Assembly (NCBI GenBank): GCA_964525785.1
Contig: CAZGIX010000003.1
Location: forward strand, 214-64,213
DNA length: 64,000 bases
Reading direction: 5' to 3'
Origin: an uncultured Anaerolineaceae bacterium
Lineage (GTDB): Bacteria; Chloroflexota; Anaerolineae; Anaerolineales; UBA4823
Shown here: positions 1 to 64,000 of the stretch, in pieces
Layout of the letters: every line of letters starts with the position of its first letter
Position numbering within the stretch: position 1 is the first letter of the stretch
Program-made: the position numbers and the translations under genes
Notes under the pieces: generated by a model
Databases searched by the model: none
The model's input: only the letters and a program-made list of their open reading frames with translations
What the model was told of the DNA's origin: nothing

Positions 1-641
1 TGGATCACCCGCTGAGCGTGGGATGCAATTTGTGGGTCATGGGTAACGATCAACAGGGTAAGTCCTTGCTCTTTGTTCAAACCGAGCAGCAGATTCATGA
101 TCTCTGCCCCGGTATGGGAGTCCAGGTTGCCGGTGGGCTCGTCGGCCAAAAGCAGGACTGGCTCGTTGATCAGCGCCCGGGCAATCGCCACGCGCTGCTG
201 CTGTCCTCCGGATAGCTCGGTGGGCCGGTGAGCCATACGGTCTCCCAGCCCCACCGCACTCAGGATAGCCTCTGAGCGCTGGTGGATCTCCTTCTCCGGC
301 TTGCCGCCATTGTACATGAGCGGCAGCTCGGCGTTCCTGCGCACGGTCATGCGCGGCAGCAGATTGAACATCTGGAAGACGAAACCAATCTTCTGGTTAC
401 GGATGGTAGCCAGCTCGTCTTCGTTCATCCCGGCGATGCTCTTGCCATCCAGGAGATACTCACCGCTGGTGGGCAGGTCAAGGCAGCCCAGGATGTTCAT
501 CAGAGTGCTCTTGCCCGAACCTGAGGCTCCCATGATGGCGACCACTTCCCCGCGCTCGATGCGGAAGGATACACCCTGCAGGGCAGGCACCTCCACGCTG
601 CCCAGGCGGTAAATCTTGGTCAGGTCTTTGACTTCGATCAT
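1..641 (-). CDS. ABC transporter ATP-binding protein, MacB/LolD-type (C-terminus runs off the window edge)
   Basis: Absent from the ORF track because it is open to position 1. Reverse-strand translation from ATG 641-639 reads MIEVKDLTKIYRLGSVEVPALQGVSFRIERGEVVAIMGASGSGKSTLMN (Walker A). It continues with [15 protein letters not shown] (ABC signature), LLLADEPTGNLD (Walker B) and LIVTHD. Confidence 0.9.
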   Translation of the reverse strand, partial: MIEVKDLTKIYRLGSVEVPALQGVSFRIERGEVVAIMGASGSGKSTLMNILGCLDLPTSGEYLLDGKSIAGMNEDELATIRNQKIGFVFQMFNLLPRMTVRRNAELPLMYNGGKPEKEIHQRSEAILSAVGLGDRMAHRPTELSGGQQQRVAIARALINEPVLLLADEPTGNLDSHTGAEIMNLLLGLNKEQGLTLLIVTHDPQIASHAQRVI

Positions 642-642
642 C

Positions 643-1152
643 TTACGGCTCCGTTCCCGTTGGTGGCGGATAAGCTCCCCCCTGGCCCATCGGAAAGGCG
701 GGCATGTCGTCGCTGAGGATCGTGATCTGGCTGGCGCTGATAACCCCATCGTCATCACTTTCACCTGTCACCATCACGCGCATGCCGGCTTGCAGATCGG
801 CGATGATCCCATCAACAGTCATCTCGATTTGAGTGTCTTCCAAGAGCTTGACGGTCGTGACATCCTGCGCGGTGCTGAGTGTCAGCACGTTGCCTTCGAC
901 GGACTTCACCTGACCGGTGACGCCGCGTCCACCAAAGCCCATGCCGCCGCCTGGCTGGAACTGCCCGCCCCCGGGTTGGGAACCACCGGGTACCTGGTCT
1001 TCGGAAAGCCCACGCGCATCCATGAATTCCTGTCGAATCTGGCTGGCCTGGTTGTCCCGGCTGGTCTGAAAAGTCATCCCGCCATAAAAGCTGCCCGCGG
1101 CGACCAGCGCTACCAATACAACCAATCCGATAATTACCAAAGCTTTTTTCAT
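643..1152 (-). CDS. small secreted/membrane-anchored Gly-rich protein of unknown function, co-operonic with the ABC efflux system
   Basis: 169-aa ORF with an N-terminal hydrophobic anchor (MKKALVIIGLVVLVALVAAG). It has a Gly-rich low-complexity stretch (GGSQPGGGQFQPGGGMGFGGRG) and a beta-rich C-terminal part. Its stop lies 1 nt from the ATPase start codon. Confidence 0.6.
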   Translation of the reverse strand: MKKALVIIGLVVLVALVAAGSFYGGMTFQTSRDNQASQIRQEFMDARGLSEDQVPGGSQPGGGQFQPGGGMGFGGRGVTGQVKSVEGNVLTLSTAQDVTTVKLLEDTQIEMTVDGIIADLQAGMRVMVTGESDDDGVISASQITILSDDMPAFPMGQGGAYPPPTGTEP

Positions 1153-1275
1153 TTTTATCTCCTGTTATAGTGCGGTTTTCCTGTGCTGCCGCTGACCCGC
1201 ATTGTGATGCAAACTTGGTCACGGTGCCCTATCAGGCGGCGCTCGACCGGCGCCATCCAGTCATCCGCTAAAGAT

Positions 1276-2904
1276 TTACGGCATACCACCACCGGGAGGC
1301 ATCATCCCACCACCGGCAAAATTACCCTCTATTACAGGTCCCTGCATAAATACCCTGTCGCCTGATTCGCTAGAAGCCGTCGAGGTGCTGCCGGTGATTA
1401 CCACCGCATCGCCTTCCCTGAGCTGCTCGCTGGTGATCTCGCTCATCGAGTCGCCTACCAGACCAACCGTGACCGGGACGCTGATCTGCTGCCCCTCGAA
1501 CATCACCGTTACGTACTGCTGTCCATTGCTCGTGCGGATGGCTTTGTTCGGCACCAGGAGGACGTCCTCACGCTGGTCGAGGATAATGGTCACTGAAGCC
1601 GTCATACCAGGCAGGATGGTCTCATCTGCATTCGTGACCCGTACTGTAACCGGATAGTTGACCACACCCTGCGAATTGGTTCCGATCATACCGATCTCTG
1701 TGACCTCGCCAGTATATTCTTTGTCGGCGATGGCATCAAATTCAATGACTACCTGCTGCCCGACCTTCAAGCTGGCCAGATCTACTTCTGAGATTTGCAG
1801 GTCAATGTAAAGGGAGTCCAGGTCATCGACGCGGAAGGCAGCCTCGCCTGCGCTGACGATATCGCCGGTTTTGACCTCCACTTCGGTGATCGTCCCGTCG
1901 AAAGGCGCCAGCAGCTGAGCATTGTCCAGAGACGCCTGGGCAGCATCCACTGCAGCCTGGGCAGCATCAATATCGCTCTGGCTGGCTCCGTCTTTCACGC
2001 GGGCCCATTCACGCTGCGCATCCGCCAGGGTGGCTTCTGCCACGGCAATTTCTGCTTCGCTGGAGCCATTTTTTACACGTTCCCATTCGGTCTGCGCTAC
2101 ATCCAGATTGGCCTGTGCCACAGCCAGCTCACCATCTGCCTGGGCAATCTCGACCTCGGAGTAGTTCTGCAGGTACCAGTTATAGGTGGCGAAGGCTGTA
2201 TCCATCTTATCTCTGGTTGCCAACAGGTTGGTGAGGGCCCGGACGCGATCCTGGTTGGTCAATTTCTTCTTTTCAAACTTTCTATACTGTTTAGATGCTT
2301 CTTTATAGTCCGCTTTGGCCAACAGGTAATTGGTCTCTGCCTTTTCGAGGACCAATTCATCAGAAGAATGCGGGTAATTCATGGCATTGCGGGTGCGTAT
2401 GGCATCATCCAGGGCATCCTGGGCATTAGCCACAGCCAGTTGCGCGGCGCTGCTCGCTTCGGCGGCTTTTACTTTCAGCTCGTCCAGGGCCCTTTGGGCA
2501 TCTTCAACAGCTTGCAAAGCCTTTGCCTGCTGTGTTTTCGAGTTCAAGAGATCATCCAGCGCTTGTTGGGCATCGATCAAATCCTGTTTTGCCTGAATAA
2601 TCTCGGTCGAGAGAGTGTTCGGATCCAGCGCAACCAGCACCTGATCCTCCAGGACCTTATCGCCCGGCTGGAGGGTCACTTCGCCGATCTTTCCGGAAGT
2701 CTCCCAGGTGATCGTTGCACTCTGACCCGAACGGGTAGTTCCTGATGAGCTCAGCGTGGACTCCAACGACCCGCGCGAGATGGTCGTGGTCTGCACTTGG
2801 CCCTCCTCGGCAGCCTGATTGCTGGCCCAAACCCGGTATCCCAACCCTCCGCCAACGAGAGCTACCACTATGATAGCTGTAATTAAAATGCTTTTCTTTT
2901 TCAT
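1276..2904 (-). CDS. HlyD/MacA-family periplasmic adaptor (membrane fusion protein)
   Basis: 542 aa with an N-terminal TM anchor (ILITAIIVVALVGGGL). A long Ala/Gln/Asp/Glu coiled-coil hairpin is followed by barrel-sandwich segments (LLAPFDGTITEVEVKTGDIV). The Gly/Pro/Met-rich tail is GGGMMPPGGGMP. Confidence 0.85.
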   Translation of the reverse strand: MKKKSILITAIIVVALVGGGLGYRVWASNQAAEEGQVQTTTISRGSLESTLSSSGTTRSGQSATITWETSGKIGEVTLQPGDKVLEDQVLVALDPNTLSTEIIQAKQDLIDAQQALDDLLNSKTQQAKALQAVEDAQRALDELKVKAAEASSAAQLAVANAQDALDDAIRTRNAMNYPHSSDELVLEKAETNYLLAKADYKEASKQYRKFEKKKLTNQDRVRALTNLLATRDKMDTAFATYNWYLQNYSEVEIAQADGELAVAQANLDVAQTEWERVKNGSSEAEIAVAEATLADAQREWARVKDGASQSDIDAAQAAVDAAQASLDNAQLLAPFDGTITEVEVKTGDIVSAGEAAFRVDDLDSLYIDLQISEVDLASLKVGQQVVIEFDAIADKEYTGEVTEIGMIGTNSQGVVNYPVTVRVTNADETILPGMTASVTIILDQREDVLLVPNKAIRTSNGQQYVTVMFEGQQISVPVTVGLVGDSMSEITSEQLREGDAVVITGSTSTASSESGDRVFMQGPVIEGNFAGGGMMPPGGGMP

Positions 2905-3167
2905 TATTAACCTCCAAACTTTGGTGATGGCTATTTACTATCGTATTATCAGACCTGGAAAAATCCTGTTGATTCGAATGTCATTTTATGATCCCAGCCT
3001 GTGAGAAAGCCAAGAAAATGCTGTGAATTCGCTGAGAATATCTCCACAGGTCTCATTTCACAGCTTTTTCACAGCATATTCGCATATATTAGAGGCGATC
3101 TCAAAAATATCTTGTTTTTGAGACAGCCCATAGACATTGTGGTAATATCGCTTCGAGAGATAAACGT

Positions 3168-3845
3168 ATGCCCACCGTGCTGATCGCCGATGATGACGTC
3201 AAGCTGCTCAAAATGCTTCAGCGCACGCTGATGTATGAGAACCTGACCGTGCTCACCGCCACGAATGGACAGGAAGCGCTGTCCACACTGCGCGCCCAGA
3301 CTGCTGACCTGATCATCCTGGATTGGATGATGCCCAAGATGAGCGGCCTGGACGTGGTGCGCAAACTACGGGACGAAGAGGACCGGACGCTGGTGCTGAT
3401 GCTTACAGCCCGGGATGCCATCGAAAACCGGGTAGAAGGCCTGCAGAGCGGCGCCGACGACTATCTGGTAAAGCCATTTGCTCCTGCTGAGCTGGTGGCG
3501 CGCGTGCATGCCCTGCTGCGCCGGGTAGAAGCCCGGCCCGAGAACCAGAAGGCTGAGTACGCCGACGTTATCCTGGACCCGCTAACGCGCCAGGCGCGCC
3601 GCGGCGACTTGGAGTTGGAGCTCACGGTGACGGAGTTCAACCTGCTGCATCTCCTGCTGCGCCACCCGCGCCAGGTGCTTGAGCGCAGTCACATTTTGAA
3701 CGAGGTGTGGGGGTACGATTTCGGGGGCGATGACAATGTGCTGGAAGTCTACATCGGCTACCTGCGCAAAAAGCTCGAAGCTGGCGGTCGCTCGCGCCTG
3801 ATCCACACCGTGCGTGGGGTGGGATACGTATTGCGTGAGGAATGA
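3168..3845 (+). CDS. OmpR/PhoB-family response regulator
   Basis: The REC domain shows VLIADDD and DLIILDWMMPKMSG. The winged-helix output domain shows LTVTEFNLLHLLLRHPRQV and IHTVRGVGYVL. Confidence 0.9.
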   Translation: MPTVLIADDDVKLLKMLQRTLMYENLTVLTATNGQEALSTLRAQTADLIILDWMMPKMSGLDVVRKLRDEEDRTLVLMLTARDAIENRVEGLQSGADDYLVKPFAPAELVARVHALLRRVEARPENQKAEYADVILDPLTRQARRGDLELELTVTEFNLLHLLLRHPRQVLERSHILNEVWGYDFGGDDNVLEVYIGYLRKKLEAGGRSRLIHTVRGVGYVLREE

Positions 3846-5272
3846 TGTCTATTCGACTGCGCTTGACACTGCTTTATACTGCCATTCTGGCACTGACCCT
3901 GATCGTCTTCGGGGCTGCGCTTTACACCATCCAGGCCCGCTCCACGCTGGGTACCCTGAAAGAGGAGCTGATTCGCAGCGGCGAGCGGTTCGCCGCGTCT
4001 GTCTCGTGGGCTTACAGCCGCCCACCCTTCATGATGCCCGCGCCGGACACTCCGCCGCCTGAAAGGTTTGAGGTATTTACTGCAGATCCAAACTTTGCAG
4101 GCATACGTGAGCGCGAGATCGTGCGCGTGCTGGATGCAAATGGGGAATTGGTCGCCAGCCCATTCGGTGTCGAGGAAGATGCTTTGCCGCTCAGCACAGC
4201 CGGACTCCAGGAGCTGCACAGCCAGAAAGTCTGGTGGGAGATCGCCTCGACCGATAGCGGACGGCTGCTGATCTACAACCGGCCAATTATCGCCAACGGC
4301 GAAGTCATCTCAATCGTACAGACTGCTCGCCCACTCGCCGAGCGCGACAGCTCATTGGCTGGTCTCGGCACCACCCTGGTCATCGCCAGCCTGCTGACGA
4401 TCTTATTGGCCTTTGGCATCGGCTGGTGGATCTCCGGCATCACCCTGCGCCCTATCCACCAGATCACCCGCACCGCCCGAGAGATCGGTGCGGAGAGCGA
4501 TTTTTCTCGGCGAGTGGATTATTCGGGTCCCAACGATGAGGTTGGGCAGCTGGCGATCACTTTCAACTCCATGCTGTCGCGCCTGCAGGACGCTTACCAG
4601 CGCGTCAGCCAGGCCCTCCGCATGCAGCGCCAGTTCGTTGCCGACGTCTCCCATGAGCTGCGCACGCCGCTGACCACGGTGCGCGGCAACCTGGCGCTCC
4701 TGCGCCGGGACCCGCCCTTGCCTGACACCGAGCAGGCGGATGTCCTCACCGACCTGGTAGAAGAGAGCGACCGCCTGATCCGCCTGGTGAACGACCTGCT
4801 GGTTCTAGCGCGCGCCGATGCCGGGCGCAGCCTGGTCCTGGAGCCAATTGCCGTCCAGCCTGTAGTCGAGGAGGCCTGCCGCCAGGCTCGCCAGCTGGAC
4901 CAGGGGCGGGAGATCGTCGAGGCTGCACAGGATGTAACCGCCCTGGTCGACCGGGATGCGCTCAAGCAAGTCCTGCTGATTTTATTGGATAATGCTGTGA
5001 AGTATTCCCAGGGCGTTATCACCGTCACCGCAGAGACGGCGGGCGACCAGGTGCTGATCTGTGTGAAGGATAACGGTCCCGGCATCCCCCCCGAAATCTT
5101 AGCGCACGTCTTTGACCGCTTCTACCGCGGCGATGCATATCCAGACATCCCCGGATTTGGCCTGGGGCTGCCCATCGCTAAATCTCTGGTCGAAGACCAG
5201 GGTGGGACAATCGCCATCGATAGCCAGGTTAACAGCGGCAGCAAGATCTGCATGCGCCTGCCTCGACCTTGA
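3842..5272 (+). CDS. sensor histidine kinase (TM-HAMP-HisKA-HATPase)
   Basis: The start overlaps the regulator stop (ATGA). It has two hydrophobic segments and the H-box VSHELRTPLT. N/G boxes are LLDNAVKYS, DNGPGIP and GFGLGLPIAK. Confidence 0.9.
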   Translation: MMSIRLRLTLLYTAILALTLIVFGAALYTIQARSTLGTLKEELIRSGERFAASVSWAYSRPPFMMPAPDTPPPERFEVFTADPNFAGIREREIVRVLDANGELVASPFGVEEDALPLSTAGLQELHSQKVWWEIASTDSGRLLIYNRPIIANGEVISIVQTARPLAERDSSLAGLGTTLVIASLLTILLAFGIGWWISGITLRPIHQITRTAREIGAESDFSRRVDYSGPNDEVGQLAITFNSMLSRLQDAYQRVSQALRMQRQFVADVSHELRTPLTTVRGNLALLRRDPPLPDTEQADVLTDLVEESDRLIRLVNDLLVLARADAGRSLVLEPIAVQPVVEEACRQARQLDQGREIVEAAQDVTALVDRDALKQVLLILLDNAVKYSQGVITVTAETAGDQVLICVKDNGPGIPPEILAHVFDRFYRGDAYPDIPGFGLGLPIAKSLVEDQGGTIAIDSQVNSGSKICMRLPRP

Positions 5273-5314
5273 TCTGTTCAGGTCGGGATCTGCCTGCAGA
5301 GAAATTCCAGGTTC

Positions 5315-6547
5315 CTAACCGTCATCGAACTGCACTTCTACGCTCATCCCGGCGCGCAGACCCGGGGGACTGGCGCTCAAGTCGATGGTCGTTTTATAGA
5401 CTACATCTCCGCCGAGGGTGTCAGCCACCGGCGAGATCTCGCGCACCTGCCCTGGCACATCCTCATTCAAGGCTTCTATATAGATCGAGGCAGTCTGGCC
5501 GATTTCAATCTGCGGAATATCGCGCTCGCTCAGGTCTGTAGTTTCGACGCGCAGGTGATCCAGGTCGATCAACACCAGGACAGTTTGACCCGCGACAACC
5601 CATTCCTGGCTCTGGAAGTTGACTTTGCTGACTGTTCCGGCAAACGGGGCCTTTAATTCTAGATTGGCCAGGCTATCACGGGCTGCATCCGCTCGATCCT
5701 GGGCACTCTTCAGACGAGCACGCGCCAGAGTCAGCTCGGCAGGATCTGGACCATTCTTGAGCAGCTCGACCCTATCTTCGGCCAGTTTCAGCCTGGCTTC
5801 AGCAATTTCCAGGTCATACAGGGCCTGCTGATTATCAAACTCAGGGACGATGACACCCGTCAACCGGTTCAGCTGCTTGAGGGCATTGTCGTAGTGCTTC
5901 TGTGCGTCCGATAGCTTGTTGAGCAACGCCGCCCTTTTAAAGTTGTTCTCCGGCTTGTTCTCGTAGGGCTTGAAGTCTTTTTTGGCCTGATTCAAGGCGC
6001 GCTCAGCAAGGGCCAAATTCGAGCTGGCAACCTGAATATCGATCGGCTCAGAGGGGACACTAAAGCCGTTGAGCACACGCTGGGCATCGCGCACTGCATC
6101 TCGAGCGTCTTTATACGTTTGCAGTGCAGCTGTTTGTTCTTCCATCAGGTCGTCATCCAACTGCTGCAATGCCTGCTGGGCAATCAAAACGTCAAGGTCA
6201 GCTGCCGATCGAGCAGCCTGCTGCTGTTCAGTCCCCGCCAGGCGAGCTAGGACCTCTCCGGCGTCGACATGATCGCCAACAGCGACGTTCAATGATTCTA
6301 TTTGCCCACTCAACGCAAAAGCTAACTGCGATTCCTGACCGGGGACAACAATCCCCGAAGCCGTCACACCGGCGGCGTTTGCACCGGTGGAGGCTGTACC
6401 GGCAGTATTAGCAGTGGTATTTGGGTTATCCAGTACGATGGTAGGCAGCGCCGTTGGGGTTGCTCCCGAGAATGCGCTGCAACCAGCCAGCAAAAACTGC
6501 ACCGATAGGATCAGAGCCAGCCTGTTTGTCAGCGTCAACCATTTCAT
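5315..6547 (-). CDS. HlyD-family efflux adaptor, lipoprotein-type signal
   Basis: 410 aa with signal and lipobox-like LLAGCSAF. A coiled-coil region is followed by LKAPFAGTVSKVNF barrel-sandwich segments. It is the last gene of the TetR-permease-permease-ATPase operon. Confidence 0.8.
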   Translation of the reverse strand: MKWLTLTNRLALILSVQFLLAGCSAFSGATPTALPTIVLDNPNTTANTAGTASTGANAAGVTASGIVVPGQESQLAFALSGQIESLNVAVGDHVDAGEVLARLAGTEQQQAARSAADLDVLIAQQALQQLDDDLMEEQTAALQTYKDARDAVRDAQRVLNGFSVPSEPIDIQVASSNLALAERALNQAKKDFKPYENKPENNFKRAALLNKLSDAQKHYDNALKQLNRLTGVIVPEFDNQQALYDLEIAEARLKLAEDRVELLKNGPDPAELTLARARLKSAQDRADAARDSLANLELKAPFAGTVSKVNFQSQEWVVAGQTVLVLIDLDHLRVETTDLSERDIPQIEIGQTASIYIEALNEDVPGQVREISPVADTLGGDVVYKTTIDLSASPPGLRAGMSVEVQFDDG

Positions 6548-6549
6548 AA

Positions 6550-7275
6550 TTATGCTCCTAAGCGAACAGGCTCCTCACCGATCTGCTCAACGTCAGCAAC
6601 GTGATTGTCAACGATGAGACCATCCTGCAGAGTGATCACACGCCGGGCATATTGGATCACGCGCGGGTCATGCGTGGCAAATATAAAGGTGACGCCGGTC
6701 TCCTGGTTGAGTCGCAGCATGGTCTCCATTACCTGCTTGCCGTTGGCGGTATCCAGATTGGCAGTCGGCTCATCCGCCAGGATAAGTGCCGGTTCAGGTG
6801 CCAGGGCGCGCGCAACCGCCACGCGCTGCTGCTGCCCACCGCTGAGCTGGTCCGGGCGGTGATGGGCGAATTCGGTCATGTCAATCGCGGCCAACAGCTC
6901 CATCACTCTCTGGCGGCGCTCAGGGGCTTTATGGCCGTTCAGGAGCAGCGGCATCTCTATATTTTCATAGGCCGTCAGGGTGGGGATCAAGGCAAAGAAC
7001 TGAAAAATAAAGCCGATCGTCCCTCGCCGCATATCCGCGCGCTGGTTGCGGTTGAGCTGGGAGACATCCTTGCCGTTGATGATCACACGCCCACTGGTCG
7101 GTTGGTCCAGGCAGCCGATTAACTGCAAGAGGGTGGTCTTACCCGAACCGGAGGGCCCCACCAGGACGGTAAATTCGCCGTTCTCGATGGTGAGGTTAAC
7201 CCCGCGCAGGGCATGCGTCTCCAATTTACCGATTTTGTAAATTCGGGTGGCGTTCTCGATCTTTACGACTTCCAT
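6550..7275 (-). CDS. ABC transporter ATP-binding protein (MacB/LolD-type)
   Basis: Walker [10 protein letters not shown], signature [15 protein letters not shown] and Walker [14 protein letters not shown] placed the start at the internal ATG ([13 protein letters not shown], 7275), since the track ORF extends to 7371 and would overlap the upstream permease. Confidence 0.9.
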
Positions 7276-7324
7276 GTTGTTTCTCCTTACGGATGTTATA
7301 TCGTTATTCAAATCTGCCCGGCGC

Positions 7325-8542
7325 TTATTTCTCAGTGCGCAAGGCTTCGACCGGCTCCATGCGAGACGCAAGGATCGCCGGGTACAGCCCGGCCAGCAGC
7401 GTAACCACCAGCGCCAGCAGGGACAGGTTCACCGTATCTTTCAAGGTCAGCTCAGTATAGATCCTGTCGCTGAGCAAATAGCCGGTTACACCCATGTTGC
7501 CAATGTAAATGCCATTCCGGGTGAAATAGGCCACCACCAGACCGCCCAAGATCAGACCGATAATAATCCCGCCAAAGGCGATCAAGGAGGATTCGACCAG
7601 GAACATGCCCATGATACGGCGGCCTTTCATACCAATAGCAGACAGGATGCCGATCTCGCGCGTGCGCTCGAAGACCGACATCACCAGCGTATTAATGATC
7701 ACCGTGGCAGAGATAGCCAGCACGATCAAGTAAAAGAAAATCATAAAGCTGTTGGCCAAATCCTCGGTCTGGATGATCAACTCATTCAGATCCTGCCAGG
7801 TGAGCACCGCGTAGCTCGATCCTTGCAAGGCATCCACAACAGCACCGGTTTGGGCGGTGTCCTCCAGCAGCACAAAGATCGTGCTGGCATGATCTCCTGC
7901 CTGTGTGAGGGCCTGCGCCTTGGCTAGGGGCAGAAAGACTGTGATGCTGTCGAAACTGGGGGTATGGGTGGTGTAGACACCTCGGATGGTGAACGGCTGC
8001 TCACTCACATCGCCATTAGAGGTGTTGACCGAGAGGACAACCTGGTCGCCCGCTTCCAGACCGAGTTTATCCGCCAGCGCCCAACCGATCAGCAAGCCTT
8101 CGCGGTCATCGGGGACGATGTACTCTCCACTTACCATACCATCCCGGTAAGGGTCATTGGCTTCGGAGAGCGGGTCGATCCCGTAGACCCTGACCCCTGC
8201 CGTTTCATCGCCAACAGAGACAATACCGCTGGCAAACAGGCGCGGCGTGGCTACCTGAACCGGGGGCAGCGCAGCGATCTGGGCTGCCACGCCTGCCGGA
8301 TTTTCAACCAGGTCTTCCCATTTCAGGCTGGTCTTGTTCTCGTCATAGGTGCTTTTCCGCACCTGCATATGACCGCTCTGTAGCCGGATTGCGGTTTCGA
8401 TGGCAGTGTCCATCTCGCCTTTGAGAACGGAAGCCATCAGCAACAGGAGCATCAATCCCAGCCCCAGCGCCAGCGCAGAAAAGAAAGTGCGCCGGCGGTT
8501 GCGTCCCAGGTTGCGAAAAGCCATTTTTACAAGCTGTGTCAT
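7325..8542 (-). CDS. ABC transporter permease, FtsX/MacB-type
   Basis: 405 aa. An N-terminal TM ([17 protein letters not shown]) is followed by a large extracytoplasmic domain. The C-terminal FtsX-type bundle shows [17 protein letters not shown]. Confidence 0.85.
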
Positions 8543-8549
8543 AAGAACC

Positions 8550-9779
8550 TCATACGTAATGCAGGGCTTCGGCTGGCTCGCGCTGCGCAGCTTCGCGGGC
8601 AGGAATTACCGCTGCCAACGCAGCGATGATAGCCACCGTCAGAGCACGCCCCAGGAGCTTGTCTATTCCCCAACCGGGATAAACGCGGTCAGTGATCAAG
8701 GCAGTATATTCTGTCATGCTGGAGAAGGCGGTAAAATCCAGCCCTGTATAGCGCATCAAGCCATTGAACGCCAGCCCCAAGGCAATACCCCCAGCCACTC
8801 CTACCAGCCCTATCATCGTCCCCTCCAGGATGAACAACAGTGAGATCTGGCGCGGCTTAAAACCCATGGCTCCCAGCACACCAATCTCGCGCGTGCGCTC
8901 GTAGATAGCCATAAGAAGCAGGTTCAGAACCCCGATCCCGGCAATCACCAGGATAACCACTCCAAATATGTTCATCACGCTGCCTTTGGTCGCCAGGGCG
9001 GATTTTAGCTCCGGATAATTGTCCTCAAAAGATTCCATCTCGTAGCCCGGTAGAGAGGGTTGCATGGCAGCGATTACTGCAGCTTCCTGCCCGACCTGCT
9101 GCAGCACTATCCCTACCTCGGTGGACTGCCCGTTCAAACCGTACAGATCTTGCGCCTCTGCCAGGGAGATGTACACCGAGCGTTTCTCGATTTCGGGTAT
9201 GCCCAGATCATAGATTCCGGCAACCGTCATCGTGCGCTGGCGCATTTGTTCGTGCGCCGAGCGTCCGGTCAGTGTGATACGGTCGCCAACCTGCACTCCC
9301 ATAGCGTCCGCCAGTCCTTTGCCGATGAAGACTACATCCGCGTCGTCGGCAGTCAAAAACCGCCCGGCAATGATGTGCTGCGCGGCCAGGTTGACTTCTT
9401 CCTCTTTCTCTGGCTCGATGCCCGTGATGCCCACGGCAAAAGCACCCTCCCGGCTGCTGGCCAGCCCGCCGGTGTTGATGCGCCGCAGCGCAGCCACCAC
9501 TTGAGGCTGAGCCTCGGCCATCGTGACGACGGTCTGGTCATCTGCCAACGGCAGCAGCGGCGTCTGGCTGGCTTTGAGGCGGTAGCCGTCTGCATGCACC
9601 TGGATGTTGCCCCCCAGCACCTTGATCGCATTGCCGTAGATCGCCTGGTTAAAACCATCGACTAGTCCGTCGTACATCATCATCATCGACAGCGCCAGTC
9701 CCATAGCCAGGACGATGATGAGCGTGCGGCGGCGGTGTCTCCACAAGTTGCGCCAGGCCAGACGTAGATATAATCTCAT
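8550..9779 (-). CDS. ABC transporter permease, FtsX/MacB-type (paralog)
   Basis: Same architecture as 7325-8542 (YERTREIGVLGAMGFKP). The start is set at MRLYLRLAWRNLWRHRRRT (9779), because the longer track ORF would overlap the TetR gene. Confidence 0.85.
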   Translation of the reverse strand: MRLYLRLAWRNLWRHRRRTLIIVLAMGLALSMMMMYDGLVDGFNQAIYGNAIKVLGGNIQVHADGYRLKASQTPLLPLADDQTVVTMAEAQPQVVAALRRINTGGLASSREGAFAVGITGIEPEKEEEVNLAAQHIIAGRFLTADDADVVFIGKGLADAMGVQVGDRITLTGRSAHEQMRQRTMTVAGIYDLGIPEIEKRSVYISLAEAQDLYGLNGQSTEVGIVLQQVGQEAAVIAAMQPSLPGYEMESFEDNYPELKSALATKGSVMNIFGVVILVIAGIGVLNLLLMAIYERTREIGVLGAMGFKPRQISLLFILEGTMIGLVGVAGGIALGLAFNGLMRYTGLDFTAFSSMTEYTALITDRVYPGWGIDKLLGRALTVAIIAALAAVIPAREAAQREPAEALHYV

Positions 9780-9807
9780 ATTCAGGTTCCTTTCTGCATC
9801 ACCAGCG

Positions 9808-10524
9808 CTATGCCAGCGCCTGGTTGGCGAGGCGCGGTTGGGCTTCCACGTAAACAAACCACTCATCGAGGGTAACAGGGTCGATCAAACGCAGCGTACC
9901 AGGGGCAGCTCCCAGGATGCGCTCCACCGCATCGTTATAAGCCGCGACAATGGTATGGATCAAACGAAAGTCAGCATCATGCGTAAGAAGCAGCCGTGAA
10001 ATTACTTCCCCCAGAGTCTGCCAGAGAGACAGAAACAGCTCGCCCGCCTGGTCAGGATAGGGGGTGTTTATGACGCCTTCCCGGATGCCCTGGCGGATGA
10101 TCTCGGAGATGATGGGGGTGATGCGCTTGACTGTCAGAGCAAATACTTTCTGGCGCACAATGGCGTTATGATCTGCATACCAGACGCGCAGCAGCGCCAG
10201 CATAAAATCTTTGCGGTCCGTTTTCCAGCGCGCCGCGGCTTCGAAATAGCGCTCGAGCTTATCGAAGGCAGACAGGCTGGAATCCTGCACGATCGGGTTC
10301 AGCCTCTGCTCTGCCTCGTCCAGCAAGCGTTCGATGAGGGCTTCAAGCAGGTCTTGTTTTGAGTCGAAATAGTGGTAGAAGGCTCCCTTGGAGATGTGAA
10401 GCTCGTCCAGGATATCATGGATCGTCATCTGCTCATAGCCTTTGGTGTACACAAAACGTTGAGCGGCGTCCAGGATTTCGTTGCGCCTTGCGGCGCGGTC
10501 ATATTCTTTAATGGTGCGTGCCAT
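9808..10524 (-). CDS. TetR/AcrR-family transcriptional regulator
   Basis: N-terminal TetR HTH GYEQMTIHDILDELHISKGAFYHYFDSKQDLL. It is the first gene of the minus-strand efflux operon. Confidence 0.9.
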   Translation of the reverse strand: MARTIKEYDRAARRNEILDAAQRFVYTKGYEQMTIHDILDELHISKGAFYHYFDSKQDLLEALIERLLDEAEQRLNPIVQDSSLSAFDKLERYFEAAARWKTDRKDFMLALLRVWYADHNAIVRQKVFALTVKRITPIISEIIRQGIREGVINTPYPDQAGELFLSLWQTLGEVISRLLLTHDADFRLIHTIVAAYNDAVERILGAAPGTLRLIDPVTLDEWFVYVEAQPRLANQALA

Positions 10525-10539
10525 TTCAGTACTCCGAAT

Positions 10540-10558
10540 TAAACCGACCGTCGGTTTA
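10540..10558. promoter_or_regulatory. perfect 9-1-9 palindrome, candidate TetR operator
   Basis: TAAACCGAC-C-GTCGGTTTA lies 15 nt upstream of the TetR start codon, just 5' of its GGAG ribosome-binding site. Confidence 0.45.
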
Positions 10559-10639
10559 TTATTCAGCCGATTATATCAAGCCTATTCATTGAAGTCAATC
10601 CCCAACTCCATGATGGGTGCACTCAAATGTTGTGGGTTT

Positions 10640-10684
10640 GGGTTGTGTGGCTTGAGCGGCGAAGCCGCTCAAGCCACACAACCC
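10640..10684. repeat. 21-bp perfect-stem hairpin with GAA loop (GCGAAGC-core hairpin family, copy a)
   Basis: GGGTTGTGTGGCTTGAGCGGC-GAA-GCCGCTCAAGCCACACAACCC, located in the divergent intergenic region. Confidence 0.8.
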
Positions 10685-10741
10685 GATAATTCCGCAACAA
10701 CTTTTTAGTGCTCCCCTTGATACCAGGGCTTTGATAGCTTC

Positions 10742-10757
10742 ACCTGACCGGTCAGGT
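10742..10757. promoter_or_regulatory. 16-bp perfect palindrome of unknown role
   Basis: ACCTGACCGGTCAGGT sits in the intergenic region between the TetR operon and the beta-helix gene. Confidence 0.3.
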
Positions 10758-10869
10758 TAAGCGTTGGTTAGGGATAGGCGGGTTTTATCGTTTGTTGTTC
10801 TATAATGTGAATGCGCCTGGCATCTATCTCCGGCACCCCACCCAGATCTGACCTCTATAGGATTGATCG

Positions 10870-12183
10870 ATGAAACCTCTTCTCTGCCTCGTGATTATCT
10901 TCATCCTCCTGACCGCGGTATCTGCTGCTTCAGCCCAGGGACGGGTGTATTACGTTGACTCATCCGGTTCGGACAGCACTGGCGACGGCAGCGCGGTAAG
11001 ACCCTGGGCTACAATTCGCTTCGCTGCCACCCAGGTGGGCACCGGCGATACGGTGCTGATCAACCCTGGCGCATACGAAGGTGGGATCATCGTCAAGACC
11101 GGCGGCGCGCCGCACGCGCCGATCGTTTTTCGCGCCAACGGCGAGGGGGTGATCGTCGAGGGCAGCGGTGAGGAGAGGGATGCGTTTTTCATCGAGAAAG
11201 CCGACTATGTCGTCGTTCAAGGTCTTACCATCCAGCATGCTGAGCGCGCCGGGCTGCGCATCTCCCAGTCGAACCACGTCACCGTGCGCGATAGCGTCTT
11301 CGCTGATAACGGCGTTTGGGGGATTTTTACCGATTTCAGCGACTACACGATGATCGAAGGCAGCCTATCCTACGGCGCAGTCGAGGAGCACGGCATCTAT
11401 ATCAGCAACTCCAGTGACTACCCGATCATCCGGCACAATATCCTGCACCACAATAACGGGTGCGGGCTGCACATGAACGGCGACATCAGCATGGGTGGAG
11501 ATGGAATCATCTCCTCGGGGTTGGTGGAGGGCAACATCATCTTCGAGAACGGCCCCGGGGGCGGCTCGGGCATCAATATGGACGGCGTCACCGATACGAT
11601 CGTGCGCAACAATCTGCTGTACAAAAACCACGCCAGCGGGATATCGCTCTACCAGATAGACGGCGGCAGCGGGTCGCAGAACAACCTGGTCTTGAACAAT
11701 ACGATCGTCATGGCTGAGGATGGGCGCTGGGGGATCAATATCGCCGGCGCTAACGATACGGGCAACCAGCTGCTCAACAACATCATCTACTCATATCACA
11801 GCTGGCGGGGCAGCATCTCGATCCCTGCACCGGACCTGGTTGGTTTTATCAGCGATTACAACGTGGTCATAGACCGCTTCAGCACAGACGGCGGCGGTAC
11901 GCGCCTCAGCCTGCTCGAATGGCAGGCGTTGGGCTACGATACCCATTCCCTGATCGCCACGCCCGACCAGCTTTTTGCAGACGAAAGCGCCAGCGACTAT
12001 CGCCTCAAACCCGGCAGCCCAGCGATCGATCACGGCACAATCCTGGACTCGGTGACAGACGACCTGCTTGGCAATCCCAGGCCCGCTGGGAGCACCCACG
12101 ACATAGGCGCATACGAATTCGCTTTAACGTTCGAGGTGAAGCAGGTGCTCTATTTACCCCTGACGATAAAATCATCAGAGTGA
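10870..12183 (+). CDS. secreted right-handed parallel beta-helix repeat protein
   Basis: The signal peptide is LLTAVSAASAQG. Motifs are YYVDSSGSDSTGDGSAVRPWATI and repeated NxxxxN/G turns (HNILHHNNGCGLHMNG, NNLLYKNHASGISL, NNLVLNNTIV). The C-terminal segment is YRLKPGSPAIDHG...DIGAYEF. Confidence 0.8.
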   Translation: MKPLLCLVIIFILLTAVSAASAQGRVYYVDSSGSDSTGDGSAVRPWATIRFAATQVGTGDTVLINPGAYEGGIIVKTGGAPHAPIVFRANGEGVIVEGSGEERDAFFIEKADYVVVQGLTIQHAERAGLRISQSNHVTVRDSVFADNGVWGIFTDFSDYTMIEGSLSYGAVEEHGIYISNSSDYPIIRHNILHHNNGCGLHMNGDISMGGDGIISSGLVEGNIIFENGPGGGSGINMDGVTDTIVRNNLLYKNHASGISLYQIDGGSGSQNNLVLNNTIVMAEDGRWGINIAGANDTGNQLLNNIIYSYHSWRGSISIPAPDLVGFISDYNVVIDRFSTDGGGTRLSLLEWQALGYDTHSLIATPDQLFADESASDYRLKPGSPAIDHGTILDSVTDDLLGNPRPAGSTHDIGAYEFALTFEVKQVLYLPLTIKSSE

Positions 12184-12546
12184 TCCATCCTCCTTGAGGC
12201 GAACATTTATAAAATAGGGCTGAAAAGCAGAGCCGGTTGCTTTCCTACACCTATGAGCCATTGATGCCAGCCATTGGCACGCGAGGCTAACGAATCCTTA
12301 ACGCGATTAAATACAAAATTAATATATAATAGATCGGATTTATCTAATAATTCTGATGGAATGATTCGAGCGAAGGCAAATCTTCCGGTACTTTGCCTAC
12401 CAGTAGTGCGGGATGCATAGTGGAGACAGGACCTGCTTGCCGGACCATATATCAAATTACCGTTGTTCTACAGAAGACAACCCCGGTCATGCACTGCTCC
12501 AATCCAATAAGACAAACTACATATTCCTAGAATATAGGCTGCAGTA

Positions 12547-15500
12547 ATGGGATTTGTTGGCGAAGGCATACAACCCGTCGGCTTACCACCCCTGGATGTA
12601 CGGCTGCTCGGACCGCCAGAAGTCACCTGGCAGGGTTCGCCGATCAGCATTCCACGCCGCCAAACGCGCGCCCTGCTCTATTACCTGGCTGCCCGTCCCC
12701 AGCTTATCCCGCGCGAGAGCTTATGCCTGCTCTTTTGGGCTGATTCCCCTACCTCCCATGCCCGGCGCAACCTGACCCACCTGCTGAACAACCTGCGCAA
12801 GGTACTGCCCAAGCCGGACTTGCTGCTCACCAACGAAGACCGCGTGGGTTTGGATCCGCGCCTGGTGTATTCCGACCTGCTGGACTTCGAGCGCCTATGC
12901 GGTATGCAAGCCAGTGCAAATCAAGCCGTAAAAAGCCTGGAACAAGCAGTGAGCCTGTATCGCCGGCCTTTCCTGGACGGGGTGGTGCTGCCCCACGCAG
13001 GCGAGTTCGAAGCCTGGGTACGCCAGCAGCAGCAATCCTGCGAGCGATGCTATCTAGATGCCCTGTCTGCGCTGGTAGCGGAATATACCCGGCGTGGTGA
13101 TTACCAAAAGGCAATCATCTACGCCCGGCGCGCCTTAAAAGCGGATGAGCTTAACGAGGAAATGCACCGCCACTTGATCGAGCTGTACGCTCTCAGCGGC
13201 GACCGCCTGGCAGCTCTACGGCAATACGAGACCTGCATCACCGTCCTCGAACGCGAACTGGGCGTGGACCCTCTGCCCGAGACCAGGGAAGTATATCGGA
13301 CCGTACTGGAGGGGAATCAACCGGGGCCAGCTAACGCCCATCGCCCAACCTGGACGACCCTACCGGGGCTGAACGTACCCTTCGTGGGACGCCAGGATGC
13401 CCTGCGCCTCCTGGATAAAGCGTTATCGCGCGCCCGGCATGGGCACGGCGGGGTACTGTGGATTACCGGCGAGCCTGGTATAGGGAAGACACGCCTGCTC
13501 CAGGAATTCGCTTCCCGGCACGAGGGCAATGCATACCTGTTAGTAGGCAATGCAAGTGCCAATATGCAAACGTATCCTTACCACGCGCTTGTGCAGGCTC
13601 TGCGCCCCGCTCTGCAGGACCCGGCCGTCCGCCGTCGTGTTGCACCTCATTGGCTGGCAGAGGTGCTACGAAGCCTGCCCGAGATGGACGCAGACGCCCA
13701 AACTACCGGCGCAAGGGACCTGACCGACAGGAGACATTTGTTCGAGGCTTTACGCCAGGTGATGTTATCTCTGGCAAGCAGTCCTGAGCCGATCATCCTC
13801 TGCCTGGACGATCTGCAGTGGAGCGACCATCCCACCCTGGAATGGCTGGCTTACCTGGCTCAATCTCTATCCGGCAGCCCGATCCTGGTAGCGGCTTCCT
13901 GCTGCTCGCCCGAGGCTGGAAGGCTGGAACCCTTGAGACGGCAGCTATGGCGCCTGGGCTGCCTGACCGAAATTCCCCTCGCCGGATTAGAGTCTGGTGA
14001 GATCGTACAAATACTCTATCAGGTTGCCAGCCCGTCAGCAGGCGTACAGCACATTGCTGAACGCCTGCTGGAAGCGACCGGCGGCAATCCCTTCTTCGTG
14101 CTGGAAATCTTGCGTGAGAGGCTGGAATCTGGGCGGCTGCCCGAAAACCTGCCTGATCTGGATGAGCTGACCTTGCCTGCCAGCGTCAAGCAGGCAGTGG
14201 AAAGCCACCTCGAGCATTTAAGCCCGGTAGCTGCTCAGGTTCTGCAGGCAGTATCGGTGCTGCACCCCCCCTTGAATTTTGACAGCCTGGTGATAACCAC
14301 CGGACGCTCCGAGCAGGAAGTGGTGGACGCGTTGGATGAGCTGGTATCTCGCCAATTCCTGGTCATGGAACATCACGGTGATACCCCGGCATCCCAGGAC
14401 AGGCCTCATCGCTATCAGTTTCTGCACCGGATCGTAAGATCGGTGGTGTATAACGGCATGAGTCCCTGGCGGCGGCAATTGCTGCACCAGCGCGCTGCCC
14501 AGGCTACGCAGGCCCTCCAGCCCAGCGATCCTGCGGCGCTTGTCTGGCATTACCAGCACGCCAATCTGCCGGGAATGGCGGCGATATATGCCTTGCAAGC
14601 CGGGGAGTCAGCCTGTGCGGCCTACGCCCCTTCTCAGGCCCGCGACTATTTCAGCACCGCCATCTCCTGCCTGGAGGCCGAGCTGCCCAACCTGTTTGGG
14701 GAAGCCAACATCGCTAACAACCGGAAATTGCTCATCCAGGCATTCGTCGGACGATGTTGGACGCATCATTTACAGGGAGAGATGAGCCGCTACGAAGAAG
14801 ACCTTCATTATGCAATACGGGCGGCTGAGGCGCTACATGACCAGGCAATACTGGCCTCGCTGTGCTGGCGCCAGGCCTGCGTGCAACGCTGGTTTTGCCG
14901 GTTCAGTGAGGCGCTCCAGGCCGCCCAAGAAGGGACAGAGCTTTGCCACCTCAGTGCGGATGCACGCGCCGAAGCCTTCTGCTGGCGCGAGTTGGGTTTG
15001 GCCGCGGGCGCAATGGGCAGTTATATGACGGCTGAGCTGGCAATTCAGCAGGCCTTAGACGGCTTTATTCGTCTAAACGAGGCCGCCTACCAGATCCATA
15101 CCCTTGGCAACCTGTCCAACTTGTACTTAATGATCGGGGATGCCCCGCGTGCCAGATCCCTGGCGCTGCAGGCTTTGGAGCAATGCGAGCAGGCCGAGCT
15201 GCACTTTGAAAAACGCATTCCCCTGGGTGATTTGGGCGCTGCCGACCTGGCCTTGGGAGAGATGAATGCGGCCCATGCCTCCCTGGAAGAGTGCCTGCAG
15301 CTATCTCGCCAGGTAGGCGACCGCAGCCAGGAGATATTCGCCCTGAGACACCTGGGCCAGCTGATGTCCAGGTCCGCTTCGCCCGGCGATGCCTTGAGCA
15401 AACTCAGGATTGCACTGGATTTAGCCGAAAAGATCGGTTCACAGATCGAACAACCAGGGCTGCTGGCAGATATGGCAGAGATTTACCAGCAGATAGGTCA

Positions 15501-15630
15501 GGTCGAACAGGCGCGCCAATACGTGGGACAATCCGTGAGGGTGGCTGAGAGGATCGGGTTGGCTACCGATCTGGAGCGCGCCAGGCGGCTGGCAGTTGCT
15601 CTCGCGGAGCTGCACTCTTTACCCCAATAA
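12547..15630 (+). CDS. SARP/AfsR-type transcriptional activator (winged-helix + BTAD + P-loop NTPase + TPR)
   Basis: The N-terminus LDVRLLGPPEVTWQGSPISIPRRQTRALLYYLAAR has an OmpR-type DNA-binding fold. The BTAD segment reads YRRPFLDG...EEMHRHLIELYALSGDRLAALRQYE...LGVDPLPETREVY. Walker A is GEPGIGKTRL and Walker B-like is ILCLDDLQW, followed by a long TPR-like C-terminus. Confidence 0.85.
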   Translation: MGFVGEGIQPVGLPPLDVRLLGPPEVTWQGSPISIPRRQTRALLYYLAARPQLIPRESLCLLFWADSPTSHARRNLTHLLNNLRKVLPKPDLLLTNEDRVGLDPRLVYSDLLDFERLCGMQASANQAVKSLEQAVSLYRRPFLDGVVLPHAGEFEAWVRQQQQSCERCYLDALSALVAEYTRRGDYQKAIIYARRALKADELNEEMHRHLIELYALSGDRLAALRQYETCITVLERELGVDPLPETREVYRTVLEGNQPGPANAHRPTWTTLPGLNVPFVGRQDALRLLDKALSRARHGHGGVLWITGEPGIGKTRLLQEFASRHEGNAYLLVGNASANMQTYPYHALVQALRPALQDPAVRRRVAPHWLAEVLRSLPEMDADAQTTGARDLTDRRHLFEALRQVMLSLASSPEPIILCLDDLQWSDHPTLEWLAYLAQSLSGSPILVAASCCSPEAGRLEPLRRQLWRLGCLTEIPLAGLESGEIVQILYQVASPSAGVQHIAERLLEATGGNPFFVLEILRERLESGRLPENLPDLDELTLPASVKQAVESHLEHLSPVAAQVLQAVSVLHPPLNFDSLVITTGRSEQEVVDALDELVSRQFLVMEHHGDTPASQDRPHRYQFLHRIVRSVVYNGMSPWRRQLLHQRAAQATQALQPSDPAALVWHYQHANLPGMAAIYALQAGESACAAYAPSQARDYFSTAISCLEAELPNLFGEANIANNRKLLIQAFVGRCWTHHLQGEMSRYEEDLHYAIRAAEALHDQAILASLCWRQACVQRWFCRFSEALQAAQEGTELCHLSADARAEAFCWRELGLAAGAMGSYMTAELAIQQALDGFIRLNEAAYQIHTLGNLSNLYLMIGDAPRARSLALQALEQCEQAELHFEKRIPLGDLGAADLALGEMNAAHASLEECLQLSRQVGDRSQEIFALRHLGQLMSRSASPGDALSKLRIALDLAEKIGSQIEQPGLLADMAEIYQQIGQVEQARQYVGQSVRVAERIGLATDLERARRLAVALAELHSLPQ

Positions 15631-15710
15631 ACCTCAGTTCGGGATAAGAGAAGGGTGTGGGGGAAATTTTCATAAAACACTCATAAAAAGGGATAAATAT
15701 TGTCCTATTC

Positions 15711-15743
15711 GTGGACATTTTGTGGACACTCATGTGCTATATG
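15711..15743 (+). promoter_or_regulatory. direct heptamer repeats with 11-nt periodicity plus -10-like hexamer (candidate SARP box / operon promoter)
   Basis: GTGGACA (15711-15717), then tttt, then GTGGACA (15722-15728), a 9-nt spacer and TATATG (15738-15743). It lies about 100 nt upstream of the first operon ORF. Confidence 0.45.
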
Positions 15744-15841
15744 TTCACAGATGTCTGCTTTTGCTGTTGCCTTCTCTCCGGCATCCGGAGCAACATACTG
15801 CTGTATCGTGAGCAATCGTTCACGAGAGTGAGCATCGCCAG

Positions 15842-16081
15842 GTGAGCGCTGCAATCGCTTATGTTTCCTTCTTGATCCGCCTGTGGCAGGACGAGGGGGA
15901 ACACATCGGTGAAAAGCCTCAGGTTTGGCGCGGCCATATCGAGCATATCCAGAGCGGAAAGCACTGGTACTTCGAGACACTGGATGACCTGTTGGATTTT
16001 CTCCGACTTCAGGCACAGGATCCCACAATTCTGGCGCCGGAGGACGAAGGCGGAGACAGCAGAAACAAGGATGATCGTTGA
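15842..16081 (+). CDS. small conserved-looking hypothetical protein (79 aa), first ORF of the tail-like operon
   Basis: GTG start. The sequence is FLIRLWQDEGEHIGEKPQVWRGHIEHIQSGKHWYFETLDDLLDFL. Its stop overlaps the next ORF start (TTGA). Confidence 0.5.
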   Translation: MSAAIAYVSFLIRLWQDEGEHIGEKPQVWRGHIEHIQSGKHWYFETLDDLLDFLRLQAQDPTILAPEDEGGDSRNKDDR

Positions 16082-17199
16082 GCTCTATATTTTCGTTCTT
16101 ACAGCCATCTGAAGAAGAACAACCTCGGGCGGGAGCTGAGGGTGCTCCAGCAGCGCTACCCCAACCAGAAGCCGAAGCTCTTGGGGCAGAAGTTGCTGCC
16201 GTGGCAACTCTATTGCCGGATATCGGTCTGGACATGCAGGTGGTCCTCACGCGCATGCTGGACGAATTAAGGAGCTTCCTGCCCGCACCGGTCGGCGACC
16301 TGCCTCTCCCAGGTGTGATCATCATCAGCCTGAACGATGCTCCGGTTGGCTTGGGGAATTTTATCGGCGAGGAGGGGACCGGCCTGCTTGGACGCCGGGT
16401 TGTCAAAGGCGGTCGGTTGGATGCAGTGGTGCGCTTCGTGCTGTGGGGCAGCAGTTTGCCGCAGGTCAACGCCGCCATACTGACCCTGCAAGCCAAGCTG
16501 CTTTCGGCGCTGCAATCGCTTTGGGCAAATGGGTTCCTGCGCTTCAACAGCCTGACCTCCTCCAATCCCAGCTTTGACACTTCGCTGAGTAGCTGGACAC
16601 GTACAGCTGATTATGGGGTGCTGTATGAGTATCATTACTATCCTGCAGACGACGCTCAGAGCCTGATCTCCCGCATCCCCATACACGCCGACCAGGAGAG
16701 ACTCTCTTCGCCCGATCGGGAGTCCGCTGTCGTCAGCGACGAGATGGTGCGCTGGGACGACCAGTCCGCTCCTACCCTGGCGGCGCGCGGTCCGCTTTCT
16801 TCCACCCGCCTAGCAGCGCTAGCCTTTGCAACTGCGATGCCCACCGGCGCGGTCACGTTAACGCGGACTTTCGACGGGGCTGCCGGCGCGCCGGTCGACC
16901 ATCCCACCCTGGCAGCCTTTTTATCTGCGCTGGCTGACCCGCTCGCTCCGCAGCGCCACGCCAGGGTGACCTTCCCCACTCTGACTGATTTCCTGTCCCT
17001 ATTCACTCCTGTTGGAGATCCGCTGCAGCTGGGTGATTGGGATCTGGATAGTACCCCCGACGATTACCAGAACTTCGAGCTGGCACTTGACCCACCGGTG
17101 ACCTTGCCGGGAGTGTTCGACCGCCTGGAGGTGACTTATCGCGATGGAACAGAGCCGTTAGACCAGGTCGCAGTGTTTTACCTGCGTTTGAAACCATAG
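16078..17199 (+). CDS. hypothetical protein, possibly a tail cap/terminator-like (DUF4255-like) protein (weak)
   Basis: Long + strand ORF immediately upstream of the sheath gene. The start is uncertain: TTG at 16078, or the internal ATG at MQVVLTRMLDELRSF. The segment LDAVVRFVLWGSS...AAILTLQAKLL only loosely resembles the DUF4255 pattern. Confidence 0.5.
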   Translation: MSSIFSFLQPSEEEQPRAGAEGAPAALPQPEAEALGAEVAAVATLLPDIGLDMQVVLTRMLDELRSFLPAPVGDLPLPGVIIISLNDAPVGLGNFIGEEGTGLLGRRVVKGGRLDAVVRFVLWGSSLPQVNAAILTLQAKLLSALQSLWANGFLRFNSLTSSNPSFDTSLSSWTRTADYGVLYEYHYYPADDAQSLISRIPIHADQERLSSPDRESAVVSDEMVRWDDQSAPTLAARGPLSSTRLAALAFATAMPTGAVTLTRTFDGAAGAPVDHPTLAAFLSALADPLAPQRHARVTFPTLTDFLSLFTPVGDPLQLGDWDLDSTPDDYQNFELALDPPVTLPGVFDRLEVTYRDGTEPLDQVAVFYLRLKP

Positions 17200-17257
17200 A
17201 GACTATGCGTAGATACTGACAATCACAAGAAAGTAGAAGTTATCTAAAAAATGGTTC

Positions 17258-17300
17258 TTTGGGGTGTGTGTGGCGGCGAAGCCGCCACGCACACCCCAAA
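17258..17300. repeat. 20-bp hairpin with GAA loop (GCGAAGC-core hairpin family, copy b)
   Basis: TTTGGGGTGTGTGTGGCGGC-GAA-GCCGCCACGCACACCCCAAA with one G-T wobble. It lies between ORF 16078-17199 and the sheath gene. Confidence 0.8.
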
Positions 17301-17379
17301 ACCTCCTGTTTTTGAGATAGCCTCTAGTAAGACGCAATCACCCATTTACCCGTACTTGTTCAAAAGGAGTGACAAAACC

Positions 17380-19053
17380 ATGGCAGAAATGATCTTACCC
17401 GGAACTTATATTGAAGTGCGTCCAGAAGGGCTGATTGTCCCCGGTCGGGTGACGGTGGGCAACATCGGCATCGTCGGCACAGCCAGCAAAGGGCCGGTTG
17501 GCGATCCAACCGTCCTGAGCAGCTACCTGGAGGCACGCGCCAGGTTCGGCGATTACGACGCCTGGGTAGACGGAGCCAGCAGTGAGCTCACCCTGGTACG
17601 TGCCTTGCAGCTGGCTTTCAGCCACGGCGCGACGACCGTGATCGCAGTTCGCGTGGCAGGCGACAGCGCTGAAGCGGCTGACTACATGCTCGGCAGCGCC
17701 AGCGGCGACTGCGTGCGGCTCATCGCCAAGACCGAGGGGACCTGGGGCAACAACCTGATGGTGCAGGTAAGCGCCGCGGATGAGCCCGCTTTTATTGAAG
17801 GTGAAGAGCATACCGGAGCAGACCCGATCAGTCTGGCATCCACTCCGGTGCTGAAGAGCGCCCGCAACCGGGTGCGCCTGTTCACTGCCGGCGATGGGCT
17901 GACCCGCTCGCTGCAGATCATCTACGATGACGATGCATCCGCGCCTACCGCCAGCCAGGTGAAGATCAGCCGCAACGACGGCGCGCTGACCTTCGCCGCG
18001 CCACTCGACCCGGCAGATATTGTCACCGCCTCCTATATGGTCGACTCTGCCAGCGCCGTCAAGGTGACCATCAAGCTGGACCGTAATGAAGAAGTCTATA
18101 CCGTGGTCAACGGCGACGACCTGGCTGCCGATATCAACCGCTCACCAGGTGGCTCCGTCTGGGTGACCGCTGAGGTACAGGCAAACTCATCTGAACTGCC
18201 CAACCTGCTGACCGACTTTGGCGCCTTCGGCACCGGCGCCAATACCCACGGGGACGACGGTGCTGACGCCGATGAGGGCAAGTACAAAGAAGGTCTTGAG
18301 CTCCTGCTCAATGAGGATGCCCATATCATCCTGGCGGCCGGGCAGTCCGAGAGCTTTGGGGCAGAGCTGAACGCCCACTGCCAGAGCGCTTCCACCGATG
18401 CGATCAAGCGTGACCGCATTGCTGTGGTCGGCTCCACGCTGGGCGCCAGCCTGGACGATATCCGCGGTCATAACTTCGACAGCGACCGGCTCGTTTACAT
18501 CGCCCCAGGCATCCAGACTTTCGATGACGCCGGCGGGGTTCAGGTGACCCTGCCGGGAGCTTACGCCGCGGCAGCAGTGGCAGGCTTGCTGGCAAGCTAC
18601 TCGCCCCAAATCAGCCTGACCAACAAACCCATCTCGGTAGATGGGCTTGAGTTCAAGTTCACCAGCCCCGAGCTGACCCAATTGGTGCAGAGCCGGGTAT
18701 TAGCCCTGGAAGTACGCCAGGGACACCGCGTCGTCAAGGGCATCACCACCTCTACCAATACCGCCTGGCACCAGATCACCACCCGGCGCATCGTGGATTA
18801 CGCCAAATTTGGCGTGCGCTCAGCAGCCAATCCTTACATCGGCCTGCTCAACAACGAGCGGGTGCGCGGCGCGCTGCAATCCACCATTGCCAGTTTCTTA
18901 AACGAGATGGTAGCAGACGAGATGCTGGTGAGCTATGACCTGAGCGTTACCTCCACCCGCGAGGAGGAGCGCCAGGGAATTGTCAACGTGACCATGGTGC
19001 TGCGCCCGGTGTTCAGCATCGACTTCATCAAAGTGACGATGTTCCTGGAGTAG
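17380..19053 (+). CDS. contractile tail sheath protein
   Basis: AAGGAG ribosome-binding site 8 nt before ATG 17380. The N-terminus is ILPGTYIEVRPEGLI...GIVGTASKGPVGDPTVLSSYLEARARFG, followed by TEGTWGNNLMVQV. The C-terminal sheath domain reads RRIVDYAKFGVRS...NNERVRGALQSTIASFLNEMVADEML...IVNVTMVLRPVFSIDFIKVTMFL. Confidence 0.9.
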   Translation: MAEMILPGTYIEVRPEGLIVPGRVTVGNIGIVGTASKGPVGDPTVLSSYLEARARFGDYDAWVDGASSELTLVRALQLAFSHGATTVIAVRVAGDSAEAADYMLGSASGDCVRLIAKTEGTWGNNLMVQVSAADEPAFIEGEEHTGADPISLASTPVLKSARNRVRLFTAGDGLTRSLQIIYDDDASAPTASQVKISRNDGALTFAAPLDPADIVTASYMVDSASAVKVTIKLDRNEEVYTVVNGDDLAADINRSPGGSVWVTAEVQANSSELPNLLTDFGAFGTGANTHGDDGADADEGKYKEGLELLLNEDAHIILAAGQSESFGAELNAHCQSASTDAIKRDRIAVVGSTLGASLDDIRGHNFDSDRLVYIAPGIQTFDDAGGVQVTLPGAYAAAAVAGLLASYSPQISLTNKPISVDGLEFKFTSPELTQLVQSRVLALEVRQGHRVVKGITTSTNTAWHQITTRRIVDYAKFGVRSAANPYIGLLNNERVRGALQSTIASFLNEMVADEMLVSYDLSVTSTREEERQGIVNVTMVLRPVFSIDFIKVTMFLE

Positions 19054-19063
19054 GAGGTAAAGA

Positions 19064-19606
19064 ATGGCACTCTCTCATATCTATACTGGCGCACATGGCA
19101 CGATCAGCCTGGCGGTGGAAGGCACACCCTCCCAGCAAGCGGATTTCAACGCCATTACAGGCGCTTATGGCGATACGATCTTCAATCCGGTAGGCACGGT
19201 TGTCGATGTGGAGTTCTGCGTGCAGACCGAGCTGCAAGAATTTTTTAACTTGGGTAGCCGGGATCCTGCCGTCCTCATGCCCGGCAACGTTCACTTAAGC
19301 GGTAAGATCGGACGCACCTATATCAATGGCACACTGCTGCTCCTGCTGCTGGGACGCGGCGCCAAAGACGCCCTGACCACCATCCAACCGCGTTTTGCTT
19401 TGAACCTGCAGCTGAGCGATCCTACCGATCCTACTGAAAAATTAAAGGTCGTCCTGACGGGTGTGAAGTTCGAGAACTGGGCGGTGCGTGTCCCACAGGA
19501 TACCTTCGTGATGGAAAATGTCACTTTCAAGGCCATCGGCATCACCGTCACGGACACTGACGAAAGCACCGAGATCAACGTGGCTTTCCCAGAGCTCGGC
19601 ACCTGA
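19064..19606 (+). CDS. tail tube protein (XkdM-like)
   Basis: 180 aa directly after the sheath gene, with an AGGAGG ribosome-binding site. The segment LMPGNVHLSGKIGRTYINGTLLLLLLG resembles the XkdM-type tube pattern. The call rests mainly on position and size. Confidence 0.65.
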   Translation: MALSHIYTGAHGTISLAVEGTPSQQADFNAITGAYGDTIFNPVGTVVDVEFCVQTELQEFFNLGSRDPAVLMPGNVHLSGKIGRTYINGTLLLLLLGRGAKDALTTIQPRFALNLQLSDPTDPTEKLKVVLTGVKFENWAVRVPQDTFVMENVTFKAIGITVTDTDESTEINVAFPELGT

Positions 19607-19689
19607 TGGCATAACACTCGGATAGCAGGCGCTCCATACCCGAAGGGTTTCCAACACGCTTCGGGTATTGGAGCTGCATACAAGGGAAA

Positions 19690-19730
19690 TTGGTTTGTTT
19701 GGGCGGGCTTCGCTCGCCCAAACAAACCAA
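19690..19730. repeat. 16-bp perfect-stem hairpin (GCGAAGC-core family, copy d, core on minus strand)
   Basis: TTGGTTTGTTTGGGCG-GGCTTCGCT-CGCCCAAACAAACCAA, between the tube and chaperone genes. Confidence 0.8.
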
Positions 19731-19778
19731 CCCCCCATCCATTGCGTAAGTCGGATATTTATCAAGCGAGGGAAATCT

Positions 19779-20249
19779 ATGACCCTGACTGCTGAAGACC
19801 TGCTGGCTGGCAGCAGCCTGACACACGAGGTGGAGATCCCAGCGGATTATCTGGGCGGGGATGGAAAAGTGCCCGGCGATGGGCGAGTCCGGCTGCGCCC
19901 ACTCACCGTGCGCGACCTGCAGCGCATAGGTAAAGCCGCTCAGGATGATGAATCTGTTTCGGCGGCTCTGATGATCCAGCAAGCTTTGGTAGAGCCCAGT
20001 CTGCGCCTGGACCAGGTTTCTCAGCTCCCGGCTGGGCTGGCACGCCTGCTCGTAGAACAGATCAACAGCATCAGCGGGGTAAATACGCCGCGCGATGAGC
20101 TGGAAGAGCTTGTGCAGGCCCCGCTGGCGAAAGCCTGCTTCATTCTGGCGCGTGAGTTTGGCTGGACGCCCGAAGAGGTGAGCGGGATGACCATCGGCCA
20201 AATCCTTCTTTATCTCGAGATGGCGCATGGGGAGGCTGCCGCCGGATGA
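19779..20249 (+). CDS. tail assembly chaperone-like protein (XkdN/gpG position)
   Basis: Start at the internal ATG MTLTAEDLLAGSS. Motifs are RLRPLTVRDLQRIGK and LPAGLARLLVEQINSISGV. It occupies the position between the tube and tape-measure-position genes. Confidence 0.55.
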   Translation: MTLTAEDLLAGSSLTHEVEIPADYLGGDGKVPGDGRVRLRPLTVRDLQRIGKAAQDDESVSAALMIQQALVEPSLRLDQVSQLPAGLARLLVEQINSISGVNTPRDELEELVQAPLAKACFILAREFGWTPEEVSGMTIGQILLYLEMAHGEAAAG

Positions 20250-21538
20250 TGTCTGAACCCGAAAAGCAAGCTGCCACCTCCCGGCCCAGGCCGGGGAGTG
20301 GCTGTGCGCGCCTGGTGCGCCGCCTGCGGCAGCCGGCCATCCCATGTTTACCGGTCGTTCGCCCGCAGCAGGTGCTGGCAGGAGGGCGCACACCCACCTG
20401 CCTGCAGAGGGCACTGAGCATGCCTGCGCGCCTCCCGTACAGTCTGTCGCGCTTGTGCGGCTGGACGGAAAAAGCACCCTACCGGCCGCGCCTGGTGGCA
20501 GGCCCGCTGCTGGGTACCTGTCTCGATGATCTGGTGCGTTTCGAACGCGTTGCGGGAAAAGAAGATGCCAGGCCAGGGACTCAAAGAGCACCCCTGCCGC
20601 CAGCACCGGAGAGCCTGCGCCCGGCCTCCTTAACAAGCGCCGAGAAAGCCACCTCCGCCCACCGGCTGGAACGCCCGCAGGCGTGGGCAGCCCAGGCGGC
20701 CTCGTTGCTGCGGCTTGCTGACAGCCCATCGAGGGATTTGCCATTTGCCCAACCCGCCCAGGCGCCCCTGGAGCTGCTTACAAGGAGCGCCGGGGGCATG
20801 CACACCCTTGCCGCTTTGGCTAAGGGAGCAGGGGCTTCCAGGCTTTCAGGGCATGCCGTCGTTCCGACCCGCGCTGCCGCACGCCTGGGGGTCGCACAAC
20901 CGGCCTACCTGCTATCCGAATGGGTAAACCGTCTCAGCCGACGCCTCATCCAGCAGCTTGAAACCGGCGATGCAACCAGCAGATTATCTCCTCAGGACTG
21001 GATTGAGCGTTCAATGGCACTGCCGGTTGCTGGCCCTCAAGCATCTCGGGATCTTCTTATTCGGCTGGTGGACATCTCTGTGCCAGGGGCGGGAGACTCC
21101 ACAAGACCCTCTCGCACAGGGGAGAAAGCACCCCCCGCGCTGCTGCGCAGCCCGGGGGAGAGATCCCCATCCGGCCTGCCCGCCTGGGAGGCTCCTTTCT
21201 CCAGGGCACCACGCCAAGCTGCCCCGGCTCCTACCACACTTATCCCGCCTGGCGCGCAGCAAGGTTTCTATCCCCAGGCTGGCGTCCTGCCGCTGCCGGG
21301 TGCCGGGCAGCCAAACTACCGGCCTCCCTTTGCACCGCCTTTAGCCGCCAGCACACCGCCGACCTTGATGACGCCGCAGGATGTTTACGATGCTCCCACA
21401 CCATACGCTGCGGCAGCCCTGCGCCAGGAAGCAAAAAAGGATGAAGAACTCCTGGTTCAGGAAGACCTGGATATGCTCGCCGGAAAGATCAAGCGCATCC
21501 TCGACGAGGAAGCCCGGCGTTTTGGGATCCCGACATGA
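20246..21538 (+). CDS. Pro/Ala/Arg-rich protein in the tape-measure position
   Basis: 430 aa with an ATGA overlap with the chaperone-like ORF. It is low-complexity, with an amphipathic C-terminus EDLDMLAGKIKRILDEEARRFGIPT. There is no motif-level support for function. Confidence 0.5.
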   Translation: MMSEPEKQAATSRPRPGSGCARLVRRLRQPAIPCLPVVRPQQVLAGGRTPTCLQRALSMPARLPYSLSRLCGWTEKAPYRPRLVAGPLLGTCLDDLVRFERVAGKEDARPGTQRAPLPPAPESLRPASLTSAEKATSAHRLERPQAWAAQAASLLRLADSPSRDLPFAQPAQAPLELLTRSAGGMHTLAALAKGAGASRLSGHAVVPTRAAARLGVAQPAYLLSEWVNRLSRRLIQQLETGDATSRLSPQDWIERSMALPVAGPQASRDLLIRLVDISVPGAGDSTRPSRTGEKAPPALLRSPGERSPSGLPAWEAPFSRAPRQAAPAPTTLIPPGAQQGFYPQAGVLPLPGAGQPNYRPPFAPPLAASTPPTLMTPQDVYDAPTPYAAAALRQEAKKDEELLVQEDLDMLAGKIKRILDEEARRFGIPT

Positions 21539-21568
21539 GTATCTATGCTGTTATGAGCCTGAGCCGCT

Positions 21569-22117
21569 ATGAAACCGATGCTTGATGATTTAGAGCTTCC
21601 GCTGGTCCAGGAGATCGCTACGCACGACCGCCGGTCTCTGGCCGAGCATAAGCCGCCCGGGATGGAGGGCAGCCTGCTTCAGAACCTTGGGCGCAGACCT
21701 GAGCGCCTGGTGCTGTGGGGCATCGCTGCCGGTGACGAGGCCCAGGATACCATCGAAAAGCTGGATGAGAAGTTCAAGAACGGCGGGCCTTTCGCCTTCA
21801 CCGCCGACATCTCCGCCGACTCGGAGATCGAGCAGGTGGTGATCGATGATTTTCAGGTGCAGGAGATCGCAGGCAAGCCGCAGCGCTTTGCATTCACCCT
21901 GGCGCTGCGCGAGTTTATCGAGCCAGTGGAGCCTGAAGATTTTTCTGCCCTGGGTGCTGACATTCTGGATGAAGCCGGCGAGCTGATGGACGACCTGCTG
22001 GGCGGCTTGGATATCGGCATCGACTTCGCGAGCGGGCTGGAGCGCTTTGCCAGCTCTATGAGCGACCTGTTAGGTCGCCTGCAGGAATTTAAGAATACGA
22101 TCGAGAACTCAAGGTAA
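21569..22117 (+). CDS. baseplate hub-adaptor domain protein (Mu gp43 / DNA_circ_N-like pattern), short paralog
   Basis: MKPMLDDLELPLVQEI...HKPPGMEGSLLQNLGRRPERLVLWG...GGPFAFTADI...EIAGKPQRFAFTLALREF. It aligns along its length with the first ~125 aa of ORF 22583-26269. Confidence 0.55.
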   Translation: MKPMLDDLELPLVQEIATHDRRSLAEHKPPGMEGSLLQNLGRRPERLVLWGIAAGDEAQDTIEKLDEKFKNGGPFAFTADISADSEIEQVVIDDFQVQEIAGKPQRFAFTLALREFIEPVEPEDFSALGADILDEAGELMDDLLGGLDIGIDFASGLERFASSMSDLLGRLQEFKNTIENSR

Positions 22118-22129
22118 TGGAGGTATCCA

Positions 22130-22555
22130 ATGGCAACTACCCCAGGTAGCCTGTTCGAGGATCTAAAAAATGCGTTGAAGGATTTCAAAGAATTCCTCGA
22201 CCAGAATGTCAACACCATCAAGCCTGCTATCGCAGCCCTTAAATCGCTGGTCCCGCAGATAACGGAACTGCTGGATAAGCTGGTCGAGCTGATGGGAAAG
22301 CTCAAAGACGAAATCAACGGACTGAACGTCAGCGCCATCCCGGGGCTGGCAGAGGCTTCCGAATTCACTGATAAGATGAAGGGTTTTCTGAACGCCATGA
22401 AGACGCTGCTTCCCGACGAAGCCGGGGAGATCGACAGCGTGCTGGAGGTAGCGAACCTGGTCACTGGACTGCCCTCCCTTGACGATGTCAAGGCCGAGAT
22501 CCTGGGCCTGATCGACGCCATCATCGGGCACCTCAATACCTTGAAGAGCGCCTAG
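22130..22555 (+). CDS. small all-helical K/E/L-rich hypothetical protein
   Basis: 141 aa with no TM segment. It appears more AT-rich than its neighbours by eye, and it is wedged between the two hub-adaptor paralogs. Confidence 0.55.
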   Translation: MATTPGSLFEDLKNALKDFKEFLDQNVNTIKPAIAALKSLVPQITELLDKLVELMGKLKDEINGLNVSAIPGLAEASEFTDKMKGFLNAMKTLLPDEAGEIDSVLEVANLVTGLPSLDDVKAEILGLIDAIIGHLNTLKSA

Positions 22556-22582
22556 AAAAATGTGTGAGACGCGCGGGGAGCC

Positions 22583-25500
22583 ATGCCGGTAAAACCTATG
22601 TTGGGCGATCTGGAGCTGCAGTTGGTTCAGCAGCTTGAAGCAGCCGAGCACCAGGTGCGTGCCCAGCATGCCGTTCCGGCGCTGGAGGGCGATTTCCTCC
22701 AGGCGTTGGGACGCCGCGCCACCAGCTTCACCCTGGCGGGCGTGCTGTCTAATGAGGATGGCACCGTGGGTGAGGAGCTGAAAAAGCTGCGAGAGAAGTT
22801 CCGCCAGGCAGAGCCCGTCGAGTTCGTCGCCGACATCTTCACCGCTGTGCGCGTCGATACAGTGCTGATCGAAGAGATGAGCGTGCGCGAGCTGGCGGGC
22901 AAGCCAGAGCGCTTCGAGTATGCCTTCACCCTGCGCGAGTACATCCCTGCCCCTGCACCCGAAATAGAACCTCCGCCTCCACCGCCGCCGGCGCCTACTA
23001 CCAGCCTGATCGTGACCGTTATTGTGGATGGCCAGCCCGGCTACGATTTCAGCCAGGTGGAAGTGAAAGTGGAAGGCACGCAGGAGGATGGGAACAGGCT
23101 GGACCGGGCACTGACCAACCGCAACGGAAACGTCTGGGAGGAAGCCACCTTCCCGCCCGGCAGCTACCGCGTGATCGCTGTCGGCCCTGACCCGGTGGAA
23201 ACTGGTGCGGTGATGGCAAACGAAGCCCAGGCCGAAATCTTGGAGGGTGAACGCGAAGAGGTCACTATCACGCTGACGCCGGGGCAGCGGCGCAATGTGG
23301 CAGTCGCCTTGGTAGTGCATTACTGGTTCGACAAGGCTTTTATCGAGCCGTGCCTGCGCCCGGTGCTGCGCGAGGTAGCGCAGCGCGCGGCTGGTGGACG
23401 CGAGAAGCTGCTCATTGTGGGCCACACAGACCTGACCGGCTCCGCCCAATACAACCAGGCACTCTCGGAACGGCGCGCCCGCGGCGTACACGCTTACTTG
23501 ACATTTAAGAATGATCCGGATGCCGCCGTAGCTGAATGGAACGAGCTGCGTAAAACCCGCACTGTGGGCGTGACCAACACGCTCAACGATACCTGGGGCG
23601 TGCGCGAGTACCAGTATATGCTCCAGGATCTGGGCTTCTACACCGGGAATATCAACGAGAGGCATGATGACGCCACAGATGAAGCCGTGCGCGCTTTCCA
23701 GCGCTCCAAAGGGCTGGACGACGACGGTATCATGGGCGACCAGACCTGGCCTCTGCTGATACGCGACTATCTGGCGCAGGACTCTCTTTCATTGGACGAC
23801 AGCGTGTTCTTCCCGAATGCCCGCGACGGCTGTGATGGCGGGCTGGTGCGCTGGATCGGCTGCGGCGAGCTGGACCCGGTGGAGAACACCCAGGACGCCT
23901 GGCGCCCCAACCGGCGGACCGAAATGCTGTTCGTCATTGCCTCGGAGATCCCTTGCGATCTTCCCCGCCCGGTCACCTGGGACATTCGCCCGGATGGCAC
24001 CGATGCGCCGGAGTGGTGCCTGGGCCCGGGTGACATCAACAAGCCCTGCTGCTTCCTCTCCCGCAGCGCCCAGGCCTCCGACAAATGGCTGGTTCAGCCC
24101 GCCCACCCGGAGACTGTACAGGTGAGCGGTCAGATCACATTCGACGATGGCATCACGCCCTATGCCAACAAGCACTACGCGCTGATCGCCGCGGACGGCA
24201 AATTCCTGCACAAGAAAGTGCAGAATGGGCAGGAAGTAGAAGATAAGGGCGAAGTACCCTCCGGCGCGGATCGCGGGCGGCCTATTTTTATGCTCACCGA
24301 CGACCAGGGCAATTTCTCCCACCCGGTGAACACCCCAGTTGGTGTTTACATTTTGGAGCTGCCAGACCTTCAGCCTCCTGAGCTGGCACGCGAAGAGGAG
24401 GATCCCCCTTCATCCGCGCGCGGCAACGTGGTGTGCCTGGAGATCGACCCGCCCGCCACGCCAGGTGGCACGATCCCCGCCCAGCACGTGATCGTCCAGC
24501 CCGGACCGGTGCCGCCTGCCCCCGTCAACCCAGCCATTACCCTGGGGGTTCCGTTTGTGGCGGTGAAAAAGCCGCATACCAACCCGCCGCGCGTGCAGGT
24601 CACTTTGAGAAGCGACTCGGCCTTCAACGGCACCGGCACGCTCGACCGCTCGGGCAACACCGCCGCCGTGCGCCTGTTCGACGCTGCCACCGGCGGAAAC
24701 GAGATCACCTTCAACGGAACAGATAATGTCTTTCCCGGGAGAGGTCTGGCAGCCGGATTGCAGCTGTTTGCGGAAGCCGGCCCGGCGCCCAGTGGCGCGG
24801 TGGGCGATTACACGCTCACGCTGACCTTAAATCCGGCCGCGGCTGCCACACCGGTGGGTCCACCAGCTACCGCCTCCCTGACCGCCGTGCTCTTCACCCT
24901 GGATATTGGCTTGAGCCGTCCGGCCCCAGGGGTAGACCCGCCCCTCATGTCTGAAGCGGACAAGATCAACGTTGGGCGCCATACACAGCTGGGCGACCCG
25001 GCGTTTTCGCATGAACGCACCATGATTATCGTCCGCCAGCCCACACCGGCTGTCCCATCCACCCTGGAGCTGGTTCCTCAGAACGGGCGCGTGCAGCTGT
25101 TTACTCAGGAGACGCCCGCTGGAGGGCAGGCAGCGCTGGGCACCCCGCAAGTCATCGGTGGTGCAGGCGCAGTGCCTGCGGAGACGCGCTTATTTGCAGA
25201 GGGCGCCTCAGTCAGCACGGCGGTGCGGGATACCGGCTTTATCCTGCGCGTGCGGGAGCTGGGGGCGGAAGTGGACCGGGTGGCAATCACGGTTTGCTCC
25301 GCAGCGCTTACCAACAATACTGCCCCATTTAATACCCCGGTCGCCAGAGTCCAGATTGAGGGCATCCTGAACCGGGAATTAAATCCCAACGCGGGCACCT
25401 TTGCCCTGGCAGATTTGTTCGGCACTCAAGCCAATTCATTATTCAGGGCGCGGGTAGATATTCCGGGCGTGGCGGGGAACACACTCATCGCCGTACTGGT

Positions 25501-26269
25501 CAGCAGTCTGGCAAATGGGACGCAAATCGAGCGCCAGAATGTCACCCTGACGCGCACCACCGGCAACCGGTTCGCCTCGCTGCCGCTGCTGGCTATCCCG
25601 GATGCCATACCGCGCAACGAGATCACCTTTGCCAACCCACAAGACATCGAGGTGATCCGGACGCGGGCCGGCGGGCGCCTGCGGCTTGAATTCGACACCC
25701 TGTCAGGCGTAGCTGTCCATACGGTGCGAGTGCGTGGCCGCGTCCTACAATTGTGCTCGATCACCATCCAGGGAGCGGCGCCAAATATCAACGGCAACCT
25801 GACCACTGCCAATCGTGTGATGGCCCAAAATGGTACGGAGTTCCGTCTCACGACCCTACCCAATGTGAATAATCCGGTGCTGCTCGACATCCAGCGCACA
25901 ACCTGCCCGCTGACCATTGGCGGGGATGCCAACCGGTCAGCAGAAGAAACCGCTCTGTTTGCCCTTGGACGCGCCGGCTGCGCTGCCAACTTCATTGTCT
26001 ATTTCATCCGTTCGGACAGCATGGGTTTGAATGGATGCTCGGCTTTCCCGGCGGGGCAACCCGGGGTCACAGTGTCAGACATTGCCAGCCAATATACCTT
26101 CGGGCATGAGATCGGCCATGTCTTACACCTCCCACACGACGGGCGGGCGAACAACCTGATGACCGGCGCCGGGACAGCCGGTCTGCCTGCCAACCCTGCC
26201 AACGTCTTTTTGGAACAGGACCAGTGCACGCTGATGAACAACAGCGGATTCTTGACTTTTATCGAGTGA
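22583..26269 (+). CDS. giant hub-adaptor fusion: Mu gp43-like N-domain + Pro linker + OmpA-like + PG_binding_1-like + long beta-rich region + C-terminal metzincin-like motif
   Basis: The N-domain is PMLGDLELQLVQQL...LEGDFLQALGRRATSFTLAG...ELAGKPERFEYAFTLREY. The linker is PPPPPPPAP. The OmpA_C motif GHTDLTGSAQYNQALSERRARGVHAYL lies at about 23297-23510. The PG_binding_1-like segment LGFYTGNINERHDDATDEAVRAFQRSKGLDDDGIMGDQTW lies at about 23593-23770. The Zn motif HEIGHVLHLPHD (26105-26140) is followed by NNLMTG. Confidence 0.7.
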   Translation: MPVKPMLGDLELQLVQQLEAAEHQVRAQHAVPALEGDFLQALGRRATSFTLAGVLSNEDGTVGEELKKLREKFRQAEPVEFVADIFTAVRVDTVLIEEMSVRELAGKPERFEYAFTLREYIPAPAPEIEPPPPPPPAPTTSLIVTVIVDGQPGYDFSQVEVKVEGTQEDGNRLDRALTNRNGNVWEEATFPPGSYRVIAVGPDPVETGAVMANEAQAEILEGEREEVTITLTPGQRRNVAVALVVHYWFDKAFIEPCLRPVLREVAQRAAGGREKLLIVGHTDLTGSAQYNQALSERRARGVHAYLTFKNDPDAAVAEWNELRKTRTVGVTNTLNDTWGVREYQYMLQDLGFYTGNINERHDDATDEAVRAFQRSKGLDDDGIMGDQTWPLLIRDYLAQDSLSLDDSVFFPNARDGCDGGLVRWIGCGELDPVENTQDAWRPNRRTEMLFVIASEIPCDLPRPVTWDIRPDGTDAPEWCLGPGDINKPCCFLSRSAQASDKWLVQPAHPETVQVSGQITFDDGITPYANKHYALIAADGKFLHKKVQNGQEVEDKGEVPSGADRGRPIFMLTDDQGNFSHPVNTPVGVYILELPDLQPPELAREEEDPPSSARGNVVCLEIDPPATPGGTIPAQHVIVQPGPVPPAPVNPAITLGVPFVAVKKPHTNPPRVQVTLRSDSAFNGTGTLDRSGNTAAVRLFDAATGGNEITFNGTDNVFPGRGLAAGLQLFAEAGPAPSGAVGDYTLTLTLNPAAAATPVGPPATASLTAVLFTLDIGLSRPAPGVDPPLMSEADKINVGRHTQLGDPAFSHERTMIIVRQPTPAVPSTLELVPQNGRVQLFTQETPAGGQAALGTPQVIGGAGAVPAETRLFAEGASVSTAVRDTGFILRVRELGAEVDRVAITVCSAALTNNTAPFNTPVARVQIEGILNRELNPNAGTFALADLFGTQANSLFRARVDIPGVAGNTLIAVLVSSLANGTQIERQNVTLTRTTGNRFASLPLLAIPDAIPRNEITFANPQDIEVIRTRAGGRLRLEFDTLSGVAVHTVRVRGRVLQLCSITIQGAAPNINGNLTTANRVMAQNGTEFRLTTLPNVNNPVLLDIQRTTCPLTIGGDANRSAEETALFALGRAGCAANFIVYFIRSDSMGLNGCSAFPAGQPGVTVSDIASQYTFGHEIGHVLHLPHDGRANNLMTGAGTAGLPANPANVFLEQDQCTLMNNSGFLTFIE

Positions 26270-26272
26270 ATT

Positions 26273-26743
26273 ATGCCAACGCGAGAAGAAATCATAGCAC
26301 TCATGCAGGAAGATGAATTCAGCGGATTAGGCAGGCTGATCGAGATGGGCGAAGAGGCCGTGACCCTCTTAACCGACATTTTGAAAGATCCGTCTGCGCC
26401 GAAGTACCTGCGCTACCGGGCAGCCATCGCGCTGGGAGAGATCGGGGCACCCGCCTCTGCCGATGCCATCCAGGAGACCCTTGAAGACGATGATCCGGTA
26501 CAAAAACAGCTGAGCATCCGCGCCCTGGCTAAGATCCAGGGCAAAGAGGCGACCAGCGTACTGATCGCCTTACTGGATGATCCCGATTTTTCTGTTGCCA
26601 AGGTTGCCATGCAACTGCTATCCGAGGTGGGCGATGAAACCGCCCTGGCAGCCCTGGAACACCAAAAAACCGAAAACCCCGAACCGCTTCTGCGCTCGCA
26701 GGCTGAGGCTAGCATCCAGGATATCCAGCGCCGAATAGCTTAA
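26273..26743 (+). CDS. HEAT-repeat (PBS-lyase HEAT-like) protein
   Basis: 156 aa, starting 3 nt after the previous stop. Repeats are YRAAIALGEIGAPASADAIQETLEDDDPVQKQLSIRALAKIQGKEATSVLIALLDDPDFSVAKVAMQLLSEVGDETALAALE. Confidence 0.7.
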   Translation: MPTREEIIALMQEDEFSGLGRLIEMGEEAVTLLTDILKDPSAPKYLRYRAAIALGEIGAPASADAIQETLEDDDPVQKQLSIRALAKIQGKEATSVLIALLDDPDFSVAKVAMQLLSEVGDETALAALEHQKTENPEPLLRSQAEASIQDIQRRIA

Positions 26744-26753
26744 GAAATCTGCT

Positions 26754-27818
26754 ATGGACACGACCTTCCTCACCCCGGCCTATAAGCTCACTTTCTCCCA
26801 GGCGGCGCCTGCCGCCGGCGGATCTGTCGGCGCCGCCCTGCCGGTCGCCTCCGGCGGCAAGGTAGTGGATACCACTGACGAGCCGCAGGCCTCTACCGTT
26901 GTGGAGCTGATCGTCGCACTCGACCTGGAGGCGCCGGCTGACTCCCTTACCCTGGTGATGGGGCAGGTGGGCACCTTCCGCCCTCAGAAGGGCGACCAGG
27001 TGAAAGTGGAGCTGGGATATGTCGATGCTGAGAATGGCCTGCAGCACGTGCTCACCGCAGACCTTCTGAACGTCGAGCCGGGCGTGACGCAGCGGCGGCT
27101 GGTAGGTCATTCCAGTATGCACAAGCTGCTCGCCTCATTTGCCGATGAGCATTTCGAGAACAAGACCGCCGGGGAGATCGTGCAGGATCTGGCGGAGCGC
27201 GCCGGGGTGCCGGTAGAGCGCGCCGAAGCTGGCAGCCGCTTCCAGGCTTACGTGATCGATGGGCGGCGCAGCCTATACCGGCACATGCGCGACCTGGCTG
27301 ACCTGTGCGGCTTCGACCTTTATGTAAACCCGGAGGGAGAGCTGATCTTCGAAAAATTCGTCGGGGGCCAGGCTGTGCATGTCTTCGAGTTTGGCAAACA
27401 CATCCTGGACCTGCAGATAATTCAGCGCGAGCCATTTGCCGCCTCAGTGGAGGCCTTGGGGGAAAGTCCCGGCGGTGGGCAGGACGCCGAAGCCTGGGCC
27501 TGGCTCACCAAGGACTTCGCCTCCAACAAGGGCAGCGCCGGTCAGGGCGATCCGCTCTATCTTCTGGAGCGCCCTGCCCTGCGCAACGCCCAGGCAGCCC
27601 GCACCGCTGCCGAAGCGCTCCAGACCCGCTTCACCCGCGATATGCTGCGCGGCCGGCTGTACCTCATCGGCAGCCCCCAGGTGAAGCTGGGAGACGCCAT
27701 CCGGCTGAAATCGCTGCCGGACGAATCCCTGAACGCTTCCTACCAGGTGCGCGCTGTCACCCACCGCATCACCAAATCTGCCGGCTTCACTACCATGATT
27801 ACTTTCCGGAGCATCTAA
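26754..27818 (+). CDS. baseplate hub protein, gpD / Mu gp44 / gp27-like
   Basis: 354 aa. Motifs are FENKTAGEIVQDLAERAGVPVE, YVIDGRRSLYRHMRDLADLCGFDLYVNPEGELIF and a C-terminal YQVRAVTHRI. It lies directly before the spike gene. Confidence 0.7.
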   Translation: MDTTFLTPAYKLTFSQAAPAAGGSVGAALPVASGGKVVDTTDEPQASTVVELIVALDLEAPADSLTLVMGQVGTFRPQKGDQVKVELGYVDAENGLQHVLTADLLNVEPGVTQRRLVGHSSMHKLLASFADEHFENKTAGEIVQDLAERAGVPVERAEAGSRFQAYVIDGRRSLYRHMRDLADLCGFDLYVNPEGELIFEKFVGGQAVHVFEFGKHILDLQIIQREPFAASVEALGESPGGGQDAEAWAWLTKDFASNKGSAGQGDPLYLLERPALRNAQAARTAAEALQTRFTRDMLRGRLYLIGSPQVKLGDAIRLKSLPDESLNASYQVRAVTHRITKSAGFTTMITFRSI

Positions 27819-27852
27819 ACACCTTGACCGCTGAATACCTGCTCACTTTAGA

Positions 27853-28671
27853 TTGGAGATTTATCCTTTGACTACCATTCTCAGCACCATCCAGGAGATC
27901 GTCCGCCACGAGCTGCGCGCCGTACGCATTGCAGAGCTTGGGCTGGTAGAGGATGTCTACCCGCATGAGGCGGACTCAGATGCGGATAACTACGCCTGTG
28001 ATGTGCGCCTGAAGAACAGCGGGCTGCTGCTCAAACGTGTCCCGGTCGCCTCTGGGCATATCGGCACCGTCGCCATCCCCAATGTGGGCGACCTGGTGCT
28101 GCTAACTTTTGAAAAGGGCGATATCAACCAGCCGGTTATTATCGGACGCCTGTACAGCGATGATGATCGCCCGCCGTTCAACAAGCCGGACGAGGTCATC
28201 TTCCGCCTGCCCCTGGAGAAGGACGACGACGAATCGATCCTGGCCTCGATCAAGAACCACGGCGACCAGAGCCCGCCGCGGGAGGTGCTCCTGCAAATGC
28301 CGCCCAAGCTGAACGTGAAGATCACCGACGGCACCCTCACCGCCACAGCGGGCAAGACCGAGCTGAAGCTGGATAACCCCAACACCGGCGGCGGTACGGT
28401 GACCGTCTTGGCTGGGGGCACCAAGATCACCATGGACCAGGACGGCGATGTCAGCATCGAGGTGATGGGCTCGATGAGCGTCAAAGCCAACGGCGATCTA
28501 AGCCTGGAAGCTACCAGCATATCGATCAAGGCCCAGGCGAACGTGGATATTCAGGCAAACGCCTCGGCAAACATCAAAGCTAGCGGGATGCTGGGTCTGC
28601 AAGCTGGCGGAGCCGCCACGCTCCAGGGCGCAGTGGTCAATATCAAGGGCGTCACAAACTTCTCGATGTGA
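27853..28671 (+). CDS. central spike protein, gpV / gp5 OB-fold plus beta-helix
   Basis: The OB-fold reads GLVEDVYPHE...YACDVRLKNSGLLLKRVPVASGHIGTVAIPNVGDLVLLTFEKGDINQPVIIGRLYS. The repetitive beta-helix tail reads LKLDNPNTGGGTVTVLAGGTKITMDQDGDVSIEVMGSMSVKANGDLSLEA. The TTG start is uncertain. Confidence 0.8.
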   Translation: MEIYPLTTILSTIQEIVRHELRAVRIAELGLVEDVYPHEADSDADNYACDVRLKNSGLLLKRVPVASGHIGTVAIPNVGDLVLLTFEKGDINQPVIIGRLYSDDDRPPFNKPDEVIFRLPLEKDDDESILASIKNHGDQSPPREVLLQMPPKLNVKITDGTLTATAGKTELKLDNPNTGGGTVTVLAGGTKITMDQDGDVSIEVMGSMSVKANGDLSLEATSISIKAQANVDIQANASANIKASGMLGLQAGGAATLQGAVVNIKGVTNFSM

Positions 28672-28680
28672 GCACAGACT

Positions 28681-29013
28681 ATGCCTGGACCACCCGTCAC
28701 CATTGGCTGCAGCGTCGTTATCACCCCGGGAGCTGCTGGACCGCCGGATACCGGCACCATCCTGGGCATCTTCCCACCCTTCATAACCGCCAACGGCATG
28801 CCCCTGGCGACCAGCGGATCGATGTGCCTGATGGTCAATTCGGTATCGGGCATCCCATACCCGCTTGTCATTGGGCCGCTGGCTAGCAGCGGGGTGCGCG
28901 TGGCTGGTAAAGCACTGGTGCGTATGGGCGACCGCATCCCTACCCCGCCCGGCATACTGATCATCGTAGGCCCGCCAGCCACCAGCTCGATCATCGACAC
29001 CTCACCACCGTAA
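28681..29013 (+). CDS. PAAR-like spike-tip protein
   Basis: 110 aa directly after the spike gene. Two PAAR-like turns are present: ANGMPLATSGSMC and VAGKALVRMGDRIPTPPG. There is no literal PAAR motif. Confidence 0.5.
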   Translation: MPGPPVTIGCSVVITPGAAGPPDTGTILGIFPPFITANGMPLATSGSMCLMVNSVSGIPYPLVIGPLASSGVRVAGKALVRMGDRIPTPPGILIIVGPPATSSIIDTSPP

Positions 29014-29073
29014 GGCGCTGGTAGTTTGCGGTGCAAGAAATCAAAGGCGACAACTATATCGAGGAAATGATGT

Positions 29074-45925: not shown

Positions 45926-46366
45926 ATGTCACAACAAATCAGAGTAGTTATCGTTGACGATCATCTAAAAACCCGGGAAGGGATCAAGAGACTGCTTGTT
46001 GCCGCGAAGGATATCACGGTAGTGGGTGAAGGCGCAAATGGCATGGAGGCGGTTGAACTTGCCCAATCACATAATCCGGATGTGATGCTTTTAGATGTAG
46101 AAATGCCTGTGCTTCGTGGATACGAAGCTGTCCGGTTGATCCGTGATGTACAACCAGGGATAAAGGTCCTGGCTGTAAGCAGCTATCATGACCGTCTCTA
46201 TATTCAAGGAATGTTAGATAATGGCGCTAACGGTTACATAACGAAAGATGAAGCTCCGGAGTTGCTGTTAGAGGCAGTGCGCAGTGTATCCAAGGGCAAT
46301 GAAAAATGGATGAGCCCAAGGGCATTAAAATATACTCACAACGCACCGCCTCCACAACAACCCTGA
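45926..46366 (+). CDS. stand-alone receiver-domain response regulator
   Basis: Start at the internal ATG MSQQIRVVIVDDH, then DVMLLDVEMPVLRG. There is no output domain. Confidence 0.8.
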   Translation: MSQQIRVVIVDDHLKTREGIKRLLVAAKDITVVGEGANGMEAVELAQSHNPDVMLLDVEMPVLRGYEAVRLIRDVQPGIKVLAVSSYHDRLYIQGMLDNGANGYITKDEAPELLLEAVRSVSKGNEKWMSPRALKYTHNAPPPQQP

Positions 46367-46558
46367 AGCTGAAGAATATCGATTCGTTTCGGATAAAAAG
46401 TACGGCGAACTTCCCGGCAACGATCTGCCATTCCAAAAGCGATCGAGGCTGAGGCATATCCCAGGCAAAACCTCACACTAATTAAATACCGCCTCGCCTT
46501 ACGCTCAGAAGGAGGACCGCCCCAGCCCCAGAGGGTGTTCCCCATTAAGAGCATAGTG

Positions 46559-46603
46559 TTTTGGGGTATGTATGGCGGTTTCGCCGTCATACATACCCCA
46601 AAA
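46559..46603. repeat. 20-bp hairpin (GCGAAGC-core family, copy c, core variant GCGAAAC on minus strand)
   Basis: TTTTGGGGTATGTATG-GCGGTTTCGCCGT-CATACATACCCCAAAA. It is near-identical in design to copy b, 24 nt upstream of the GT gene start. Confidence 0.8.
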
Positions 46604-46626
46604 CCTCAATTATCGGAGGACAGCGT

Positions 46627-48990
46627 ATGGTAACAAATCTAACACCTGCTTTTCGCAAAATTGCCTTTATTGGCAATTACCTACCTCGCCAATGCGGGAT
46701 TGCTACCTTTACCACGGATTTATGCGAATCAGTCGCCGCTCAATATCCAGGCATAGAGTTACTCAGCCTGGCAATGAACGACCAATCCGATGGGTATGAT
46801 TATCCCGCACGGGTAAGATTTGAGGTACAGCAAGAGGATTTGAAAATGTACCAGTCTGCTGCCGATTACATAAACTTAAATGATGTTGACCTGGTTTGTT
46901 TACAGCACGAGTTTGGCATATTCGGCGGCAAAGCTGGCAGCCACATCTTAACTCTGCTGCGAGGCATCCAGGCACCGGTGGTGACTACACTGCATACAAT
47001 CCTTACAGATCCTGATCCGGCTCAAAGCCGTGTTATGGATGAGCTGATCCAGCTCTCGGACCGATTGATCGTCATGAGCCAGTACGGGGCAGCGATGCTG
47101 CAGAATACCCACGCTGTCTCCCCCGAAAAAATCGACCTGATCCCGCATGGCATCCCCGATGTTCCCTTTGTTGATCCTAACTTTTATAAGGACAAATTTA
47201 ATGTCGAAGGGAAACAAGTTTTATTGACTTTTGGGCTGCTGTCACCCAATAAAGGCATTGAGAATGTTATCCAGGCGCTGCCTGAAATCCTGGCACAGAC
47301 CCCAAACGTAGTTTACCTGGTTTTAGGAACCACGCACCCGCATGTCCGGCGCCACCAGGGAGAAAACTACCGCCATTCTCTTGAAAGCCTGGCCAGGGAA
47401 CTGGGAGTCGAGGATAACGTCGTCTTTCACGACCGGTTCGTCAGCCTGAATGAGCTCATAGAATATATCGGCGCAGCCGATATTTACATAACGCCCTACC
47501 TGAATCCTGACCAGATTGTCTCCGGAACGCTGGCTTACACCGTCGGCGCCGGGAAAGCGGTAATCTCTACCCCTTATCATTATGCAGTAGAGCTGTTAGC
47601 TGATGGACGCGGGCAAATCGTTCCTTTTCGAGACCCGGCTGCAATCGGCAGGCAGGTCCTCAGCTATCTAAACAACGAAACCGAACGACACGCGACCAGA
47701 AAACGCGCCTACCTGCATGGGCGTGAAATGATCTGGTCCAAAACAGCCCAGCAGTACATGGCTAGTTTTGAGCGCGCGGTCGAGGGGCGCATCGACGACC
47801 CACAAGCTGCATACCAATACCATCCTTCGAATGACCTGGATTTTGGTGAACCACACGCCAGATTACCACTAATAGATTTAGACCACCTTGTGCGCCTGAC
47901 CGACAGCACCGGAATCTTTCAACATGCGGTGTTCAATATACCCAATTACGATGAAGGGTATACCACGGATGACAATGCCCGCGCCCTTGTGCTGTCACTC
48001 CTGCTGGAAAAACGGGTCAGTGACAGCTATGTCGACGTCGGCGCGCTCGCCTCACGCTACCTGGCTTTTCTCGGGTACGCCTTTAATCCAGAGAAAGGCC
48101 GCTTCCGTAACTTTCTGGGTTTCGACCGGCGTTGGATAGAAGAAGAAGGCTCTGAAGACAGCCACGGTCGTGCGCTGTGGAGCCTGGGGGCGGTTACAAA
48201 CCGCGCTACCAGCGATAATATGGTCGGGGCAGCAGCCATATTGTTCAACCAGGCAATACCAGCCGCCCGAGACTTCACAAGCCCACGCGCCTGGGCGTTT
48301 TCATTGCTTGGTATCGACGAATACCTGCGCAGGTTCCCCGGAGACCGGGCCGTAATGCATACCGGCAAAATGCTGACCGAGCGATTAATGGCACTCTATC
48401 GTCAGGTATGCAAGCCTGGATGGTATTGGTTCGAAGATTACGTTACTTATAACAATGGAACCCTACCCCACGCGCTGCTCCTTTCCAGCGGCTGGTTGAA
48501 AAATCCAGAAGCGGCTCGCATGGCGCTTGAATCTCTCCGCTGGCTGGCTGACATTCAGACCGCTCCGCAGGGACACTACTCACCCGTCGGCAACCGGGGA
48601 TTTTACCAGTTCGGCGGAGAAAAAGCCCGTTTCGATCAGCAGCCAATCGAAGCCGGCGCGATGGTATCCGCATGCCTGGAGGCGTACCGGGCGACGGGGG
48701 AGGCAGCCTGGTATCATGAAGCCAGGCGTGCCTTTCACTGGTTCCTCGGGCAGAACGACCTTGGCGTGCAGGTGTATGACCCTATGACAGGCGGATGTCG
48801 GGATGGACTGCATCCAGATAGTGTAAACAACAATCAGGGCGCGGAGTCCACCTTGGCATTCTTATTAAGCCTTTCGGAGATCAGCCTTTTGGAACCCTCC
48901 TCATTAACTTTGGGGGACATCGCCCCGATATTTCCCCCTTCGAATGCACTCGTGCAGCGAACACAACAGCGAGGAGGGCGAACACGATGA
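46627..48990 (+). CDS. GT4-family glycosyltransferase fused to a ~380-aa C-terminal domain of unknown function
   Basis: GGAGGA ribosome-binding site before ATG 46627. The N-terminal half has the GT-B pattern: IAFIGNYLPRQCGIATFT, LTFGLLSPNKGIE and ADIYITPYLNPDQIVSGTLAYTVGAGKAVIST. The C-terminal half begins LTDSTGIFQHAVFNIPNYDEGYTTDDNARAL. Confidence 0.75.
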   Translation: MVTNLTPAFRKIAFIGNYLPRQCGIATFTTDLCESVAAQYPGIELLSLAMNDQSDGYDYPARVRFEVQQEDLKMYQSAADYINLNDVDLVCLQHEFGIFGGKAGSHILTLLRGIQAPVVTTLHTILTDPDPAQSRVMDELIQLSDRLIVMSQYGAAMLQNTHAVSPEKIDLIPHGIPDVPFVDPNFYKDKFNVEGKQVLLTFGLLSPNKGIENVIQALPEILAQTPNVVYLVLGTTHPHVRRHQGENYRHSLESLARELGVEDNVVFHDRFVSLNELIEYIGAADIYITPYLNPDQIVSGTLAYTVGAGKAVISTPYHYAVELLADGRGQIVPFRDPAAIGRQVLSYLNNETERHATRKRAYLHGREMIWSKTAQQYMASFERAVEGRIDDPQAAYQYHPSNDLDFGEPHARLPLIDLDHLVRLTDSTGIFQHAVFNIPNYDEGYTTDDNARALVLSLLLEKRVSDSYVDVGALASRYLAFLGYAFNPEKGRFRNFLGFDRRWIEEEGSEDSHGRALWSLGAVTNRATSDNMVGAAAILFNQAIPAARDFTSPRAWAFSLLGIDEYLRRFPGDRAVMHTGKMLTERLMALYRQVCKPGWYWFEDYVTYNNGTLPHALLLSSGWLKNPEAARMALESLRWLADIQTAPQGHYSPVGNRGFYQFGGEKARFDQQPIEAGAMVSACLEAYRATGEAAWYHEARRAFHWFLGQNDLGVQVYDPMTGGCRDGLHPDSVNNNQGAESTLAFLLSLSEISLLEPSSLTLGDIAPIFPPSNALVQRTQQRGGRTR

Positions 48991-49967
48991 AAAACAAGTA
49001 CGGGTACGAACAGCTTATTTTGCGCTATCCAGCCAACCCCATCTTAACAGCAGCAGACTGGCCCTACGAAGTCAACTCCGTTTTTAATCCGGGAGCAACG
49101 CTCTTACCAGATGGGACAACGGTTCTGCTTTGCCGGGTAGAAGACATGCGCGGTCATTCCCATCTTTGTGTGGCACGTTCCTCGAATGGAATCGACAACT
49201 GGATCATCGATCCTCAACCGACCTTTTACCCCGATCCCGAGAACTATCCCGAAGAACTATGGGGCATCGAAGACCCACGGATTACGTATGCCCCTGAGCT
49301 GCAGAAATATGCGGTCGTCTATACCACGTATTCCCGTGGAGGCCCCAGCGTCTCATTGGCCCTCACCGAGGATTTTCGCAGCTTCGAGCGATTGGGCGTG
49401 ATTATGCCGCCGGAGGATAAGGACGCGGCTCTAATTCCCCATCGCTTGAATGGTCTGTGGGCCTTGATCCATCGTCCTGTAGGCAGCAGCCGTGCACACA
49501 TGTGGATTTCATACTCAGAGGACTTAAAACACTGGGGGGATCATCGCTTAATGCTCGAAGCTCGCCGCGGCTCCTGGTGGGATGCTGACAAGATCGGCTT
49601 ATCACCTCCACCGATATTAACGTCAAAAGGCTGGCTTGTCATTTACCATGGAGTAAAGTCCACCTGCGCCGGCTGTCTTTATCGATTAGGGCTGGCATTA
49701 TTAGACCTGGAACGTCCTGAGATCTGTCTCCAACGCGGCAGTGCGTGGTTTTTTGGACCCGAGGAGCCATATGAACGTTTCGGGGACGTGAACAATGTCG
49801 TCTTTCCCTGCGGCTTGACGATTGGATTGGATGGAGATACATTCACGCTTTACTATGGAGCAGCGGATACCTGTATCGCAGCAGCGACCGGCAGCATTCG
49901 ATCATTGTTGGAGTGGTTGGAAAAGGATCAATCAGCATACCCAAAGAGTGAAGCAAATGCCTTATAA
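48987..49967 (+). CDS. GH130-family glycosidase/phosphorylase-like protein
   Basis: ANPILTAADWPYEVNSVFNPGATLLPDGTTVLLCRVED, GIEDPRITY, YTTYSRGGPSVSLALTEDF and LYYGAADTCIAAAT. The ATGA start overlaps the GT stop. Confidence 0.75.
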   Translation: MKNKYGYEQLILRYPANPILTAADWPYEVNSVFNPGATLLPDGTTVLLCRVEDMRGHSHLCVARSSNGIDNWIIDPQPTFYPDPENYPEELWGIEDPRITYAPELQKYAVVYTTYSRGGPSVSLALTEDFRSFERLGVIMPPEDKDAALIPHRLNGLWALIHRPVGSSRAHMWISYSEDLKHWGDHRLMLEARRGSWWDADKIGLSPPPILTSKGWLVIYHGVKSTCAGCLYRLGLALLDLERPEICLQRGSAWFFGPEEPYERFGDVNNVVFPCGLTIGLDGDTFTLYYGAADTCIAAATGSIRSLLEWLEKDQSAYPKSEANAL

Positions 49968-50163
49968 GAGCCTTAGCAATTTGCCAGACAGCGTGCGTGA
50001 GAATTTGCCAAAACACGCCCAGGAGATCTATCGGTCTGCATTTAACAGCGCCTGGGAGCAATACAACCATGATGAAGAAAGAGCGCACAAAGTGGCCTGG
50101 GCGGCTGTCAAGAAAATGTATGAGAAAGACGAAAAAACTGGAGATTGGAAGAAAAAACATTAA
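49957..50163 (+). CDS. ChaB-family protein
   Basis: Internal ATG at 49957. The sequence is MPYKSLSNLPDSVRENLPKHAQEIYRSAFNSAWEQY...ERAHKVAWAAVKKMYEKDEKTGDW. It overlaps the GH130 3' end by 11 nt. Confidence 0.75.
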   Translation: MPYKSLSNLPDSVRENLPKHAQEIYRSAFNSAWEQYNHDEERAHKVAWAAVKKMYEKDEKTGDWKKKH

Positions 50164-50200
50164 CCGCGAAGCATTCCCGATATTTTGGTCGATCGTTGGC

Positions 50201-51454
50201 TCAGCGCTGTTCGCGGCTATACCGAGTCTTATCTCTCGCCGGTGCAGGACGGTATAACAGACTCTCATACAGGTAGCGATCGGTATCTGCGATCAAACGA
50301 TCGAGACGCTCCATCAAATTAACCACCTGAGGCGAAGGAGGATGGCTGTGATCCTCCAGCGCCCCTTTTGTCTGTTCAAGACGTTCTCTCAATAAAGCCG
50401 TCTGGCTGAACGGATCGCCAGGATCCTGGATGAGCGCATCGGATGCAAAGGGCGGCTGGAGTATATATTTGAAAATATTCTGAATGGTTGCTGAGAGCAG
50501 TGGCGCCAGGATAAGCCCGATCAATCCGAAAGCATCGGTAAGAATCAAAATTACCAGCACCAGGATCACCGAGCTGTAGCTTTTCCTTCTGAATATTCTC
50601 GGCTCAATGAAGTATTCCTGTACAACCAGGATGCATAGCGTATAAACTGCAGCTAGGATGCCGAGTGTAAGATTGCTGCTAATGCCTACCAATAGGAGCG
50701 GAATCATGGCGATCACAGCCCCAAACCAAGGGATCAACCAGGCCAGCGCCCCCAGCACAGCCAGCAAAACCGGATACTCGAGACCCATCAAACTGTAGCC
50801 AAGCCACAACAGGCCGCCCGCCAGAAGACTCTGCACCAATTCGGATTGTATGTAGGCGCCTACACCTTTCTCGATTCCACGCCAGATCCTCCGCACCTTT
50901 GCCCGTTGATTGACAGGGATCAGCGAGAGAAGCAGACGTTCGAAATGCATACGGTCGGTAGTCCAATATAAGCTCAGGATCAGAATCAAGCCCAGGTTGC
51001 CGATGAGGCTGACCAGGTTTGTCGTGAAACCCATCAACCCCTGAAACAGCTGGCTACTGCCTTCACCATCCGCACTCACGAAGAGCTCCTCAACCGGGGG
51101 AAGCTGCGATGCCAATGAACGCTGAGCAGGGATATCGCTCTCCGGCCAGGTTGTCTGGATGTGCTCGTATCGTATGGCGATTTGGTTCGAAACCTGCTCG
51201 AGATCGCTTATTAACGGACCGCTGACAGTCCATATCAAGAGTGCGATGGCACCGAGCACGGCCAGATACGAAAGAATAAGAGCGACTTTGCGCGGCGCAC
51301 CCCGGTCAATGAAATAATCTATCAAGGGACGGAATGCTGCTGAAACAGCCAGAGAGAACAGAAGCAGGACCAACGCCTGGCGAAACTGCCATCCCAGGAT
51401 CAGCACAGTGATGGTTATAAGGACAAGTAACGTATACCAGGCGATTCGTTTCAA
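50201..51454 (-). CDS. AI-2E family transporter (PerM/UPF0118)
   Basis: 417 aa and polytopic. The typical late segment is LGALAWLIPWFGAVIAMIPLLLVG...EYFIEPRIF. Confidence 0.8.
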   Translation of the reverse strand: MKRIAWYTLLVLITITVLILGWQFRQALVLLLFSLAVSAAFRPLIDYFIDRGAPRKVALILSYLAVLGAIALLIWTVSGPLISDLEQVSNQIAIRYEHIQTTWPESDIPAQRSLASQLPPVEELFVSADGEGSSQLFQGLMGFTTNLVSLIGNLGLILILSLYWTTDRMHFERLLLSLIPVNQRAKVRRIWRGIEKGVGAYIQSELVQSLLAGGLLWLGYSLMGLEYPVLLAVLGALAWLIPWFGAVIAMIPLLLVGISSNLTLGILAAVYTLCILVVQEYFIEPRIFRRKSYSSVILVLVILILTDAFGLIGLILAPLLSATIQNIFKYILQPPFASDALIQDPGDPFSQTALLRERLEQTKGALEDHSHPPSPQVVNLMERLDRLIADTDRYLYESLLYRPAPARDKTRYSREQR

Positions 51455-52713
51455 GTCACGATGCTTCCCTGCTCGGTGTCGACCAGAAGCTGGTCGAGAT
51501 CGCGAGCAATGGATTCGAGGGAATCCACGATGTGGTCGGGCGAGGCTTCAATACTCTCATACTCGCGAAGCTGCTTCTGCAAGTCTTGAGCCAGCTCACG
51601 GGCTTCGTAACGAAGCACACTGACCTGACCTCTGCCATCCGGAGTGTTGCCAGAATCTACTGGATGGATCATGAATCGATCGATGGAGAGCTGGAAGACC
51701 GCAGCTATCGGTATCGCCAGGAGTGCTCCGGCCAATCCGAACAGCGAAGTGAAGGCTGCAATTGTCAGCAGCACAACAAACTGGTTCACCCCCACAGATC
51801 GTTTCATCACGTGCGGAACGAGCAGGTAATTCTCTAAGCCCTGGATCAGTAAAGAGGCGACGACCACCCAAATGACCTTTGCCGGATCGAAGGAGAAGGC
51901 AACCAGCAGCGCCGGGATGGCGCCAAGTGTGGGGCCGATCACTGGTACCGCTTCCATGATCCCGGCGATAATCGCCAGGACCAGCGCGTAGGGCATGCCG
52001 ATTAACAGATAGGCGATGTAGGCCGTTACACCGATCGACAGGCATAGTATGCTCTGCCCAAAGACAAATCCCCCGACCTTGTTTTCGACCTCCACGATAA
52101 ATTCACGCGCCTGCTCCCTGCGATTGGCAGGCAGCCAGAGCAGTAAGCTGCGGATCGAGCGATCGCTTTCCAGGGTCCAGTAAAAGCCCAAAAATAGGAC
52201 GGCTGTCAATGTAAAGGTAGCGCGTGGAAGCAAACCAAGGTAATTGATGGGGCTTGCCGCCTGGTCCAGGGTACCTTCTGCTTCTGCCGCAACCGGATTG
52301 AAAAGCCTGATCTCGGGAGGCAGCTGTGTGGCTATCCGAGAAAGGATACCGTTGGACGAATGGAAAAGCGTATTGCGGAAATTGCCATAATACTTGGGAA
52401 GCTCTTTCGAGATCTCGGTAATCTGTTCCACGAACAGCGGCAAGGCTATGATCAGCAGTACTGCAATTAACGAAAAACCCATCAGATAGAGGATGATAAC
52501 CCCACTCGACCGAGAAATCCCGCGGCGACCCATCCAATTGACCGCCGGCCGGATTCCCATCCCAAGGACAATGGATATCAGGAAGATGAACACTATATTG
52601 TTAAAACGATAAAAGAGTAGAAACAAAATCAATATGCCGGCTACCAAAAGAGTAGCAGAGACGACCTGGCGCGTACTCCAGGTAGGAATATCTTGATGTG
52701 CGGATGATTCCAT
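51451..52713 (-). CDS. AI-2E family transporter (paralog)
   Basis: 420 aa with IIAGIMEAVPVIGPTLGAIPALLVA...ENYLLVPHVM. It has a 4-nt overlap with the downstream paralog. Confidence 0.8.
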   Translation of the reverse strand: MESSAHQDIPTWSTRQVVSATLLVAGILILFLLFYRFNNIVFIFLISIVLGMGIRPAVNWMGRRGISRSSGVIILYLMGFSLIAVLLIIALPLFVEQITEISKELPKYYGNFRNTLFHSSNGILSRIATQLPPEIRLFNPVAAEAEGTLDQAASPINYLGLLPRATFTLTAVLFLGFYWTLESDRSIRSLLLWLPANRREQAREFIVEVENKVGGFVFGQSILCLSIGVTAYIAYLLIGMPYALVLAIIAGIMEAVPVIGPTLGAIPALLVAFSFDPAKVIWVVVASLLIQGLENYLLVPHVMKRSVGVNQFVVLLTIAAFTSLFGLAGALLAIPIAAVFQLSIDRFMIHPVDSGNTPDGRGQVSVLRYEARELAQDLQKQLREYESIEASPDHIVDSLESIARDLDQLLVDTEQGSIVT

Positions 52714-52921
52714 GTGATGACCTATCGATTAATCATATTATATAGGAGGCAGTCGAAAAAGGGGGAAATACCCCAAAACGATGGGGAATCTTACCCATTT
52801 CCAGAATACAGGCAGGCAATAAGGGCAATCCCCAGAGCAGGATGGGCACACACCCCATTGTGAGGAGATCTCATGACCTGTATAGTAGGGCTAGATAAAA
52901 TTCTAGCGAAAGGAGATCAAC

Positions 52922-53143
52922 ATGAATAAGGACATTTTAGAAGGCAATTGGAAGCAGATTAAAGGCCAGGTGAAAGAAATGTGGGGTCGTCTGACCGACG
53001 ACGAGTTAGATCAGATCGAAGGCCGCCGCGAGCGCCTGGCCGGTATCCTTCAGGAAAGGTACGGCTACACTTACGAGGAAGCCGAGGAAAAGATCAACGA
53101 CTTCTTGGGCCGGTATGAGTCGGAAGTAAGCCGGAGATTCTAG
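52922..53143 (+). CDS. CsbD-family stress protein
   Basis: ILEGNWKQIKGQVKEMWGRLTDDELDQIEGRRERLAGILQERYGYTYEEAE, preceded by an AAGGAG ribosome-binding site. Confidence 0.85.
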   Translation: MNKDILEGNWKQIKGQVKEMWGRLTDDELDQIEGRRERLAGILQERYGYTYEEAEEKINDFLGRYESEVSRRF

Positions 53144-53154
53144 CCAGGATTATT

Positions 53155-53182
53155 TTAGGGGGGTGGTGGACCACCCCCCTAA
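53155..53182 (+). terminator. 12-bp perfect hairpin after the CsbD gene
   Basis: TTAGGGGGGTGG-TGGA-CCACCCCCCTAA, 12 nt after the stop. There is no clear T-run, so its terminator function is uncertain. Confidence 0.4.
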
Positions 53183-53204
53183 GGCAATAGTCAGGAGATA
53201 ATGT

Positions 53205-53360
53205 ATGCTAACCACCATATTGATAATTGTCCTGGTGCTGCTGCTGCTCGGCGCCCTGCCTATCTGGCCTTACAGCCGCGGTTGGGGCTACACGGGAAGC
53301 GGCCTGCTGGGTGTTTTACTGATCATTCTTGTTCTGGCATTGATCCTGGGTTGGATCTAG
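53205..53360 (+). CDS. DUF3309-family small membrane protein (51 aa)
   Basis: Below the track size cutoff. AGGAGA lies 6 nt before ATG 53205. The sequence is MLTTILIIVLVLLLLGALPIWPYSRGWGYTGSGLLGVLLIILVLALILGWI, with the WPYSRxWGY signature. The track ORF 53201-53494 is in another frame and looks like junk. Confidence 0.8.
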   Translation: MLTTILIIVLVLLLLGALPIWPYSRGWGYTGSGLLGVLLIILVLALILGWI

Positions 53361-53382
53361 AATCCAGACAACGTTTTGACGA

Positions 53383-53420
53383 GCGACCCACAACCTGGCT
53401 GGTTGTAGGTCGCTTTTTTA
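53383..53420 (+). terminator. Rho-independent terminator
   Basis: GCGACCCACAACC-TGGCT-GGTTGTAGGTCGC (one mismatch), followed by TTTTTT. Confidence 0.75.
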
Positions 53421-53479
53421 GAGCCAGCTCTTTAAAATGCAAAAAGGTAAATAAGTGGACATCCTCAACTCCTAACTGC

Positions 53480-53508
53480 TTGACATTTTCCTAATAACCC
53501 TGTAATAT
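53480..53508 (+). promoter_or_regulatory. near-consensus sigma70-type promoter with no obvious downstream gene
   Basis: TTGACA (53480-53485), a 17-nt spacer and TAATAT (53503-53508). It is followed by the perfect palindrome ATGTTAGGTT-T-AACCTAACAT (53518-53538). Confidence 0.4.
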
Positions 53509-53560
53509 CTGAACTAGATGTTAGGTTTAACCTAACATAGGGTGCAAATATAGAAAATAG

Positions 53561-53604
53561 AAATGACGGGCTTTGCCATATATGGACTGGCTTGCCCGTC
53601 ATTT
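53561..53604 (-). terminator. hairpin terminator downstream of tRNA-Lys
   Basis: An 11-bp perfect stem AAATGACGGGC...GCCCGTCATTT. On the minus strand it is followed by CTATTTTCTATATTT. Confidence 0.5.
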
Positions 53605-53638
53605 GCTATCTACCACTATATATGGGGGTATTTATCAG

Positions 53639-53711
53639 TGACCCCGGGGCGGATCGAACGCCCAACCAGACGATTAAGAGTCGCCTGCTCTGCCAATTGA
53701 GCTACGGGGCC
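53639..53711 (-). tRNA. tRNA-Lys (anticodon CUU)
   Basis: A 73-nt cloverleaf read by hand: acceptor GGCCCCG/CGGGGTC, D arm GCTC-AATTGGCA-GAGC, anticodon arm GGCGA-CTCTTAA-TCGTC, T arm GGGCG-TTCGATC-CGCCC and discriminator A. CCA is not encoded. Confidence 0.9.
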
Positions 53712-53831
53712 AGTTTGTCTGCCTCTGCTGGAAATTCACTCGGCAAGATTATACCCGAAAAGATATCGTCCCTCCAAGGTTTCTCAGCTCGCGCCAGATC
53801 TAGGGTAGCGGCTCTGCTCACAACCGCCAGC

Positions 53832-54671
53832 TTATTCAGCCGCTGGGATGAAACCGTAGTTCGCCAGGATGTCCTGCCCTTCGGGCAACAGAACCAGATC
53901 GATGAAGGCCTGGGCTAAATCAGGATTCGAGCTCTCTTTGACTGTAGCAATCGGATAGGAAGCGATCACATTCAGCCCATCCGGGATGTCCAGCCGGTCA
54001 ACCTTGCCCGCCATATCCCCGGTAATATCGCTGGTATAAACGATACCGGCATCGGCCTCACCCAAGGACACCTTGGTCAGGACCGCTTTGACGTTGTCCT
54101 CGTAGGAGACCACATTTTTAAGCACATCGTCTTTGAAGGCCGCGCCATATGCAGGGTCGGCGCTGGCTTTATCCAAAAAGTCGAGCGAATATTGCCCGAC
54201 CGGGGCTTCCTGGGCGGCCAGCACCAGCTTCAAGCCGGATTTGGCCAGATCCTCCAGCTCTGCCACACCAGCCGGATTATCCGATGGAAAGATGACCACC
54301 AGGCGATTCTTGACGAAGGTGCGCTGGGTTCCGCTGAGGACCTCCCCAGCCTCGATAACCACATCCATTTGTTTTTTATTGGCGCTGGCAAACACGTCCG
54401 CGGGGGCGCCTTCGCTGATCTGCTGGGCCAGCTGCTGTGAAGCGGCGAAATTGAACACCACGCTCGCTCCCGGATGAGCAGCTTCAAATCGTTTCCCGAT
54501 CTCGCTGAAGGCATCGGTGAGGGAAGCCGCAGCAAAAACATGCAGTTCAGTAGTCTCAATATCCGGGAGCTGTGGGGTTGCTGTCTCGGTCACAACCGGC
54601 AGGGGAGAACAGGCTGAGCCGATCAGCAGGACAATCGCCATACAGCCAGATATAATTCCCCGGTTTTTCAT
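53832..54671 (-). CDS. modA: molybdate ABC transporter substrate-binding protein
   Basis: Lipoprotein signal MKNRGIISGCMAIVLLIGSAC. Motifs are VFAAASLTDAFSEIGKRFEAAHPGASVVFNFAASQQLAQQISEGAPADVFASAN and YPIATVKES. The ATG at 54671 is preferred over the TTG at 54698. Confidence 0.85.
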   Translation of the reverse strand: MKNRGIISGCMAIVLLIGSACSPLPVVTETATPQLPDIETTELHVFAAASLTDAFSEIGKRFEAAHPGASVVFNFAASQQLAQQISEGAPADVFASANKKQMDVVIEAGEVLSGTQRTFVKNRLVVIFPSDNPAGVAELEDLAKSGLKLVLAAQEAPVGQYSLDFLDKASADPAYGAAFKDDVLKNVVSYEDNVKAVLTKVSLGEADAGIVYTSDITGDMAGKVDRLDIPDGLNVIASYPIATVKESSNPDLAQAFIDLVLLPEGQDILANYGFIPAAE

Positions 54672-54678
54672 GAGCCGA

Positions 54679-55548
54679 TCATTCAGAGGAAGATTCAAAA
54701 TCTGCGGCCAACTTGCGGTGCAGGAATCCTTTTACAACTGCCAGGGCAAAAAAGGACAGACAGATCAAGATGATAGACAGCGTCAGGGCGACTTCCAGGT
54801 CTATCTCAAACCCAATGTAGATTGCTAATGGCATCGTCTGAGTTCGACCGGGTAGATTCCCGGCAAAGATGATCGTGGCACCGAACTCTCCCAGGGCGCG
54901 CGCCCAGGTCATGACCATACCGCTGAGCATGGCGGTCGAAGACAGCGGAAGGATAAGGAAGCGGAAGGTCTGCCAGTGCCCGGCACCGTCCAACGCGGCT
55001 GCCTGTTTCAATTCAGGGTCAATGGCAGTAAAACCGATGGCCGCGGCTTTCACATAGTAGGGCGCCGCCACAAATAACTGCGCCAGGATCACAGCCAACA
55101 TTGTAAATGGAATGCTGATCCCAACCGTTGAGAGCGCAGGACCGAACAAACCACGCCGGCCAAAGGCTATCAGCAGCGCCACCCCAGCCACTGAAGGGGG
55201 CAGGACCACAGGCAAATCGATCAGGGTATCGGCGAAACGCGTGAAGCCGGTGCGGCGCTGCGCCAGCAAATAAGCCAGCGGCGTCCCGAAGAGCAGCGCC
55301 AGCAGCATCGTGGTGAATGAGCTGACCAGGCTGAGCGTAATGGCCTGAACGGCCTGAGGCTGACGGAGCGTTGCCCAAAAATCAGCAACCGATGTCCGGG
55401 TCCATATCGCCACGAGCGGGATAGTGAGGAAAAGCAGCAGGGGCAGCGCCAGCAGTTTCCAGGATTGGGCCGCCCAGGCAGCATAAACCTGGCGGGGAGA
55501 TACCTTTTGTGATGCTATGGGGGTATCTTGGGAGCCCAATGAGATCAT
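54679..55548 (-). CDS. modB: molybdate ABC transporter permease
   Basis: The sequence ALLIAFGRRGLFG...AAALDGAGHWQTFRFLILPLS...WARALGEFGATIIFAGNLPGRTQTMPLAIY contains the EAA-loop and the ModB-type tail. Confidence 0.85.
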   Translation of the reverse strand: MISLGSQDTPIASQKVSPRQVYAAWAAQSWKLLALPLLLFLTIPLVAIWTRTSVADFWATLRQPQAVQAITLSLVSSFTTMLLALLFGTPLAYLLAQRRTGFTRFADTLIDLPVVLPPSVAGVALLIAFGRRGLFGPALSTVGISIPFTMLAVILAQLFVAAPYYVKAAAIGFTAIDPELKQAAALDGAGHWQTFRFLILPLSSTAMLSGMVMTWARALGEFGATIIFAGNLPGRTQTMPLAIYIGFEIDLEVALTLSIILICLSFFALAVVKGFLHRKLAADFESSSE

Positions 55549-56090
55549 CCCAATCTACCCTGGCAGATGTCCAACCAATCCAGCATGGCCTGGATCTGAC
55601 CCACTCGATACTGATCCACCAACCAGGCATACACCAGGCCGGTCCCATCCCGCCCGGCGAGTGTGTTTTGGACAGCCAGCCATTCCTGGCAGGTCTGGCG
55701 CTGCACAGCGATCAGCTGTGCGCAGGCCTCGCGGCCCTCGATTTGCGCGAAATACAGCTTCGCCTGGAATTCCTGGCGCAGCTGGCGCGGCGCCTGCACG
55801 GGGGTTGTGAGCCATTCCCGAAAGGCTTGCCGCCCGCTATCAGTCAGCTGAAACACGCGCCGCACCGGGCGAGTCTCCTGCGGCTGCAGCGAGCTGGTGA
55901 CGTAGTCATCCTGCTCCAGCTTATCCAGCAGGGCATACAGCAGGGCCTGCTTGAATCGCCAGACGCGTCCCAGGCCATTTGGGTCGCTGAGCTGTTGGTG
56001 AAGCTGGTACCCGTGCAGGGGTCCTGGCTGCAGAAATCCGAGCAAGGCATGCTCAATGGTCAGGGCGCGGCGCACCATAGGGCTCATCAT
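55545..56090 (-). CDS. PadR-family transcriptional regulator
   Basis: Start at ATG 56090, preceded by GGAGGGTG. The sequence is LTIEHALLGFLQPGPLHGYQLHQQL...RFKQALLYALLDKLEQDDYV...RRVFQLTDSGRQAFREWL. Its stop overlaps the modB start (ATGA). Confidence 0.8.
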   Translation of the reverse strand: MMSPMVRRALTIEHALLGFLQPGPLHGYQLHQQLSDPNGLGRVWRFKQALLYALLDKLEQDDYVTSSLQPQETRPVRRVFQLTDSGRQAFREWLTTPVQAPRQLRQEFQAKLYFAQIEGREACAQLIAVQRQTCQEWLAVQNTLAGRDGTGLVYAWLVDQYRVGQIQAMLDWLDICQGRLG

Positions 56091-56098
56091 CACCCTCC

Positions 56099-56119
56099 TA
56101 TACTCATTAAATGAATATA
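56099..56119. promoter_or_regulatory. imperfect palindrome, candidate PadR operator
   Basis: TATACTCATT-A-AATGAATATA (one mismatch) lies immediately upstream of the PadR ribosome-binding site. Confidence 0.3.
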
Positions 56120-56386
56120 CATTTGATAAGTATACCTTACGTCCGCGATGGTGGAAAGTACCAGATCCCGCGCCGGCCGAGTTCATCTCCCGGCTTTTAA
56201 TGTGACCCCCTTGAGATGGGATTACAACGGCTTCACTCCCCCGTTTACTTATGATGCAGCGTGATCGTTCACGAATAACCAGCGCCGAGCGGGTGGCACA
56301 AGGAACTACGTATTGGTGCAATTGTGCAACAAAGCGCAGCCTGGGCTGCTCCGCCTGGCGAGAAATATTAGAATATAATCCTCCTT

Positions 56387-57394
56387 ATGGAACCTGATGA
56401 ACTTTTTCTGCCCGGTTTACACATCGGTCACGCCCAGGATGAAGATGCCCTTACGGGCTGCACCGTCATCCTGTGTGAAGATGGCGCGGTGGGTGGGGTA
56501 GATCAGCGCGGCGGCGCGCCCGGCACCCGCCAGACCGATGCCCTGTATCCAATGCATCTGGTCGAGCGCGTCCATGCTGTCGTCCTGGCGGGTGGTTCGG
56601 CTTTCGGGCTGGATGCCGCCAGCGGTGCGGTACGCTATCTGGAGGAGCGGCAGGTTGGCTTCGACGTGGGCATCGCCCGCGTGCCTATCGTCCCCTCGGC
56701 GATCCTGTTCGATTTAGGTATCGGGCGCGCAGATGTACGCCCAGATGCCGCCATGGGCTACCAGGCTTGTCTCAATGCCCGGCCTGGCTATCCCACCGAG
56801 GGCAATGTGGGCGTGGGCACTGGCGCCACGGTCGGTAAAATCCTGGGCGTCGCAGGCGCGATGAAATCTGGGTTTGGCTGCGCGCGCATCCAAATCAACG
56901 CAGAAATAATTGTTTGCGCGCTCTCCGCAGTCAACGCATTTGGTGATATAATAGACCCAACGAGTGGGGAAATCATCGCCGGTGCCAGGAGCACCGATCC
57001 GGACCGGCTAAGCGCGGATCCTCACGATAAGTTTGCCAACACGTTGAAAGTGATGCAGTTCATGGCAGGGCAGCCTGCTATGCGTTTTGGTAGAGGGGAA
57101 AACACGGTGATCGGCGTGGTCGCCACAAACGCCCAACTGACCAAGGAACAGACCAACAAAGTCGCCCAGATGGCGCACGATGGTCTGGCGCGCACCGTGC
57201 GACCTGCCCATACCATGCTGGACGGCGATACCATCTTTGCACTTTCGATTGGCAGCCAGCAAGCAGACGTGAATTTGATTGGCGCCTTTGCAGCAGAGGC
57301 CTTCGCACAGTCTGTGCTGCGCGCCGTACGCACGGCGCAGCCCGCCGGCGGGCTGCCGTCAGTCTCCAGTCTCAACCAGTCATTTGAGAGGTAG
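56387..57394 (+). CDS. P1/S58-family peptidase (DmpA/BapA-like aminopeptidase)
   Basis: LTGCTVILCEDGAVGGVDQRGGAPGTRQTD, NTVIGVVATNAQLTKEQTNKVAQMAHDGLARTVRPAHTMLDGDTIFALS. Confidence 0.8.
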   Translation: MEPDELFLPGLHIGHAQDEDALTGCTVILCEDGAVGGVDQRGGAPGTRQTDALYPMHLVERVHAVVLAGGSAFGLDAASGAVRYLEERQVGFDVGIARVPIVPSAILFDLGIGRADVRPDAAMGYQACLNARPGYPTEGNVGVGTGATVGKILGVAGAMKSGFGCARIQINAEIIVCALSAVNAFGDIIDPTSGEIIAGARSTDPDRLSADPHDKFANTLKVMQFMAGQPAMRFGRGENTVIGVVATNAQLTKEQTNKVAQMAHDGLARTVRPAHTMLDGDTIFALSIGSQQADVNLIGAFAAEAFAQSVLRAVRTAQPAGGLPSVSSLNQSFER

Positions 57395-57505
57395 GGCGAC
57401 AGCTGGTACAGGAGTAAAAAACAAAATCCAACGCCGTTTGCTGATATAGGGGCAAGCGTGCGAGAAACAACTTAGCACCACCATCATTGCAGGAAGCGCT
57501 CAGGT

Positions 57506-58507
57506 GTGGAGATGAATGAAACGCTTCTGGTCGTAGAGGACAATCAAACCCTGCTGGAAGGGCTGCGCGATATCCTTTCCCTCGAAGGCTTCAACGTGCT
57601 GACTGCTGCCAATGGGCAGGAGGCCCTGGAGCAGATGGGCACTATCGCCCCGGATATGATCATCTCGGATATCGCCATGCCGGTGATGGATGGATTTACC
57701 TTCTTCCAGAATGTACGCTCGCGCGGCGACTGGCTGACTATCCCGTTTGTTTTCCTGACCGCTCGCAGCGACCGCCAGGATATTCTGACCGGCAAAAACC
57801 TGGGAGCCGAGGACTATCTGGTCAAACCGCTCTCCCGAGCCGAGCTGCTGACCGCAGTTCGCTCCCGCCTGACCCGTTCCAACGAGCTGCGCATGGCCCA
57901 GCTCCAGCAAGCATACGAAGCTTCCCTGACCGTGCTCGCCAACGCCATCGATCTGCGCGATCCTTACACCCGCGGTCACGTCGAGAGGGTCACCGCCTAC
58001 TCCCTGGCGCTGGCAGCCCAGCTCGGATGGACCGGGCGTCGCCTGGAGCAGCTCCGTTTTGGAGCTATCCTGCACGACATTGGCAAGATCTTCATCCAGG
58101 AAACTATGCTTTTCAAATCCTTGCCGCTGGGAGATGCAGATTGGTACGAAATCCGCCGCCATCCCATCGCCGGCGCAGAGATGATCAAAGACGTACCCTT
58201 CCTGGCGCAGGCGGTTCCCATTGTTCGCCATCACCACGAACGCTGGGATGGCAGTGGCTATCCGGATGGACTTTCTGGCAGGGATATTCCTCTCCCAGCG
58301 CGCATTGTCACACTCGCCGATAGTTTCGATGCCATGACCATCGACCGCCCCTACCGCAGCGCCCGCGATCCGGAGGATGCATACAACGAAGTAGTCAGCA
58401 ACGCCGGCGCGCAGTTCGACCCACAGGTGGTAGCGGCTTTCCAGCGTGCCTGGTCAGCGAATGCCATCCTGCCTATCTGGGAAAACTGGCATAACGGGAA
58501 ATCCTGA
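57506..58507 (+). CDS. response regulator with HD-GYP output domain (RpfG-like)
   Basis: REC motifs are LLVVEDN and DMIISDIAMPVMDG. HD-GYP motifs are HVERV, LHDIGKIFI and HHERWDGSGYPDGL. Confidence 0.85.
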   Translation: MEMNETLLVVEDNQTLLEGLRDILSLEGFNVLTAANGQEALEQMGTIAPDMIISDIAMPVMDGFTFFQNVRSRGDWLTIPFVFLTARSDRQDILTGKNLGAEDYLVKPLSRAELLTAVRSRLTRSNELRMAQLQQAYEASLTVLANAIDLRDPYTRGHVERVTAYSLALAAQLGWTGRRLEQLRFGAILHDIGKIFIQETMLFKSLPLGDADWYEIRRHPIAGAEMIKDVPFLAQAVPIVRHHHERWDGSGYPDGLSGRDIPLPARIVTLADSFDAMTIDRPYRSARDPEDAYNEVVSNAGAQFDPQVVAAFQRAWSANAILPIWENWHNGKS

Positions 58508-58555
58508 CCGCGCAGACGGTTGAGCGACAACCTCAAGACCCGCGTCAAAAGCAGC

Positions 58556-61210
58556 CTACCGGTTCTCCGCCTCCTGGAGCACGACGGCATCGCTCAAGAC
58601 TCCGGCAGCGCCTACACCTATCTTGCGGTACACTCCTTCGGGAGAACGCAGTTCCCCATATACAGACAACAAATCCGCTACCCGGATGCCGAACTGCCGT
58701 TCGTTCTCGCGCAGGTACGGCTCGATCAGCTCCCAATCCGCCGGCGTCAGCTCGCTGAATATACCCCCATTCAGCTGATCTACATCCACCCGCCGGAATG
58801 GGTCGCGTAGATAAATCGCCCCGCCCGAGGCCAATGAGAATAGATTCCCTCCCGGGTAGGGTGTCTCCAGGTCGCACAGCCGGCCGAAGCGATCGAAAGC
58901 CACCCCGTTGAGGATGACAAACCCACCCCCCCGGTGGGGATCCCCCGCCATGAACGACTCCGCCAGAAAATCCAGGCAGGTGCCGTTGATCACTACGCGC
59001 GGTCTGCCGACGGCGTTGATCAGCGGTCGGCCCGCTGCCGAGCCAGACACATAAATCTCGCCGCCTTTTGCCCCGTACAAAAAGGTCTGCCCAACATCCC
59101 CATGCACCACAAGCTTACCGCCTTTCAAGATCTGCCCTAATTGATCCTGTCCATCGCCATGCAGGTGCACCTCCGCCCCATCCAGGCCCGAAGCAGTGTA
59201 GTCGCCTACATCGCCATACAGGTCTATCCGGGCGCTGGAGCTGCGCGGTCCTAACCCGCAGGCGGCAAAACGCCCGCCGCGCCAGTTATAAGCGATCAGC
59301 CGCATCCAACCCATCTGGTAAGCCCTGACCATCCAGCTCGCCGCGCTCTGCTCACCCTCCGGGGAAAAGCCCGACGTATCCAGGATCAGAAGGGACTCAT
59401 CCCCGAGCGGTGGGCGCAGGCCCTGCCGCCCGGCCCAATCCAAACGGCGCAGCGATCTCAGCTCAGTCCCACCAGCCTGCCTGTCGAAAGCCATAGGCAA
59501 CCCGAACAAGTCCACCAGGCTGCTGTCCACCATCGCCAGCAGCGAGGCGCGCTTTTTATCTCCGCTGTCATATTGCTGGTCGCGTAAGAGGGTGAGCGTT
59601 TGCCAGACGAAATCCCATTCGCCATCGCCTTCGACGGCAAATTCACCCAACCACATCAGGCCCCAGCTCAGCTCATCCCAGTCAATTTCTCTGATGCTGG
59701 GCTTCAGCCAATGCCACAGTGTTGAGGCGCCGCCATCATCAAAAGCCCGCATGGCATGATCCTGCCATGCCATCCGGAAGGACGGCGCGGCCTTTTGTGC
59801 ATCCAAGCGGCTGCGCACTACGTGGCGCTGGCCCGCTTCCAGGCTCACCGGCTTGCCGAACTTATTGGCGCAAAGCAGCCCCTCGCCGGACGAATATGTA
59901 AAGCGGAAGGCGCCGCCATCGGTGTGCGATCCGCCCCGGGCAGCCCAATAGCGATCAGCCAATGGTTGGTAGCGCTCATCCTCGTTTGCCAGCGAGCGCA
60001 GGCAGGCGTTGATCGCCTGGCGCTCGGATGCCACTAACCCAATCTGCACTCCACCCTCCCCCTGGCTGTTCTCATACAGAGCGAACACCTGCGGTCGCAG
60101 CATGCTCGTATCCGTGATGCCCAGCAACTCATAGCGCCCTTCATCCGGCAGTGAGCGCGCCAGGATAAAGAACCACGGTCCATCCGGCGAGCCGTGCATG
60201 TGCGCTCGCTGCACCGCCTGGTACAGTTCACGCTTTTCAAGCGGCAGCATCAGGAAATCGTGCTCTGTGGTGGGCGCCATGGCTTCCAGGGTGATCTCCA
60301 ATGGGTAGCCATAGACTCGCTCCCACAGGTCGAAAAGCTGCACGCTGACTTCCGTATCGGTCAGGAACAGCTGCCCGATGTTGCGCTGGCGTAGGTACTC
60401 GCTGACGGCATGGTAGTTGGCAAAGTCGCCGTTATGCACCAGGGCCTCGTTCAGACCGATGAACGGGTGGGCACCGCCTGGATGCCAGACACGGCCCTTG
60501 GTCGGATAGCGCTGGTGAGCGATCCACACATGCGCCGTCTGGTCCTCCAACCGGTAGTACTCGACCACATCCTCAGCATAGCCCACGATCTTCAGCACCG
60601 ATAAATCCCTGCCGTGGCTGAGCACAAAGGCACGTTTCTCTCCCAGACTGGCGTAGAAACGCTGGTTCAGCCGGGCTGAGTTCTGGTAGACGAACTCATC
60701 TTCAGCCGCCCGCTCAGGCAGCTCATCCAGCCCATTCTGGACTGCAAACTGCTCCAGCACAGCGGGTTTCACCCTGCCAAAATAACGCCACACATCCGGC
60801 GGGCGCACCTCCAGACCGGAAACCTGGCGGTAATCGTCAAGATGCGGCAGCTCGTACGCCTGGGCGATATCGAAGTGCGTTTCGATAAACTGGGCTTCCA
60901 CTTCTGATCGGGCAGCCGGGTCCAACAATGCCACCTGGATCAGGTAGTGGCTGCGTAGCGTAGCGGCGCCCACACCCGCCTGTGAGGGGTCCAATCCCGC
61001 CATGGCGATGCCGCCGCCTTTACCGTTGCCGCGGTTGTGCATCTGGCACGAGGCGCTCAGCACGTGCCGCCCGGCGACCGGTAGGCTGGCAGTAAAACCC
61101 AACACCCCGCAGCCCCCCTCGGCAGCCTCATCGCTGCGCCCCAGTGGCGGCATGCCTGCCAGCAGCTCGCGGCGGGCGCGAAGCAGTTTATCAGCATAGA
61201 AGTTTGTCAT
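58556..61210 (-). CDS. glutamate-synthase-like protein: class-II (Ntn) glutamine amidotransferase domain fused to a GXGXG domain
   Basis: AGGAGGAAAA precedes ATG 61210. The N-terminal nucleophile context is GGCGVLGF. The C-terminal GXGXG-type repeats read YGDVGDYTASGLDGAEVHLHGDGQDQLGQILKGGKLVVHGDVGQTFLYGAKGGEIYVSGSAAGRPLINAVG. Confidence 0.75.
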   Translation of the reverse strand: MTNFYADKLLRARRELLAGMPPLGRSDEAAEGGCGVLGFTASLPVAGRHVLSASCQMHNRGNGKGGGIAMAGLDPSQAGVGAATLRSHYLIQVALLDPAARSEVEAQFIETHFDIAQAYELPHLDDYRQVSGLEVRPPDVWRYFGRVKPAVLEQFAVQNGLDELPERAAEDEFVYQNSARLNQRFYASLGEKRAFVLSHGRDLSVLKIVGYAEDVVEYYRLEDQTAHVWIAHQRYPTKGRVWHPGGAHPFIGLNEALVHNGDFANYHAVSEYLRQRNIGQLFLTDTEVSVQLFDLWERVYGYPLEITLEAMAPTTEHDFLMLPLEKRELYQAVQRAHMHGSPDGPWFFILARSLPDEGRYELLGITDTSMLRPQVFALYENSQGEGGVQIGLVASERQAINACLRSLANEDERYQPLADRYWAARGGSHTDGGAFRFTYSSGEGLLCANKFGKPVSLEAGQRHVVRSRLDAQKAAPSFRMAWQDHAMRAFDDGGASTLWHWLKPSIREIDWDELSWGLMWLGEFAVEGDGEWDFVWQTLTLLRDQQYDSGDKKRASLLAMVDSSLVDLFGLPMAFDRQAGGTELRSLRRLDWAGRQGLRPPLGDESLLILDTSGFSPEGEQSAASWMVRAYQMGWMRLIAYNWRGGRFAACGLGPRSSSARIDLYGDVGDYTASGLDGAEVHLHGDGQDQLGQILKGGKLVVHGDVGQTFLYGAKGGEIYVSGSAAGRPLINAVGRPRVVINGTCLDFLAESFMAGDPHRGGGFVILNGVAFDRFGRLCDLETPYPGGNLFSLASGGAIYLRDPFRRVDVDQLNGGIFSELTPADWELIEPYLRENERQFGIRVADLLSVYGELRSPEGVYRKIGVGAAGVLSDAVVLQEAENR

Positions 61211-61226
61211 TTTTCCTCCTATGGTC

Positions 61227-62246
61227 TCAATCATTTCCCGGTGCAGGTGCCGAGACAAGGTGCTCCGGGAGCTGTTTATCTGACATGCGCGCCAGGTTGA
61301 TCAGCACCAACGACCCAACGATGATGGCAGCCGAGACAAGCGTTCTGGCGGTGAGCGGCTCATCCGCCACCAGGCTGCCCAACAGGATGGCGATCAAAGG
61401 ATTGATATAGGCATGCGCGGATACCAATGGGGTGGCAACGTTGCGCATCAGCCACGTATATGCACTGAAGCCAATCAAGCCGCCGAAGACCACCAGGTAA
61501 CCCAGGCTCAGCAGCGAGGGCGTGGTGATAGATGGCAGATCCAGCCGGCTCCATTCACCGTTCAGCGTAGCAAGCACCACAAAACCCAGGCTGGCTGCAA
61601 GCATCTCGATGCCAGTGCCCATCAGCGGCGCGGCTGGCAGACGCGCCCCACGGCTGTACAGTGATCCCAGCGACCAGAACAGGCTGGCTGTCAGGAGAAC
61701 GCTCAGGCCCAGTCCGTCGACCGCTTGAGATCCGGCCTCCCCTTGTCCAGGGCCGATCAGCAAGGCAATCCCGGCAAATCCGAGCAACAAACCGATCCAG
61801 GCCAGCCAGCCGGGTCGCCTGCGCACCGCGCCTCCTGCCAACGACCTGCCAGCCTTCTGGGTAAAAGCCAGCAGCCGGGATGGGCGCTCGCTCCCGGGGA
61901 TCACCAGGGCGTCGATCACCGCCATCCACAGCGGCACCGAGCCCACCAACAGGGCAGCAATGCCAGATGGCACGCGCTGCTCTGCCCAGGTCAGCCCGCC
62001 GTTACCGCCAACCAGCATGAAGCCTGCCACGATGGCAGCCGAACGCCACTCCAGCCGAGATGGATTAGGCGCCCCAGCCAGGCGCTGCCAGATATAGAGG
62101 ATGCCTCCCGCCAGCACGAAGCGCGTCGCCGCCATCAAGAACGGCGGGATGCTCTGCACGGCTAGGCTGATCGCCAGGTAGGTCGATCCCCAGATCACAT
62201 ATACAGCTAACAATGCCAGAACCACACGCACCTTCATCTCAATCAT
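61227..62246 (-). CDS. EamA/DMT-family transporter
   Basis: 339 aa with about 10 hydrophobic segments. The sequence begins VYVIWGSTYLAISLAV. Confidence 0.8.
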   Translation of the reverse strand: MIEMKVRVVLALLAVYVIWGSTYLAISLAVQSIPPFLMAATRFVLAGGILYIWQRLAGAPNPSRLEWRSAAIVAGFMLVGGNGGLTWAEQRVPSGIAALLVGSVPLWMAVIDALVIPGSERPSRLLAFTQKAGRSLAGGAVRRRPGWLAWIGLLLGFAGIALLIGPGQGEAGSQAVDGLGLSVLLTASLFWSLGSLYSRGARLPAAPLMGTGIEMLAASLGFVVLATLNGEWSRLDLPSITTPSLLSLGYLVVFGGLIGFSAYTWLMRNVATPLVSAHAYINPLIAILLGSLVADEPLTARTLVSAAIIVGSLVLINLARMSDKQLPEHLVSAPAPGND

Positions 62247-62280
62247 CTGATTTCATCCAGCTTCCTATAAAATATCCAGC

Positions 62281-64000
62281 TCATGTCAGGTAGACCATCA
62301 GATCGCTGCGGCCGCGCAGCTCGCTTATAGCGCTCATCCCCAGCTCCGCCAAGATGCCAGCCAGCTGCCACAGCCAGGCGGTATACAGGTTGACGATCTG
62401 TTGGTAGCCAACATCGGCATCGATCTTGCTGGCATGTACGGGATCGGTGGTGGTAATGCCAAACGGGCAGCCAAGCCCCTTTTCGCATTGGGCGATGCGG
62501 ATACACCCGATCGCCACCAGCTCAGCCGTGCCGAGTATGGCACCATCGGCTCCCAGGGCAATGGCTTTGGCGACATCCCAGGCGCTGCGTAAGCCGCCCG
62601 AGGCCATCAGCGTCACCTCATCCCGGATGCCTTCTTCCACCAGAAAACGGTGCACCTTGGGCAAAGCATATTCGATGGGCATGGCAATGTTCTTCTTGGC
62701 GATCTCCGGCGCCGCGCCGGTGCCCCCATACGAGCCATCCAGGTGGATGATATGCGCACCGGCATAATATGAGCCCACCGCCACCATGTCCACATCGGTA
62801 GGCGTGGAGACTTTGACGCTGATCAGGGCGCGCGGGTTGACGTGTTTGAGCCAGTCGACGTGCTTCTTGTGATCTTCCACAGAATAGACACTGTGGAATG
62901 GGAACGGCGAGAACAGCGAGGTCCCTTCCACCGCCTCACGCAATCGAGCCACCGTATCGGTGTTCTTGTTGCCCAGCAGGTGGCCTCCCAGACCGGGCTT
63001 GGCCCCCTGGGCGTACTTGATCTCCACCAGGCGAGCGCGCTGGATGCTGCCCTCGCTCACCCCAAACAATCCGGTGGCGACCTGGGTGATGATATGGTCA
63101 GCGTATTCTTCCAGCTCGGTTGGATAGCCGCCTTCGCCGGTAGATGTGAGGGTTCCCTGTGCTTTCGCCGCCCGGACGCGCGCCAGCATCACCGGCAGGC
63201 CGATGCTGCCGTATGACATGCCGGCCCCATACCAGGGAACGGGCAGGGTGAGCGCCGGTCGGCCTGGCTCGCGGCGGTTGAGAGGCAGGTGGAAATCAAA
63301 GCCGGCTGGATCGGCGGCGATGACCTGGCGCGGGTCGCGCTCCAGCTCGAAGGCAAAAGCCAGCCGGTCAAAGCCTCCTTCGGATGCACCGACGCGGTAT
63401 TCCAGCTCGCCGCTCGGAGGCCTGCCAGTGCGGGCTTGCTGTTGAGATGCCAGGAGTAGGGCCGTGGGCCAGCGGAAGTCGCCCTCGCCTCCGCCGGGCT
63501 GGGGCAAACGCCCGTAGCTCGAGAGCGGCGCGCTGCCGCCCAACACCTTACGGAAGGAGGTTTCCTCCGTCTTATGCCAGATGGTACGACCGACTTCTCC
63601 GCGCAAGCGGCGCACCTCGCGCATCCCCATTGCTCCCAGGGCTTCCAGCAGCTGGTCACGCCAGGCGTTCATCAAGTTAATCAGTCTCTGTGCGCCCCAA
63701 TCTGGATCGAGCTCCTCGCTCTCTACCGGGCAGCGGCCTTTATCAGCCCATAACGAGCAGCCCCAGGCGATCTGTAAAACGAAGTCCACCGCTACCAGGT
63801 CGGCCCCGCAGGCGATCGCTTTCGCAACGTGCTCTGCGGCGGCGATCCCGCCGCTGGCTACCAGTGTCACCCGGTCGCGCACGGCTTTTTCTACCAATCG
63901 TAGGTGGACGAGGCGCAGCGCCTCCGGCAGGCTGAGTCCCTCCGCATCCCGGCCCACTTCATCCGCATACAGGTGGACAACCGGAACACCAGCCTCCACC
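62281..64000 (-). CDS. FMN-binding glutamate-synthase-family protein (GltB central-domain-like), N-terminus beyond the window
   Basis: GAKPGLGGHLLGNKNT, ISVKVSTPTDVDMVAVGSYYAGAHIIHLDGSYGGTGAAP and LMASGGLRSAWDVAKAIALGADG. The ORF is open to the window end. Confidence 0.8.
   Translation of the reverse strand, partial: VEAGVPVVHLYADEVGRDAEGLSLPEALRLVHLRLVEKAVRDRVTLVASGGIAAAEHVAKAIACGADLVAVDFVLQIAWGCSLWADKGRCPVESEELDPDWGAQRLINLMNAWRDQLLEALGAMGMREVRRLRGEVGRTIWHKTEETSFRKVLGGSAPLSSYGRLPQPGGGEGDFRWPTALLLASQQQARTGRPPSGELEYRVGASEGGFDRLAFAFELERDPRQVIAADPAGFDFHLPLNRREPGRPALTLPVPWYGAGMSYGSIGLPVMLARVRAAKAQGTLTSTGEGGYPTELEEYADHIITQVATGLFGVSEGSIQRARLVEIKYAQGAKPGLGGHLLGNKNTDTVARLREAVEGTSLFSPFPFHSVYSVEDHKKHVDWLKHVNPRALISVKVSTPTDVDMVAVGSYYAGAHIIHLDGSYGGTGAAPEIAKKNIAMPIEYALPKVHRFLVEEGIRDEVTLMASGGLRSAWDVAKAIALGADGAILGTAELVAIGCIRIAQCEKGLGCPFGITTTDPVHASKIDADVGYQQIVNLYTAWLWQLAGILAELGMSAISELRGRSDLMVYLT

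Follow-up and report, generated by a model that had tools for sequence, protein, structure and literature searches.

What is a protein of 1228 residues doing among the baseplate genes of a contractile particle, and what is the role of the small HEAT-repeat gene that starts 3 nt past its stop? The question is raised by a locus of an uncultured Anaerolineaceae bacterium, analysed here in a window (the whole stretch of DNA studied) of 64,000 nucleotides. The large gene is on the forward strand at 22583..26269 in the ORF list, with a GGGGAG motif upstream of its ATG at 22583, and the genes around it encode sheath, tube, a gpD-like hub, a gpV spike, gp25 and J. Its product, which is 100% identical to protein P0001 and has 463 homologues in a homologue search, joins a tube initiator, peptidoglycan-binding modules, a connector and a predicted enzyme tail. 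The HEAT-repeat gene (26273..26743, +; 156 aa, family G02) follows across a TGA-att-ATG junction; after its own TAA come 10 nt and the ATG of the gpD-like baseplate hub gene (26754..27818, +; NCBIfam VgrG_rel E=6.5e-11; PHROG baseplate hub). All the elements that a sequence-only reading had listed between 22583 and 26743 were found in their places. The gene order of the operon is syntenic across all related loci. A prophage was ruled out, because there are no head genes within the window and the operon closes with a holin-family gene. We read the 1228-aa protein, with a probability of about 0.6, as the second tube initiator of a widespread, uncharacterised lineage of contractile particles, bearing a putative effector tail that forms an exchangeable cassette with its partner gene.

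The class of the protein is indicated by its N-terminus. Residues 1-125 (22583..22957, +) are predicted to form a tube-like beta-barrel domain with the tube-initiator fold (AF2 pLDDT 79, and Foldseek). The top PDB matches of the model are the diffocin baseplate, Mu gp43 (9ki1) and the pyocin R2 baseplate, together with chains of ~224 aa, the size of Cis7/Afp7, from the AFP, PVC, AlgoCIS, Anabaena and Streptomyces CIS baseplates; the matches come from at least eight solved baseplates, all with probability 1.0 and TM 0.5-0.67. In a profile search against the PDB the known tube initiators were not detected by the N-terminal sequence, which is too distant. The assignment to the hub-adaptor position of Mu gp43, XkdP and Afp7, first made from the letters alone, is thus upheld by the match of the AF2 model to tube-initiator chains. 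So is the claim of a common ~125-aa domain: residues 3-127 are homologous, at 41% identity (phmmer with the core), to the product of the upstream ORF (21569..22117, +; 182 aa), a first tube-initiator paralogue in a Cis5/Afp5-like position with weak matches to DUF6046 and to a PHROG 'baseplate hub'. The two paralogues are paired in almost every related locus. As modelled, the 1228-aa protein is a second tube initiator of the Cis7/Afp7/Mu gp43 class, and its first ~125 aa have the tube fold found in the joining ring between the inner tube and the gpD/gpV hub and spike.

The likeness to the known proteins extends beyond the fold. The N-terminal barrel is common to Afp7/Pvc7/Cis7/Alg7, Mu gp43, pyocin R2 and diffocin; as in the Afp7/Cis7 class, the gene has the tube and tape-measure genes on one side and the hub and spike genes on the other, and a flexible linker leads to a peptidoglycan-binding module; the shorter paralogue upstream recalls the Cis5 arrangement. 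Solved tube initiators, whose location and LysM-bearing architecture have been described (PMC8894136, PMC8894135, PMC11915804), differ in two respects: the 1228-aa protein has no LysM, and it is 5 times longer and adds a conserved connector, an exchangeable enzymatic tail and a partner gene.

The linker (aa 126-139; 22958..22999, +; EIEPPPPPPPAPTT) holds PPPPPPP at aa 130-136 of the translation, a proline run kept in the family consensus. A beta domain conserved in all homologues follows (aa 140-239; 23000..23299, +), which has sub-threshold Pfam matches only and is probably Ig-like or CarboxypepD_reg-like. In the place of LysM there is first an OmpA-like module (aa 240-312; 23300..23518, +), where Pfam OmpA scores 31.5 bits at aa 250-307 against a gathering cut-off of 27.2, over profile positions 5-65 of 98 only. 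The family profile of this module retrieves Pal and OmpA structures from the PDB (best E=7e-13), and D283, N291, R297 and R298 do not vary among 70 homologues. The second module (aa 328-393; 23564..23761, +) is a helical PG_binding_1 (Pfam E=6.9e-14 at aa 340-389), whose profile finds the peptidoglycan-binding domains of SleB, an L,D-transpeptidase and phage endolysins in the PDB. A conserved, Cys-containing, beta-rich region (aa 394-622; 23762..24448, +) closes what we call module A, as defined by the module boundary in split loci; it includes GCGELDPV...NRRTEMLFV, a stretch that resembles the C-terminal end of an OmpA fold, and a profile test gave no confirmation of PG_binding_1 as an insertion within that fold. 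In the comparison set of 120 homologous proteins and 78 genome loci, no locus lacks module A (aa 1-622), and wherever the gene is split or consists of module A only, the module ends at aa 619-629. The linker and both modules had been recognised before, and translation and Pfam agree with this; comparison with the published architectures likewise shows an OmpA-like and PG_binding_1 unit in the place of LysM, within a universally conserved module A of 620 aa.

These modules were also proposed as possible anchors that would hold the baseplate to the wall of the producer itself, like TagL or long-form TssL. A weak NCBIfam similarity to the OmpA domain of long-form TssL and the conserved peptidoglycan-binding residues would suit such a tether. 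We consider it very improbable: tail-like particles are assembled in the cytoplasm, and a protein that lacks both signal peptide and transmembrane segment, as this one does, could not get from there to the wall; the same module is found in monoderm (Actinobacteria) and diderm phyla; and the holin-family gene points to release by lysis.

Module A is followed by module B, a conserved connector (aa 630-905; 24470..25297, +) which in other genomes heads separate tail-bearing genes. In fact, module B is either fused to module A or is the N-terminus of a separate downstream gene (loci L030, L033, L034, L051, L054, L057, L062 and L081), with two such genes in tandem in L033 and L051; the split, where present, falls at aa 622-636. 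The 120 homologues can be aligned up to aa ~905 and diverge beyond this point. Their tails include at least six HExxH zincin subtypes, a full protein-arginine deiminase (E=1e-100) and a PETase-like alpha/beta-hydrolase, and module-A-only loci encode an S8 subtilase separately.

The gene next to the tail changes with it. When the window is compared with locus L002 by blastn, the DNA is 77-78% identical up to 25290 and from 26765 onward, and similarity is absent inside 25291..26764 (+), the interval that holds the tail (aa ~903-1228) and the HEAT gene, with the hub gene as its conserved right-hand flank. Across loci, one gene only separates the tail-bearing gene from the hub gene, and its family varies together with the type of tail (AMI 0.88, reached by 0 of 2000 permutations in a test that ignores phylogenetic relatedness). 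This blindness to kinship is partly offset because cassette type does not follow core phylogeny: different cassettes are found on cores that are 85-87% identical, and the same cassette on cores only 42% identical. Tail and next gene make up one exchangeable cassette, with tail type and partner family matched almost one to one. As judged from the sequences, the polymorphic-toxin-like organisation proposed earlier is well supported at the level of architecture, because the tails are modular and the partner co-varies and is swapped with them.

In the window, the tail is predicted to be an enzyme consisting of a beta-sandwich and a metzincin-fold domain whose H-E-H-H...M site is intact. The sequence between the peptidoglycan-binding modules and the peptidase is beta-rich over ~670-700 aa; the ~700 beta-rich residues described earlier are confirmed structurally only for aa 906-1064 (AF2 beta-sandwich, pLDDT 93). 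This sandwich (25298..25774, +; strands through tail residues 2-158, pLDDT >90) precedes a zinc-peptidase-like domain of an uncurated family (aa 1065-1228; 25775..26266, +). A metzincin had been suspected from the motif, and the top folds that Foldseek returns for this domain (AF2 pLDDT 93) are metzincins only, namely profragilysin-3, PAPP-A, archaemetzincin and a phage matrixin, with probability 1.0; a metallopeptidase fold is therefore predicted around 26105-26140. The family profile also finds metzincins only in the PDB: MPII (E=1.7e-7), then adamalysins, fragilysin, MMPs and snapalysin. The domain stays under the gathering score of each Pfam metzincin model.

The zinc-site motif is H1175-E1176-xx-H1179-xx-H1182-xx-H1185...M1193 (HEIGHVLHLPHDGRANNLM; 26105..26161, +), within aa 1175-1195 (HEIGHVLHLPHDGRANNLMTG, from nt 26105). 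For the last ~170 aa, 399 family relatives are found at E<=1e-3, and H, E, H, H and the M further on do not vary in the family alignment; for this reason the C-terminal HExxH is not due to chance. Fold, HExxHxx(G)xxH motif and downstream Met are those of fragilysin, adamalysins and snapalysin, the last of which also has a small catalytic domain (about 165 aa). Unlike in these enzymes, the Met is only 7 residues past the third His, as in 63% of the relatives, and at position 8 of the motif, where 72% of relatives have Gly, the clade attached to injection systems has His or Asn. The change from Gly to His (Asn in some close relatives) could alter or abolish the zinc-site geometry.

A peptidase behind two wall-binding modules might not be a toxin at all; the modules could dock the tube tip on target peptidoglycan, with the zinc peptidase cutting peptide stems or wall-linked proteins at that spot. 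The passage of the tube across the wall is aided in this way by T4 gp5 lysozyme and, on siphophage tail tips, by M23 peptidases. Both modules are universally conserved, with invariant residues of the binding type; PG_binding_1 is a typical companion of wall hydrolases, and its PDB matches include SleB, endolysin gp144 and a DD-carboxypeptidase; LGFP cell-wall anchors occur in fusion with standalone relatives of the peptidase; and the holin-family gene suggests particles released by lysis and acting on bacteria. This role is nevertheless unlikely, since the equivalent position holds a deiminase, a PETase-like hydrolase and unrelated zincins rather than wall hydrolases, the nearest solved relatives (fragilysin, adamalysins, MMPs) cleave proteins and are not M15/M23 wall peptidases, and a penetration device has no obvious need for a cognate, co-swapped cytoplasmic partner.

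The partner in the window is a HEAT-repeat protein, as first noted (HEAT_2 E=9e-19, HEAT_PBS E=1.6e-10), of cytoplasmic type and with no N-terminal hydrophobic signal. Its homologues include the C-terminal regions of P0252, P0237, P0214 and P0235, proteins with peptidase and HEAT in a single chain, and five standalone relatives unite the peptidase domain and a homologous HEAT region in one chain. No related locus has a G02-type HEAT gene without a zincin tail. Divergent HEAT-like partners accompany several unrelated tail types, among them G06 with arginine-deiminase tails, and many partner families are mutually unrelated. Because single-chain fusions exist, the HEAT protein is suggested to be a direct binding partner of the peptidase (inhibitor, chaperone or cofactor), and a classical immunity gene would be only one option.

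It is possible, with a rather low probability, that the downstream gene encodes an assembly chaperone or cofactor and not an immunity protein or inhibitor, the tail being either an effector or a surface-recognition or adhesion module with the logic of a tail fibre. In phage tail fibres, the variable tips at the C-terminus change together with a chaperone gene downstream, so that a conserved N-terminus, a variable C-terminus and a co-varying next gene are also the signature of fibres with Tfa-type chaperones. HEAT-like partners spread over unrelated tails would also fit a general chaperone scaffold, one-chain peptidase-HEAT fusions are unusual for toxin-immunity pairs, and export signals are missing in the partners except in family G00 and in one or two G03/G06 loci. 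Against this, the tails are predicted enzymes with intact catalytic signatures and not receptor-binding folds, the N-terminus is an internal tube initiator instead of a fibre attachment domain, and mutually unrelated partner families are what is expected of immunity proteins or inhibitors matched to unrelated enzymes.

Under the preferred reading of a tube initiator with an effector cassette, the HEAT protein would bind the peptidase in the cytoplasm of the producer, keeping it either inactive (as an inhibitor or immunity-like protein) or folded for assembly. On contraction, enzyme and wall-binding modules would then be driven into the envelope of the target, because tube initiators are located at the tube tip and Mu gp43 enters the host. 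An extension of ~1100 aa on a probably hexameric baseplate ring would be sterically demanding; the linker of Alg7 is cleaved.

The tail would be a putative specialised effector on a structural component, like evolved VgrG, PAAR and Hcp in type VI secretion, where a variable C-terminal enzyme also has its cognate in the next gene and cassettes are swapped between close relatives. Here the carrier is a tube initiator and not spike, tip or tube, and the particle, as judged from its genes alone, is phage-tail-like with a holin-family gene, not membrane-anchored; a downstream immunity gene is a type VI feature. Polymorphic toxin systems (Zhang, Aravind et al. 2012, PMC3482391) share the constant N-terminus, the diverse C-terminal enzymes, zincin payloads among them, the recombination-type cassette exchange and the adjacent co-varying gene. 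Toxins of the PVC type are marked by DUF4157 ('PVC-metallopeptidase'; HExxHxxQ...E), which precedes the toxin in separate cargo proteins that are packed in the tube lumen; Pfam finds no DUF4157 here, where the zincin is a domain of metzincin type at the C-terminus of a core structural protein.

No prior description of such a fusion of tube initiator and enzyme tail was found in the literature. A swappable enzyme tip on a core part of the machine, with a small partner gene beside it, suggests an undescribed mode by which such machines carry a payload.

The gene for the 1228-amino-acid (aa) protein analysed here (22583-26269, + strand, with a GGGGAG motif 5' of the ATG at 22583) belongs to a phage-tail-like operon, directly upstream of which lies the gene of a BTAD-AAA_16-TPR regulator of 1027 aa (12547-15630, + strand); the same gene type is found upstream in L002, a homologous locus from another organism. 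The operon opens with a gene of 373 aa without an assigned function and continues with the sheath gene (17251-19053), with an ORF of 180 aa in the position of the tube gene (19064-19606), which has no profile match and is placed by gene order, with a small gene showing a weak, sub-threshold match to tail-assembly chaperones, and with a Pro-rich gene of 430 aa. A paralogue of the N-terminus of the big gene (182 aa, 21569-22117) and a gene of 141 aa precede the big gene itself, which is followed by a HEAT gene of 156 aa (26273-26743, + strand; HEAT_2 E=9e-19 and HEAT_PBS in Pfam). The junction between these two genes is TGA-att-ATG and that between the HEAT gene and the next one is TAA, 10 nt and ATG. 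Downstream come, in order, a gpD-like hub gene, a gpV-like spike gene, a 110-aa gene, and gp25-like and J-like genes; 3' of the J-like gene are two giant ORFs on the + strand (31126-36084, 1652 aa; 37190-41749, 1519 aa) with no Pfam match, the first of which has only a weak PHROG 'baseplate protein' match, in its N-terminus. The last gene of the operon is of a holin family (41786-42610, + strand, 274 aa; Phage_holin_6_1 E=8e-9), which suggests that the particles are released by lysis.

A prophage tail was ruled out because head, portal and terminase genes are lacking in the window and in the flanks examined. The operon also differs from the extracellular contractile injection systems of Afp/PVC type, as defined by Chen et al. 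(2019), in the ATPase: Pfam and PHROG profiles, to whose sensitivity the result is limited, detected no Afp15-like AAA+ ATPase among the operon ORFs (16078-42610), and the sole AAA domain found is that of the upstream BTAD regulator. A recognisable Afp16 cap gene was not found in the same interval with Pfam and PHROGs, and the sheath matches its nearest PDB relative at E=2e-4 only. Judged from its genes, the locus is predicted to encode a standalone tail-like particle that is remote from the characterised Afp and PVC systems, and its lineage looks distinct from theirs. A similar gene order (sheath and tube, then further on protein D, spike, wedge and glycosyltransferase) is seen in the tail-like cluster GSU0973-GSU0992 of Geobacter sulfurreducens, which is reported to be up-regulated in the biofilm of a gsu1771 mutant (PMC10599522).

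At E<=1e-3 the search gave 463 homologues of the 1228-aa protein; the majority align with it up to aa ~905 and then differ in length and sequence. A scan of species-representative genomes yielded 78 loci with a common gene order, which belong to Cyanobacteria, Chloroflexi, Acidobacteria, many Actinobacteria, and Alpha-, Gamma- and Deltaproteobacteria. In locus L065, from a MAG labelled as a Methanotrichaceae archaeon, two paralogous big genes stand in tandem (4705-9417 and 9971-15706). Two constant modules can be distinguished: module A (aa 1-622), which none of the parsed loci lacks, and module B (aa ~630-905), which as a rule is fused to module A but in 8 loci heads a separate downstream gene. 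What follows is a variable C-terminal tail, which in the window comprises aa ~906-1228. In two Acidobacteria loci, module B and a tail form a separate gene that occurs twice in tandem, each copy with a different tail (L033, 12252-16034 and 16540-19323; L051, 12617-16135 and 16574-19924), an arrangement that resembles an effector array. Some loci have other tails joined directly to module A; others end at module A and have a separate S8 subtilase gene of ~600 aa ahead of the hub gene. S8 subtilases with a fervidolysin-like prodomain were found, as gap ORFs, at the position of the tail and its neighbouring gene in L044, L052, L066, L068 and L077, loci whose big gene consists of module A alone. 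In Geoalkalibacter halelectricus (L003) an S8 subtilase gene (15902-18334) is located between the spike gene and the 110-aa gene.

At least 15 tail clusters were distinguished, with zincin subtypes, a deiminase and an alpha/beta-hydrolase among them, and the tails show at least six distinct HExxH contexts. One type is a complete protein-arginine deiminase (E=1e-100), another a PETase-like alpha/beta-hydrolase. The zincin types separate when the last 200 aa are clustered with stricter thresholds; single-linkage clustering of the tails merges them all through a shared beta-sandwich. The family thus has the build by which polymorphic toxins are recognised, namely a constant N-terminus followed by diverse and unrelated C-terminal enzyme domains.

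A second hallmark of polymorphic toxins was found as well: a neighbouring gene varies in step with the C-terminal domain and is swapped along with it. Nearly all loci have just one ORF, of ~120-600 aa and here called the partner, in the space that separates the hub gene from the last gene with a tail, and we refer to tail and partner together as a cassette. When tails and partners were clustered independently, the two classifications matched nearly one to one (AMI 0.88), a value reached by none of 2000 tail/partner permutations, the highest of which gave 0.15. Moreover, different cassettes are found on module-A cores that share 85-87% identity, and the same cassette types on cores with only ~42% identity, so that the match between tail and partner is not due to descent alone. 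The exchange is directly visible at the DNA level between the window and L002, which are 77-78% identical over 21567-25290 and 26765-31972 but without detectable similarity between 25290 and 26765; this dissimilar interval, with clean breakpoints at both ends, corresponds exactly to the tail (from codon ~903) and the HEAT gene. The partner families G02 (that of the window), G03, G04, G06 and G11 are divergent HEAT-type proteins, whereas G00, G01, G07, G08, G09 and G12 are unrelated to the HEAT-type families and to one another. No N-terminal hydrophobic signal was found in the HEAT partners. The G00 partners (for example L003 12973-13935 and L043 15067-15957) are of ~300 aa and, unlike the HEAT partners, have hydrophobic N-termini, so that they may be membrane-bound or exported; they accompany tails of ~450 aa without HExxH, mostly in Actinobacteria.

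The tail of the window protein gave in Pfam only sub-threshold matches, all of them to metzincin families (Reprolysin_5, M66, Reprolysin_3, M7 and M10), and its assignment relies on an exhaustive search, a structure model and a family profile. The search with aa 906-1228 retrieved 399 relatives. The last ~170 aa are shared by many proteins of 150-620 aa that are unrelated in other respects, some of which are fused to LGFP wall anchors or to AbfB, DUF5648 or FG-GAP modules; these relatives, too, match the M10 and Reprolysin models below threshold only. The family consensus is HEVGHVLGLxHVxDxxRLMTGxGTxNITNPPP. H1175, E1176, H1179 and H1185, which make up HExxH and a third ligand six residues later, are invariant in the family alignment, as is M1193, a candidate Met-turn residue placed 7 residues after the third His, a spacing shared by 63% of the relatives. 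Position 8 of the motif, a Gly in canonical metzincins (HExxHxxGxxH), is Gly in 72% of the family; the window domain departs from the canonical form with His1182, and its close relatives in injection systems have His or Asn. The AF2 model of aa 906-1228 (pLDDT 93, pTM 0.90) predicts a beta-sandwich (aa 906-1064) and, C-terminal to it, an alpha/beta catalytic domain, and its best Foldseek matches are profragilysin-3, PAPP-A, archaemetzincin and a phage matrixin-family protease, all with probability 1.0. In agreement with this, all PDB structures matched by the family profile are metzincins: B. fragilis metalloprotease II (MPII) is the best (E=1.7e-7), adamalysins match over nearly the whole domain, and fragilysin, MMPs, snapalysin and archaemetzincin follow. 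By model and profile, then, the C-terminal domain is assigned to the metzincin fold, as an uncurated family of putative peptidases whose closest known counterparts are metzincins of fragilysin, adamalysin or snapalysin type. An identity with DUF4157, the 'PVC-metallopeptidase', was ruled out on the lack of a PF13699 match, which was absent in the query tail and in 10 representative tails even at lenient thresholds, and on a different signature, which in DUF4157 is HExxHxxQ...E (PMC3482391). DUF4157, which marks toxins that are loaded in the lumen of extracellular injection systems, also differs from the window metzincin in its position.

The link between peptidase and HEAT protein is not confined to the cassette. 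Five standalone proteins encoded outside injection-system loci (P0252, P0237, P0214, P0235 and P0172) have the peptidase domain and then a HEAT region in one chain, and this region is homologous to the partner family of the window (E down to 7e-13). These fusions give independent support to a physical cooperation of the two proteins, and at the same time they advise caution before the HEAT protein is taken for a classical immunity protein. It could as well be an inhibitor or pro-domain-like lock, a chaperone of folding or loading, or a cofactor, and a chaperone logic of the partner gene would fit as a rival to neutralisation. The rival view that the tail serves as an enzyme of wall penetration is weakened, both because the alternative tails are non-lytic and because a cognate partner in the cytoplasm is needed.

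The N-terminus, on which the cassette is carried, gave only weak GpU and DUF6046 matches in Pfam, and no baseplate protein was found in the PDB by sequence, either with the N-terminal domain alone or with the whole-family profile. Its kinship with baseplate proteins is seen by fold comparison only: the AF2 model of aa 1-131 (pLDDT 79) has as top Foldseek matches baseplate chains of diffocin, chains of phage Mu (419-446 aa) and a pyocin R2 baseplate chain, together with ~224-aa chains from the baseplates of PVC, AFP, AlgoCIS, Anabaena and Streptomyces CIS, all with probability 1.0 and TM about 0.5-0.67. The matched proteins are tube initiators, in which a tube-like beta-barrel forms the tube-hub ring and a LysM-containing domain contacts the wedges; one of them, Mu gp43, has been reported to enter the host cell (PMC8894136, PMC8894135, PMC11915804). 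The position of the gene is also that of a tube initiator, since in the window and in ~70 loci it lies between the tube/tape-measure and the hub/spike genes. The canonical Cis7/Afp7/Mu gp43 class has LysM, while the window protein has none in Pfam and carries OmpA and PG_binding_1 instead. Fold matches and synteny hence support, at their own level, the sequence-only reading of the protein as a hub adaptor in which LysM is replaced.

Of the two replacing modules, OmpA (PF00691) is matched at aa 250-307 with 31.5 bits against a cut-off of 27.2, over profile positions 5-65 of 98 only, and PG_binding_1 at aa 340-389 with E=6.9e-14; NCBIfam and PDB sequence searches gave the same two modules, and the family profile matches Pal and OmpA structures with E down to 7e-13. 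D283, R297 and R298 are invariant across 70 homologues and correspond to the conserved Asp and Arg that, in the complexes of Pal and AbOmpA, bind the diaminopimelate of peptidoglycan; they are putative binding residues. The segment at aa ~424-450 (window 23850-23930), GCGELDPVENTQDAWRPNRRTEMLFV, resembles the C-terminal end of OmpA-like domains, G-x-G-E...P...NRRVE, with a putative end GCGE..P...NRRTE at aa 427-447 of the query. If this is the end of the OmpA domain, PG_binding_1 would be inserted within the OmpA fold; this was not borne out by a profile test, in which the OmpA match was not lengthened by deletion of the PG_binding_1 segment. Cysteines occur at aa 257, 417, 427, 458, 479, 489, 490, 618, 905, 1058, 1108, 1133, 1152 and 1215. 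Many of them are invariant or nearly so throughout the family, 4 of these being in the peptidase tail, and the conserved ones could form disulfides, which would imply a function outside the cytoplasm, or metal sites.

Wall-binding modules would also suit an anchor of the baseplate to the producer's own wall, in the manner of TagL/TssL, which had been proposed as an alternative. This is unlikely: the protein has no transmembrane segment and no signal peptide for export (the maximum 19-residue hydropathy is 1.6 and lies inside the peptidase core), the same module is found in monoderms and diderms, and the operon includes a holin-family gene.

Every element recognised from the sequence alone (the ORFs, OmpA, PG_binding_1, the metzincin-type C-terminus and the HEAT gene) is present. 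On the architecture, modularity, cassette exchange and folds established here we base a tentative reading, to which we assign a probability of about 0.4: the tube initiator would be an unrecognised payload route, carrying polymorphic enzyme cassettes (proteases, arginine deiminase, hydrolases), each with a cognate neutralising partner, in an uncharacterised lineage of phage-tail-like particles that extends through Cyanobacteria, Chloroflexi, Acidobacteria, Actinobacteria, and Alpha-, Gamma- and Deltaproteobacteria. The tail would be delivered on the tip of the tube, as we infer from the tube-initiator position and from the precedent of Mu gp43; the conserved OmpA-like and PG_binding_1 modules would dock the ejected tip in the target wall, where the enzyme would be released, and in the window the HEAT protein would neutralise the tail.

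The closest known systems are the LysM-bearing tube initiators, the specialised effectors of T6SS built on VgrG, PAAR or Hcp, and the polymorphic toxin systems. In extracellular contractile injection systems, the payloads known are cargo proteins in their own right, loaded in the tube lumen, which as a rule bear DUF4157 as a mark and have their genes downstream of the operon; the window protein is not in the DUF4157 effector class. Neither an effector cassette carried by a tube initiator, nor a tube-initiator/effector fusion, nor an OmpA-bearing tailocin protein turned up in our search of open-access papers and bioRxiv, a result that does not prove absence.

Published toxin surveys count core structural genes as negatives, and if a core baseplate protein carries a swappable enzyme, toxin censuses of these systems miss a whole class of payloads. 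The family also brings to light hundreds of metzincins that form an uncurated family of their own, and a partnership of peptidase and HEAT protein that occurs repeatedly. If the reading is true, the boundary at aa ~905 with the partner gene would be a natural plug-and-play site for payload engineering on tail-like particles. The long-puzzling peptidoglycan-binding module of tube initiators, which elsewhere is LysM, would then gain a testable function, and this lineage, in which two other wall-binding modules with conserved putative binding residues take the place of LysM, would be one in which to test it.
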